Assembly (NCBI GenBank): GCA_004431415.1
Contig: QPMI01000455.1
Coordinates: 19,510 to 83,509 of the forward strand
Length of the DNA stretch: 64,000 bases
Reading direction: 5' to 3'
Source of the DNA: Cyanophora paradoxa CCMP329
Taxonomy: Eukaryota > Plantae > Glaucophyta
Shown: positions 1-64,000 of the stretch, piece after piece
Layout: the number at the start of each line of letters is the position of its first letter
How positions within the stretch are numbered: position 1 is the first letter of the stretch
Made by a program: the position numbers and the translations under genes
Notes under the pieces: generated by a model
Database searches by the model: none
Seen by the model: the letters and a program-made list of their open reading frames with translations, nothing else
What the model was told of the DNA's origin: nothing

Positions 1-162
1 CACTGCAATAGCAACTGGGATCTCTACTGGGACAAGCTCTTTCATCTCTGACTTTTTTACAATTCGAGATTCTCCCTTTTCCTCCTTGGGAACTGTGATA
101 GGCAGTAGGTTACCTTGCAGTTGCTCAGTGGTTCTCCTAACTATTCTTCCAGTTGCTGGCAT
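1..162 (-). CDS. Retroviral-type (rve) integrase, 5' part only
   Basis: ATG at 162-160; reverse complement of 62142 onward in copy B, where the DDE core is visible. Confidence 0.8.
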   Translation of the reverse strand, partial: MPATGRIVRRTTEQLQGNLLPITVPKEEKGESRIVKKSEMKELVPVEIPVAIAV

Positions 163-165
163 CTC

Positions 166-3100
166 TTAATTAAAAGGAACAGAATTAATACCATCTGGTA
201 AGATGTATCTCTTTGCATCAAAGCAGTTCAGGGCAACCCTTCTACTCACAGTGTCTATTATTGTGTGATCTGCCCTTCTCTTCTGCTTGGCAGTCACAGT
301 CTTGCTTATACCTGCAAATAAACACTGCTTAAAATCATTAAATTGGAGTTCCTCAGTTGAAGTCCCAGAGAGCTTACTTCTCTCAATCTCAGCAGTTCTG
401 AAACTGTAAACTTTGGCTCTCAGACCCACATATTCCAATATAGCAGAACCTGGCATCTCATTTTTGTATTTACCTGGGGTCATTCTGTTGGATCCCCCTA
501 GGTCCAGATTATAGGATATATTATCTAGGTCCTCTTGGAGGGTCTTAGATTCGATATATAGACAAAAGGAATCAGTATCATGGAATAGTAACTTGGCTTT
601 TGTCCACTGGGTCCTTACAGTATCATAAAAGAATTGGTAATTATGCAGTTTGGCAGCATCCAAAACATAAGCCCCAATTGCAACAGGCTTATCTAGTTTC
701 ACATGCTTTGTGTAAAACTCAAAGGCAACTGCTTTTTCGTTTATGGGGCTGGTTGATTTCACCAATGGAGAGGCTGCATATTTCATAAACAGTTTCTCAC
801 TGTTTGCAATCTTAACCACAGATCTACCTCTGCAAGATTCAATGCATTTCCATAGATTGAGTTATTCATGAGTTTATAGAAATCAGCCTCGAATTTATTC
901 ACTGCTTTCCTTCTCATCTCAGTGTTCAGCTCAATGTAGGGTTTCATTACAGGAGCCACAGTAAATGATAGGACCCTGTGAACTTTCTTTAATTTCACCC
1001 CTTTGTCCAACAGATATTGCAGAAGAGGCTCAGAAATCACATAGTTTGCCACAGAACCAAAGGTTGCAGTTAGCTTTGGGGTTTTATCAAGCTCTTCTCC
1101 TGAGAGATCTAATAGGCTCTTTTGATATTGTGATAATTCCGCATATTCTACTATTTTCTTGTTAATAATTAGGGGAAATCACTGTGATCTAGAAACAGCC
1201 TAATTGGGTAATCCAGATCAACTTCTAGGAAACTGGATCTGTTATCTTGTGGGTTGAATTCGGTCTCCCATCTAAAATCACCAACTGGAATTGGCTGACT
1301 CAAACAGTAGCCATACAAGTTGTTAGCATCAAACAGCATAATGTGGGAGTTTTCACCATCAGCCTCAGCATACCTACAAGGCATTGTTGCAAAGCCACCC
1401 TGATTCCCTCTCAACAAATTCGTATTGCTCTACATCACTTATAAGCTCTATTTTTGCCTTGGTGGTCCTAAGCATAGCATCCCAAGATAACCCAGGGGCA
1501 GATACATAATGAACTGGGTCAAGTCCATATACTGAGTGTGAAAGCCTTCTGAAGGCTTGGAATTTGTTCATTAACTCATCTACATCAGCAGCTCCAAAAT
1601 CCATGAAATTACTTGCATCAATGAACTTGTAAAGACCCCATTGCAATGAAAGGTATTGATCAAAGTTTTTCGAAAGGATTTCGATTCGCTTTTTATCTCC
1701 CAAACCTGCTATTTTTCTGAAAATGAATGACCCACAGTCATCCATTTGGTCAACAACCACTGCTACTTTGGTTTGCTTTGAGATTCTCCTATGGAGATTG
1801 CAGTTTCTGCAAGCAGGAGCAATGTACTGACCTGTGTGGTGATCATGATCTCTGCATTTAAAGTTCTCCTTGGTGAACCTCTCACTGCAAAGGTAACAGT
1901 GTTTGGTAGCTCTGTAAATAGCCTTTTGCTCATCTGTGAGTTCATTCATGGGAATATTGGTGAACAGGAAATCGATTAGTTCTCTAGCTTTGGACTCCAA
2001 GCATTCAAACAGACCTCCCATTGGATCCTGCCCCTCAAATCGAAACTCCTGAACATCTGCCCCAGTGACTATTCTAATGTTGACTGCTGAGACTTCCCTC
2101 TTGGATTTCGATGCATCAATGGGGATGCTTCTATGTTCAATCTTGCAGTAGACCACAACAGGAAGCCATACAGTTTTCCTAAGGTTTTTGAGTCCAAACT
2201 CTATGGTGGTCTCAGGTTTTGGTGTGATTCCCTTTGAGAGTCTCCAATCAATGCATCTGTTTGAGTCCACATGAGCAGTCAGTTTAGCCTCAGACCTGAA
2301 TCGAGATAAGCATGTATCACAGTAGTGTAACTTTTGATCCTTGGTTTTATCAAGGGCAACTCTGAGAAGTCTTGAAAGGGACATGATAGTAATATAGTGA
2401 CCATTCCCTTCATCATCATGAATGAGCATTAGATTAATCTTTTGCTTTCTGCCTGGGTTGCTGGATTGATGTAGGGGATATATAACATCTCCATCCATTC
2501 CAAATATGTTTATGCTGATGCCTGCATTTTGAGATTCGAATTTATCAATGATTTCAGCATCACAAGGAACAGGGAATGGGATATTGTCGAAATTGAGAGC
2601 CAAAGGATTGTATGTGGTTGGTGAGTATTTCCATTTGCGATATTGTGTAAGCTCACTTCTCTTGTGGGAATTTACATCTTTCCTATGGATCCATGCCAAA
2701 ATGGCATTTTCAAAGCAAGAATCATCAATATTTCGAATATTCACTGTGGCTCTCTTGGCTGCAATTGATTCTGGTGTTTTAACATAGCAGCCACCAGTTG
2801 GGGCATAACTCATAATAGCAACTCTTAGCATTTCGATTCTCTCCAATCGATAGCTATCAACAACATTCATCTGTTCCTGACACATTTGGGCTGCTTTATT
2901 CAGCTCAGTTCGAATATTTCTCGATTTGGTTAATACAAAATAATCGCTGTAAATGTATTTCGATATCCAAACCTGTGGATTGCTGACTTTTACGAACTTG
3001 CAGATAAACGACAAGCGAACTTTGATTGCCCTGAATTGATCCAGACTATCTCTTAAACGTTTTGGTAGAGAGGTTGCAATTCTATCTAAATATTCAATCA

Positions 3101-3407
3101 CATCTACCACAACTTCCCTTCTGGCTCTGTATGTGAGCCAGCGATATAATTCATTCATGGCTGTTCCATCTTCTGCCTCTGGTTCTATTTGCCTCAGGCG
3201 ATCGAGTTCATCAAGAGTCTCAACTTTGTCATAGAGGTTATTGGCTTTTCTGGTTAATTTTGCTAAAGTGGGTCTGCCCCTTGAAATAAATCCGATTTCC
3301 CGGTCATATTCAGCCTCTGTGATTTCATGGGCTGCATACAGTGTTCCCAGTAATCCCATAAGTTCCCATTTCTTCTCTCTAATGAGTCTGTTGCTAATTC
3401 GGGGCAT
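166..3407 (-). CDS. polB: Protein-primed family B DNA polymerase (Polinton/adintovirus type), split by frameshifts
   Basis: ORFs 1374-3407, 1169-1417, 783-1052 and 166-819 join up: EndoVII-like CYLC..RDHDHHTG..CRNCNL, LDPVHYVSAPGLSWDAM, motif A FDANNLYG, motif B KLMNNSIYG, motif C FHDTDSF, GLRAKVYS. Confidence 0.93.
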
Positions 3408-3462
3408 AGTTCCTAACTTGTTCCTACTAAAAGGGGAGGTTTTAAATGGGGAATTCTGAACA

Positions 3463-3516
3463 CAAAATTTGATGAAAACTACTTAAAGAAATATCTTCTA
3501 TATATATAAAAGGACA
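3463..3516 (+). promoter_or_regulatory. Putative early promoter motif AAAA(A/T)TGA...CTTAAAGA...TATATATA
   Basis: Near-identical block recurs upstream of the ORFs at 4389, 4856 and 7404, and in copy B. Confidence 0.6.
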
Positions 3517-4332
3517 ATGGCAGAGAAGAAATCGTATTGCCTGGAAAAGCTCAAAGCGGCTTTAATGTTGCTTTGTGGATCTGATAACTTCAATGATTAT
3601 GTTGCTCTTGGAAGTAACAGGAAACCGCTCCCTCTTTGGGCAAAGCTTGCAAAATATGGATTAAGTGACTATGACCTGCCTCCAGAGTCTGAGCATTGCG
3701 CCTGTGATCATCCAATTAAAGAGCAATGCTATATTCTGCATGTTAATAAAAAGATTGTGGTCATTGTTGGGAATTGCTGCATTTTACGATTTATTCCAAA
3801 GGGTGCCAGAGGTCAAGATATATGTGAAAGATGTGGAGATCGGCATAAAAACCGAAAGGATAATTTCTGTAATAAGTGCAGAATCGCTTTAAAGCAAGAA
3901 GAACTGGAAAGAAAAAGAGAACTTGAAAAACAAGAGGAAGCTCGAAAGAGGCAGCTTGAATTAGAAGAAAGAGAGCGAAAACAGAGAGAATTAGAACAAG
4001 AAAGAGCAAGGAATAAACATGCAGTTAACCTTTTCCTGATTTGGAGCAACCAGTTTATTCCGAAAATGGATAATCTTCGCAGAGATGATATAGAGAGGTT
4101 CAGAGAGGGCAGATCTGCATTGATTGAAATGTATGCAGAACTCAGTACAACAAATACATTGGTTGCTGGGTTTCAGGTGCCTTATCTTAAAAAAGATATC
4201 GCAAAAGGATTAGATTGCAGATGGAATAAGGACAAGAAAACATGGGAGACCTTGGAAATCGAACCATTTGTAGCATTGCTAGGTAAGCATTTCAAACTTA
4301 TGTATATTGAGCGATTTGGACAAAGAGGTTAG
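3517..4332 (+). CDS. Cys-rich zinc-finger / coiled-coil protein with C-terminal DUF5710-like motif
   Basis: CACDHPIK..GNCC, CERC..CNKC, E/R/K coil, VPYLKKDIAKGLDCRWNKDKKTW; conserved in copy B. Confidence 0.65.
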   Translation: MAEKKSYCLEKLKAALMLLCGSDNFNDYVALGSNRKPLPLWAKLAKYGLSDYDLPPESEHCACDHPIKEQCYILHVNKKIVVIVGNCCILRFIPKGARGQDICERCGDRHKNRKDNFCNKCRIALKQEELERKRELEKQEEARKRQLELEERERKQRELEQERARNKHAVNLFLIWSNQFIPKMDNLRRDDIERFREGRSALIEMYAELSTTNTLVAGFQVPYLKKDIAKGLDCRWNKDKKTWETLEIEPFVALLGKHFKLMYIERFGQRG

Positions 4333-4336
4333 AGAA

Positions 4337-4388
4337 CAAAAAATGATTTAAAGAATTCTCTATATATATTAAGAGAGACAGAGGAAAA
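4337..4388 (+). promoter_or_regulatory. Putative early promoter motif
   Basis: caaaaaatgatttaaagaattctctatatatattaag before ATG 4389. Confidence 0.55.
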
Positions 4389-4643
4389 ATGCCACTCAGT
4401 GAAGCCCAGAAGAGAGCTATGAAGAGATACCAGCAAACTGAAAAAGGTAAGGCTCAAATCAAAAAGTTTAACGAAAAAATAGCCACACAGCTTAGAGATC
4501 TATATCAAACCGATGATACCTATAGAGCAATGAAAATAGCAAGTTCATGTCAGCGAAAGTATGCAGCCAATGCAGTCTGCTTTGTCAAGTATTTGTATGA
4601 TGTCCCTTACTCAAATAGAGGGAGAAAATTGAAACATGTCTAA
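4389..4643 (+). CDS. Small basic hypothetical protein
   Basis: 84-aa ATG ORF with its own promoter motif; conserved in copy B. Confidence 0.65.
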   Translation: MPLSEAQKRAMKRYQQTEKGKAQIKKFNEKIATQLRDLYQTDDTYRAMKIASSCQRKYAANAVCFVKYLYDVPYSNRGRKLKHV

Positions 4644-4652
4644 ATTATTTTT

Positions 4653-4683
4653 CCCAGCATATTACTAGGCTGGGGATATGCTG
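4653..4683 (+). terminator. Hairpin after small ORF
   Basis: cccagc/gctggg stem (alternative cagcatat/atatgctg) 10 nt after the stop codon. Confidence 0.3.
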
Positions 4684-4777
4684 TTTATTCGCTGAAATAC
4701 CCATTCATCCTTTTTGTATCTAAACCACTCGATATATCATGTGGATAAATTTCGTAGGGATACTTTCTCGATTTCCA

Positions 4778-4855
4778 ACAAAAAATGATTGGGGGACCCA
4801 AAACTACTTAAAGAAAAATCTTCTATATATATAAAAGGGACCCCGATCGCTGAAA
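4778..4855 (+). promoter_or_regulatory. Putative early promoter motif
   Basis: caaaaaatga..aaaactacttaaagaaaaatcttctatatatataaaagg, nearly identical to 3475-3513. Confidence 0.6.
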
Positions 4856-7183
4856 ATGAACGCCAAACAGACCAAGTTAATTAAATCGCTCGCTAACTGG
4901 CTTCGTTCTGATGAGGAACTTGCCAAAAACATGATTATCCCAGTGAAACCTGACAGCAAAGACCCAGTTTTCAAGCATAAGGGAGGTGCTTGGTCCTGGG
5001 AAAAGTATGAGGAAGCGCTGGCAACTAATCAGTATGTATCTTGGGGCATTCTGCTCTCAGACAACATGATGGTTATTGACTTTGATGATGAGGAGGACTT
5101 TGAGAAATTCCGAGATATGTTTCCTGATGACTTTGATGCCAATCAACCCATGGCAAAAACTAAAAAAGGCTATCATGTCTACTTTAAACGACCTGAGGAG
5201 TTCAATAAACTCCAAATCACCGATAAGGCTCCAGGCTTTAAAGGCTTTGAAAAGGTTGACCTGAAAACAATCACTGGAACTGGAACTTCTGGATTAATTA
5301 ATGTTTGTCCCAGTGTCAACAAGACCTGGGTAATTGCTCCATGGGATGATACCTGTGATTTCAATGAGCCTACTGATGAGTTTAAAAAGTGGATTGCAGA
5401 GAACTATATCTATAAGAGTGAGTATACTGCTAGTGCTAGCTCAAATGATGAACTGGAAAAGAGTATTCTTAAAGAGCTGGTGGATATGGGCTTTATGCAT
5501 CCCAATATAATCTCTAAAACTGAACTGGGCTTTAACTTTGATGCTGCCAATAAGGGACTCAATTGCCCATGCTGCAATGGGTCACATGAATCGAATAACT
5601 GGTATGTTATGAAAGCCAAAGGGGAAGATAAAAAGTATATTGTGTCCAGCTACAGTGGCAATTGCAAAAAACGATTTATCTTCATTGGAATGCAATCTGA
5701 TATCTTCAATCTCATTGATAAATCCGCTGGCTCTGGAGGCGCTCATTATGATGTCAGTCTTGTGTGCAAAGAGGTCCTACAACACACTTGGAGATACTCC
5801 AAAAAGTCATGGTTCAAACTCAATACTGATACTGGGATTTGGGAGCATGATGACACAAACCAAAAGATTTACCTAGATATTAGTTGCCTTGTTGTCCCTC
5901 AATACCTTGGCAGGGCTGTGCATTATATCCAAAGAGCTTTGAAGGATGAAGAGAATAGAACAGCTTTCGAAGAGAAATCGAAAACATTAATTTCTATTGC
6001 CAAAAATCTTAAACAATCAGGATATCGCAAATCCCTTCTGACTGATTTGCTCCCTCTGCTCAATGATGATGAGTTCTATGAGAAGATTGATACAGTTCCA
6101 TATGTTATTGGATTCGATAATGGTGTGTTTGATCTGACAACTATGACTTTCAGAAAGGGTAAACTGGAAGATATGGTGAGCAAGAGTGTGGGTTATGATT
6201 ATACTGACAATGTGGACCCCAAGAAAGTGGAGCATCTCAACCAGATTTATAGAGAGATTGTAGATGATCCAGCAGAGCGAAACTATCTTCTGGCATCTAT
6301 TGCCATTGCTTTGAGTGGATCAACAAAATCACAGAAGTTCTACATGTGGACTGGTGCTGGTGCTAATGGTAAATCACTTGTTCAGGAATACTGCAAACAG
6401 ATATCTGGGGCTTATTACAGCCCTCTCGAAATATCCTATTGGACCAAACCTAAGAAGAACTCATCAGATGCTACCCCTGAACTTGCCAAACTCCTGGGAA
6501 AGCGACTTGTATTCAGTAATGAGGCTGAAGATGGTGATAAACTGCAAATTTCCAAGATTAAGGAGGTTACAGGTGGAAATGAAATGACTGTGAGAGCCTT
6601 GTTCAAAGACCCGGTTATCCTTACCCCAATGTTCCAGGTTTACATTACAACTAATGACAATTTGACTATAAATAAACCAGACTTTGCAATTCAAAGAAGG
6701 CTTTCATACCAGAGATTCAATAATATATTCAGAGAGAAGCCTGAAGCTGGTCAAAAGAAAGCTGACCCAACTCTGTTCACACTTCTTCACAATGATGATG
6801 AGTATAAGATGGCTCACATGAAGATATTACTGGATATGTGGAAGAACAAAGAAGTTGAAGAGATCTTAAGAAATCCCCCTCAATCGATTATTGAGCAGGG
6901 AATAAACTTTATAGCTGAAAATGACAAGATTGGTGAATGGCTTAGGGATAATTTCGAAGTTACCCATAATGCAAACGACTTTGTTTCGAGTGATACCATT
7001 TACAAATCATACAGAAGTGTCGATGATAAAGTTGAATGTGTTTCTGTGATGAAGAGAGTAAGGGAAATCTTCAATGTGAAATCAGAGGTTAAACGAATTC
7101 AGGGAACCAGAGCAAGGGGCTACATTGGACTTCGAAAGATAACAAGGGTTCAAGAAGACAATGGAGAGGATGTTGAATATTAA
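4856..7183 (+). CDS. PrimPol (AEP) primase - Zn finger - D5-like superfamily 3 helicase
   Basis: VIDFD and TKKGYHVYF primase motifs, CPCC..H..C, IGFDNGVFDL (D5_N), Walker A GAGANGKS, FSNE, ITTN, AIQRR. Confidence 0.92.
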   Translation: MNAKQTKLIKSLANWLRSDEELAKNMIIPVKPDSKDPVFKHKGGAWSWEKYEEALATNQYVSWGILLSDNMMVIDFDDEEDFEKFRDMFPDDFDANQPMAKTKKGYHVYFKRPEEFNKLQITDKAPGFKGFEKVDLKTITGTGTSGLINVCPSVNKTWVIAPWDDTCDFNEPTDEFKKWIAENYIYKSEYTASASSNDELEKSILKELVDMGFMHPNIISKTELGFNFDAANKGLNCPCCNGSHESNNWYVMKAKGEDKKYIVSSYSGNCKKRFIFIGMQSDIFNLIDKSAGSGGAHYDVSLVCKEVLQHTWRYSKKSWFKLNTDTGIWEHDDTNQKIYLDISCLVVPQYLGRAVHYIQRALKDEENRTAFEEKSKTLISIAKNLKQSGYRKSLLTDLLPLLNDDEFYEKIDTVPYVIGFDNGVFDLTTMTFRKGKLEDMVSKSVGYDYTDNVDPKKVEHLNQIYREIVDDPAERNYLLASIAIALSGSTKSQKFYMWTGAGANGKSLVQEYCKQISGAYYSPLEISYWTKPKKNSSDATPELAKLLGKRLVFSNEAEDGDKLQISKIKEVTGGNEMTVRALFKDPVILTPMFQVYITTNDNLTINKPDFAIQRRLSYQRFNNIFREKPEAGQKKADPTLFTLLHNDDEYKMAHMKILLDMWKNKEVEEILRNPPQSIIEQGINFIAENDKIGEWLRDNFEVTHNANDFVSSDTIYKSYRSVDDKVECVSVMKRVREIFNVKSEVKRIQGTRARGYIGLRKITRVQEDNGEDVEY

Positions 7184-7242
7184 ACAAAACGATTTATGAT
7201 TGAAATGTATATGTAATTTTTATAGCCTTACTGGAAATGGTG

Positions 7243-7336
7243 TTGTTCACAGGTGTCACAGGTCCATCCCATCTAGGGGGCTATAAAACGAAAAATGACC
7301 AGGGGACGATAAAAACCTGTGAACACCTGTGACACC
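7243..7336. repeat. Palindromic iteron-like element (TCACAGG units), putative origin
   Basis: tgttcacaggtgtcacaggt ... acctgtgaacacctgtgacacc directly after the primase-helicase gene. Confidence 0.7.
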
Positions 7337-7403
7337 TATCGAAAAAGACCAAAATTTGACAAGAATACTTAAAGCTTACTTGATTGTGTATAGTGGAGAC
7401 AAA

Positions 7404-7625
7404 ATGGCAAAAACTCTTGATGAGATGACCATGAATGAGTTAGATAAATGCATAAAGCATGGAGATATAGGGGCATATATCGAAATGTCACAGAGATTGA
7501 TAGGTTACAATATGTATGCAGCAAAACCAAAGAGAAATAGATCAGTAAACATTCACATAACTGTTTCAGTGTCTGAGAATGCAAACAAAAAACAACAAAA
7601 GCATATTTACAAAAGTTATCTGTGA
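7404..7625 (+). CDS. Small hypothetical protein
   Basis: ATG at 7404 preceded by caaaatttgacaagaatacttaaag; frame conserved in copy B. Confidence 0.6.
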   Translation: MAKTLDEMTMNELDKCIKHGDIGAYIEMSQRLIGYNMYAAKPKRNRSVNIHITVSVSENANKKQQKHIYKSYL

Positions 7626-7718
7626 CTTGCAATTGATTGCAAGTATAAAGCCAATTCCTTTGTATATATTTTTATAGCTGCCTCAGTGGCATACTGAGAC
7701 CGCTTTTGCTCAATTATC

Positions 7719-7964
7719 TTATAGACCTGGGGGTCCATTGCTACTATCAGTAGGCAAATAATATTTAATCGGTCTCCCTCTGGGTCTCTGCTCCTCTTTT
7801 TGGGCTTTTCTGCGATAATAGGATGCCAAGGCTTGCTGCTTTTTATACTCTCTATATGCTGGGTCCTCTCTATATCGTTTCTGCATTGCTAGAATGTGTC
7901 TAATAGAACCCTCAGTAACAGGTTCATCACTGGTAAACTCGATTAAACTAATAGTGTCCTCCAT
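7719..7964 (-). CDS. Small basic protein with AT-hook-like RPRGRP motif
   Basis: 81-aa ORF conserved with conservative changes in copy B (54422-54667). Confidence 0.65.
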   Translation of the reverse strand: MEDTISLIEFTSDEPVTEGSIRHILAMQKRYREDPAYREYKKQQALASYYRRKAQKEEQRPRGRPIKYYLPTDSSNGPPGL

Positions 7965-8220
7965 TTATATTCCCAGAGAAAACGTTTTCTGCTGGCAGAG
8001 AACTTCTCCTTGGATACTCCTGTTGCTCATATGTATACTCTGTGGGGTCTGCTGGCATTGATTCCACTGAAACTGTTGACCTCCTTCTTTCTCTTGCCTC
8101 AGATACATTATCCTCAGTATCTGACATCTCAAACTCTATTGTTGTGTCACAGCATCCACTGTGGCAATTGCTCACCACATGCAGACTGAGCATCTCAATA
8201 AACTTTCGTATTATATCCAT
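7948..8220 (-). CDS. Small hypothetical protein (SNCHSGCC motif)
   Basis: Conserved in copy B with mostly synonymous changes. Confidence 0.65.
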   Translation of the reverse strand: MDIIRKFIEMLSLHVVSNCHSGCCDTTIEFEMSDTEDNVSEARERRRSTVSVESMPADPTEYTYEQQEYPRRSSLPAENVFSGNINGGHY

Positions 8221-8242
8221 GTCTCTAATAAAACAGAGAAAA

Positions 8243-8977
8243 TTAAAGCCAAACTCGTCTTTTATATACTGTGGGAGCTACTCCCTTTTCTACTTCAGCT
8301 TTAGTGGCACCAGGTTCAATGGTTCCCTTCTGGGTCTTTGTTTTCATTTCATCTACTGCCTGCTCATCGATTTGGGTCTCTTTCTTAGCAATAAACTGTT
8401 TATCTGGGACACCAGTAATGCCCATTTTATAAACTTCCTTTCGAAGCATCTCCTTTAGCTTGGCTCTCTCTTTCTTCTCAGTAACATACTGCTCCAAGGC
8501 ACTTGATTTGGCTTCCAGATCTTTGAGTTTAGCAGTCATCTCATCCCATTGAGCCTTGGGAATTCGATGAATATTTTGAGTGGGAGCAGTCTTATATGTG
8601 ACTTCACCAGCCATAGACTGGATTACCTTGTCTGATTCTTTACTGAGACCCTCACCTTTGCGAGCCAGTGATAGATCTTGCAAGCCTAAACCTTTATCAT
8701 CAGCAGCACCAATAATTCGCCTGGCTCCCTCAGCAACAGCCTTCATCTTTGAGGCTTCAGGTGAAATGTTGAGTTGGTCACTGGTTGAAGCCTGTGGGGC
8801 TTTGTCATCAAATGATTCCTCATAGGCAGCATTGAGGGGGTCTTCTTGTTGTTGAGAGGGCTTCACTTCATTCATACCATTGAATTTCAGTGGGTCTGTG
8901 TTAATGGATCCATTGTTTCCACCACCTGAATAGCCAACAGCCCCAGCTGGGATCCCTATCTTTCGTTTGGGAGGCAT
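8243..8977 (-). CDS. Hypothetical protein, possibly virion core
   Basis: 244 aa in both copies, many synonymous differences; lies in the structural block. Confidence 0.75.
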   Translation of the reverse strand: MPPKRKIGIPAGAVGYSGGGNNGSINTDPLKFNGMNEVKPSQQQEDPLNAAYEESFDDKAPQASTSDQLNISPEASKMKAVAEGARRIIGAADDKGLGLQDLSLARKGEGLSKESDKVIQSMAGEVTYKTAPTQNIHRIPKAQWDEMTAKLKDLEAKSSALEQYVTEKKERAKLKEMLRKEVYKMGITGVPDKQFIAKKETQIDEQAVDEMKTKTQKGTIEPGATKAEVEKGVAPTVYKRRVWL

Positions 8978-9006
8978 TGTATCTTTATTAGAATGAGAGA
9001 TAATTT

Positions 9007-9787
9007 TATAAACCGCGTTTATATCGCATCAATTTATTGCTATGGACTTGGCTTTTCACTTCTTTGGGGCTTCCTCTTTCTCTGGTGGTTTCAGTTCATC
9101 TTCTTTCTTTTTTGGCTTCCTGTGGAAGCGAGGAAATGGGAAATCTTTCACAAGCTCAGCTTTATCTACATAGTATTTAACTGAGTAGTTTGCAGAGGAC
9201 CAAATGATATACTGATAGGAGTGAACATACTCTTCAAACATCTTGTAGAAATCCTCTTTATTTCGCATTATATTGTATTCTTCCTCTATGGCTTCCAGTT
9301 CTTTGCGATTTGCAGCACTTAGAAACATTGCATAATCCGAATTTACTCGAATAGTCGAAGAGACTTTTCTTAGCTTTTGTGTGATGCAGATAATGGATAT
9401 TTTCGAATGGCGACCTCTGGAATACAGAGATCCGATTATTTTATCCCTTGTGAGATCGACTATCTCATTATCGATTAAATCATCTAAAACCACACACAAT
9501 TGGTTAACAGGTTCACCTTTCTCTATTTTCTCTTGCCTCTCATCTAGCAATTTAGCAATGTAAGGGGCATCCCATTTTCCCAGTTGCAGTGTTGCCACTT
9601 TATCCCAGAAATGATTGAAGCTGGTTCCACTCACAACTAATACAACATCAATCTTTTTGGCATCATGTAATTGCTTTAACCAATACTTTACAGCTTCTGA
9701 TTTACCAGTTGCTGATTTTCCTATTGCCAATACACGAAATGGTGGTTCTATCATTTCACCAGCCACAAATTCATCCAAATCAGTCAT
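9007..9787 (-). CDS. A32-like (FtsK/HerA) genome-packaging ATPase
   Basis: Walker A GKSATGKS, Walker B VVLDD, SRGRH, ITQ, IRVN; frameshift near the 3' end relative to the 260-aa copy B ORF. Confidence 0.92.
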
Positions 9788-9852
9788 TGTTGTATATCTT
9801 TCTTAATAAAGACATATAAAAATAATGCAGGGAGACTGAAAATCGTAACAAT

Positions 9853-11223
9853 CTATAAATTAATTCTGCGTAAACCATCTTTGTCCAAAATTATATAGGA
9901 ATGCATGAGAGCGCGAACATTAACATCGATTACCTTATCTGAAGGCATGTAGAGGGTGAGGAAGGAAGAAGAGGAATTTGTTAAATCAACATAACCAGAC
10001 TGGGCAATATTTCGAATCGCCTTCTCTCCATCAATGCAGAAACTTAAACCTGAAAGGACATATTTATCTGCGACCTTATCCATGTTAGAGCATTTGAAGG
10101 CATCAGCAATTAGCTCAGCACCTTTGAGTAGGGAAATTGGCTCAGTGGCAAAAAGTCGCTGTCCATTAATTTCAACAGTGAAAGTAATATCTTTGGAGTT
10201 AGCATAGGTCTTAAGAACACTGTGGGAGCCATTGGATTTGTCAACAGTTTCATGATCACGAACTGAAACAAGCAGAGCATATACAAGACCTGAGATTTGA
10301 GAGAGGTTAATTCGATTGGGTTGGGCATTGCCCTTGGCAGGGAAAGCACTAGCATCTACAAATCCAATATCAAGGGAGGGAATAGCCATGCCAGTTGTCT
10401 TAACCTTTTCAATGACAGTAGCGAAAAGCTCATCAGAAACATTAATAGCATGCATGTAAAGGCGAGGAGAAGTAATAGAAATAACAGGAGTTGTTGCACC
10501 AAGACTGAAAGTTGTGATATTTTGACCAACATGGGCGAGTGTGGCATTAGCAGTATCACCAAGACCATCATCTTCTGTCTTATCAGCAACTGTCCCACCA
10601 ACAACAGGGAGAGAGCGACCACCATAGGAAGTTTCAACATAACCCTTTCCAGCATCCTTAAACCAAACAGTAACAACCATTTCACCAGATAAAGCACCAA
10701 GGGGAAGGTAGTGATTTAGCCAAGGCACAGGGATTTCAACAAAGAATGAGCCACCAAGGCGGTTGGTTCCATGAGCAGGGATGCCATGAACCATGCCCAT
10801 TGATCGCTTCTTTTTAGCTAGTTGATCCTCCGAATAATAGACCAGGGGGAAATGAGCAAGGAAATCAGATGGAATATGGTAGGTGTAAGATCCATAGGTA
10901 ATTTCAAGTCGCTGAACTAAAGCACCAACTGGGCGAGTGTATCCATTGCGAACTAGGTCAGTATCACCAGCAAACGTGATGGCTGGAAGGTCGAAAGCAA
11001 GTTCGAGTTTTCCACAGAAATTGTAGCGAGGTAGCTTGAAGGAAATGCGATTTCCAACATTATTCTCAAAAGTATTGCTGGGATTCACAACAACTAGAAC
11101 TGGCTTAGATTTGGATTCGAGACCAAGCATAAGGGAGTTATCCAGGAAAAAGGCTTTCGCCTCTTCTGGGGTTGTTAGGGCTTCTTTCAGCGAAAGTCTT
11201 TGAAGCGTGGAAGTGATATCCAT
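9853..11223 (-). CDS. Probable double jelly-roll major capsid protein
   Basis: ~456 aa from ATG 11223, beta-rich, ISFKLPR..LELAFDLP..LVQRLEITYG pattern, located between ATPase and penton-like gene. Confidence 0.75.
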   Translation of the reverse strand: MDITSTLQRLSLKEALTTPEEAKAFFLDNSLMLGLESKSKPVLVVVNPSNTFENNVGNRISFKLPRYNFCGKLELAFDLPAITFAGDTDLVRNGYTRPVGALVQRLEITYGSYTYHIPSDFLAHFPLVYYSEDQLAKKKRSMGMVHGIPAHGTNRLGGSFFVEIPVPWLNHYLPLGALSGEMVVTVWFKDAGKGYVETSYGGRSLPVVGGTVADKTEDDGLGDTANATLAHVGQNITTFSLGATTPVISITSPRLYMHAINVSDELFATVIEKVKTTGMAIPSLDIGFVDASAFPAKGNAQPNRINLSQISGLVYALLVSVRDHETVDKSNGSHSVLKTYANSKDITFTVEINGQRLFATEPISLLKGAELIADAFKCSNMDKVADKYVLSGLSFCIDGEKAIRNIAQSGYVDLTNSSSSFLTLYMPSDKVIDVNVRALMHSYIILDKDGLRRINL

Positions 11224-11276
11224 TATATTCTCTTTTATTATACTGCAACATAAAAAATCTACCAATGATCCTTAAT

Positions 11277-12286
11277 TTATGCGAAGTTTGTAATAACTGG
11301 ATAGGAAGGGTGAAGCTGTGACATTCGCATCTTGAAGTATTCATAAACTGGGTCCCCAGCTGGCTCATCACCATAGCGAATTTCAAAGGTAAGATGAACA
11401 GGTTGACCCTCAAAATCAATTGGTTCATTAATAGCATTTACAATATCAACCGAGAAAGTGGATAATCCAACCTTTTTATTATAGTATTTGTAAAGTGGGT
11501 GAGCTTCTGTTGAATTGTAAACAACATGCTCACCATAGTCTTTATCAGGGACCACTATTTTGTGAAAGTAACCAGTCAGAAGACCATCCCCACATTGCAC
11601 CAGATCACCCAGCTCCTTTACTCTCACAAACAAAACACTGTCCCTGGTCTTCTCAGGCTCAAAAGAAGATATAATGCCATTCACGCGACCACCAGTAAAG
11701 ATTCCATCAGTGAGAGCATCATAGACCTGTGATTGGATTGGGGAGTTACCATATCTTCCAGGATCAAGACCCAGCAGTCTAGCTGAACTCAACAGCTTTT
11801 GGATTGTTTGTTGGCTTGGGTTCACAGCTACTGAGAAAGCCAAGTAAAATGGTACTGCTGAGTGGAATATAATTCGTTTCAGTGATTCATCCCATTTGCA
11901 GCGAATGGATGGTTGGGGATTTCTGCCTTCGAATTTAGAGTTAATTACATTCACCAGTTGCTGGTGGCTTTGGATGGGGTGTTTCGACTTATAATGAATT
12001 GTTTCCATTGTTCATAGTCAGCAGCTGGGCGAACTGTTGGAATTCCTGAGCTTCCAGCTCCAGGAGTTTGTTCAGAATAATAAATGCTAAATGCATTGTC
12101 AACTGTCACATCTCCTGCTTTGGTTTCACCACTCACCATAGGGATACTGTTATAAAATTCGGCTGAGACCAGTCTCACAGCCCTCACATTCTCATAACTA
12201 CTGGGGAGTCTAGCCACAAAGCTTGATGTGGGACCATCACCAGAGATTGTATTAAATGAGCTAACCTCGATGTAATCCACAGGCAT
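11277..12286 (-). CDS. Minor capsid (penton-like) protein 1, one frameshift
   Basis: IEVSS..SSFVARLP..NVRAVRLVSAEF at the N-terminus, IDFEGQPVHLTFEI near the C-terminus; intact 336 aa in copy B. Confidence 0.7.
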
Positions 12287-12315
12287 TCTTCTTTTATCTA
12301 TATTTATATATTAAA

Positions 12316-13248
12316 ATGAACCGGCTCGTTAATATTGATAGCAGGGATAGAAGCCAAGGACAAAATGAAAACTCTTACAGGGTCACCCTCACAACTCCAG
12401 TAGAGAGACCAAGGGAATGTAGGGTTCTCTATGCAGAGATTCCAAACAGTATCTATAACAGTGTGGGAACTGATCATCTAACAGTTCAGTTTAATTACCA
12501 AGATGGTTCATATAACCAAGTGATCACACAACAAGTGTATCCCCTTCCCAGTGGCTACATCAATCAGGGTCATTTTGGGGTAACACACCCTTATAATTAT
12601 GGGCTGAACTATTCAAGCTTCCAAACCATTGCAGGCAAAACAGTAGCTTTTGAGTTCAAGATATTCTATAACCCAACTACCTATAAAGTGGAGTTTTACA
12701 GTAACCATGAGTTTCGTTTTATTGCAAGCAACCAGAGAATAGGAAAGCTTTTGGGTGTAAGTTCTACTGAATACACCACTGGGTATTATAGCACTCCTCC
12801 TGTTGGTGGATCTCCCTATCGACCTGAGAACCTTTTAAAGTATGATGGCAAACCTATTACACCTGATCACCCAGCATGGGGAATCACCTTCTCAGGACCC
12901 AGACTCTCCTCTAAGCCCTTGCAATATTATTTTGACAGCAGGAAGATGTCTGATATGAATGCTGAGCAGTATCTGTACATGCATATTAAAGAGCTGTCCC
13001 CCTTTGCCAGCAGACACAATATAATTCCAAAATCGCAACCACAAAACCAGGGAGCTATCCTTAGATTGCAATTGAGTAAAGATATAGGGGGCTATGTTTA
13101 CCATAGTGGTGAACATGCAGAATTTATTCAAATCAATGACAGAAACCTGGTGATAAGGGAACTCACAGTTGAGTTTAAAGATTACTTTGGTGAACTGATT
13201 GATATGAATGGAATCGATAATTCTTTTCAGTTGGAGTTTATCGAATAA
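12316..13248 (+). CDS. Minor capsid (penton-like) protein 2
   Basis: VNIDSRDR..YRVTL..AEIPNS at the start and LTVEFKDYFGELIDMNGIDNSFQLEF at the end, typical single jelly-roll penton pattern. Confidence 0.75.
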   Translation: MNRLVNIDSRDRSQGQNENSYRVTLTTPVERPRECRVLYAEIPNSIYNSVGTDHLTVQFNYQDGSYNQVITQQVYPLPSGYINQGHFGVTHPYNYGLNYSSFQTIAGKTVAFEFKIFYNPTTYKVEFYSNHEFRFIASNQRIGKLLGVSSTEYTTGYYSTPPVGGSPYRPENLLKYDGKPITPDHPAWGITFSGPRLSSKPLQYYFDSRKMSDMNAEQYLYMHIKELSPFASRHNIIPKSQPQNQGAILRLQLSKDIGGYVYHSGEHAEFIQINDRNLVIRELTVEFKDYFGELIDMNGIDNSFQLEFIE

Positions 13249-14792
13249 AGGCACCTGTAAAGTCAACTCTCATTGTGGGAGCATTCACATACACAAGGGG
13301 ATAAATGCGAATATATCTTATTCTCAGAGAATAACCTATGTAAAAAGCATCCTTGATGCTGAGAGGGAACCCACTCAATAGAGCCACATCACCAGAGTTG
13401 TGAGCATTGTTAATGTTCTCACAGACATATATTTTGTTTTGCCCATCTGATCGAATAAAAGACCAGTTGATCCCATCAGTGGATGTTGCCACATTGAAAG
13501 TCTTAATAAAAGCATTGGTGTCCCCTGATCCATAGGCAATCACAGAGGAGAGTTCAAAAGTATATGGAAAAGCAACTTGAAGGTATTCAGTGGGGTTTCC
13601 CATATCTGTTCAGGAGCATAGGCTCCAGCTTCCCAGCCAAATGCTGAAGGTCTAGCCATGAAAGGCTCTTTACCTGTCACAGAGGATGAGGCAGTAAAGG
13701 CATCATCTGCAAGCTGATACCAATTGGCATCCAAAGGAGGTGATGTAGTGAGAGTGGATGAAATGTAAGCCTTTGAAGGGTTCTTTAGTTCATAGTTTGC
13801 TACTAGTAGGCTGCAAAGCTTATTGATCATATCATTGTTTGCTGCAATGTATGTTTCAGTGAATGCAAGCATGTCTGGGATCTTAGATGTGTCATCCAGG
13901 GAGCTTACTATATGATTTGGAAGAGGGACTGATAACCTATAGTATCTCCCATAATCCTGATCATAGTTGTAGGGTAACAACTCCTCCATCTTATCAAGGG
14001 CAGAAAGCTCACTTGCAGCCATGAGCATGTTAATCAATGGGCTTCCATCTGTTGAGGCAATCCATGAGAGAATACCCCAGCTGTTGACAGTCTCATAAGC
14101 ATAACCCACATAATCAGACTCTAAATATGGGTCCACCTCTCCACAAGAGATGCTTATTACTATAATATCATCATCATCACTGTAAATCTTCTTTGCATGG
14201 CTGTAACCACACACACTGGGATTATTGTTTCCCGAAATGGCACCATCAATGAGACAGACATATACTCCCCGATTGAAATCAACAATGCTTACAGGAGAGA
14301 AATATGTAGGAGCAGCAGAAGTAGCCCTAGCAGCAATCTTACAAGGCATAAAGTTGTAATTGTTGTCATTTGTGATAAATATTGGTTTCATATTCTGAGT
14401 ATCAAAGGATGTGATCACAATGTCCTTAAGGGAATCCTGTATTAGTGATTCACCAGTAACTGAATTGATTGCAGTCTCCAAGGGTCCCACATCATACTTT
14501 GTGTTAAATAGGGCATTTTCAATGATATTTCGAGGATTTGCGAAAATCAAGGGCAGTTGAGTTAGGTAAATATTGTGTAAATCGTTTGCTGTCAGTTTAG
14601 GTTCACCTGGTTTATCAGGATGCCTGATGTTTAACCCAATAGCAATGATCCCACCAGTGGAAGTTCCACTCACAAGATCCACAAGATCGATTATTCTCCT
14701 GCCAGTTCGATTTTCGATTTCTTTGAGCAGCCTGGTTATGATAATGCCCCTTGCACCTCCCCTGACAAACTGAGAACTACTTTGAGAGGCAT
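13238..14792 (-). CDS. Patatin-like phospholipase fused to discoidin (F5/8 type C) domain, frameshifted
   Basis: GGGARG, GTSTGG, ATSAAPTYF, DGA; C-terminal EYLQV..STDGINW..RYIRIYP..MRVD; intact 518 aa in copy B. Confidence 0.88.
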
Positions 14793-14835
14793 CTTTTACT
14801 TATCAGGAATTTTATAAATCCATATAGTAAAAGCC

Positions 14836-17800
14836 ATGAGCTTCAATTACCCACCCAATCTAGAAACCATTCAAGATGATAATGCAAGCAGCACCAAGCA
14901 TGTGAACTTTGATAATATTAAAGTAAAGGGTTCAGTTTCAATTGACCACAGCTCTGATAATTCATCAAAGACTCAATCAAGGGAGCATGCTTTATCTGTG
15001 AATCAAACCGATCCAGATAAAGAGGATGTCAGTGTTGCTTTTAGTTTGGGTAATGTGAAAGCAAACCAAGTGGCAGAGATCAAAGCCACCAGAAGGAGAC
15101 CTAGGAAACTGAAAACCAGTGGCACTCACCCAGATATACCTTCCAGGTTCGATAGTGGTCGATTGATTTTCAATGTTCAAGATGAGCAGGGCAAACAGAA
15201 CACAGCTTTACGAATTTACAATGAGGGCAGCACTGCAAAAGCTGAGGTCCCCCAAGTATTGCAAGTGGGTCCCATTGCCAATACAAATCAGGTCTCCTAC
15301 ACAAATGATGTCTACCCCAAGGATATTACATATGACTTTGCAAGAAATGAGCCTTTTGGGTTCTTTACTCCAAAAGATGTCCATCAAAAAAAGCCATCAA
15401 TTACAATCAACAGTAGCCCCAGTCAACCAGTAGCAATCCATTTGCATCCTGATTTAGTCGAAATGGATAGGCACCTTTTGCCTTTGTATAGCAATGTGAA
15501 AGACCTTGGAATTAGAACCAGGCAATGGCGAAATATCCATGGCAGCAATGTGTATGCAAATGGGGAGAAACTTGTGAGTGAGAAAACTCTAAGGGAAATA
15601 ATTGAGCATTATGGTCCCAATGGACCAACAGTTCCATTCCCTATTCCATTTCCAAATGGACCTCCCGATTTAACACCAAAGAAACAGCCTGGAAGAGAAT
15701 ACACAGCAACTGAAGATGTAGCCTTTGGGCAGCATATTGTGAGTTGGGAGCAAGTTCGCAATAAACCTATAATTGAACCCAGAAAGCAAATAGATGAGCA
15801 GTATTTACCTCCTGAAGTCGATATATTAGAGCTTGATGAATATCAATTCGTTCCAGATGAGGAAGAGTATTTACCAGATGGTTTCGACCCACAAGAGTAT
15901 GAATATGATCAATATGACCCCAATGAGGAGGAAATATTACCAGATGGCTTAGACCCACAAGAGTATGAGTATGAGCAGAACTATGAACCCCATGAGGAGT
16001 ATTTAGCAGATGGACATGATCCACCAGCTGTTGATTATGAGCAACCTTATGAACCCCATGAGGAATTACTACCAGATGGATTTCGACCTGAGATCTGGGA
16101 GTTCTTTCCTGATTATGAACAAATTAATAATAAACCTGCAAAGTATCCCCCAGAGGATCACAATCATGATTGGGATGAGATCTTAGGCAAACCTCAAAAG
16201 TATCCACCAGAGGATCACAGGCATGATTGGGGTGAAATTGATGGGATTCCAACTGAGTTCCCACCAAGCAAACATGAACATACTTGGGATGAGATCAATG
16301 AACAACCAGAATTCGCAAAGGTGGAGCCTCTTGATAACTTGGGGGTTTCTCTTTACCAGACTTGTAATATCCCTGAAAGAATCTTTTTGAATGAACACTA
16401 TGTACATGTGAATGGGACACTTGCAAATTCAGCTATGAGAGGACCACTTCATATTAGGACATTACCAGGCTCTTTTGAAACCCCACCACCACCAGGAGCA
16501 ACCATACCAAATATCTTTGTGTCAAGCTACATGGAGGCTGACATTCCCACAGATACATTCAGAGTCCCAACAGACCCAGCAACCTACCAAAATTACAACT
16601 CTGCTATACAGGTTCATGTAGCAGATGTAAGCAGTTTAGATGGCTCAAGACCAATGATAGTTTTCAGTCGAGATAAGTATTCCTACATTCCCATAGTGGG
16701 AACTGCAAATGATAATTATGGAAGGGCAGAGCTTGCATGGATTAAAACAGATTATGGTGGGGTTCTGGAAGCCAATCAGAGGATGGCAGCAAAAAACATA
16801 CACAATGAAAATATTTCGAGAGTGGTCACAGAGGATTATCTAGAAGATCAAGGATATATTGATGAAGGTGAACTCACAAATATTCTTTCTCTTTTTGTGA
16901 TCAAAAATGACACAAACCTTACAGTCACTTCCAATATCTACACCAGTAACCTTTATACAAGTAACATTTTCACAAGTAACCTATGGGCAAGTAACATTTG
17001 GACAAGAAAACTATGGGCAGATGATATTTACACAAGTAATCTTACAGTGTATCGAAATATAACAATTGGAACACAAAATACTATACAAATACTTTATAGA
17101 CCTTACTATGCTGTTACTACTGTCATTGATCCAGCCCCAATTATTCCAAATTGTATATTTGCATGGAAAGCATCAGGTCAACATGGTCAGTTGATATATT
17201 ATCAAGGTCAGATATATAACAGAGTTACTACACAGATACCATATCTAACAAATTATTCGAATTGGGAAACTGTTTATTATTATTTGAATGCAACCCTAAA
17301 CAATCAAATTTCGATTGGGAAAGAATTAAACATGGCTTATAGGAATAGTGTTTCAATAGATTGGTCATTAGGTCTTACATTATTCTTTATAGGTAGGATC
17401 AATACAACAAACCCTTCTTATATGTTGAGTATAAGGGATAGTTCTTATCAAAATTGGATTGGATATGGTTGTAAAAATCAAAAGTTTGGTGTTTCACTAC
17501 AAATTCAAAACGATATAGAAAATGCAACTCCTCCATTATTCGATGCATCATATATTGTTAATTCGTGGAATTATTGGGATTTCACTGTTTCCTCAGAGCA
17601 AATTGTCGTAGGAATGGGTGGTATTGATATTGGAACATCATCGGGTGATTTTCTTCCACCTTCTAATTTTGCATCATTTGGTTCTTCTGTTGCTAATGGA
17701 GATCTTGCCGAAATTATCGTTTTCAATCGTGCGTTATCTATTGAAGAAAAGAACGCGGTTAGATATTATATACAATTATTGTATGGATTTCCAAATACGC

Positions 17801-20777
17801 AGCCCATATTGAATAATGAAGATCTTAAAATTAATTCGAGCAATATATTTATTGAAAATCTCACAGTTACCAAAAATGCAACTCTACCACATCATCCAAC
17901 ATCGAATGTTGTTTTAGATTGGTTAGCAAAACAAAAACACACAAAAGCAGATATTACGGATTTCGCCCATACTCACACAAAAGATCAAATCACAGATTTC
18001 GCCCATACACACACCAAAGATCAAATAACAGATTTCGCACATACTCACACAAAAGATCAAATAACAGATTTCGCACATACTCACACAAAAGATCAAATAA
18101 CAGATTTCGCACATACTCACACAAAAGATCAAATAACAGATTTCGCCCATACTCATTTATGGGAGCATATCACAAATCCTCCGTTAACCTTCCCACCTGA
18201 TTCACACACTCATGATTATTCAGAGATTACAAATAGCAACCACAGGCACCCATGGAGCGAAATAGATCAACAGCCAGTATTTGCACAATTGAATGCGATT
18301 GGAAATGTTTTCAATGGAGTCACACTTTACCAATCCAGTAATACACCTGAAAGGTTATATTTGAATGATCATTATGTCAGTCTTAATGGGACTTTTACAG
18401 GTGAAACAGGCACACCGATGGTGGGAACTCTTGCAGTAAGATTACCCAGGGATCCAATCGTAAATGGAGTGTATAGTGGCGATTTCAATGTAGGAGTAAA
18501 CGATACTTTCCCCAGTATCTATGTTACGAATTATCACCCAGGAGAAATAGGACAAGTAGCGGATTTTTCAGCAGCTATTCAAATTAACGTAACAGATCAA
18601 AGCGCATATGATGGAGCAAGACCTAAAATAGTATTCACAAGGGAGAAAGTTGTAAACTACCTTCCTGTAGCAGGACAACCCACAGATGATCATGGGAAAT
18701 GTGAGATTGCATGGATAAAAACGACATCAGGTGGCGCCTTAGAAGTCAATCAGAGGATGGCAGCAAAAAACTTACACAATACAACCCTTTCCGGTGTTGT
18801 TACAGATGATTACCTAACCAATAAAGGGTATCTTACAACAGCAGATTTAAGCAGCTATGTAACAGAAAGTGAATTGGGAACGACTCTAAATAATTATACA
18901 ACAGATGCAGAGTTAACAGCAGCTCTAGGAAATTATTTACCTCTTACAGGTGGGACAGTTAATGGAACTGTAAACGCTACTAGTCTACAAATTGGTGGAA
19001 ACACAATTCCAAAAGGATATGATTTCGATCAATTAGATGTAGTATCAACAGATAGAAGCGCAAATAATTGGAATTTGAATTGGTCACCAAGAACAGGACA
19101 AACAGGATGTTATACAACACCACAAAATGATGAAGATTGTAGCGGTTGTTTTATGAGGTGGACTGTCCCCACAGGTATGAAATCATTTTATATTCAGCAT
19201 ATGCCTTGGTATAATGGCAGATATTTTGATATCTATGGTCAGACTCTCAATAACAATCAGCATTTCTTAAAACGTGTAAACGATTATCAAGGAATACAGT
19301 CAGTAAATCATGATGGGACAAATAATACTATCTTGTTTGTATCAATTAATTGCGAGTTTTACAAGTATATTTATGTTCAAGGTCGAAAAGGTCGCATTCA
19401 TCTCACAGGAGTTTTTGGTTGGAGTAGGCAGAGGGCAACAGATAATGATGTTGGTATGATCTCTTGGGATAATATTTACAGTCGCCCCGCATTAATTACA
19501 GCCGCAGACCTCCCAGGAACGGCAACATGGGCAACAAATACATGGTTAAAATCAACCGACACTGTTCCGCGAATTTGGTTTGGAAATGGTGATTGCACAT
19601 ATATTCGAGGTTATGGAAATGGTGATGGTGTTTCAATTGAATTCAGAGACTCAGCAGATGGAGCAATATTAAAGTCTTATAACAATGGTAACTTTTGGGT
19701 GAAAAACACTATTACAGCACCCACTATTAATGCTACTACCAAACTCCAAATAAATGGTAATGATGTCCCAAAGTTTCACACATCGGATTCATCAAAAGGA
19801 GGAATTGAATTTAATAGATGTTCTTATAACGATTGGACATGGGCGTGGAGTGCAGCATGGGATCCATATTATAATTATGGTTCATATGTTTATAATAATC
19901 AAACGGATGATCAAACTTCAACCGCTTGGATAGACTTCGATATTCCAGAAGGATATCTCAAAGGAACAGCGTTTTTAACTTATCTACCTTGGACTAACTC
20001 ACGAATTTTTGAAATTTGGGGAGTGAATCGACAAGGAAATGAAGTTTTTATTACATCAGTGAATAGTTATCATCCTTATTCTACATCTCCGGATGGTAAC
20101 CACAGTGGTTTAAATAATGTTCCTATACATCTTGGTAATCGATTTCTCACAATTCGAATTAGACCAAAGATTGGAAGAGTTCATATTATGGGTATAAGTT
20201 ACATGAAAATTTGGGTTGGACATAGTTATGGTGGTCACACCGGCTATATTCATTGGAATAATGTTTATAGTAAACCAAATATCTTAACAGGAACTGTGGG
20301 GACTTGGTTTAATTCCAGTGATGGATACCATCGTATTCATTTCGGAAATAACACCTCTACATACCTGAAAGGAAGGGGAAATTATCCAATTGTATTTCGA
20401 AATGAATTAGATTCTGATGTTTGTTGGATTGATCATGACGGGCGGATGTGGATAAACAATTATTTAACACAAGGAAGTGACATAAGATACAAAACAGATA
20501 TTAAAAAGATAACCGGCGCTCTCAAAGCTGTTGAGAAATTAGAGGGAGTGAGTTTTAAACGAATTGGAAGTGAAAAAGATGGAGTTAAATTAGGTTTAAT
20601 TGCACAAGATGTTCGAAAGGTAATACCAGAGGTAGTTAATGTTAAAAAGACGATGGCTACCTATCTCTTGAATACACAGGTTTAATTCCAGTTCTCATTG
20701 AAGCTGTGAAGGAGTTGTCCCAAAAATGCAAAGATCTACAGGATCAAATAGACCAAATTAAAAATGTCAAAGTATAA
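14836..20777 (+). CDS. Large fibre/spike protein with HxH repeats, LamG-like domain and C-terminal peptidase S74 chaperone
   Basis: SDIRYKTDIKKI..GLIAQDV..PEVV; frameshift at ~20645 restores LIPVLIEAVKEL; GDLAEIIVFNRALS; YLPLTGGTVNG; HTHTKDQITDFA repeats. Confidence 0.85.
17938..18156 (+). repeat. 36-bp coding tandem repeat (HTHTKDQITDFA x5 plus partial units)
   Basis: Directly visible tandem repeats. Confidence 0.95.
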
Positions 20778-20780
20778 TAA

Positions 20781-21086
20781 ATGGCGACCTATCCTCTTGG
20801 TGGAACCACCTATTCTACTGAGCCTGTTGCGCTTTCTTTTGATACAATCACCCTTGTAAACGCATTACAAACAGTTGAAAAAACGATTCAGCAAACTAAC
20901 AAGCTCTCACCAGTTGTCAATGAGTATAAAAACCTCTTGGTTAATGTCCTTGCTCAAGCTGCATATGGTGACCCTGTTGCTAAATACACTGAGTGTGATA
21001 ACAACATTAAAGCAATGACATCCAACCTGCAAGTTCTTTCAACTGTTTACCAATCCCTTGGATCGAATTTAATCACTTTGGCTTGA
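20781..21086 (+). CDS. Hypothetical 101-aa helical protein
   Basis: Conserved in copy B (40355-40660). Confidence 0.75.
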   Translation: MATYPLGGTTYSTEPVALSFDTITLVNALQTVEKTIQQTNKLSPVVNEYKNLLVNVLAQAAYGDPVAKYTECDNNIKAMTSNLQVLSTVYQSLGSNLITLA

Positions 21087-21125
21087 TTGCAGTTTATTTT
21101 TCTTTCCTTCTTAGTAAAAGAAGCA

Positions 21126-21970
21126 ATGGGTGAATATAATCGAGTTCAACTGCCTATATATTCCTTGGATCCCCTGCAATGCATTTTCGCCAGCATGAAG
21201 TAAATGATGAGGTTCGTGGTTTAGAATCCACAGAGAGACCCAATTCCAATGGCAACTCCTTTGATAAAAATTCGATTATTCGAGTTAAAGAGCTGAGAGC
21301 TGATAAGAATTCTGGTGTGGTTAAAACAACTCGACTTCTTGTCACAAATGCTAACTTTTTCCAGCCTACCAATGGAGGTCCTGATGCTTACAGTGTTGAT
21401 CTGAAAGCCCTTGATTTCGATAAGAATTCTGCTGCTGTTACTGTGAGATCAGGAGGAGCATTTATTGGGGGTGGTTGCAGAGTGTCAGGTCAACTCTCAT
21501 CCTCCATTTCGTATAATGATGTCCCAGATACTCTAGAGCAAAATGTGGAAGACCCCCAACGAATTCGATTATATACTCCTGTCGCACAGCAGCCATTAAT
21601 TCAATTTTACATTGGATATACTGTTACTCTTGAAAACTCGGAATTAATTGAAGGAACCAAAAGAGTACTGAGAGGTCTTGCGATTCCATCTGCAATGCTT
21701 TCCCTTTGTAGAGCCAACAACAATCAAGTAGGTCATAAATACTATTTCAATGTTCAGGGATATAATCATTTCGGTTATGGCTACTGTGTTTATAATAATA
21801 ATTTCACCTTTGACTTGTTTGTTACAGATATTGGGTTATATACTATAACTCTTATCGGTTTGAGAACAGATATAGCCGCTGTATCAGCTCTTAGAGGTGT
21901 AACTCCTGATACTCTTTCAGTTACAGGGTTTTACATGGAGCCAGATGTAATTGATGACCCAACCCCATAA
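21126..21970 (+). CDS. Short fibre/spike-like paralogue 1
   Basis: ATG 21126 with frameshift near 21162 (intact 284 aa in B); shares ELR.DKN.G.VKTT.LLVTNANF and SGGA.IG.G.RV with the next ORF. Confidence 0.65.
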
Positions 21971-21993
21971 AAGATATATCCCTTTAATGTAAA

Positions 21994-22830
21994 ATGGCAG
22001 AGGCACCCACACCAATAGAGCGAATTATAACACCACAGCTATCATTAGCTGCCCCAGCAAACCATGTTTTACAGCATGCTACTTTTGATGATGTGGAAGG
22101 TCTCCAATCCACAGAGGTCCAACCTACAATGAACACCTTTGGTTCCACCCACAAACTGAGATTACAGGAACTCAGATGTGATAAAAATAATGGAATAGTT
22201 AAGACAACTAAGCTACTTGTCACAAATGCAAACTTTTCTGCTCATTATGGAGACCCAGATAGCTATGGAGATCCTCTGTCTACTTATTCTTTTGAATCTA
22301 GGTCGGGAGCTATTAACTGCAAATCGGGGGGAGCATATATTGGTGATGGTCTTAGGGTTGGTGGGGCTGTTGGAGCGCCTCTATTTGTGAATGATCAACC
22401 CAATCCCATTGATCCCAATACCAGAATTCGAACCTATGTCCCCAGCATGAATGCCCCCTATATAATAAAAATATTCCCCATTGTTGTAAATGAACAAACA
22501 GCAGTAGTAGACTCTCTTGTTGAAATTGGTGACCACTACAAGGTAGTTGTGGATATCCCACCAGATGTTTATGCTCTTTGTCAAGTAGAGGGTGGAACTC
22601 CTAATTTTGCAGTTGTGATCACCCCATATGATAATTTCGGAATTGCTTATCATGGAGTCAATTTTGGTTTGGAAGATTATCAGTTCTTAGTGAGAGCCAC
22701 CAAGTTTGGTATATACAAATGTGTATTATATGCTGAGAGAACCGATTTTATTGCAAAGCAGAATACCTATGCTGAGTACTATGGGACAAATCGATATTTC
22801 CCCATTTTTGGGCAGGATACTGCTCCATAA
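21994..22830 (+). CDS. Short fibre/spike-like paralogue 2
   Basis: 278 aa; paralogous to 21126-21970 and 24660-25289. Confidence 0.65.
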   Translation: MAEAPTPIERIITPQLSLAAPANHVLQHATFDDVEGLQSTEVQPTMNTFGSTHKLRLQELRCDKNNGIVKTTKLLVTNANFSAHYGDPDSYGDPLSTYSFESRSGAINCKSGGAYIGDGLRVGGAVGAPLFVNDQPNPIDPNTRIRTYVPSMNAPYIIKIFPIVVNEQTAVVDSLVEIGDHYKVVVDIPPDVYALCQVEGGTPNFAVVITPYDNFGIAYHGVNFGLEDYQFLVRATKFGIYKCVLYAERTDFIAKQNTYAEYYGTNRYFPIFGQDTAP

Positions 22831-22852
22831 GAATATTGGTTATATATAGAGT

Positions 22853-23125
22853 ATGGATAGTAAAACAAAAAAGTTTATTGATGCTGCTATGACAGTTCAT
22901 GGTAAAGATAAATTCGATTACAGTGAGACACATTACATCAAAGCTCAAGAGAAAGTATCTGTGAGATGTTTGCAGTGTAACAAGGTGATCCTTACCTATC
23001 CCTTTAATCATGTGAAGGGGTCAGGTTGCAGGGACTGTAACAAAAGAAAGAGTCAAGCACACAGGAAAAGAGCTACTTCATCAATCAGAGTAGAGTATAG
23101 GGATATTTGCATTAGGTTTGACTAG
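22853..23125 (+). CDS. Single Zn-binding (DUF723-like) repeat protein without nuclease domain
   Basis: FIDAAMTVHGKDKFDYS..C..C..H..GSGC..C matches the repeats of the endonuclease at 51613-52544. Confidence 0.7.
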   Translation: MDSKTKKFIDAAMTVHGKDKFDYSETHYIKAQEKVSVRCLQCNKVILTYPFNHVKGSGCRDCNKRKSQAHRKRATSSIRVEYRDICIRFD

Positions 23126-23148
23126 TTAATTTTTCTAAGGTATTCTTA

Positions 23149-23547
23149 ATGGAGACTCAATACAGAGGCTTTCATGTTATGCTTGATTACAAGGCTAAAT
23201 CAGCTATTGCAACAGGACATGAGCATGTTAGCTTCCTAGGTAATTGGATTATGGGAACCCTTGAACAAGCAGTATTAAGACAAGGCATTAGGATTGTTCA
23301 TAAACACTGTGAGATATTTGATGGCAAACTATCACCTCCTGGTTTTGCATTGGTTTTGCTATTAGATGAAAGCCATTGCACAGCTCATTGTTATTCCAAT
23401 GAAGGCATGTTAGCAATTGATATATTCAGTTGTGGTAAAGAAGCTCAGCATAAAACACAATCAGTTGCAGATGAGATCGATAAAACAATGAATTTCCTCA
23501 CATTTGAGAAGACTGAGAGACATAAACATGATAGATTCCCGTTTTGA
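23149..23547 (+). CDS. speD: S-adenosylmethionine decarboxylase proenzyme, prokaryotic short class
   Basis: GFHVMLD, PPG..LLLDESH (pyruvoyl cleavage E|SH), AIDIFSCG; 132 aa, intact in both copies. Confidence 0.85.
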   Translation: METQYRGFHVMLDYKAKSAIATGHEHVSFLGNWIMGTLEQAVLRQGIRIVHKHCEIFDGKLSPPGFALVLLLDESHCTAHCYSNEGMLAIDIFSCGKEAQHKTQSVADEIDKTMNFLTFEKTERHKHDRFPF

Positions 23548-24031
23548 TGAGTTTCTTTCCTTTGTTTTCTAACAATAACATTGATCAGCTACTGTAACAA
23601 AAAGATATAATATATCCTTTTCCTACAGTAGCTTTCTACAATGATTATTTTCCGGATTCCGGTCATTTGTTACAATAGAATTCTACTGTATGATGTAGCC
23701 TAAATATGACTACACCTTAGACTTGCATATGTTAAATTTCGAATACTATTCGATTTCTTTACACTAAACCCTCAGCATCTCCTCTTGATTCCCCCTATTA
23801 TATTATATTTATATTTAAGTGGACTCAAGGTTGACTCATATTAATCGTAAAAGTAGTAATAGTATATGGATTTTGTTACGAATTCAATGGGAGGGTTGAC
23901 TAAGTGGGTTGAGTTGACTCAAATTTCACAGGAAATAACAATGAATCAGAGTATAAATGCATTTTTTGAATCAACTACACCAACTAACACTGAGATTTTA
24001 ACAATATATGAGGTCCTTACTGAATATGGTT

Positions 24032-24123
24032 TGTGTCACAGGTGTCACAGGTCTATCCCAGCTCAAGCCCTATAAAGAGTGATTTTCCCTTTCGATGGGA
24101 TGGACCTGTGACACCTGTGACAC
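24032..24123. repeat. Palindromic iteron-like element (TCACAGG units), second site
   Basis: gtgtcacaggtgtcacaggtctatccca ... tgggatggacctgtgacacctgtgacac. Confidence 0.8.
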
Positions 24124-24375
24124 CCAATTATTTCAAAAATCCTAAGGGTCCCCCCTTAGACTCATTAAAACATGATAATAACATATCAATTTCATGTATA
24201 ATTACGATTGGATTCAATAAGAGATCTATTTGTTTTATTTAACAAATGAATCTTTTATGGATCTTAATCGAGTTAAGCGATATGTTTCCGATTAAATGAA
24301 TTAAATTTAATTAAATTTAATCGAGAAAGTACATGAATATAATATCGATTAAATCAATTAACTTTTAGACCAATC

Positions 24376-24659
24376 ACACATAGTAAAATGCGGAGTTTTA
24401 ACCAGAGGCAAGATCTAATTGAGATTCAGTTATATTATTCGGAAATATATACAGATTATCGATAGACTCAGTAAGACTAATCGGAAAATAAGAGAAATTT
24501 ACGATAAAATATCGAAAAGAATACAAAATAATCGAAATAAATGAATATTCGATAAGATATACACAGATTATCGATTGATTGAAATAGAATATACGAGATA
24601 TATCAACAAAATCAATTAAGATTAAGCCGAGGGTTAAAACTCCGCATTTTACTATGTGT
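24376..24659. repeat. 284-bp terminal cassette bounded by 28-bp inverted repeats
   Basis: acacatagtaaaatgcggagttttaacc (24376-24403) and its reverse complement (24632-24659); very AT-rich interior. Confidence 0.9.
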
Positions 24660-25289
24660 AATCTTGTCGTAACAAATGCAAATTTTAATTCGAACTATGG
24701 TGATTTTGACAGCTATGATGATGCTAACAAGATTAATAACTTTACCTATGAATCCAGAAAAGGGGCCGTCACCTGCAGGTCCGGAGGTGCGTATATAGGG
24801 GATGGCCTGAGAGTAGGCGGAGCCGCTTGTGCTCCTATATTTGTTAATGATCAACCTAACCCTGAAAACACTAATGAAAGAATCAGAACCTATGTGCCTT
24901 CTATGAATTCGCCTTATATCATCAAAGTCTTCACGCTAAACATAAATGAGCAAACATCGATCGTAGATAATGTTCAGCCACTCGGAAATCACTTCAAGAG
25001 TGTTGTTGATATTCCCCCGGATATCTATTTCCTTTGTAGGAGAAATGATGCTCTCCGGCCAAATATAGCTGTTTTAATCAATCCTATTGACAATTTTGGT
25101 GTCGCTTTCCATTCTACTCCAGTGGGGGTTGAAGATTACCAGTTTATTGTGAGGGCAACGCTTATGGGTGCCTACAAAATTATTCTATTTGCCGAAAGAA
25201 CAGATGTGATTGCAAATGGTGTCAAGTACGGGGAAACGTTCAATTCGAATCGTTATTTCCCAATCGGCGGGGCCGATCCTAATCCCTGA
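24660..25289 (+). pseudogene. 5'-truncated short fibre paralogue from a more divergent PLV
   Basis: Aligns to 21994-22830 from LVVTNANF onward; N-terminus replaced by the copy A terminus. Confidence 0.85.
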
Positions 25290-25323
25290 GTTCGTTCTGA
25301 ATTATTTGCTGAGACCTCTGATA

Positions 25324-25569
25324 ATGGCCTCATGTCTTGCAGGGCTGTTTGAGTTGCTACATCATTTCCATGCGCACTCCCGCTTGCAATCCCAGTGTTG
25401 CACTGCGGATCTTGACCTTTCCTTTGGTGGTGATCATGACAGCAACAGCGCCAACCGTGAAGTTGAACACGAAGCTCTTCAGCACGTAGAAGATCCAGCA
25501 CCACCTGGTGTGTACTACCAGAGGCCTCGGACACCGTCAATAACATACCATCTATATCAGGATGCCTAA
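25324..25569 (+). CDS. Small hypothetical protein, possible homologue of 7948-8220
   Basis: H..S...S.CC motif followed by an acidic tail. Confidence 0.4.
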   Translation: MASCLAGLFELLHHFHAHSRLQSQCCTADLDLSFGGDHDSNSANREVEHEALQHVEDPAPPGVYYQRPRTPSITYHLYQDA

Positions 25570-25652
25570 ATGTTTGGGACATCCTTTTGTTTGCATTTGA
25601 AAAAAAGAAACGGGGACAGCCAGCCGTTTCAAACACATAGATACCTTTTTAT

Positions 25653-26156
25653 TTACGCCCTGTTTTCAATTGGGAAATTAAGACGTAGAAAAGGCCGGTC
25701 TGCCTCTGCAGTGTGCTCAAGTAGATACTGATCTCGAGCTCTGGCTGCTTCCTCCGCTGTGGAGAAGCATCCGACATCGATTGTTTTTCTATTTTTGCCA
25801 ATGGTAGCAACCCATCTGCTTTTCGATCTGTTGTAACTCAATCCAAGGAATCCGCTGGTGTTATTCGAATTCTTGTCTCGATGCATTCGGTGCTGCTGTT
25901 TTGTTACGAACTTTAGATTATCTCTGCGACAATCCAGTTTATCCCCGCTGACACAGAGGATGCTATGATCTGCAGGAGCTTTCCCCTTCACCAGATCTCT
26001 AAATTTCTTATGCCATCTCTCTTCAGGGTGGAATGCTACTGGATAGCCATTCGAGTCTATGTAGAACCTCAGACCAGAGAATTTCTCCTCGTCATCTTTC
26101 GAGATTAGCACTGAGTGCACTGTGTTTGGTGTCTTCACCTGAATTGCAGAGTCCAT
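25653..26156 (-). CDS. HNH-AP2 domain protein with degenerate HNH site
   Basis: SGDKLDCRRDNL; NNTSGFLGLSY..RWVATI..GCFSTAEEAARARD (AP2). Confidence 0.85.
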   Translation of the reverse strand: MDSAIQVKTPNTVHSVLISKDDEEKFSGLRFYIDSNGYPVAFHPEERWHKKFRDLVKGKAPADHSILCVSGDKLDCRRDNLKFVTKQQHRMHRDKNSNNTSGFLGLSYNRSKSRWVATIGKNRKTIDVGCFSTAEEAARARDQYLLEHTAEADRPFLRLNFPIENRA

Positions 26157-26359
26157 GTATCTTCCTTTCGATAATATAAGAGATTGTGTTCTCTTTATGT
26201 CATACACACCCCTCATATTAAACCGGGAATTTCTAGTGCGGCCTCTCAGTGGACACTAGAATGCCTAAGCTCATACCCTAAAGTGAATTCCCAATCAGCC
26301 TCAAAGGCTCTCCCGTTAGCTACCTCCTCGAAGCTAAATCGAAATTTATTTTTCAACCC

Positions 26360-29300
26360 CGAAGGTACCCACGCACACGCCCTCTGTTACGTCACTGCAG
26401 AGGGAAACGTGTAAAACGATTTTGGTACACGCACGGCAAAATCAGATCGATCTAGTGAGGGGAAGACGCTAAATACCCATGGAACCGCGGCCCGGAGCGA
26501 AGCGAAGTGGCCGTAAGCGGGGTCCATGGGTGTACAACAGACGCCCTGACCGCGCCGTCGCACGTCGACGCCGCAATCTCGGCCTTGCAATCGGGTCTCG
26601 TCCCCTCCTCGACTACCTCCGCGCCGTCGCACGCCGACGCCGCAACCCCGACCCTCCCGACGGCTGCACCCTCGCGCGTCGAAGCTGCAGCCGCCGTCCC
26701 CACCATCCCCGTCGCTGCCTCCCGCGTGCCGTCACACGACGATGCCACCACGGGCACGACCGCGATTACTACGACACAGGCCTCCGCTCCCGCCTCCTCT
26801 ACGAGCGTGCCCTCGACCGTCGGGACCTCAGGAACTCTGACACCGTCGCGCGTCGACGCTGCCTCGACTCCTACGGTCCCTGCTGCCTTGACCCGCTTCA
26901 CCCCTCCCGCCGGCGCTCGCTCGGGGCAATCTCAAATTGAAACCAAGCAAGTGTCACTTCATGGTCCGCAAGATCGACCTTCTTGGCCACCGCGTCAGCG
27001 CTCAGGGCGTTCGCATGGACACGAAGAAGGTGGAGGTGATCTCCAAGATTACCGAACGAGAACTGCAGACCGTCGAGCACATGCGCAGCTTCCTCGGCAT
27101 GACGGGTTTCTACAGGCGCTTCATCCGCAACTACACGCGACGCGAGCTTCCGCTCCGTGACCTGATTCACGCAGCGAAGCTAGCGGACACGACGCAGCTC
27201 CAGTGGACGCCAGAAGCCAGCGAAGCACTCGCAGACCTCAAGAAGGTCATGTGCGACGACATCGTGCTCATGCTCCCTGACTTTTCCAAACCGTTCATCA
27301 TCTACACGGATTGGAGCCTGCGAGCAATGGGCGCGGCACTCATGCAAACAGACTCTGACAGTCAAGAACGACCAATCGCCTTCATCAGCCGAACCCTGAC
27401 GGCCACGGAGGCGCGGTACAGCTCCCCGACGGAAGGCGAGTGCATTGCAGTCATGTGGGCCGTCAAGACGTGGCGACACTACTTCGACTGCGGGCACCCG
27501 TTTACCATCCGCACGGACCACTCGCCGCTTCAGTGGTTGAAGTCGCAAGAACTCCTGGCGAACAAAGCGCTTTCACGCGCGGCGCTCGTCATGCAAGGCT
27601 TCAACTACACAATTGAGTACAGACCGGGCTCGACTAACGTTGTTGCCGACTTCGAGTCGCGCATGGCTCGTACGCATCCGATCTATGAGCCGGGAGCGGC
27701 GGACGGATCGGACCTCACCACCGACCTGCCCAATGGGGCTCACGGACACTCGGTACCCCGCAGCGGCGACCCCGACGACCCGACAGAAATCTACGGCACG
27801 CTCGTCCCCGTGACGACCGAGCCTACGACATCTATCGCGGCCGCCGGCCTCGACGGACGCGCATGGGCACCACCAGCACCTGGAACAAAGCGACGCCGAC
27901 CGGTGACATTGGCCGAGCCTCGTAGCTCGCCCAACTCGCCACCACAACGCGCCCGCCGCAAGCCAGAGGAGCAGGTGACGGAAGATGCCGAGGACGTGAC
28001 TTCCGAGGTGGACCCCGCGGAGTTCTCCGATGCTGACGACGACGACCTCTCGTCTGAGGAACAGCGGAGCTCGCCCTCGCACGCCGAGGCCGACCCCCCT
28101 GGACGGACGGGACCTCACTCTGAGGAACAGCGGAGCTCGCCCGCGCTCGGCAACACCACGCGCGACGGGACTCGCGGCTCGGGAGATCGAGGGAGAGGGA
28201 GGGGTACACTGCGCGGGCGACCTCGTGGACGACCACGGGGGCGACCTCGCCTGCACCACCCCAGAAACCGCCCTTCAGCAACCGAGCCTCGCAAGCCGGT
28301 GCTGCCTGACGCGGATCCGATCGGGAACCTTCTCCCACCTCCCCAACTCCCCGGCGGCCTTCAGCTTGAGATCGAGAACTACTGGCGGCAGGACGCGCAA
28401 CGCCATCTTGACGGACGCCAACACGAACTCGCTCGGCCGGAGCCCGACGGCAAGGCTGACCCGCCGCTCTCGCCGAACAGCTCGGTTGGGGAACCGATGG
28501 ACGTGACGGACGGGGAACCTCCTCAAGCGACCCTTCCTGCGCCCGCAGCATCACCTGCCTATGCGGGGCAGCAGGGCAACAAGCAGTCTCGACGCAGGGC
28601 AGAGGATCGCCATCGAGCTGCGAAGCAGGCCCAACACCGTTCGCTCAAACAACAGGCGCAGCAACGACACGAGGAGAACGTGCGCAACAACGCAGATCCT
28701 GACGGAGCCGAGGCGCGTCCTCGCCTCTCGAAGGAGCAGCGTAAGCAACGCCGTGACACTCGTCGTCAAGAACTCGAGATGCAGGCGCCACGCCCCCCGA
28801 ACCTCATCCTCACTCGTGGTGCGGGGTCTCGCAAGGGTCGGTACGCCATCGCGCCCCCCAGCGTGATGGATGTGCTTGACGAAGCTCTCCTCCCGACACC
28901 GACTCCACCGGAGACGCTGGGCAACGAGCGCGAACTTCCACCCGCGGAGCCGTTCTCGACAGACGGCGTCGCTCCGCTGGATGACCGTACTGGCGGGCGC
29001 AACGCCCCGAAGCCGGTCTATCTGCCGCCAGAGACCACTGTCGCCGACTGCTGGATGCAGGGACCTCAGCCGCTGGTTGAAGTCCCTGTACCACCTGCAC
29101 TACAGCCTCTGACGGTCGACGGAGCCTCTATGGTAGAAGATCAGAAGACAGACCCGCTCTGTCAGATGATCATCGCGTTCAAGCTTCGGAAGGAGAACCT
29201 TGCTCGTTGTTACGGCCACACTCACAGCGCCGACATCCTGAGTCGTGATCCCGACGTCTCAAAGACCTGCTTCGGCTGTGGGCAGGCACGGGAACGCTTT

Positions 29301-31600
29301 GCAAAGGAGGTGGGACGCTACTGTCTCTCTCGTTCTGGCGTGGTTCTCCGCACTCCCCTCTTCCCAACGATGGGCTCGCCGGTGGTAGTACCTCAGCGCT
29401 GGAGGGCTGCAGTGATGGAAGCGTATCACGATGACTGGGCCCACCGAGGCGCCTCCATCGTCGCCCGTCGCATCGCGACTCGCTTCTGGTGGCCTGGCAT
29501 GACGAAGATGGTGCACCGCTACGTTCGTACTTGTCACCACTGCCAGCTGGCGAAGGCCAAGCACCGGCCTCGAGTGCAGCACATGATCATCGAATCGCGA
29601 CACCCTGGCGACCTGCGACAAGCTGATCTCTGCCCGATGCCTCACGCCAAGGACGCTCCTCACCGCTTTACGCAAGTGCTGATTGACATCGACGCGTACA
29701 CCAAGTATCCGGAGATCATCATGCTCACGGAAGCTGACGGCACGGCCATGGAATGGGCTGCGCAGAGCATCCAGTCCTCAAACGGCACGCCCAAACGTTA
29801 CCTCACGGACAACGGCACGGTTTTCAAGCCGAAGACGCCTTGGGGCAAGTTTTGGACCCAGCAGGGTGTGCGGCTCATCTACACTGGTGTCTCTCATCAG
29901 TCAACCAACGGCGGTGCCGAACGACTTGTCGGGGTGTACAAGCGGCTTGTCTTTGCGCTCTGCGCCGAGGACAAGCACGACAACGTCTACTGGCCGTACT
30001 ACCACTATCGTGTGCTCTTCGCGCTGCGCACTACGATCCACGCGGCAACCGGCTTCTCTCCGGCTACGCTTCACCATGGACGCGAGCTGGTACTGCCCGG
30101 GGACCTCCGCCTGGATCTTGTTCAGCGTGAACCCTTTGGCGAACCTTACACGTACGCGGAGTATGCGCTGGCTGTCGCACGGGCGGCTTCCAGCGTCGCC
30201 GAGGCGGTCAAGGCTCACCGGAAGATGTACAATCACAAACTCCTCCGCTACGGCACCGGCAACGAACCTCGCCAGATTTTTGTGCCGGGCGACAAGGTGC
30301 TCTGCTGGAGCGAGAGCGCGAAGGCGACCAACGTCATGAAGCATGGTACTCGTAACGGCTGGACTGGCCCGTACGTGGTCGTGGAGGTCTTCTCTCACGG
30401 CTACCTCTACACCGTACGCGGCAACCCGTCATCCCGCATGCATCGTTCGACGGACGTTGTGGTGCACGTCGACAACATCATTCCGTACTATGACCGCCCC
30501 GATAACTTCGCCGAGGATCCGAAGCCTGGTCGGCCTCGACGGCGTGTCCCTGAACCTGCTCCTCCGCCTCCGGTGCATCTGGACGCGGATGGTGACCAGC
30601 CTATGGAGGACCCGCTGATCTTGCACGACGATGAGCCTCGCCCTGAGGGCAGTCTGGCTGGAGAGGACATGTGTACAGCGACGACGACTCCGCGGAGTCT
30701 GAGCAGGAAGAGAGCGTACAGCTCCATGTTGTAAGCTGGCCGAAGCACGACTTCGCCTAGCTAGGATGCTGGGGCTGGTGGCGTTCGCCTCCATGATGGA
30801 CGCGGAGCTTGAGTTCCTGATCTTCCCTTGAGTCACTTTGGTGGTTGATGTGATGACTGTGAGGGTACTGCACCCGGCAGTGGACCCTGAGAGCTGCTGC
30901 GCCGGCGGCAGGCTCTGTTCAGTGGTTGGCCGCTGCTCATCGCAGCGGAGGGCCATTGCATCTGGCAGTGGGCCCTATAGTGGTGGTTGGCTGGCCGTCG
31001 CTCCAGCGACGGAGGGTCCTCATCGGACCTACCCCCAGTTTTCCCGTTGCTCAGCAGGAGCAGCGGGCTGGGAACCTTTTCTTATAGCTGTTCCGTTCAG
31101 TGCGTCCGACCCGCGTTGGTCGCACGCCTCCTGAATTGCTCCCCTTCCTTGGGCGCTGATTGGGTTGCGCAGTTGAAGCCGCGGGCTGATCACCCGTCCG
31201 GCTCTGGATCCTGCCACTCCCTGCTATCACCCTCTTCGCCTCTTGGCCGGCCCCTTCCGGCTGCTACCTGGCCTCCCTCGGGCGACACGAGGACGTGCCG
31301 ACGAGGGACACGCGGAGCTATTGCCTCACGGCTTTATGCCGTCAGGAGCCGGCCCTCCGAGTCTCGCTACTCGCAGCGCTTGGCCTTAGTCTCCGCGGTG
31401 CTCGCGTTGAGTGCGCCGATTGGACCCCTGCTACTTTTCATGTACCCCGCCTGGGCCCACACCCCGGGTGGCACACTTGTACCCTGTGCTTGTGCTTGCT
31501 CCTGGAATACCACCTCAGCTCGCTCTTGCCGCCGACCTGTTAGAACTGCGCAGCACGCATGGCCACGCCTAGCAGCACCGTAAACTAGGCTCATCTGAGT
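26360..31600 (+). mobile_element. Ty3/gypsy-like LTR retrotransposon remnant, internally deleted (boundaries approximate)
   Basis: Abrupt shift to high GC; pol domain order RT end - RNase H - integrase; no LTR pair identified. Confidence 0.75.
26920..30734 (+). CDS. pol: Ty3/gypsy pol fragment: RT C-terminus, RNase H, long low-complexity insert, HHCC + DDE integrase
   Basis: LKPSKCHF..LLGH, SFLGMTGFYRRFI, YTDWS, RTDHSPL, NVVAD; YHDDWAH..CHHC, QADL, TDNG, NGGAER, WTGPY. Confidence 0.92.
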
Positions 31601-31837
31601 TAACGTTACTGTTCAAGCTTATAAGATGGCGCCAGTCCCCTGTTCGCGCCTCCTTCGTCCTTGCGCTTCCCGTCCCCTAGCCTATAGCTATAGCTAGCCA
31701 CAGCTCACTGCATGATTATATTTACAATCTACGCGCGTTAGCTAATAAGATGGCTTCTACATCTAAGCTGGCGCTAGTGAGGCCCGGGAGGGAGGCGCCC
31801 CCGCGGGCGCCTCCAGCTCTCCCGTTTCGTCCTAATT

Positions 31838-32842
31838 GTGTGTCTCCTTGCGCTCCTCGTTTGCCCGGTCGCAAATGGCGCCCGGGGTGCGAAAAGAGCC
31901 AAAACCGCGACTCCCTCTCCCAATCCGCCCGATCCGACTGTGGCGCCCTCTGCTGGCCCCAGTAGCCCACCCCCTGTTCCTCCAACGCCCACCCCTGAGG
32001 CGCCGGCCCCGGAGCCCGGCCCGCCAGTTATCACTCCTTCAGGCTCGAATATTTGCATCGGAACGCATGGCCCAACAGTGCCAACCCCATCCCAGCAGAT
32101 TGCAGACCAAACCGTAGAGGCGTTCAATCAGCGTTTCGCAGCCATTGAACATTACCTCGGCGAAGTGATTGCAGCTCGTACCATAGGTACTGCCACCGCC
32201 AATCCAGCCCCGATTCCAACTCCGCCCATTTCGTCGGTCCCACTTGTCGATTTGACATCGAACAATGGCGGTGAAGGATCATCTTCGGGCAACACTGCGC
32301 GTGAGCGTGCTGCACGTACACGTGAGCCCCTTACTGAGCGCGAACGCCAACGTCTCCACTATAATATTACCCGTTGGAATAACCCTCTAAACAAAGAATT
32401 TGCTTTGGACACTCTCGATAATATAGCGTTAGCCGAGGCTCGTGATTATTCTGCTCTTTATATCGCACTTAGAGACCAACTCAAAAAGATCCAACGCATC
32501 AATCAGCTAGGCCTTGATCGTGCTCTTAGACTGCAAAATGTAAACCAGGCTACTGATGATTTTCAGGAGCGCCAACTTTTGTTAACTGAACAAATGTATC
32601 AGCAGCAGTTGCAGCAGTTTACGCAGAATACTGTCACAGGCATGCCGTATGGTCGCTCACAGAATTTCGCTGCTCGCCCTCCCGGCCCTCGTCTGGCGGC
32701 CTCTGGCCCTACTCGCCCACGGGCTTGCTATCATTGTCATGATCCATCCCATATGCGTAATGTCTGTCCTGCTTTCCGTGCAGCTTGCCAGAACTGCCCT
32801 CCTGGCACTCGCCCGACTCCTCTGCCGACTCCAAACTCGTAA
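31838..32842 (+). CDS. gag: Gag-like protein with CCHC zinc knuckle (start uncertain)
   Basis: Pro-rich N-terminus; CYHCHDPSHMRNVC = CX2CX4HX4C. Confidence 0.8.
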   Translation: MCLLALLVCPVANGARGAKRAKTATPSPNPPDPTVAPSAGPSSPPPVPPTPTPEAPAPEPGPPVITPSGSNICIGTHGPTVPTPSQQIADQTVEAFNQRFAAIEHYLGEVIAARTIGTATANPAPIPTPPISSVPLVDLTSNNGGEGSSSGNTARERAARTREPLTERERQRLHYNITRWNNPLNKEFALDTLDNIALAEARDYSALYIALRDQLKKIQRINQLGLDRALRLQNVNQATDDFQERQLLLTEQMYQQQLQQFTQNTVTGMPYGRSQNFAARPPGPRLAASGPTRPRACYHCHDPSHMRNVCPAFRAACQNCPPGTRPTPLPTPNS

Positions 32843-33882
32843 ATTTATTTCTTTTCACATCGATCCATCAGAATATCGATATTCATGAGTTTTTCGCTAC
32901 TTATGTACGAGCAGTGTTTTGACGCATGAGGGCATATCTTGATAGCAGAACCTGTGAACGTACTTGTGTTTTCTTGTGAGTAATTGATGATGGATTCGAA
33001 AATCGCTGCAATTTCTTGATGCCCCAAAATCGCCACTGGCGTGCATATGCATGGATGCAATTCGCGAAATCGCCTTTTTATGGCGTACATATTTATTCAT
33101 GTCGCAGCTCTGCCCTTTGTGGCATCTGCATGTCTTGTTTTTTGCTTTGAAAATCGCCTATGGCGTGCACTTACATCGACATTTATTGCTTGCAAATTGT
33201 CAGGACAGCTCTGCCCTCGCGTGGCATCTGTTGCTGTATTTCTTTTCAGTGCGCACGGCACTAGTGCATACTCCCTCGCCGGAGATGGAGATTCGGTCGC
33301 CATTTTTCTTTCCCTTGCGCAGTTCAAGCATCTGGAGTTCAGGCACGCCTCCCCCATAAATCGCTCGTGCACTGACTGGCGACCGAACGCATCGATGGCA
33401 TTATACATACGCATTTCACATATATGTGTGCTTCTGTGTGCCGTTAGAGGCCTTGCACTCGTCTGCAGGCTCTCGGCCTTCGCTCTTTTGCTCTTCATGG
33501 CAATTGTACAAGTAGTACCTCAATTGCAATATACGAAATGAGCGCTGTCCGAATAGTTGTTATACGAGGAACGTAGTATAACGTACTTCGGACAGCGTGA
33601 ATAATGTATATTGTTACATAAATTTCACACTCTTTGTTGCTTCGCAACAAGTACTTCTTGGGTACTTGTTGCACCTGCAACAAGTCCTACGAGCTTCCTA
33701 AGAGCTGCAGCAGTGAGCTATCGCTGCAGCTGCTGCAGCTTCTCTTCAGAGTTGCTTGATAGCAGCTTCGCTTCTTGCTCCCACCCAACCCTCCTATATA
33801 TATGGATGCTGTTCTGCTGTCTATATAATTCCCTCCCCTTGCGTGCGGCCTCGAGCCTGTATTCTCGTGCATTATTAATTGC

Positions 33883-35808
33883 GTGCTGTTGTTTTTTCTG
33901 TCAGGTTTTACTGCTCGCTGTCTCGGAAGTGCGGATGCCTTGGCGGCATGGCGTGCAATCGGAACAAGTGATTACATCCTTTCATGGCTTCAGAACGGCT
34001 ACCCTCTTGCTGGCGTTGAGCATCTGCCTCCTAGTGTACATTACAATGCTGGTCAATCTCAGCGCCCTCGTGAGAGTACTTTCATTCGGGCAGAAATTCA
34101 GAAGCTGCTCGGTACCGGCGCTATTCGGGTGGCCCCCAAGCCCCCGAAAATTGTTTGCTCGCTATTTACGGTTCCAAAGAAGACTGGTGATAAGCTCAGA
34201 CTGATTTGGGATGGCCGCCCAACAAATCGAGGTCTTCCTCCTGTCCCTTTTCGCTATAAAAATATGCGCGAGGTCATCGCCTTGCTGCGACCTGGCTGGT
34301 TTATGTTTACTATCGACCTCGAGTCGGGATATCATCATGTACCGGTAGACCCGCAATATTTCTCGTACCTGGGCTTCCAGTACGATAGTACTTTCTTCGA
34401 ATACACCGTTTTACCCTTCGGGCTCTCACATGCCCCATATGCATTCACCAAGATCATACGTCAGGTCATTAAATTTCTCCGCGCACACGGTATTACCGTG
34501 GTATCGTATGTCGATGATTTCTGGTTTGCGGCTCCCACGTACCAGGCCGCTGTTAATCTTCGCAATTTCATTCTCGATCTTTTTCGCCACCTGCACTTAT
34601 TCATTAATGAGAAATCGGCCCTTGAGCCTGCACAGCGTGTCGAATTTTTAGGGTTTATTGTAGATTCCACATCGATGATGTTTGAGGTCCCTCTGCAGAA
34701 GCTTAGTAAGCTTCAGGACCGGCTAAAGGACGCAGCTAAGCGCATCCAGTCGTGCCAGGCTAGAGGCGTGCAATTTCAGATGTCAGCTCGTACACTCACT
34801 TCGATTGTCGGTGTGCTTATGTCAATGGCCTTAGCTATTGCACCCGCTCGCATTCATACTCGATCCATTTATCGCAACATTGATATTACCCAGCGACAAT
34901 TTCGGTGGAATGCCCCGGCGGTGGTATCGCCGGAGGCCCAGGAGGAGCTTCTGTGGTGGCATGCAAATCTCGCCCGCTATAATGGGCGGTGTGCCATCCG
35001 GCCAGAGCGAATTTTCGTTGTTACGACGGATGCCAGCAAGATCGGTCTTGGTGGTTTTGTCACCACCGAGGTTGGCGATCTCTCATTCCAACAACAGTGG
35101 ACTCCTGCAGAGTCGGCCCAGACGCCTGCATGGCGTGAGATGACCGCCATTATTCGTGCTCTGCATCATTTCAGTCCTTACCTGCAGCACGTTAATTTAC
35201 TAGTTCGCTCAGATAACACAAATGCAGTGCAGTACATTCTTAATGGTGGCGGTCGTAGCCCCGAGCTTACATTAATCGCCAAGGAAATTTGGAATTTCGC
35301 CTTGCAAAATTGTGCCTTCATGGATGCTGAGTGGATACCTGGAGAAACCAATAATTTCGCCGATTATCTTAGTCGCTGGTTTGCCCCTGCTGACTATCAG
35401 CTTTCCGATGCTGTTTTCCGTCGCATTGTTAACAGATATGGCTTGCCTGATGTCGATCGAATGGCATTAGCTTCCTCTGCACGTGTCCCTCGCTATAATA
35501 GCATTGATCCTTTTGACCGCCTTGCAGAGGCAGTAGACTGCTTCACTGTTGATTGGTCTCGTGATTTTAATTATGTTTTCCCCGACCCTGCAGTCCTACT
35601 GCGGGTGGTTCGTCATGCTCAAGCTTGTCGAGCTCGGATGATTGTTGTAGTACCCGAATGGCCCTCGCAGCCATGGTGGCCTATCTTGCAGGCTGCAGCT
35701 GTGGAGCCCCCTCTGCATCTTGGTCGGGGCCACACAGTATGCCTTTTCGGTCCAACTCGTGCTGCTCTTCCTGAGTGGCTGCTCCTCGCTTTTCTAGTTC
35801 AGTTTTAG
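33883..35808 (+). CDS. DIRS-type reverse transcriptase - RNase H - adenine methyltransferase-like domain
   Basis: IDLESGYHHV, LPFGL, YVDDF; TDAS, SDNT, ADYLSR; PDVDRMA..DCFTVDW..YVFPDP..VPEWPSQPWW. Confidence 0.93.
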   Translation: MLLFFLSGFTARCLGSADALAAWRAIGTSDYILSWLQNGYPLAGVEHLPPSVHYNAGQSQRPRESTFIRAEIQKLLGTGAIRVAPKPPKIVCSLFTVPKKTGDKLRLIWDGRPTNRGLPPVPFRYKNMREVIALLRPGWFMFTIDLESGYHHVPVDPQYFSYLGFQYDSTFFEYTVLPFGLSHAPYAFTKIIRQVIKFLRAHGITVVSYVDDFWFAAPTYQAAVNLRNFILDLFRHLHLFINEKSALEPAQRVEFLGFIVDSTSMMFEVPLQKLSKLQDRLKDAAKRIQSCQARGVQFQMSARTLTSIVGVLMSMALAIAPARIHTRSIYRNIDITQRQFRWNAPAVVSPEAQEELLWWHANLARYNGRCAIRPERIFVVTTDASKIGLGGFVTTEVGDLSFQQQWTPAESAQTPAWREMTAIIRALHHFSPYLQHVNLLVRSDNTNAVQYILNGGGRSPELTLIAKEIWNFALQNCAFMDAEWIPGETNNFADYLSRWFAPADYQLSDAVFRRIVNRYGLPDVDRMALASSARVPRYNSIDPFDRLAEAVDCFTVDWSRDFNYVFPDPAVLLRVVRHAQACRARMIVVVPEWPSQPWWPILQAAAVEPPLHLGRGHTVCLFGPTRAALPEWLLLAFLVQF

Positions 35809-35889
35809 CTGTACCCAATTGCAAACTAGTGTCAAATAATTATAAATGCAATCGAGCGCACACCCTCATGCTTCTAACCATACCCTGCA

Positions 35890-36561
35890 GTGGATGCAGC
35901 TCGTTGGGCCCACATCTGTGCTCGCATTACGTTCTACGCAAACCAGCATCTTGCCCCATCCACGCGAGATGCATATGCAATGTGGGTTGGCCGTTTTCGG
36001 CAGTTCTGCATTCAGCTGGGTGTTCTACCTTTTCCCGTCGATGCTGAGGTTCTAGCCGGTTTTTTGTGCGATATTGCTGACGATGACTACGTCTTCTCAA
36101 CTATAAATGTAGCTTTTTCTGCAGTTCGTAATGAGTGTGAGACCTTGCGCTTTGATACCTCAGTTTTCAGCTCAGTGCTTCTTCAGCACGTCCTCACGGG
36201 CTTGCGCCGAGTCCTGGGCGATGGCCCACTCGCCCAGCGGCCGTCCTTTCGGTCGAACATATTCGCCGGCTAGCGGTAGCTTCCGATCGTGTTCCATCAC
36301 AGACCCATCGTCGCTCTATTGCTATGATCACCGTCGGTTTCTTTGGCCTCCTCCGTCGCTCTGAGATTGTGCAAATTCGGCGGTCTCATTTATCTTTCCG
36401 CCCAGATGGCATGGTCCTCCGCGTCTCTCGCTCTAAAACAGATCAGACTCAGATTGGTCACGAGCTTTTTATTTCGGCTCTTCCAGGCAACGTGTTATGT
36501 CCTGTTTTTCGTCTTCGTGTTTATATAGCCACTCTGCCTCCTACTGTGGATGTCGTATTTG
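35890..36561 (+). pseudogene. Tyrosine recombinase, frameshift at ~36228 and truncated by the copy B terminus
   Basis: LAPSTRDAY N-domain, FFGLLRRSE, SKTDQ, LCPV; HxxR and Tyr motifs missing. Confidence 0.88.
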
Positions 36562-36844
36562 ACACATAGTAAAATGCGGAGTTTTAACCCTCGGCTTATC
36601 TTAATTGATTTTGTTGATATATCTCGTATATTCTATTTCAATCAATCGATAATCTGTGTATATCTTATCGAATATTCAATTATTTCGATTATTTTGTATT
36701 CTTTTCGATATTTTATCGTAAATTTCTCTTCTTTTCCGATTAGTCTTACTGAGTCTATCGATAATCTGTATATATTTCCGAATAATATAACTGAATCTCA
36801 ATTAGATCTTGCCTCTGGTTAAAACTCCGCATTTTACTATGTGT
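36562..36844. repeat. Terminal cassette with 28-bp inverted repeats (copy B)
   Basis: Reverse complement of 24376-24659. Confidence 0.9.
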
Positions 36845-37097
36845 GATTGGTCTAAAAGTTAATTGATTTAATCGATATTATATTCATGTACTTTCTCGAT
36901 TAAATTTAATTAAATTTAATTCATTTAATCGGAAATATATCGCTAAACTCGATTAAGATCCATAAATGATTCATTTGTTAAATAAAACAAATCGATCTCT
37001 TATTGAATCCAATCGTAATTATACATGAAACTTATATGATTTTATCATTGTTTTGTTGAGTCTAAGGGGGGACCCTTAGGAATTTTGAAATAATTGG

Positions 37098-37500
37098 GTG
37101 TGACAGGTGTGACAGGTCTATCCCAAACTTTTGATAGTTCATTTTTATGTTATAGAAAAGTTTGGGATAGACCTGTCACACCTGTCACACAAACCATATT
37201 CAGTAAGGATCTCTTTTAATGTTAAAATTTCAGTGTTAGTTGGTGTAGTTGATTCACAAAATGCATCCTGTCACACCTGTCACACAAACCATATTCAGTA
37301 AGGATCTCTTTTATAATGAAAAACTCAGTAACAATAAGTAAGAAGTTTATCTATGTAATTCTACTTGAATAAACAAATGAAATAATCGAGTGTGACAGGT
37401 GTGACAGGTCCATCCCAAACTTTTGAGAGTTCATTTTTATGCTATAGAAAAGTTTGGGATAGACCTGTCACACCTGTCACACAAACCATATTCAGTAAGG
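37098..37500. repeat. Expanded iteron-like region: two ~35-bp-arm palindromes plus a half site (TGACAGG units)
   Basis: gtgtgacaggtgtgacaggtc(t/c)atcccaaactttt ... aaaagtttgggatagacctgtcacacctgtcacac at ~37098-37190 and ~37390-37482; half site at ~37267. Confidence 0.85.
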
Positions 37501-37880
37501 ACCTCATATATTGTTAAAATCTCAGTGTTAGTTGGTGTAGTTGATTCAAAAAATGCATTTATACTCTGATTCATTGTTATTTCCTGTGAAATTTGAGTCA
37601 ACTCAACCCACTTAGTCAACCCTCCCATTGAATTCGTAACAAAATCCATATACTTTTACTACTTTTACGATTAATATGAGTCAACCTTGAGTCCACTTAA
37701 ATTATAATTGGGGAATGAAGGGGAGATGCTGAGTTTTATTGTAAGGAAATCGATAGTATTCGAAATTGTAACATATTCTATTGTAGGAAAGGGATATATT
37801 ATATCCTTTTGTTATAATAGCTGATCAATGTTATTGTAATAAAAAAGGTAAATCACCCTGATCATCATTATAGAAACCCA

Positions 37881-38279
37881 TCAAAACGGAAATCTATCAT
37901 GTTTATGCCTCTCAGTCTTCTCAAATGTTAAGAAATTCATTGTTTTATCGATCTCATCTGCAACTGATTGTGTTTTATGCTGAGCTTCTTTTCCACAACT
38001 GAATATATCAATTGCTAACATGCCTTCATTGGAATAACAATGAGCTGTGCAATGGCTTTCATCTAATAGCAGAACTAATGCAAATCCAGGAGGTGATAGT
38101 TTGCCATCAAATATCTCACAATGCTTATGAACAATCCTAATACCTTGCCTTAATACTGCTTGTTCAAGGGTTCTCATAATCCAATTACCTAGGAAGCTTA
38201 CATGTTCATGTCCTGTTGCAATAGCTGTTTTAGCCTTGTAATCAAGCATAACATGAAAGCCCCTGTATTGAGTCTCCAT
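37881..38279 (-). CDS. speD: S-adenosylmethionine decarboxylase proenzyme (copy B)
   Basis: ESH motif; 2 aa differences from copy A. Confidence 0.85.
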   Translation of the reverse strand: METQYRGFHVMLDYKAKTAIATGHEHVSFLGNWIMRTLEQAVLRQGIRIVHKHCEIFDGKLSPPGFALVLLLDESHCTAHCYSNEGMLAIDIFSCGKEAQHKTQSVADEIDKTMNFLTFEKTERHKHDRFPF

Positions 38280-38308
38280 TAAGAATACCTTAGAAAAATT
38301 AATTAAAC

Positions 38309-38581
38309 CTAATCGAACCTAATGCAAACATCCCTATATTCCACTGTGATTGATGAAGAAGCCCTTTTCCTGTAAGCCTGAGAATGTTTTTTGTTGCATT
38401 CCCTGCAACCTGACCCCTTCACATGATTAAAGGGATAGGTAAGGATCACCTTGTTACACTGCAAACATCTCACAGATACTTTCTCTTGAGCTTTGATGTA
38501 ATGTGTCTCACTGTAATCGAATTTATCTTTACCATGAACTGTCATAGCAGCATCAATAAACTTTTTTGTTTTACTATCCAT
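38309..38581 (-). CDS. Single DUF723-like repeat protein (copy B)
   Basis: Orthologue of 22853-23125. Confidence 0.7.
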   Translation of the reverse strand: MDSKTKKFIDAAMTVHGKDKFDYSETHYIKAQEKVSVRCLQCNKVILTYPFNHVKGSGCRECNKKHSQAYRKRASSSITVEYRDVCIRFD

Positions 38582-38603
38582 ACTCTATATATAACCAATA
38601 TTC

Positions 38604-39437
38604 TTATGGAGCAGTATCCTGCCCAAAAATGGGGAAATATCGATTTGTCCCATAGTACTCAGCATAGGTATTCTGCTTTGCAATAAAATCGGTTCTCTCA
38701 GCATATAATACACATTTGTATATACCAAACTTGGTGGCTCTCACTAAGAACTGATAATCTTCCAAACCGAAATTGACTCCATGATAAGCAATCCCGAAAT
38801 TATCATATGGGGTGATCACAACTGCAAAATTAGGAGTTCCACCCTCTACTTGACAAAGAGCATAAACATCTGGTGGAATATCCACAACAACCTTGTAGTG
38901 GTCACCAATCTCAACAAGAGAGTCTACTACTGCTGTTTGTTCATTTACAACAATGGGGAATATCTTTATAATGTATGGGGCATTCATGCTGGGGACATAG
39001 GTTCGAATTCTTGTGTTGGGATCAATGGGATTGGGTTGATCATTCACAAATAGAGGCGCTCCAACAGCCCCACCAACTCTAAGTCCATCACCAATATAAG
39101 CTCCCCCCGATTTGCAGTTAATAGCTCCCGACCTAGATTCAAAAGAATAAGTAGAAAGAGGATCTCCATAGCTATCTGGGTCTCCATAATGAGCAGAAAA
39201 GTTTGCATTGGTAACAAGTAGCTTAGTTGTCTTAACTATTCCATTATTTTTATCACATCTGAGTTCCTGTAATCTCAGTTTGTGGGTGGAACCAAAGGTG
39301 TTCATTGTAGGTTGGACCTCTGTGGATTGGAGACCCTCTACATCATCAAAGGTAGCATGCTGTAAAACATGGTTTGCTGGGGCAGCTAATGATAGCTGAG
39401 GTGTAATAATTCGTTCAATTGGGGGTTGCTCAGCCAT
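38604..39437 (-). CDS. Short fibre paralogue 2 (copy B)
   Basis: Nearly identical to 21994-22830. Confidence 0.65.
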   Translation of the reverse strand: MAEQPPIERIITPQLSLAAPANHVLQHATFDDVEGLQSTEVQPTMNTFGSTHKLRLQELRCDKNNGIVKTTKLLVTNANFSAHYGDPDSYGDPLSTYSFESRSGAINCKSGGAYIGDGLRVGGAVGAPLFVNDQPNPIDPNTRIRTYVPSMNAPYIIKIFPIVVNEQTAVVDSLVEIGDHYKVVVDIPPDVYALCQVEGGTPNFAVVITPYDNFGIAYHGVNFGLEDYQFLVRATKFGIYKCVLYAERTDFIAKQNTYAEYYGTNRYFPIFGQDTAP

Positions 39438-39460
39438 TTTACATTAAAGGGATATATCTT

Positions 39461-40315
39461 TTATGGGGTTGGGTCATCAATTACATCTAATTCTTGGTAA
39501 AATCCTGTTGTGAATATATCAGCAACATTTACCCCACGGAGTGCTGAAACAGCTGCTATATCTGTTCTCAGTCCCATAATCATAGTATTGTAAACTCCAA
39601 CCTCAGTGACATACAAATCATAAGTAAATGTCAGATTGTTATAAACACAATATCCCCGACCAAAATGGTTGGATGCTTGAACAAAGAATAGGTAATTGTG
39701 ACCTTGTTGGTTATTATTTGCTCTACACATTGAGAGCATTGCTGTGGGAAGAGGAATATTCCTTCTCACTCGATCAGTTCCTGTAATGGAAACCAATTCT
39801 GAATTTTCAAGAGTGACAGATGATGCAACATAGAAATGCAGAAAAGGTTGCTGTGCAACTGGTGTATAGAACCGAATTCGTTGTGGGTTCTCAGCATTTT
39901 GTTCAAGAGTATCTGGGACATCATTGTAGGAAACAGAGGATGAAAGCTGACCTGAAACTCTGCAACCACCACCAATAAAAGCTCCTCCTGATCTCACAGT
40001 TACAGCAGCAGAATTCTTATCGAAATCCAGGGCTTTCAGATCAACACTGTAAGCATCAGGACCTCCATTGGTAGGTTGGAAGAAGTTTGCATTAGTCACA
40101 AGAAGTCGAGTTGTTTTCACCACACCAGAATTCTTATCAGCTCTCAGCTCTTTAACTCGAATAATCGAATTTTTATCAAAGGAGTTACCATTGGAATTGG
40201 GTCTCTCTGTGGATTCTAAACCACGAACCTCATCATTAACTTCATGCTGGCGAAAGTGCATTGCAGGGGATCCAAGGGAATATATAGGCAGTTGAACTCG
40301 ATTATATTCCCCCAT
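39461..40315 (-). CDS. Short fibre paralogue 1 (copy B), divergent C-terminal domain
   Basis: N-terminal half matches copy A; C-terminal half is strongly diverged. Confidence 0.65.
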   Translation of the reverse strand: MGEYNRVQLPIYSLGSPAMHFRQHEVNDEVRGLESTERPNSNGNSFDKNSIIRVKELRADKNSGVVKTTRLLVTNANFFQPTNGGPDAYSVDLKALDFDKNSAAVTVRSGGAFIGGGCRVSGQLSSSVSYNDVPDTLEQNAENPQRIRFYTPVAQQPFLHFYVASSVTLENSELVSITGTDRVRRNIPLPTAMLSMCRANNNQQGHNYLFFVQASNHFGRGYCVYNNLTFTYDLYVTEVGVYNTMIMGLRTDIAAVSALRGVNVADIFTTGFYQELDVIDDPTP

Positions 40316-40354
40316 TGCTTCTTTTACTAAGAAGGAAAGAAAAATAAACTACCA

Positions 40355-40660
40355 TCAAGCCAAAGTGATTAAATTCGATCCAAGGGATTGGTAAACAGTT
40401 GAAAGAACTTGCAGGTTGGATGTCATTGCTTTAATGTTGTTATCACACTCATTGTATTTAGCAACAGGGTCACCATATGCAGCTTGAGCAAGGACATTAA
40501 CCAAGAGGTTTTTATACTCATTTACAACTGGTGAGAGCTTGTTAGTTTGCTGAATCGTTTTTTCCACTGTTTGTAATGCTGATACAAGCTTGATTGTATC
40601 AAATGCAAGAGCGACAGGCTCACCTGTCATTGGGGTTCCACCAAGTGGATAGGTCGCCAT
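40355..40660 (-). CDS. Hypothetical 101-aa protein (copy B)
   Basis: Orthologue of 20781-21086. Confidence 0.75.
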   Translation of the reverse strand: MATYPLGGTPMTGEPVALAFDTIKLVSALQTVEKTIQQTNKLSPVVNEYKNLLVNVLAQAAYGDPVAKYNECDNNIKAMTSNLQVLSTVYQSLGSNLITLA

Positions 40661-40663
40661 TTA

Positions 40664-43600
40664 TTATACTGTTACATTTTTAATTTGGTCTATTTGATCT
40701 TGTAGACTCTTGCATTTCTGAGACAACTCTTTAACGGCTTCTATGAGAACTGGAACCAATCCTGTGTATTCAAGCGATAAGTAACCATCATCTTTTTTCA
40801 CATTAACAACCTCTGGTATTACCTTTACCACATCTTGCGCAATTAAACCTAATTTTGTTCCGTCTTTTTCGCTTCCAATTCGTTTAAAACTCACTCCTTC
40901 TAATTTCTCAATCGCTGAAAGAGCGCCTGTAATCTTTTTTATATCTGTTTTGTATCTTATGTCACTTCCTTGTGTTAAATAACCTCCTATCCACATCCAT
41001 CCCCCATGATACATGTAACAAATATCAGTATCTTGCTCATTTCGGAATACAAGGGGAATATCTCCCCTTCCTTTCAAGTATGTAGAAGTATTGTTACCAA
41101 AATGGATACGATTGTATCCATCACTTGAATTAAACCAACTACCCACAGTTCCTGTTAAAAGATTTGGTCTACTATAAACATTATTCCAATGAATATAGCC
41201 GGTGTGACCACCATAACTATTTCCTGTCCAAATTTTCATGTAACTTATACCCATAATATGAACTCTTCCAATCTTTGGTCTAATCCGAATAGTCAAAAAT
41301 CGATTACCGAGATGTATAGGAACATTATTTAAACCGCTGTGGTTACTGTCAGGAGATGTGGCGTATGGTTGATAACTATTCACTGATGTAATAAAAACTT
41401 CATTTCCTTGTCGATTAACTCCCCAAATTTCAAAAAGTCGTGCGTTTGGCCAAGGTAAATAAGTTAAAAACGCTGTTCCTGTGTGATATCCATCGGGTAT
41501 ATCGAAGTCAATCCAAGCGGTAGAAGTTTGGTCATCATATTGCTTATTATAAACGAAAGAACCATAATTATAATATGGATCCCATGCTGAACTCCACGCC
41601 CACTCCCAATCGTTATAAGAACATCTATTAAATTCAATACCTCCTTTCGATGAATCCGCTGTGTGAAACTTTGGGACATCATTACCATTTATTTGGAGTT
41701 TGGTAGTAGCATTAATAGTGGGTGCTGTAATAGTATTATTCACCCAAAAGTTCCCATTGTTATAAGACTTTAAAATTGCTCCATCTGCTGAGTTTCTGAA
41801 TTCAATTGAGACACCATCACCATTTGGTCTCCCTCGTATATATGTGCAATCACCATTACCAAACCAAATTCGCTCAACTGCATCTGTTGATTTTAACCAT
41901 GTATTTGTTGCCCATGTTGCGGTTTGTGGAAGGTCTGCGGCTGTTATTAAAGCGGGACGACTGTAAATATTATCCCAAGAAATCATGCCCAACTCATTAT
42001 CGGTTGCTCTCTGTCTACTCCAACCAAAAACCCCCGTAAGATGAATGCGACCTTTTCGACCTTGAACATAAATATTCTTGTAAAACTCGCAATTAATTGA
42101 TACAAACAAGATAGTATTATTTGTCCCATCATGATTTACTGACTGTATTCCTTGATAATCGTTTACACGTTTTAAGAAATGCTGATTGTTATTGAGAGTC
42201 TGACCATAGATATCAAAATATCTGCTATTATACCAAGGCATATGCTGAATATAAAATGATTTCATACCTGTGGGGACAGTCCACCTCATAAAACAACCGC
42301 TACAATCTTCATCATTTTGTGGTGTTGTATAACATCCTGTTTGTCCTGTTCTTGGTGACCAATTCAAATTCCAATTATTTGCGCTTCTATCTGTTGATAC
42401 TACATCTAATTGATCGAAATCATATCCTTTTGGAATTGTGTTTCCACCAATTTGTAGACTAGTAGCGTTTACAGTTCCATTAACTGTCCCACCTGTAAGA
42501 GGTAAATAATTTCCTAGAGCTGCTGTTAACTCTGCATCTGTTGTATAATTATTTAGAGTCGTTCCCAATTCACTTTCTGTTACATAGCTGCTTAAATCTG
42601 CTGTTGTAAGATATCCTTTATTGTTAAGGTAATCATCTGTCACTACTCCTGAAAGGGTGGTATTGTGTAAGTTCTTTGCTGCCATCCTCTGATTGACTTC
42701 TAAGGCTCCACCTGATGTTGTTTTTATCCATGCAATCTCACATTTTCCGTGATCATCTGTGGGTTGTCCCACAACAGGAAGATAGTTTACAACTTTCTCC
42801 CTTGTAAACACAATTTTAGGTCTTGCTCCATCATATGGGTCTTGATCTGTTACATTTACTTGAATTGCTGCTGAAAAATCCGCTACTTGTCCTGTTTCTC
42901 CTGGGTGATAATTCGTAACATAGATACTGGGGAAAGTATCATTAACTCCCACATTAAAATCGCCATCATAAACTCCATTAACAATTGGATCCCTGGGTAA
43001 TCTTACTGCAAGAGTTCCCTCCATTGGAGTGCCTGTTTGACCTGTAAAAGTCCCATTGAGACTTACATAATGATCATTCAAATACAATCTTTCAGGTGTA
43101 TTACTCGATTGGTAAAGTGTGACTCCATTAAAAACATTTCCGATTGCATTCAACTGTGCAAACACTGGCTGGTCATCAATTTCTTCCCATGGGTGCCTGT
43201 GGTTGCTATTTGTAATCTCTGAATAATCATGAGTGTGTGAATCTGGTGGAAAGGTTAATGGTGGATTCGTGATATGCTCCCATAAATGTGTATGGGCGAA
43301 ATCTGTTATTTGATCTTTTGTGTGAGTATGGGCAAAATCTGTTATTTGATCTTTTGTGTGAGTATGTGCGAAATCTGTGATTTGATCTTTGGTGTGTGTA
43401 TGGGCGAAATCTGTGATTTGATCTTTTGTGTGAGTATGGGCGAAATCCGTAATATCTGCTTTTGTGTGTTTTTGTTTTGCTAACCAATCTAAAACAACAT
43501 TCGATGTTGGATGATGTGGTAGAGTTGCATTTTTGGTAACTGTGAGATTTTCAATAAATATATTGCTCGAATTAATTTTAAGATCTTCATTATTCAATAC

Positions 43601-46554
43601 GGGCTGCGTATTCGGAAATCCATACAATAATTGTATATAATATCTAACCGCGTTCTTTTCTTCAATAGATAACGCACGATTGAAAACGATAATTTCGGCA
43701 AGATCTCCATTAGCAACAGAAGAACCAAATGATGCAAAATTAGAAGGTGGAAGAAAATCACCCGATGATGTTCCAATATCAAATCCACCCATTCCTACGA
43801 CAATTTGCTCTGAGGAAACAGTGAAATCCCAATAATTCCACGAATTATAAGTATATGATGCATCGAATAATGGAGGAGTTGCATTTTCTATATCGTTTTG
43901 AATTTGTAGTGAAACACCAAACTTTTGATTTTTACAACCATATCCAATCCAATTTTGATAAGAACTATCCCTTATACTCAACATATAAGAAGGATTTGTT
44001 GTATTGATCCTACCTATAAAGAATAATGTAAGACCTAATGACCAATCTATTGAAACACTATTCCTATAAGCCATGTTTAATTCTTTCCCAATCGAAATTT
44101 GATTGTTCAGGGTTGCATTCAAATAATAATAAACAGTTTCCCAATTTGAATAATTTGTAAGATATGGTATCTGTGTAGTAACTCTGTTATATATCTGACC
44201 TTGATAATATATCAACTGACCATGTTGACCTGATGCTTTCCATGCAAATATACAATTTGGAATAATTGGGGCTGGATCAATGACAGTAGTAACAGCATAG
44301 TAAGGTCTATAAAGTATTTGTATAGTGTTTTGTGTTCCGATTGTTATATTTCGATACACTGTAAGATTACTTGTGTAAATATCATCTGCCATAGTTTTCT
44401 TGTCCAAATGTTACTTGCCCATAGGTTACTTGTATAAAGGTTACTGGTGTAGATATTGGAAGTGACTGTAAGGTTTGTGTCATTTTTGATCACAAAAAGA
44501 GAAAGAATATTTGTGAGTTCACCTTCATCAATATATCCTTGCTCTTCTAGATAATCCTCTGTGACTACTCTCGAAATGCTCTCATTGTGTATGTTTTTTG
44601 CAGCCATTCTTTGATTGGCTTCAAGAACCCCACCATAATTCGTTTTAATCCATGCAAGCTCTGCCCTTCCATAATTATCATTTGCAGTTCCCACTATGGG
44701 AATGTAGGAATACTTATCTCGACTGAAAACTATCATTGGTCTTGAACCATCTAAACTGCTTACATCTGCTACATGAACCTGTATAGCAGAGTTGTAATTT
44801 TGGTAGGTTGCTGGATCTGTTGGGACTCTGAATGTATCTGTGGGAATGTCAGCCTCCATGTAGCTTGACACAAAGATATTTGGTATGGTTGCTCCTGGTT
44901 CAGGTGGGGTTTCAAAAGAGCCTGGTAATGTCCTAATATGAAGTGGTCCTCTCATAGCTGAATTTGCAAGTGTCCCATTCACATGAACATAGTGTTCATT
45001 CAAAAAGATCCTTTCAGGGACATTGCAAGTCTGGTAAAGAGAAACCCCTAGGGTTGCCAAAGGCTCCACTTTTGCAAACTCTGGTTGGTCATTAATCTCA
45101 TCCCAAGTGTGTTCATGTTTGATTGGTGGAAATTCTTCTGGTATTCCATCAATTTCTCCCCAATCATGCCTGTGATCCTCTGGTGGATACTTTTGAGGTT
45201 TGCCTAAGATCTCATCCCAATCATGATTGTGATCCTCTGGGGGATACTTTGCAGGTTTATTATTAATTTGTTCATAATCTGGAAAGAATTCCCAAATCTC
45301 TGGGCGAAATCCATCAGGTAATAATTCTTCATGGGGTTCATATGGTTGCTCATAATCAACAGCTGGTGGATCATGACCATCTGGTAAATACTCCTCATCA
45401 GGTTCATAGTTCTGCTCATACTCAAACTCTTGTGGATCTAAGCCATCTGGTAGTATCTCCTCCTCATTGGGATCATATTGATCGTATTCATATTCTTGTG
45501 GGTCAAAACCATCTGGTAAATATTCTTCCTCATCTGGAACGAATTGATATTCATCAAGCTCTAATATATCGACTTCAGGAGGTAAATACTGCTCATCTAT
45601 TTGCTTTCTGGGTTCAATTATAGGTTTATTGCGAACTTGCTCCCAACTCACAATATGCTGCCCAAAGGCTACATCTTCAGTTGCTGTGTATTCTCTTCCA
45701 GGCTGCTTCTTTGGTGTTAAATCGGGAGGTCCATTGGGAAATGGAATAGGGAATGGGACAGTAGGTCCATTGGGACCATAATGCTCAATGATTTCTCTTA
45801 GGGTTTTCTCACTAACAAGCTTCTCACCATTTGCATACACATTGCTGCCATGGATATTTCGCCATTGCCTGGTTCGAATTCCAAGGTCTTTCACATTGCT
45901 ATACAAAGGCAAAAGGTGCCTATCCATTTCGACTAGATCAGGATGTAAATGGATTGCTACTGGTTGACTGGGGCTACTGTTGATTGTAATTGATGGCTTT
46001 TTTTGATGGACATCTTTTGGAGTAAAAAACCCAAAAGGCTCATTCCTCGCAAAGTCATATGTAATATCCTTGGGGTATACATCATTTGTGTAGGAGACCT
46101 GATTTGTATTGGCAATGGGACCCACTTGCAATACTTGGGGGACCTCAGCTTTTGCAGTGCTGCCCTCATTGTAAATTCGTAAAGCTGTGTTCTGTTTGCC
46201 CTGCTCATCTTGAACATTGAAAATCAATCGACCACTATCGAACCTGGAAGGTATATCTGGATGGGTGCCACTGGTTTTTAGTTTCCTAGGTCTCCTTCTT
46301 GTTGCTTTGATCTCTGCCACTTGGTTTGCTTTCACATTACCCAAACTAAAAGCAACACTGACATCCTCTTTATCTGGATCGGTTTGATTCACAGATAAAG
46401 CATGCTCCCTTGATTGAGTCTTTGATGAATTATCAGAGCTGTGGTCAATTGAAACTGAACCCTTTACTTTAATATTATCAAAGTTCACATGCTTGGTGCT
46501 GCTTGCATTATCATCTTGAATGGTTTCTAGATTGGGTGGGTAATTGAAGCTCAT
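40664..46554 (-). CDS. Large fibre protein with S74 chaperone (copy B), frameshift at ~44395
   Basis: ORFs 44344-46554 and 40664-44407 together match the copy A fibre. Confidence 0.85.
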
Positions 46555-46597
46555 GGCTTTTACTATATGGATTTATAAAATTCCTGATAAGTAAAAG

Positions 46598-48154
46598 ATG
46601 CCTCTCAAGGTCGCTTTAGCTTTATCAGGGGGAGGTGCAAGGGGCATTATCATAACCAGGCTGCTCAAAGAAATCGAAAATCGAACTGGCAGGAGAATAA
46701 TCGATCTTGTGGATCTTGTGAGTGGAACTTCCACTGGTGGGATCATTGCAATAGGTTTGAATATAAGGCATCCTGATAGACCAGGTGAACCTAAACTGAC
46801 AGCGAACGATTTACACAATATTTACCTAACTCAACTGCCCTTGATTTTCGCAAATCCTCGAAATATAATCGAAAATGCCCTTTTTAATACAAAGTATGAT
46901 GTGGGACCCTTGGAGACTGCAATCAATTCAGTTACTGGTGAATCACTAATACAGGATTCCCTAAAGGACATTGTGATTACATCCTTTGATACTCAGAATA
47001 TGAAACCAATATTTATCACAAATGACAACAATTACAACTTTATGCCTTGTAAGATTGCTGCTAGGGCTACTTCTGCTGCTCCTACATATTTCTCTCCTGT
47101 AAGCATTGTTGATTTCAATCGGGGAGTATTTGTCTGTCTCATTGATGGTGCCATTTCGGGAAACAATAATCCCAGTGTGTGTGGTTACAGCCATGCAAAG
47201 AAGATTTACAGTGATGATGATGATATTATAGTAATAAGCATCTCTTGTGGAGAGGTGGACCCACATTTAGAGTCTGATTATGTGGGTTATGCTTATGAGA
47301 CTGTCAACAGCTGGGGCATTCTCTCATGGATTGCCTCAACAGATGGAAGCCCATTGATTAACATGCTCATGGCTGCAAGTGAGCTTTCTGCCCTTGATAA
47401 GATGGAGGAGTTGTTACCCTACAACTATGATCAGGATTATGGGAGATACTATAGGCTATCAGTGCCTCTTCCAAATCATATAGTAAGCTCCCTGGATGAC
47501 ACTTCTAAAATCCCAGATATGCTGTCTTTCACAGAAACCTACATTGCAGCAAACAATGATATGATCAATAAGCTTTGCAGCCTTCTAGTAGCAAACTATG
47601 AACTAAAGAACCCTACAAAGGCTTACATTTCATCCACTCTCACTACATCACCTCCTTTAGATGCTAATTGGTATCAGCTTGCAGATGATGCCTTTACTGC
47701 CTCATCCTCTGTGACAGGTAAAGAGCCTTTCATGGCTAGACCTTCAGCATTTGGCTGGGAAGCTGGAGCCTATGCTCCTGAACAGATATGGGAAACCCCC
47801 ACTGAATACCTTCAAGTTGCTTTCCCATATACTTTTGAACTCTCTTCTGTGATTGCATATGGATCAGGGGACACCAATGCTTTTATTAAGACTTTCAATG
47901 TGGCAACATCCACTGATGGGATTAACTGGTCTTTTATTCGATCAGATGGGCAGAACAAAATATATGTCTGTGAGAACATTAACAATGCTCACAACTCAGG
48001 TGATATGGCTCTATTGAGTGGATTTCCTCTCAGCATCAAGGATGCTTTTTACATAGGTTATTCTCTGAGAATCAAATATATTCGCATTTATCCCCTTGTG
48101 TATGTGAATGCTCCCACAATGAGAGTTGACTTTACAGGTGCCTTTATTCGATAA
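46598..48154 (+). CDS. Patatin-like phospholipase - discoidin fusion (intact)
   Basis: LALSGGGARG, GTSTGG, DGA plus C-terminal F5/8C-like domain. Confidence 0.9.
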   Translation: MPLKVALALSGGGARGIIITRLLKEIENRTGRRIIDLVDLVSGTSTGGIIAIGLNIRHPDRPGEPKLTANDLHNIYLTQLPLIFANPRNIIENALFNTKYDVGPLETAINSVTGESLIQDSLKDIVITSFDTQNMKPIFITNDNNYNFMPCKIAARATSAAPTYFSPVSIVDFNRGVFVCLIDGAISGNNNPSVCGYSHAKKIYSDDDDIIVISISCGEVDPHLESDYVGYAYETVNSWGILSWIASTDGSPLINMLMAASELSALDKMEELLPYNYDQDYGRYYRLSVPLPNHIVSSLDDTSKIPDMLSFTETYIAANNDMINKLCSLLVANYELKNPTKAYISSTLTTSPPLDANWYQLADDAFTASSSVTGKEPFMARPSAFGWEAGAYAPEQIWETPTEYLQVAFPYTFELSSVIAYGSGDTNAFIKTFNVATSTDGINWSFIRSDGQNKIYVCENINNAHNSGDMALLSGFPLSIKDAFYIGYSLRIKYIRIYPLVYVNAPTMRVDFTGAFIR

Positions 48155-49076
48155 ACTCCAACTGAAACGAATTATCGATTCCATTCATATCAATCAGTTC
48201 ACCAAAGTAATCTTTAAACTCCACAGTGAGTTCCCTTATCACCAGGTTTCTGTCATTGATTTGAATAAATTCTGCATGCTCACCACTATGGTAAACATAG
48301 CCACCTATATCTTTACTCAATTGCAATCGTAGGATAGCCCCCTGGTTATGTGGTTGCGATTTCGGAATTATATTGTGTCTACTTGCAAAGGGGGCAAGCT
48401 CTCTAATATGCATGTACAGATACTGCTCAGCATTCATATCAGACATCTTCCTGCTGTCAAAATAATACTGCAAGGGCTTTGAGGAGAGTCTGGGTCCTGA
48501 GAAGGTGATTCCCCATGCTGGGTGATCAGGTGTAATAGGTTTGCCATCATACTTTAAAAGGTTCTCAGGTCGATAGGGAGATCCACCAACAGGAGGAGTG
48601 CTATAATACCCAGTGGTGTATTCAGTAGAACTCACACCCAAAAGCTTCCCTATTCGCTTGTTGCTTGCAATAAAACGGAACTCATGGTTACTGTAAAACT
48701 CCACTTTATAGGTAGTTGGATTGTAGAATATCTTGAACTCAAAAGCAACTGTTTTTCCTGCAATGGTTTGGAAGCTTGAATAGTTCAGCCCATAATTATA
48801 GGGATGTGTGACCCCAAAATGACCCTGGTTAATGTAGCCACTGGGAAGGGGATACACTTTCTGTGTGATGATTTCATTGTATGAACCATCTTGGTAATTA
48901 AACTGAACTGTTAGATGATCAGTTCCCACACTGTTATAGATACTGTTTGGAATCTCTGCATAGAGAACCCTGCATTCCCTTGGTCTCTCTACTGGAGTTG
49001 TGAGAGTGACCCTGTAAGAGTTTTCATTTTGTCCTTGGCTTCTATCCCTGCTATCAATATTAACAAGTCGATTCAT
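48144..49076 (-). CDS. Minor capsid (penton-like) protein 2 (copy B)
   Basis: Orthologue of 12316-13248. Confidence 0.75.
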   Translation of the reverse strand: MNRLVNIDSRDRSQGQNENSYRVTLTTPVERPRECRVLYAEIPNSIYNSVGTDHLTVQFNYQDGSYNEIITQKVYPLPSGYINQGHFGVTHPYNYGLNYSSFQTIAGKTVAFEFKIFYNPTTYKVEFYSNHEFRFIASNKRIGKLLGVSSTEYTTGYYSTPPVGGSPYRPENLLKYDGKPITPDHPAWGITFSGPRLSSKPLQYYFDSRKMSDMNAEQYLYMHIRELAPFASRHNIIPKSQPHNQGAILRLQLSKDIGGYVYHSGEHAEFIQINDRNLVIRELTVEFKDYFGELIDMNGIDNSFQLEFIE

Positions 49077-49105
49077 TTTAATATATAAATATAGATAAAA
49101 GAAGA

Positions 49106-50116
49106 ATGCCTGTGGATTACATCGAGGTTAGCTCATTTAATACAATCTCTGGTGATGGTCCCACATCAAGCTTTGTGGCTAGACTCCCCAGTAGTTATGA
49201 GAATGTGAGGGCTGTGAGACTGGTCTCAGCCGAATTTTATAACAGCATCCCTATGGTGAGTGGTGAAACCAAAGCAGGAGATGTCACAGTTGATAACACA
49301 TTTAGTATTTATTATTCGGAACAAACTCCAGGAGCTGGAAGCTCAGGAATTCCAACAACTCGCCCAGCTGCTGATTTTGAACAATGGAAACAATTCATGG
49401 TAAATCGCGAGACCCCCATCCAAAGCCACCAACAGCTGGTGAATGTAATCAACTCAAAATTCATTGGCAGAACTCCCCAACCATCCATTCGCTGCAAATG
49501 GGATGAGTCACTGAAACGAATTATATTCCACTCGGCAGTGCCTTTTTACCTGGCTTTCTCACTTGCTGTAAACCCAAGCCAACAAACAATCCAAAAGCTA
49601 TTGAGTTCAGCTAGACTGCTTGGTCTTGATCCTGGAAGATATGGGAATTCCCCAATCAAATCCCAAGTTTATGATGCTCTAACTGATGGAATCTTTACTG
49701 ATGGTCGAGTGAATGGCATTATATCTTCTTTTGAGCCTGAGAAGACCAGGGACAGTGTTTTGTTTGTGAGAGTAAAGGAGCTGGGTGATCTGGTGCAATG
49801 TGGGGATGGTCTCTTAACTGGTTACTTCCATAAAATAGTGGTCCCTGACAAAGATTATGGTGAGCATGTAGTTTATAATTCAACAGAGGCTCATCCACTT
49901 TACAAATACTATAATAAGAAGGTTGGATTATCCACTTTTTCGGTTGATATTGTTAATGCTGTAAATGAACCAATTGATTTTGAGGGTCAACCTGTTCATC
50001 TGACCTTTGAAATTCGCTATGGTGATGAGCCAGCTGGGGACCCAGTTTATGAATACTTTAAGATGAGAATGTCGCAGCTTCACCCTTCCTATCCAGTTAT
50101 TACAAGCTTCGCATAA
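49106..50116 (+). CDS. Minor capsid (penton-like) protein 1 (copy B, intact)
   Basis: 336-aa ORF. Confidence 0.7.
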   Translation: MPVDYIEVSSFNTISGDGPTSSFVARLPSSYENVRAVRLVSAEFYNSIPMVSGETKAGDVTVDNTFSIYYSEQTPGAGSSGIPTTRPAADFEQWKQFMVNRETPIQSHQQLVNVINSKFIGRTPQPSIRCKWDESLKRIIFHSAVPFYLAFSLAVNPSQQTIQKLLSSARLLGLDPGRYGNSPIKSQVYDALTDGIFTDGRVNGIISSFEPEKTRDSVLFVRVKELGDLVQCGDGLLTGYFHKIVVPDKDYGEHVVYNSTEAHPLYKYYNKKVGLSTFSVDIVNAVNEPIDFEGQPVHLTFEIRYGDEPAGDPVYEYFKMRMSQLHPSYPVITSFA

Positions 50117-50169
50117 ATTAAGGATCATTGGTAGATTTTTTATGTTGCAGTATAATAAAAGAGAATATA

Positions 50170-51540
50170 ATGGATATCACTTCCACTCTTCAAAGACTTT
50201 CGCTGAAAGAAGCCCTAACAACCCCAGAGGAGGCGAAAGCCTTTTTCCTGGATAACTCCCTTATGCTTGGTCTCAAATCCAAGTCTAAGCCAGTTCTAGT
50301 TGTTGTGAATCCCAGCAATACTTTTGAGAATAATGTAGGAAATCGCATTTCCTTCAAGCTACCTCGCTACAATTTCTGTGGAAAACTCGAACTTGCTTTC
50401 GACCTTCCAGCTATTACTTTTGCTGGTGATACTGACCTAGTTCGAAATGGATACACTCGCCCTGTCGGTGCTTTAGTTCAGCGACTTGAAATTACCTATG
50501 GATCTTACACCTACCACATCCCCTCTGATTTCCTTGCTCATTTCCCCCTGGTCTATTACTCGGAGGATCAACTAGCTAAAAAGAAACGCTCAATGGGCAT
50601 GGTTCATGGTATCCCTGCTCATGGAACTAACCGACTTGGTGGCTCATTCTTTGTTGAAATCCCAGTGCCTTGGCTAAATCACTATCTTCCCCTTGGTGCT
50701 TTATCTGGTGAAATGGTTGTTACTGTTTGGTTTAAGGATGCTGACAAGGGTTATGTCGAAACTTCCTATGGTGGTCGTGGTCTTACTGTTGCAGCAGCTG
50801 ATGTAGATTATTCAAAAGATGATGGTCTTGGAACTGCCCCTGCTGAAACTGTTCTGGCAAATGTTGGTCAAAACATCACAGACTTTACTCTTGGTGCAAC
50901 AACCCCTGTCATTTCTATTACTTCTCCTCGCCTTTACATGCATGCTATTAATGTTTCTGATGAGCTTTTCGCTACTGTAATTGAAAAGGTTAAGACTACT
51001 GGCATGGCTATTCCTGCTCTAGACATTGGGTTTGTTGATGCTAGTGCTTTCCCTGCCAAGGGCAATGCCCAACCCAATCGAATTAACCTCTCTCAAATCT
51101 CAGGTCTTGTATATGCTCTGCTTGTTTCAGTTCGTGATAATGCAACTGTTGACAAAGCCACTGGCTCCCACAGTGTTCTTAAGACCTATGCCAACTCCAA
51201 AGAGATAACATTCACAACTGAAATAAATGGTCAGCGACTTTTTGCCACTGAGCCAATTTCCCTACTCAAAGGTGCTGAGCTAATTGCTGATGCCTTCAAA
51301 TGCTCTAACATGGATAAGGTTGCTGATCGCTATGTCCTTTCAGGATTGCCTTTCTGCCTTGATGGAGAAAAGGCGATTCGAAATATTGCCCAGTCTGGTT
51401 ATGTTGATTTAACAAATTCCTCCTCTTCATTCCTCACCCTCTACATGCCTTCAGATAAGGTAATCGATGTTAATGTTCGCGCTCTCATGCATAGCTTTAT
51501 TATTGTCGACAAAGATGGTTTACGCAGAATTAATTTATAG
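50170..51540 (+). CDS. Probable major capsid protein (copy B)
   Basis: Orthologue of 9853-11223; ATG at 50170. Confidence 0.75.
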   Translation: MDITSTLQRLSLKEALTTPEEAKAFFLDNSLMLGLKSKSKPVLVVVNPSNTFENNVGNRISFKLPRYNFCGKLELAFDLPAITFAGDTDLVRNGYTRPVGALVQRLEITYGSYTYHIPSDFLAHFPLVYYSEDQLAKKKRSMGMVHGIPAHGTNRLGGSFFVEIPVPWLNHYLPLGALSGEMVVTVWFKDADKGYVETSYGGRGLTVAAADVDYSKDDGLGTAPAETVLANVGQNITDFTLGATTPVISITSPRLYMHAINVSDELFATVIEKVKTTGMAIPALDIGFVDASAFPAKGNAQPNRINLSQISGLVYALLVSVRDNATVDKATGSHSVLKTYANSKEITFTTEINGQRLFATEPISLLKGAELIADAFKCSNMDKVADRYVLSGLPFCLDGEKAIRNIAQSGYVDLTNSSSSFLTLYMPSDKVIDVNVRALMHSFIIVDKDGLRRINL

Positions 51541-51612
51541 ATTGTTACGATATATCGTAAGGCATTTAAGGAAAAAGTGATTATTTATTTTTGAAAACAT
51601 TTAAAAAGTCAA

Positions 51613-52544
51613 ATGTCGCATACTCGTGAAACTTTCATAGCCAAGGCTATTCAGGTCCATGGTGAAAAGTATGATTATTCGAAAGTTGAATTTCATGGGT
51701 AATGAAGAAAATTACTATAGTCTGCAGAATTTGCAACACTGAGTTTATTCAAGCTGCCCATAGTCACATAAACTCTAAATGTGGCTGTCCAGCTTGTGGG
51801 AATATCAAAAAAGGAAAATCGCATAGGTTGACTCAAGATGAGTTTGTTGAAAGGGCCAAGCAGAAACATAAAGATCTGTACGATTATTCGGAGTCTGTTT
51901 ATATAAGGACAGATGACCCTATAACAATTTTCTGCAAGAAATGTCAGGAATATTTCACTCAAAAGCCACACAAACACATGCAAGGAGATGGGCATGCAAA
52001 ATGTAAAATGGATCGCATCAAAGATAAGTTGCAAATGGGGATTGAGAAGTTTACAGAGAGGGCATTAAAACTCTACGGGGATAACTATGACTTATCTAAA
52101 GCTGAGTATGTTAATGCAAGAACAAAAGTTACCATTATCTGTAAGAAGTGTGATCTTGAATTCAAAAAGACACCAAGCGATTTTCTCAATGGGTATGGCT
52201 GTCTGTCATGTAGATCGTCTATTGGTGAGACGAAAGTTCAAGCAGCCCTAAAAGAAATTGGTTTAGACTTCTCAATATCCCACAGATTTCCTGATTGCAA
52301 GCATAAAAGAGTTCTCCCATTCGATATTTATATTCCATCTCTCAAAATTGCAATTGAATATGATGGTATACAACATTTCAAACCTGTGGAACAGTTTGGA
52401 GGTCAGAAGGCCTTTGAAGATACCCAAATTCGTGATGGAATTAAAAATCGGTACTGTGAAGCTAATAATATCAAACTCCTAAGAATCCCATTCACCGAAA
52501 CTGATATTGAGGGCTGCATTAAACGATTTCTATCTCACCTGTAA
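51613..52544 (+). CDS. Putative homing endonuclease: DUF723-like Zn repeats plus PD-(D/E)xK (Vsr/DUF559-like) domain; only in copy B
   Basis: Three F..KA...HG..YDYS..C..C repeats (frameshift at ~51700), then SIGE..LPFDIYIP..IAIEYDGIQHF..KNRYC..IKLLRI. Confidence 0.85.
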
Positions 52545-52597
52545 ACCATTTTCAGTCTCCCTGCATTATTTTTATCTGTCTCTTTATAGAGAGAACC

Positions 52598-53380
52598 ATG
52601 AACGATTTGGATGAATTTGTGGCTGGTGAAATGATTAATCCCCCTTTTCGAGTCCTAGCAATTGGTAAATCAGCAACTGGTAAATCAGAAGCTGTAAAGT
52701 ATTGGTTGAAGCAACTGCATGATGCCAAAAAGATTGATGTTGTATTAGTTGTGAGTGGGACTAGCTTCAATCATTTCTGGGATAAAGTGGCAACACTGCA
52801 ACTGGGAAAGTGGGATGCCCCTTACATTGCTAAATTGCTAGATGAGAGGCAAGAGAAAATAGAAAAGGGCGAACCTGTTAACCAATTGTGTGTTGTTCTA
52901 GATGATTTAATCGATAATGAGATAGTAGATTTGACCAGGGATAAAATAATTGGATCTTTGTATTCCAGAGGTCGCCATTCGAAAATATCCATTATCTGCA
53001 TCACACAAAAGCTAAGGAAAGTCTCTTCGACTATTCGAGTTAATTCGGACTATGCTATGTTTTTAAGTGCTGCAAATCGCAAAGAACTTGAAGCCATAGA
53101 GGAAGAATACAATATAATGCGAGATAAGGATGCTTTCTATAAACTATTTGAGGAATATGTACATTCTTATCAGTTTCTGATCTGGAGTTCTGCTGATTAT
53201 TCGGTTAAATACTATGTAGATAAAGCCGACCTTGTCAAAGATTTCCCATTTCCTCGCTTCCACAGGAAACCCAAAAAGAAAGAAGATGAACTGAAACCAC
53301 CAGAGAAAGAGGAAGCCCCCAAAGAAGTTAAAAGCCAAGTTCATACTAATAAATTGATGCGATATAAGCGCGGTTTATAA
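52598..53380 (+). CDS. A32-like packaging ATPase (copy B)
   Basis: GKSATGKS, VVLDD, RGRH. Confidence 0.92.
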   Translation: MNDLDEFVAGEMINPPFRVLAIGKSATGKSEAVKYWLKQLHDAKKIDVVLVVSGTSFNHFWDKVATLQLGKWDAPYIAKLLDERQEKIEKGEPVNQLCVVLDDLIDNEIVDLTRDKIIGSLYSRGRHSKISIICITQKLRKVSSTIRVNSDYAMFLSAANRKELEAIEEEYNIMRDKDAFYKLFEEYVHSYQFLIWSSADYSVKYYVDKADLVKDFPFPRFHRKPKKKEDELKPPEKEEAPKEVKSQVHTNKLMRYKRGL

Positions 53381-53408
53381 AATTATCTCTCATTCTAATA
53401 AAGATACA

Positions 53409-54143
53409 ATGCCTCCCAAACGAAAGATAGGGATCCCAGCTGGGGCTGTTGGCTATTCAGGTGGTGGAAACAATGGATCCATCAACACAGACCCACTGAA
53501 GTTCAATGGTATGAATGAGGTGAAGCCCTCACAACAACAAGAAGACCCCCTCAATGCTGCCTATGAAGAATCATTCGATGACAAAGCCCCACAGGCTTCA
53601 ACCAGTGACCAACTCAATATCTCACCAGAAGCTTCGAAAATGAAGGCTGTTGCAGAGGGTGCCAGGCGAATTATTGGTGCTGCTGATGATAAAGGTTTAG
53701 GCTTACAAGATCTTTCACTTACCCGCAAAGGTGAAGGTCTCACTAAGGAATCAGACAAGGTTATCCAGTCTATGGCTGGTGAAGTCACATACAAGACTGC
53801 TCCCACTCAGAATGTTCATCGAATCCCCAAGGCTCAATGGGATGAGATGACTGCTAAACTCAAAGACTTGGAAGCCAAATCCAGTGCCTTGGAGCAGTAT
53901 GTTACTGAGAAGAAAGAGAGGGCTAAGCTTAAGGAGATGCTTCGAAAGGAAGTATTCAAAATGGGTATTACCGGTGTCCCAGATAAACAGTTTATTGCTA
54001 AGAAAGAGAACCAAATCGATGAGCAAGCAGTAGATGAAATGAAAACAAAGACCCAGAAGGGAACTATTGAGCCTGGTGCCACCAAAGCTGAAGTCGAAAA
54101 AGGTGTAGCCCCCACAGTATATAAACGACGAGTTTGGCTTTAA
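53409..54143 (+). CDS. Hypothetical 244-aa protein (copy B)
   Basis: Orthologue of 8243-8977. Confidence 0.75.
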   Translation: MPPKRKIGIPAGAVGYSGGGNNGSINTDPLKFNGMNEVKPSQQQEDPLNAAYEESFDDKAPQASTSDQLNISPEASKMKAVAEGARRIIGAADDKGLGLQDLSLTRKGEGLTKESDKVIQSMAGEVTYKTAPTQNVHRIPKAQWDEMTAKLKDLEAKSSALEQYVTEKKERAKLKEMLRKEVFKMGITGVPDKQFIAKKENQIDEQAVDEMKTKTQKGTIEPGATKAEVEKGVAPTVYKRRVWL

Positions 54144-54165
54144 TTTTCTCTTGCTTATTAGAGAC

Positions 54166-54438
54166 ATGGATATAATACGAAAGTTTATTGAGATGCTCAG
54201 TCTGCATGTGGTAAGCAATTGCCACAGTGGATGCTGTGACACAACAATAGAGTTTGAGATGTCAGATACAGAGGATAATGCCTCAGAAGCAAGAGAGAGA
54301 AGAAGATCAACAGTGTCTGTGGAGTCAATGCCAGCAGACCCCACAGAGTATACATATGAGCAACAGGAGTATCCAAGGAGAAGTTCTTTACCTGGTGAAA
54401 ACGTTTTCTCTGCAAATATTAATGGAGGATACAATTAG
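54166..54438 (+). CDS. Small hypothetical protein (copy B)
   Basis: Orthologue of 7948-8220. Confidence 0.65.
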   Translation: MDIIRKFIEMLSLHVVSNCHSGCCDTTIEFEMSDTEDNASEARERRRSTVSVESMPADPTEYTYEQQEYPRRSSLPGENVFSANINGGYN

Positions 54439-54667
54439 TTTAATCGAGTTTACCAATGATGAGCCTTTAACTGAGGGTGCTATTAGACACATACTGGCAA
54501 AGCAGAAACGATATAGAGAGGACCCAGAATATAGAGAGTATAAGAAACAACAAGCTTTGGCATCCTATTATCGAAGAAAAGCCCAAAAAGAGGAGCAGAG
54601 ACCTAGAGGGAGACCGATTAAATATTATTTGCCCACTGATAGTAGCAATGGACCCCCAGGTCTATAA
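54422..54667 (+). CDS. Small basic AT-hook-like protein (copy B)
   Basis: Orthologue of 7719-7964. Confidence 0.65.
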   Translation: MEDTISLIEFTNDEPLTEGAIRHILAKQKRYREDPEYREYKKQQALASYYRRKAQKEEQRPRGRPIKYYLPTDSSNGPPGL

Positions 54668-54754
54668 GATAATTGAGAAAAAGCGGTCTCAGTATGCCAC
54701 TGAGGCAGCTATAAAAATATATACAAAGGAATTGGCTTTATACTTGCAATCAAG

Positions 54755-54976
54755 TCACAGATAAGTTTTGTAAATTTGCTTTTGTAATTTTTTGTTTGCA
54801 TTCTCTGACACTGAAACAGTTATGTGAATGTTAACTGATCTATTTCTCTTTGGTTTCGCTGCATACATATTGTAACCTATCAATCTCTGTGACATTTCGA
54901 TATATGCTCCAATATCTCCATGCTTAATGCATTTATCTAACTCAGTCATGGTCATTTCATCAAGAGTTTTTGCCAT
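54755..54976 (-). CDS. Small hypothetical protein (copy B)
   Basis: Orthologue of 7404-7625. Confidence 0.6.
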   Translation of the reverse strand: MAKTLDEMTMTELDKCIKHGDIGAYIEMSQRLIGYNMYAAKPKRNRSVNIHITVSVSENANKKLQKQIYKTYL

Positions 54977-55042
54977 TTTGTCTTCACTATACACAATCAA
55001 GTAAGCCTTAAGTATTCTTGTCAAATTTTGGTCTTTTTCGAT

Positions 55043-55150
55043 AGGTGTGACAGGTGTGACAGGTGTGACAGGTCTATCCCATCGATTTTGAAAATCAACT
55101 TTTCACCAGGGCTTTCCTTGGATAGACCTGTCACACCTGTCACACAAACC
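55043..55150. repeat. Palindromic iteron-like element (TGACAGG units) after primase-helicase
   Basis: (ggtgtgaca)x3 ggtctatcc ... ggatagacctgtcacacctgtcacac. Confidence 0.8.
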
Positions 55151-55204
55151 ATTTTCAGTAAGGCTATAAAAATATATGTAAATCTCAATCATCAATCGCT
55201 TTGT

Positions 55205-57523
55205 TTAATATTCGGCATCATCTTCATTGTCTTCCTGAACCCTTGTTATCTTTCGAATCCCAATATATCCTCTGGCAAGAATACCATTAACTCGTTTTCT
55301 TTCCGATTTAACATTGAAAATCTCCCTTACTCTTTTCATTACAGATACACATTCAACTTTATCATCAACACTTTTGTATGATTTGTAAATGGTATCACTG
55401 GAAACAAAGTCGTTTGCATTATGAGTAACTTCGAAATTATCCCTAAGCCATTCACCAATTTTATCATTTTCAGTTATAAAGTTTATCCCTTGTTCAATAA
55501 TCGATTGAGGGGGATCCCTTAAGATCTCTTCAACCTCTTTGTTCTTCCACATATCCAGTAATATCTTCATGTGAGCCATCTTATACTCATCATCATTGTG
55601 TAGAAGTGTGAACAGAGTTGGGTCAGCTTTCTTCTGACCAGCTTCTGGCTTCTCTCTGAATATATTATTGAATCTCTGGTATGAAAGCCTTCTTTGAATT
55701 GCAAAGTCTGGTTTGTTTATAGTCAAATTGTCATTGGTTGTAATGTAGACTTGAAACATTGGAGTAAGGATAACTGGATCTTTGAACAAGGCTCTCACAG
55801 TCATTTCATTTCCACCTGTGACCTCCTTTATCTTGGAGATCTGCAGTTTATCACCATCTTCAGCCTCATTACTGAATACAAGTCGCTTTCCAAGGAGTTT
55901 GGCAAGTTCAGGAGTAGCCTCTGATGAGTTCTTTTTAGGCTTAGTCCAATAGGATATTTCGAGAGGGCTGTAATAACGACCAGATATTTGTTTGCAGTAT
56001 TCCTGAACAAGTGATTTCCCATTAGCACCAGCACCAGTCCACATGTAGAACTTCTGGATTTAGTTGATCCACTAAGGCAATTGCAATGGATGCCAGAAGA
56101 TACTTTCGCTCTGCTGGATCATCCACAATCTCTTTATAAATCTGATTGAGATGCTCTATTTTCTTGGGGTCTACATTTTCAGTATAGTCATAACCCACAG
56201 TCTTGCTCACCATATCTTCCAGTTTACCCTTTCTGAAAGTCATAGTGGTCAGATCAAATACACCATTTTCGAATCCAATCACATATGGAACTGTGTCAAT
56301 CTTCTCAAAGAATTCATCATCATTCAGCAGTGGGACCAAGTCAGTCAGAAGGGATTTGCGAAATCCTGATTGTTTAAGATTTTTGGCAATGGTCATCAAT
56401 GTTTTGGATCTTTCTTCGAAAGCTGCTTTGTTTTCCTCATCCTTTAAAGCTCTTTGACTATAATGCACAGCCCTTCCAAGGTATTGGGGGACAACAAGAC
56501 GGCTTATATCTAGGTAAATCTTTAGGTTTGTGTCATCATGCTCCCAAATCCCAGTATCAGTATTGAGTTTGAACCATGACTTTTTGGAGTATCTCCATGT
56601 ATGTTTCAGAACCTCTTTGCATACTAAACTCACATCATAATGAGCGCCACCAGAACCAGCGGATTTATCTATAAGATTGAAGATATCAGATTGCATTCCA
56701 ATGCAGATGAATCGTTTTTTGCAATTTCCACTGTAGCTTGACACAATGTATTTGTTATCATCTCCTTTAGCTTTCATAACATACCAGTTATTCGATTCAT
56801 GTGAACCATTGCAGCATGGGCAATTGAGTCCTTGTTAGCAGCATCAAAGTTAAAGCCAAGTTCAGTTTTAGAGATTATATTGGGATGCATAAATCCCATA
56901 TCTACCAGCTCTTTGATAATATTGTTTTCCAGTTCATCATGTGAGGTAGCATTAGCAGTATACTCACTCTTATAGATGTAGTTATCTATTATCCACTTTT
57001 TGAAGTCATCAGTAGGCTCATTGAAATCACAGGTATCATCCCATGGGAGATTACCCAAGCCTTGTTCACACTGGGACACACATTGATCAGTCCAGAAGTT
57101 CCAGTTCCAGTGATTGTTTTCAGGTCAACCTTCTCAAAGCCTTTAAAGCCAGGAGCCTTATCGGTAATTTTGAGTTTATTGAACTCCTCAGGTCGTTTAA
57201 AGTAGACATGATAGCCTTTTTTAGTTTTTGCCATGGCTGATTGGCATCAAAGTCATCAGGAAACATATCCGGAATTTCTCAAAGTCCTCCTCATCATCAA
57301 AGTCAATAACCATCATGTTGTCTGAGAGCAGAATGCCCAAGATACATACTGATTAGTTGCCAGCGCTTCCTCATACTTTTCCCAGGACATGCACCTCCCT
57401 TATGCTTGAAAACAGGGTCTTTGCTGTCAGGTTTCACTGGGATAATCATGTTTTTGGCTAGATCTCATCAGATCTGAGCCAGTTAGCGAGCGATTTAAGC
57501 GATTTAGTCTGTTTGGCGTTCAT
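55205..57523 (-). CDS. PrimPol-SF3 helicase (copy B), several frameshifts
   Basis: Fragments 55205-56044, 56022-56777, 56774-57079 and 56989-57234 match copy A. Confidence 0.88.
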
Positions 57524-57731
57524 TTTCAGCGATTGGGGTCCCTTTTATATATATAGAAGATTTTTCTTTAAGTAGTTTTGGGTCCCCAATCATTTTTGTT
57601 GGAAATCGAGAAAGTATCCCTACGAAATTTATCCACATGATATATCGAGTGGTTTAGATACAAAAAGGATGAATGGTATTTCAGCGAATAAACAGCATAT
57701 CCCCAGCCTAGTAATATGCTGGAAAAATAAT

Positions 57732-57984
57732 TTAGACATGTTTCAATTTTCTCCCTCTATTTGAGTAAGGACATCATACAAATACTTGACAAAGCAGACT
57801 GCATTGGCTGCATACTTTCGCTGACATGAACTTGCTATTTTCATTGCTCTATAGGTATCATCGGTTTGATATAGATCTCTAAGCTGTGTGGCTATTTTTT
57901 CGTTAAACTTTTTGATTTGAGCCTTACCTTTTCAGTTTGCTGGTATCTCTTCATAGCTCTCTTCTGGGCTTCACTGAGTGGCAT
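57732..57984 (-). CDS. Small basic protein (copy B), frameshifted
   Basis: Reverse complement of 4389-4643. Confidence 0.6.
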
Positions 57985-58038
57985 TTTCCTCTGTCTCTCT
58001 TAATATATATAGAGAATTCTTTAAATCATTTTTGTTCT

Positions 58039-58843
58039 CTAACCTCTTTGTCCAAATCGCTCAATATACATAAGTTTGAAATGCTTACCTAGCAATGCTA
58101 CAAATGGTTCGATTTCCAAGGTCTCCCATGTTTTCTTGTCCTTATTCCATCTGCAATCTAATCCTTTTGCGATATCTTTTTAAGATAAGGCACCTGAAAC
58201 CCAGCAACCAATGTATTGTTGTACTGAGTTCTGCATACATTTCAATCAATGCAGATCTGCCCTCTCTGAACCTCTCTATATCATCTCTGCGAAGATTATC
58301 CATTTTCGGAATAAATTGGTTGCACCAAATCAGGAAAAGATTAACTGCATGTTTATTCCTTGCTCTTTCTTGTTCTAATTCTCTCTCTCTTCGCTCTTTC
58401 TTCTAATTCAAGCTGCCTCTTCGAGCTTCTCTTGTTTTCAAGTTCTCTTTTTCTTCCAGTTCTTCTTGCTTTAAAGCGATTCTGCACTTATTACAGAAAT
58501 TATCCTTTCGGTTTTTATGCCGATCTCCACATCTTTCACATATATCTGACCTCTGGCACCCTTCGGAATAAATCGTAAAATGCAGCAATTCCCAACAATG
58601 ACCACAATCTTTTTATTAACATGCAGAATATAGCATTGCTCTTTAATTGGATGATCACAGGCGCAATGCTCAGACTCTGGAGGCAGGTCATAATCACTTA
58701 ATCCATATTTTGCAAGCTTTGCCCAAAGAGGAGCGTTTCCTGTTACTTCCAAGAGCAACATAATCATTGAAGTCATCAGATCCACAAAGCAACATTAAAG
58801 CCGCTTTGAGCTTTTCCAGGCAATACGATTTCTTCTCTGCCAT
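58039..58843 (-). CDS. Zn-finger / DUF5710-like protein (copy B), frameshifted
   Basis: Reverse complement of 3517-4332. Confidence 0.65.
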
Positions 58844-58951
58844 TTTCCTTTTATATATATAGAAGATATTTCTTTAAGTAGTTTTCATCAAATTTTGTGT
58901 TCAGAATTCCCCATTTAAAACCTCCCCTTTAGTAGGAACAAGTTAGGAACA

Positions 58952-61900
58952 ATGCCCCGAATTAGCAACAGACTTATTAGAGAAAAGAAATGGAACTCAT
59001 GGGATTACTGGGAACACTGTATGCAGCCCATGAAATCACAGAGGCTGAATATGACCGGGAAATCGATTTATTTCAAGGGCAGACCCACTTTAGCAAAATT
59101 AACCAGAAAGCCAATACCCTCTATGATAAAGTTGAAACTCTTGATGAACTCGATCGCCTGAGGCAAATAGAACCAGAGCAGAAGATGGAACAGCTATGAA
59201 TGAATTGTATCGTTGGCTCACATACAGAGCAGAAGGAAGTTGTTGTAGATGTGATTGAATATCTAGATAGAATTGCAACCTCTCTACCAAAACGTTTAAG
59301 GATAGTCTGGATCATTCAGGCAATCAAAGTTCGCTTGTCTTTATCTGCAAGTTCGTTAAAGTCAGCAATCCACAGGTTTGGATATCGAAATACATTTACA
59401 GCGATTATTTTGTATTAACCAAATCGAGAAATATTCGAACTGAGCTGAATAAAGCAGCCCAAATGTGTCAGGAACAGATGAATGTAGTTGATAGCTATCG
59501 ACTTGAGAGAATCGAAATGCTAAGAGTGGCTATTATGAGTTATGCCCAACTGGTGGTTGCTATGTCAAAACACCAGAATCAATTGCAGCCAAGAGAGCAC
59601 AGTGAATATTCGAAATATTGATGATTCTGCTTTGAAAATGCCATTTTGGCATGGATCCATAGGAAAGATGTAAATTCCCACAAGAGAAGTGAGCTTACAC
59701 AATATCGCAATGGAAATACTCACCATCCACATACAATCCTTTGGCTCTCAATTTCGACAATATCCATTCCCTGTTCCTTGTGATGCTGAAATCATTGATA
59801 AATTCGAAGCTCAAAATGCAGGCATTAGCATAAACATCTTTGAATGGATGGAGATGTTATATATCCGCTGCATCAATCCAGCAACCAGGCAGAAAGCAAA
59901 GATTAATCTCATGCTCATTCATGATGATGAAGGGAATGTCACTATATTACTATTATGTCACTCTCAAGACTTCTCAGAGTTGCCCTTGATAAAACCAAGG
60001 ATCAAAAGTTACACTACTGTGATACATGCTTATCTCGATTCAGGTCTGAGGCTAAACTGACTGCTCATGTGGACTCAAACAGATGCATTGATTGGAGACT
60101 CTCAAAGGAATCACCCTAAGCCTGACACCACATAGAGTTTGGACTGAAAACCTCAGGAAACTGTCTGCTTCCTGTTGTGGTTTACTGCAAGATTGAACAT
60201 AGAAGCATCCCCATTGATGCATCGAAATCCAAGAGGGAAGTCTCAGCAGTCACATTAGAATAGTCACTGGGGCAGATGTTCAGGAGTTTCGATTTGAGGG
60301 TCAGGATCCAATGGGAGGTCTGTTGAATGCTTGGAGTCCAAAGCAAGAGAGCTAATCGATTTCCTGTTCACAATATTCCAATGAATAACTCACAGATGAG
60401 CAAAAGGCTGTATACAGAGCACCAAACACTGTTACCTTTGCAGTGAGAGGTTCACTAAGGAGAACTTAAATGCAGAGATCATGATCACCACACAGGTAAT
60501 TACATTGCCCTGCATGCAGAAACTGCAATCTACATAGGAGAATCTCAAAGCAACCAAGTTGCAGTTGTTGTTGACCAAATGGATGACTGTGGGACATTCA
60601 TTTTCAGAAAAATAGCAGGTTTGGGAGATAAAAAGCGAATAGAAATCCTTTCAAAACACTTTGATCAATACCTTTCATTGCAATGGGGTCTTTACAAGTT
60701 CATTGATGCAAGTAATTTTATGGACTTTGGAGCAGCTGATGTGAATGAGTTAATGGACAAATTCCAGCCTTCAGAAGGCTTTCACACTCAGTATATGGAC
60801 TTGACCAGTTCATTATGTATCTGCACCTGGTTATCTTGGGATGCTATGCTTAGGACCACCAAGGCAAAAATAGAGCTTATAAGTGATGTAGAGCAATATG
60901 AATTTGTTGAGAGGGGATCAGGGGTGGCTTTGCAACAATGCCTTGCAGGTATGCTGAGGCTGATGGTGAGACTCCATATAATGCTGTTTGATGCTAACAA
61001 CCTGTATGGCTTCTGTTTGAGTCAGCCTATTCCAGTTGGTGATTTTAGATGGGAGACCGAATTCACCCACAAGATAACAGATCCAGTTTCCTAGAAGTTG
61101 ATCTGGAATACCCAATTAGGCTGTTTCTAGACCACAGTGATTTCCCCCTAATTATTAACAAGAAAATAGTAGAATATGCCGAATTATCACAATATCAAAA
61201 GAGCCTATTGGATCTCTCAGGAGAAGATCTTGATAAGACCCCTAAGCTAACTGCAACCTTTGGTTCTGTGACCAACTATGTGATTTCTGAGCCTCTTCTG
61301 CAATATCTGTTGGACAAAGGGGTGAAATTAAAGAAAATTCACAGGGTCTTCATTTACTGTGGCTCCTGTAATGAAACCCTATATTGAACTGAACACTGAG
61401 ATGAGAAGGAAAGCAGTGAATAAATTCGAGCTGATTTCTATAAGCTCATGAATAATTCAATCTATGGGAAATGCATTGAATCATGTAGAGGTAGATCTGT
61501 GGTAAATTGCAAACAGTGAGAAACTATTTATGAAATATGCAGCTTCCCCATTGGTGAAATCAACAAGCCCATAAACGAAAAAGCAGTTGCCTTTGAGTTT
61601 TACACAAAGCATGTGAAACTAGATAAGCCTGTTGCAATTGGGGCTTATGTTTTGGATGCTGCCAAACTGCATAATTACCAATTCTTTTATGATACTGTAA
61701 GGACCCAATGGTCAAAGCAAAGTTACTATTCCATGATACTGATTCCTTTGTCTATATATCGAATCTCAGACCTTAGAAAAAGACTAGAGAATATATCTTA
61801 TGCCTTGGACTAGGGGATCTAACAGAATGACCCCAGGTAATACAAAAATGAGATGCCAGGTTCTGCTATATTGGAGTATGTTGGGTCTAGAGCCAAAGTT

Positions 61901-62138
61901 TACAGTTTCAGAACTGCTGAGATTGAAAGAAGTAAGCTCTCTGGGACTTCCACTGAGGAACTCCAATTTAATGATTTTAAGCAGTTTTATTTGCAGGTAT
62001 CAGCAAGACTGTGACTGCAAAGCAGAAGAAGGGCAGATCACACAATAGTAGACACTGTGAGTAGAAGGGTTGCCCTAAACTGCTTTGATGCAAAGAGATA
62101 CATCTTACAGATGTATTAATTCTGTTCCTTTTAATTAA
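58952..62138 (+). CDS. polB: Protein-primed PolB (copy B), many frameshifts
   Basis: Reverse complement of 166-3407. Confidence 0.88.
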
Positions 62139-62141
62139 GAG

Positions 62142-63162
62142 ATGCCAGCAACTGGAAGAATAGTTAGGAGAACCACTGAGCAACTGCAAGGGACCTACTG
62201 CCCATCACAGTTCCAAAGGAGGAAAGGGGAATCTCGAATTGTAAAAAAGTCAGAGATGAAGAGCTGTCCAGTAGAGATCCCAGTTGCTATTGCAGTGAAA
62301 GAAACAGCAGATTGCCAAGAGATTCTATGATGTGAGAACTGGTTACAAAGGCTTCAAGCTATGAGGGCTGAGTTACCTGATGAATCCTATAAGCAGTTGC
62401 AAGAGTTCTACAAGAAACAGGAAGTTGTTCAGATCAATGCACCTGCTATATCTAGGAAGAGAGATCCCATGGTCCCAATAAGGCAACCCTTGATACCTAT
62501 GTGATTGATTTGCTCTTTTCCCAGCTTATAAGAAACAAAACAATGGCTATGATACATTTATGACTGCAATGGAATCAACACTGAGAACTGGGATATTATA
62601 CCTATAAGGGATAAATCAGCTCTCACTACATTAGCTGCATTTAAGCAGCTTGAAATGAGAGTGCAAGACCCATAGTAAGGTTCAATCAGATGCTGGAAGT
62701 GAATTCCAAAATCGAATATTCCAGGAGTATTTATCTAGTAAATACATAGAACACCAAGTGAGTGGAACTGCTGACCACAGAAGCCAAGGTCGAATTGAAG
62801 CCTTTAACAAACAGATTAAGAGACTGATCACAAACTACTGCATAGCCAATTAACACAGCTAGATTCTTTGATGTGTTAGGTGATATTGAGTATAATTACA
62901 ATAATACAGTCCACTCAGCTACTAAGATGAAGCCAGGCGAAACTACAGAGGAGCATTATAGGTATATAGTGGGATTAGAAGATGAAGATTCAAGAAATCA
63001 ATAGCTTACCTTGATACCATGCAGCCTGGCATGTTTGTGAAGTGAAGTTGAGAAAACCCTTTGCTAACAGGTAACAATTGGTCTAGGATGGTTTACACTG
63101 TTGATAGTAGGGAAGGCTTTAAGTTTAAGCTAAGGAGTCCCACTGGTGAGATCATAGAAAGA
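62142..63162 (+). CDS. Polinton-type rve integrase (copy B), frameshifted and 3'-truncated
   Basis: Reading across frameshifts: YVIDLL, QSDAGSEFQN, SQGRIEAFNKQIKR, YNYNNTVHSATKMKP. Confidence 0.85.
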
Positions 63163-63420
63163 ATATGGTTTGTGTGACAGAAACTAGCCTCTCCATTGGT
63201 GAAATCAACAATAACACTGAAATTTAACATTAAAAGAGATCCTTAGTAGACTTGGTGAAAGACTAGCCTCTCCATTGGTGAAAAAAGAAACACTGAAATT
63301 TTTGGCAACTGCTTTTCGTTTATGGGCTTGTTGATTTCACCAATGGAGAGGCTAGTCTTTCACAAGTCTACTATACGTCGAGTCCTCTGGGCTAGTCTTT
63401 CACCAAGTCTACTATGGCAA
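63163..63420. repeat. Patchwork of short direct and inverted repeats at the copy B / copy C junction
   Basis: ctagcctctccattggtgaaa three times (one inverted); ~38-bp stem 63245-63283 / 63335-63373; pieces matching polB and the 37.2-kb repeats. Confidence 0.8.
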
Positions 63421-63597
63421 GTGACTTTTGCATCTTCAAACTGTTATATCTCATCACCAGAATCAAAAACGCAACGTTCTGCATATCGCTGTGAAGCGCT
63501 TGATAAGATCTACAAGACTATGTGTATATCATATGCATATATGTATATCAGTCATACATATATTTGGAAAAAACGAGTTTTTGCCTAGCAAACTAGC

Positions 63598-64000
63598 TAG
63601 TTTTGGTCCTTTCTCTTAGTGTTCTTTGAGGTTTAGGAGCTGTATATGACTCCTTAGTAGTCTGAAAGTCATTATACCATCTCTGGCTATTCACTTCTGA
63701 AAGTTTCTGTGTCCCTGCTATGGTGAGCTTTTTGAGTTCCCTGTTAACTTTCCCAGCCTTCTCCTTTTAGCCTCTATCAAAGGCTTATCTGGGACTTCAT
63801 TAGCAGCTTCTATGCCCTCTCTCCTTATAGCAGCATCAACCCTAGCTTCCTCTTTAGCTTGCTCCAAGGCATCCACTGTAGGTGTTTCTAGATACTCAAC
63901 TGCATTCACAGGCAACAGCTCATGGAAAGCAAACCTGTTATCTATGATCTCTCCAGTGGGACTCCTTAGCTTAAATTTAAAGCCTTCCTACTATCAACAG
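63598..64000 (-). CDS. Integrase C-terminal part of a third, inverted copy (continues beyond the window)
   Basis: ~63943-64000 is the reverse complement of ~63099-63157; the frame continues through ORF 63718-63915 to ..RERTKTS*. Confidence 0.8.

Follow-up and report, generated by a model that had tools for sequence, protein, structure and literature searches.

A putative SaPI/P4-type helicase-origin module with two alleles in a Polinton-like virus of Cyanophora paradoxa

Described helicase-origin systems and the element in the window

The alpha protein of phage P4 has two separate cis sites, ori and crr, and we know of no paired P4 alleles that differ by a one-base change. In the SaPI protein PriRep5, the wing is reported to lie in the major groove of three iterons of 7 bp separated by 2 bp, and wing mutants are reported to lose binding (bioRxiv 10.64898/2026.10.17.759575). 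SaPI Rep1 is described as discriminating poorly between origins in vitro (PMC9371898). In the Vibrio satellite PLE, swapping of ori and RepA_N is attributed to an origin-directed nuclease of the phage (PMC8263062). Co-variation of origin and binding domain has already been described in the bacterial satellites PLE and SaPI. The wing of RFX is reported to contact the major groove (PMC2533330). How Polinton-like viruses start replication is described as largely unknown (bioRxiv 10.64898/2026.07.28.741278). Inverted repeats near the primase-helicase gene have been proposed as its origin in Polinton-like elements that differ from ours in having tyrosine recombinases, and the available text of that source holds no mention of iterons, winged-helix reading or paired alleles (PMC11296320).

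The window, i.e., the whole 64-kb stretch of DNA analyzed here, holds two inverted copies of one element, A and B, which are about 93% identical and are separated by Ty3-like and DIRS-like retroelements. The features that define the element are:

before 1 to 24659: copy A, with its left end outside the window
36562 to about 63200: copy B, inverted relative to A
166..3407, minus strand: family B polymerase-like gene of copy A, split among four frames as assembled here
9056..11223, minus strand: copy A genes for an A32 packaging ATPase and a double-jelly-roll-like major capsid protein, marking the identity of the element
24376..24659, unstranded: right terminus of copy A, bracketed by a short inverted repeat
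62659..62850, plus strand: rve integrase-like fragment of copy B, 64 aa

Judged from its sequence, the element is Polinton-like. Its ATPase matches Pox_A32 in Pfam (E 4.5e-11), and the capsid protein resembles Capsid_N/Capsid_NCLDV clusters in the Atlas (0.98), where family labels stand on <20% of the cluster members. In the polymerase-like gene we recognize, in separate frames, what we take to be PolB-like motifs, and searches of Pfam, PHROG and PDB gave no polymerase match. The rve fragment has a Pfam E value of 0.0054 (17.4 bits, below the curated cut-off of 32.6). A and B share one end, which terminates at the same base, and the other end of B is degraded.

Several further properties of the copies were observed. 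The accessory genes at 12316-23547 include a patatin and F5/8 domain, a 1949-aa fibre-like protein with Peptidase_S74 and an AdoMet decarboxylase-like gene. The observed/expected CpG ratio is 0.35-0.37 in both copies (1-24659, 36562-62297) vs 1.07 in the retroelement spacer. Between its capsid and ATPase genes, B carries roughly 1 kb of inserted sequence that A lacks (51552-52544) and that encodes a homing-endonuclease-like protein (PHROG 559, E 3e-68). Two genes lie just past the end of A, within 24654-26216: one is paralogous to the 21994-22830 gene and the other encodes an HNH-AP2 nuclease. They may be what is left of a related element that received the A insertion. A 39-bp AT-rich repeat, a candidate shared promoter, is found in front of the 271-aa gene and again in front of the helicase gene (3475-3513 and 4800-4838, with counterparts in B at 57541-57579 and 58847-58885). 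Other islands of A/B divergence lie at 21501-22000 (26-28%, a 263-aa gene), 20251-20750 (15%, where the long fibre-like gene ends) and 10501-10750 (17%, the capsid gene).

The primase-helicase wing and the repeat modules

The gene and its variable segment are placed as follows:

4856..7183, plus strand: primase-helicase of copy A, 775 aa with Prim-Pol, D5_N, SF3 ATPase and C-terminal winged helix
7088..7111, plus strand: wing of copy A, residues 745-752, VKRIQGTR, within the predicted hairpin 743-748 / 751-757
55205..56044, minus strand: 3' frame of the copy B primase-helicase, intact, with wing RKRVNGIL

Pfam domains of the A protein (Prim-Pol, D5_N, DUF5906), together with PDB sequence matches, indicate a primase fused to an SF3 helicase; as assembled here, nine 1-bp gaps disrupt the B gene upstream of its intact 3' frame. 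An earlier note, made from the sequence alone, had described five substitutions within eight residues near the C-terminus next to a sparsely diverged helicase core. Both observations are borne out, as the changes from A to B are V745R, I748V, Q749N, T751I and R752L, while residues 497-696 carry 30 synonymous vs 4 non-synonymous changes. The tip has one additional change, L759I. Five changes in eight residues have P=0.0012 over 279 codons and 0.021 within the winged helix and tail; under the strictest null, a label shuffle confined to the codons that had changed, P=0.16. In two of the wing changes all three bases of the codon are replaced, and the background is strongly synonymous. The tip bin is 18% divergent, which is not the maximum of the element.

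The same note took the variable segment to be the DNA-reading wing, and structure prediction agrees, as the modelled C-terminal domain adopts an RFX/P4-type winged helix with residues 745-752 in its beta-hairpin. The model of the A domain was built from 71 sequences (mean pLDDT 94) and shows three helices and a hairpin formed by 743-748 and 751-757. The single-sequence model of the B domain was poor (pLDDT 60, all helix) and was excluded. The last 106 residues of the A protein resemble Pox_D5/RFX clusters (Atlas, 0.95-0.96), and the C-terminal domain alone gave no meaningful PDB or Pfam sequence match and no Pfam Pox_D5 match. The best small-domain fold matches are RFX proteins: residues 214-285 of the model match the RFX1-DNA co-crystal 1dp7 (Z 10.2, rmsd 2.1, 70 aligned), the winged-helix part matches RFX5 (8zjr, Z 10.8), and the RFX5 wing can be aligned by hand without gaps on residues 745-754. 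RFX differs in being a cellular factor with an invariant wing. The likeness to phage P4 alpha lies in the match of the same model residues to its origin-binding domain 1ka8, which is middling (Z 6.6, rmsd 2.5, 71 aligned), and the whole model matches SaPI5 PriRep (7ola, Z 18.2). We infer from the model that residues 745, 747, 752 and 754 lie on one DNA-facing side of the hairpin. The A protein has V,R,R,R at these positions and the B protein R,R,L,R, and an arginine would thus cross the hairpin as the guanine of the repeat switches strand.

The repeat modules are:

7243..7336, unstranded: proximal module of copy A, inverted C-type 9-bp units, 2+2 across a spacer, about 60 bp past the stop codon
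24032..24123, unstranded: subterminal module of copy A, 2+2 C-type units, 28-bp stem
37098..37482, unstranded: subterminal modules of copy B, 10 G-type units in two complete modules and a half one
55043..55150, unstranded: proximal module of copy B, 2+3 G-type units
63160..63245, plus strand: degraded G-type module at the integrase end of B, inverted relative to 37204-37296 and 75% identical to it

The claim that repeats in A read TCACAGG and those in B TGACAGG was confirmed for 8/8 and 15/15 array units, respectively. The units of A lie at 7247 and 7256 (+), 7316 and 7326 (-), 24036 and 24045 (+), and 24105 and 24114 (-). Those of B lie at 55048, 55057 and 55066 (+), 55127 and 55136 (-), and ten lie within 37101-37479. 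A partial G-type unit, previously placed near 63172, was located at 63173, within what is probably the terminal-repeat partner of 37204-37296. A fold-back with a patchwork of short polymerase-gene pieces (63098-64000) starts right at this unit, and is either an assembly artefact or a rearrangement at that site. The one-base change is, as the earlier note had it, concerted over both arms and both distant sites (about 17 kb apart in A), i.e., all 23 array units follow their copy. TSACAGG occurs 43 times in the window vs 17.5 expected, a count reached in 0/100 shuffles; 23 matches lie inside the arrays and 20 are scattered without relation to copy type. Two of the four proximal units in A are GTTCACAGG, not TGTCACAGG. 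In A, the distal site is subterminal, with the element end (24659) about 520-630 bp away. Inversion of a module was considered as the source of the change and rejected, as by our reasoning it cannot convert a C-type to a G-type unit.

This arrangement resembles the SaPI system. Rep1/PriRep5 are likewise described as fused primase-SF3 helicases with a C-terminal winged helix, and the SaPI ori as short iterons directly after the gene, opposed across a spacer (PMC9371898); in our element, opposed iterons with at least two per side lie directly 3' of the primase-helicase gene. The 9-bp period is common to both (bioRxiv 10.64898/2026.10.17.759575). However, SaPI is a bacterial island with a 300-bp ori, 6-12 iterons and a central AT-rich region (PMC9371898), whereas the A/B element is eukaryotic and capsid-coding, with modules of 90-110 bp, 4-5 units, further modules close to its ends and an A+T content of 54-74% in the spacers (54, 57, 63 and 74% by hand count vs about 61% for the element). 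PLE is similar in that origin and DNA-binding domain are described as co-varying as a swappable module among elements that are otherwise alike, while the rest of the protein is common (PMC8263062), but RepA_N is another domain and whole origins differ, whereas A and B differ by one base and five residues.

Linkage of wing and repeat in the element and in other families

Twenty public runs of one organism contain at least half of the sequence words sampled, and the linkage of tip and repeat was followed over 6700-7700 in short-read contigs from four of them (X1, X4, X6 and X17), which may represent one strain. Two tip forms were found in 4/4 runs at about 1:1 (depths 707/889, 1947/2084, 1806/1964 and 1071/1075). 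In X1, X4 and X17, the A tip continues through both left-arm C units on one contig with one unrelated difference, and the X17 contig begins inside the tip. The A-tip contig of X6 is probably joined to C units as well (three differences, one of them unlisted). G units follow the B tip in X17 and probably in X6, where the contig continues into the arm indels of B; the B-tip contigs in X1 and X4 end at 7184. None of the listed contigs pairs a tip with the other repeat type, a linkage that the earlier note had proposed to test in more copies, although contigs drop rare recombinants and the statement holds among the contigs listed. The linkage of tip and repeat thus spans about 150 bp in these contigs, and linkage this tight is also expected from hitchhiking. 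In X6, the cleanest run, 6710-6943 and 7347-7687 each collapse to a single contig, so the split in that run comprises the winged helix and module only, i.e., a cassette. Tip-to-distal linkage over 17 kb is seen in the two window copies only.

Additional loose contig ends were observed in these runs. One at 7235 joins a distal-type flank to the proximal-type arm of A in 3/4 runs, so that a further C-type module variant exists and sites are copied from one location to another. Those at 6792, 6838, 6916 and 6953 come from a third, more divergent helicase family with contigs in the same runs.

The distal sites of A and B allow a closer comparison. Their flanks are 96-97% identical (8 mismatches in the 270 bases that lead up to and include the left arm, and 14 in 322 from the right arm on), and the unit centres amid these near-identical flanks differ in 4/4 units. 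The distal spacers of A and B are unrelated, as are the proximal and distal spacers of B. The distal spacer of A resembles the proximal spacer of B (25/39, p 0.0002) and only weakly its own proximal spacer (19/37, p 0.003). As the units of A distal and B proximal differ despite this resemblance, the base appears to track the element and not the descent of the module. In the two window copies, this favours a shared reader over simple copying.

No close relative was found in viral or metagenome contigs, and the nearest proteins are at most 40% identical. Opposed tandem units after the stop codon were found at 4 of 160 unique distant-relative loci with downstream DNA vs 0/800 shuffles, and most of the other loci are giant-virus core D5 genes without this layout. 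Three of the four (L390, L418 and L414) form a separate family with helicases 91-92% identical. Within this second family, L390 and L418 have the wing WSKLRTGNYY and the unit GTGGAGGGT in common while their backbones belong to different clades, and L414 combines the wing WKRLTNGGYY with the unit ATGTAGGG. The ten-residue block that holds the wing start is the most variable among 13 close relatives, and 17 wing forms occur in 49 proteins of the family. Pattern scans of viral contigs found the layout after about twenty further D5/P4-type genes with many different units. Pattern matches in genome contigs (120 loci) had few helicase neighbours.

Three observations from these contigs stand apart. 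L558 (1-2150) and L575 (3000-6100) are eukaryotic-virus-like contigs with a matching origin layout. L558 combines the wing KLRGGN with a GTGGAGGG unit, as in L390 (KLRTGN), despite a distant helicase. The gene after the origin in L418 (3693-4448) has a Cys-rich motif that by eye resembles the pre-helicase gene at 3517-4332 of the window.

A universal correlation of wing and unit was also considered. Over 25 loci, wing and unit similarity gave a partial Mantel correlation of 0.10-0.15 (p 0.04-0.10), and none in the same test without close kin (-0.01 to 0.07, p 0.23-0.55). Such a correlation is unsupported, as it vanishes over these loci once close kin are removed. A narrower rule, that Arg745 accompanies a G-type unit, was drawn post hoc from 302 loci with a GTNACAG core, 11 of which have an adjacent long frame and equal hairpin length, A and B included. 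Arg745 was found at 5/6 G-type loci vs 0/5 others (p 0.013); without A and B the counts are 4/5 vs 0/4 (p 0.04), and about 0.11 when kin are merged by hand. L139 and L095 are exceptions, being G-type without Arg745, and the C-type loci L023 and L030 have longer wings that may put an arginine at the 745 position. A fresh sample of 52 loci from 1203 genomes (50 usable frames) contained 0 tandem GTNACAG arrays. L696 (C-type, Gln745, Arg752) and L676 (T-type, Pro745) agree with the rule, both as non-G cases, while L665 and L673 have a different core and ambiguous orientation.

Alternative readings and the meaning of the two alleles

Collectively, our results point to a SaPI/P4-type helicase-origin module with two alleles in a Polinton-like virus. 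By analogy, the repeat units are very probably binding sites for the C-terminal helicase domain. That they are loading sites, or the origin, for their own primase-helicase, and that the A and B wings each prefer their own central base, is a reading we moderately favour.

The strongest alternative, which we consider unlikely but worth weighing, keeps the helicase sites but lets the protein tolerate any central base. A and B would then be two old cassette haplotypes with units homogenized by slippage and gene conversion, and the wing a fast-changing loop that happens to lie beside the repeat. The differing base is indeed the centre of a TGT-N-ACA palindrome, and the central base of the RFX half-site consensus is free, which favours tolerance. 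Wing and module are 150 bp apart, and sites are copied about, since proximal and distal modules have about 45 bp in common and the loose end at 7235 recurs in three of the runs. Wings also vary widely among all relatives, and the general correlation is absent without kin. However, homogenization does not readily account for unit centres that are uniform within an element whose spacers have not been homogenized. The phage arrays bear on both sides: in GTNACAGG arrays after VapE-like or D5 genes the central base is mostly uniform and in some arrays mixed, and where as many as a dozen units are dispersed, most arrays keep to either C or G, with mixed cases in L003, L012 and L027. Additionally, wing and unit stay paired across backbone clades in the second family, and two wing codons are replaced at all three bases although the background is strongly synonymous; both count against this alternative.

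A second alternative is that the palindromes are hairpins or sites of another protein (transcript end, integrase or host factor), with a link to the helicase that is positional only. Four of the five modules fold into strong stems (-32 to -42 kcal/mol, z -8 to -15), the inner arm palindrome reaches beyond the units, and the distal copies lie near the element ends, all as this reading would have it. It is nevertheless improbable, as the proximal module of A keeps its four units on a weak stem (-16 kcal/mol), one base common to two distant sites is left unexplained, and unrelated phages as well as eukaryotic elements have the layout after primase-helicase genes with a winged helix. Finally, long-read or assembly errors are an exceedingly improbable source of the C/G and wing differences: B does have many 1-bp deletions between 55 and 64 kb, and the fold-back patchwork at its end, but the differences are substitutions, mostly synonymous, and the recurrence of both tip forms in all four short-read contig sets excludes an artefact for the proximal site.

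The preferred reading, a helicase that recognizes its own repeats, can be put as a mechanism. By analogy with SaPI PriRep5 and RFX, primase-helicase hexamers would bind the tandem 9-bp units on each arm, with the wing reading the unit in the major groove. Loading would take place at the site after the gene and, again by analogy, at the subterminal copies. A and B would be two alleles of a wing-plus-repeat cassette that differ in base preference, and a wing change would then select for the matching base at every site of its element. As the element also has a polymerase B-like gene, an internal origin may be dispensable for it. The satellite-phage-like specificity switch proposed in the earlier note is thereby upheld in part: the P4/SaPI-type layout, the wing fold and the co-inheritance of wing and repeat agree with it, while a general correlation of wing and unit fails without kin. 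Strict exclusion or incompatibility between the A and B types is doubtful.

The earlier note knew of no description of such a switch for Polinton-like viruses, and no paper on wing-iteron pairing in Polinton-like or other eukaryotic viruses was found in the literature searched (main texts, mostly of open journals). The helicase-origin module is apparently undescribed in these viruses. Co-variation itself is known, and what is new is the setting in a eukaryotic virus and the resolution to one base.

The finding names a candidate origin, a candidate reader and a natural matched pair, and because the pair differs by one base and five residues, the open question becomes a simple binding test. Tentatively, one virus might be split into two replication-specificity classes within one host genome, with an arginine that tracks the origin base pair; the Arg745-guanine rule would then be valid in unrelated phages, the code readable and such classes widespread among Polinton-like elements. 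If it is true that the types do not cross-replicate, this would explain the coexistence of near-identical endogenous viruses as classes. The pairing would also offer a route to the origins of uncultured Polinton-like viruses and virophages by sequence alone.
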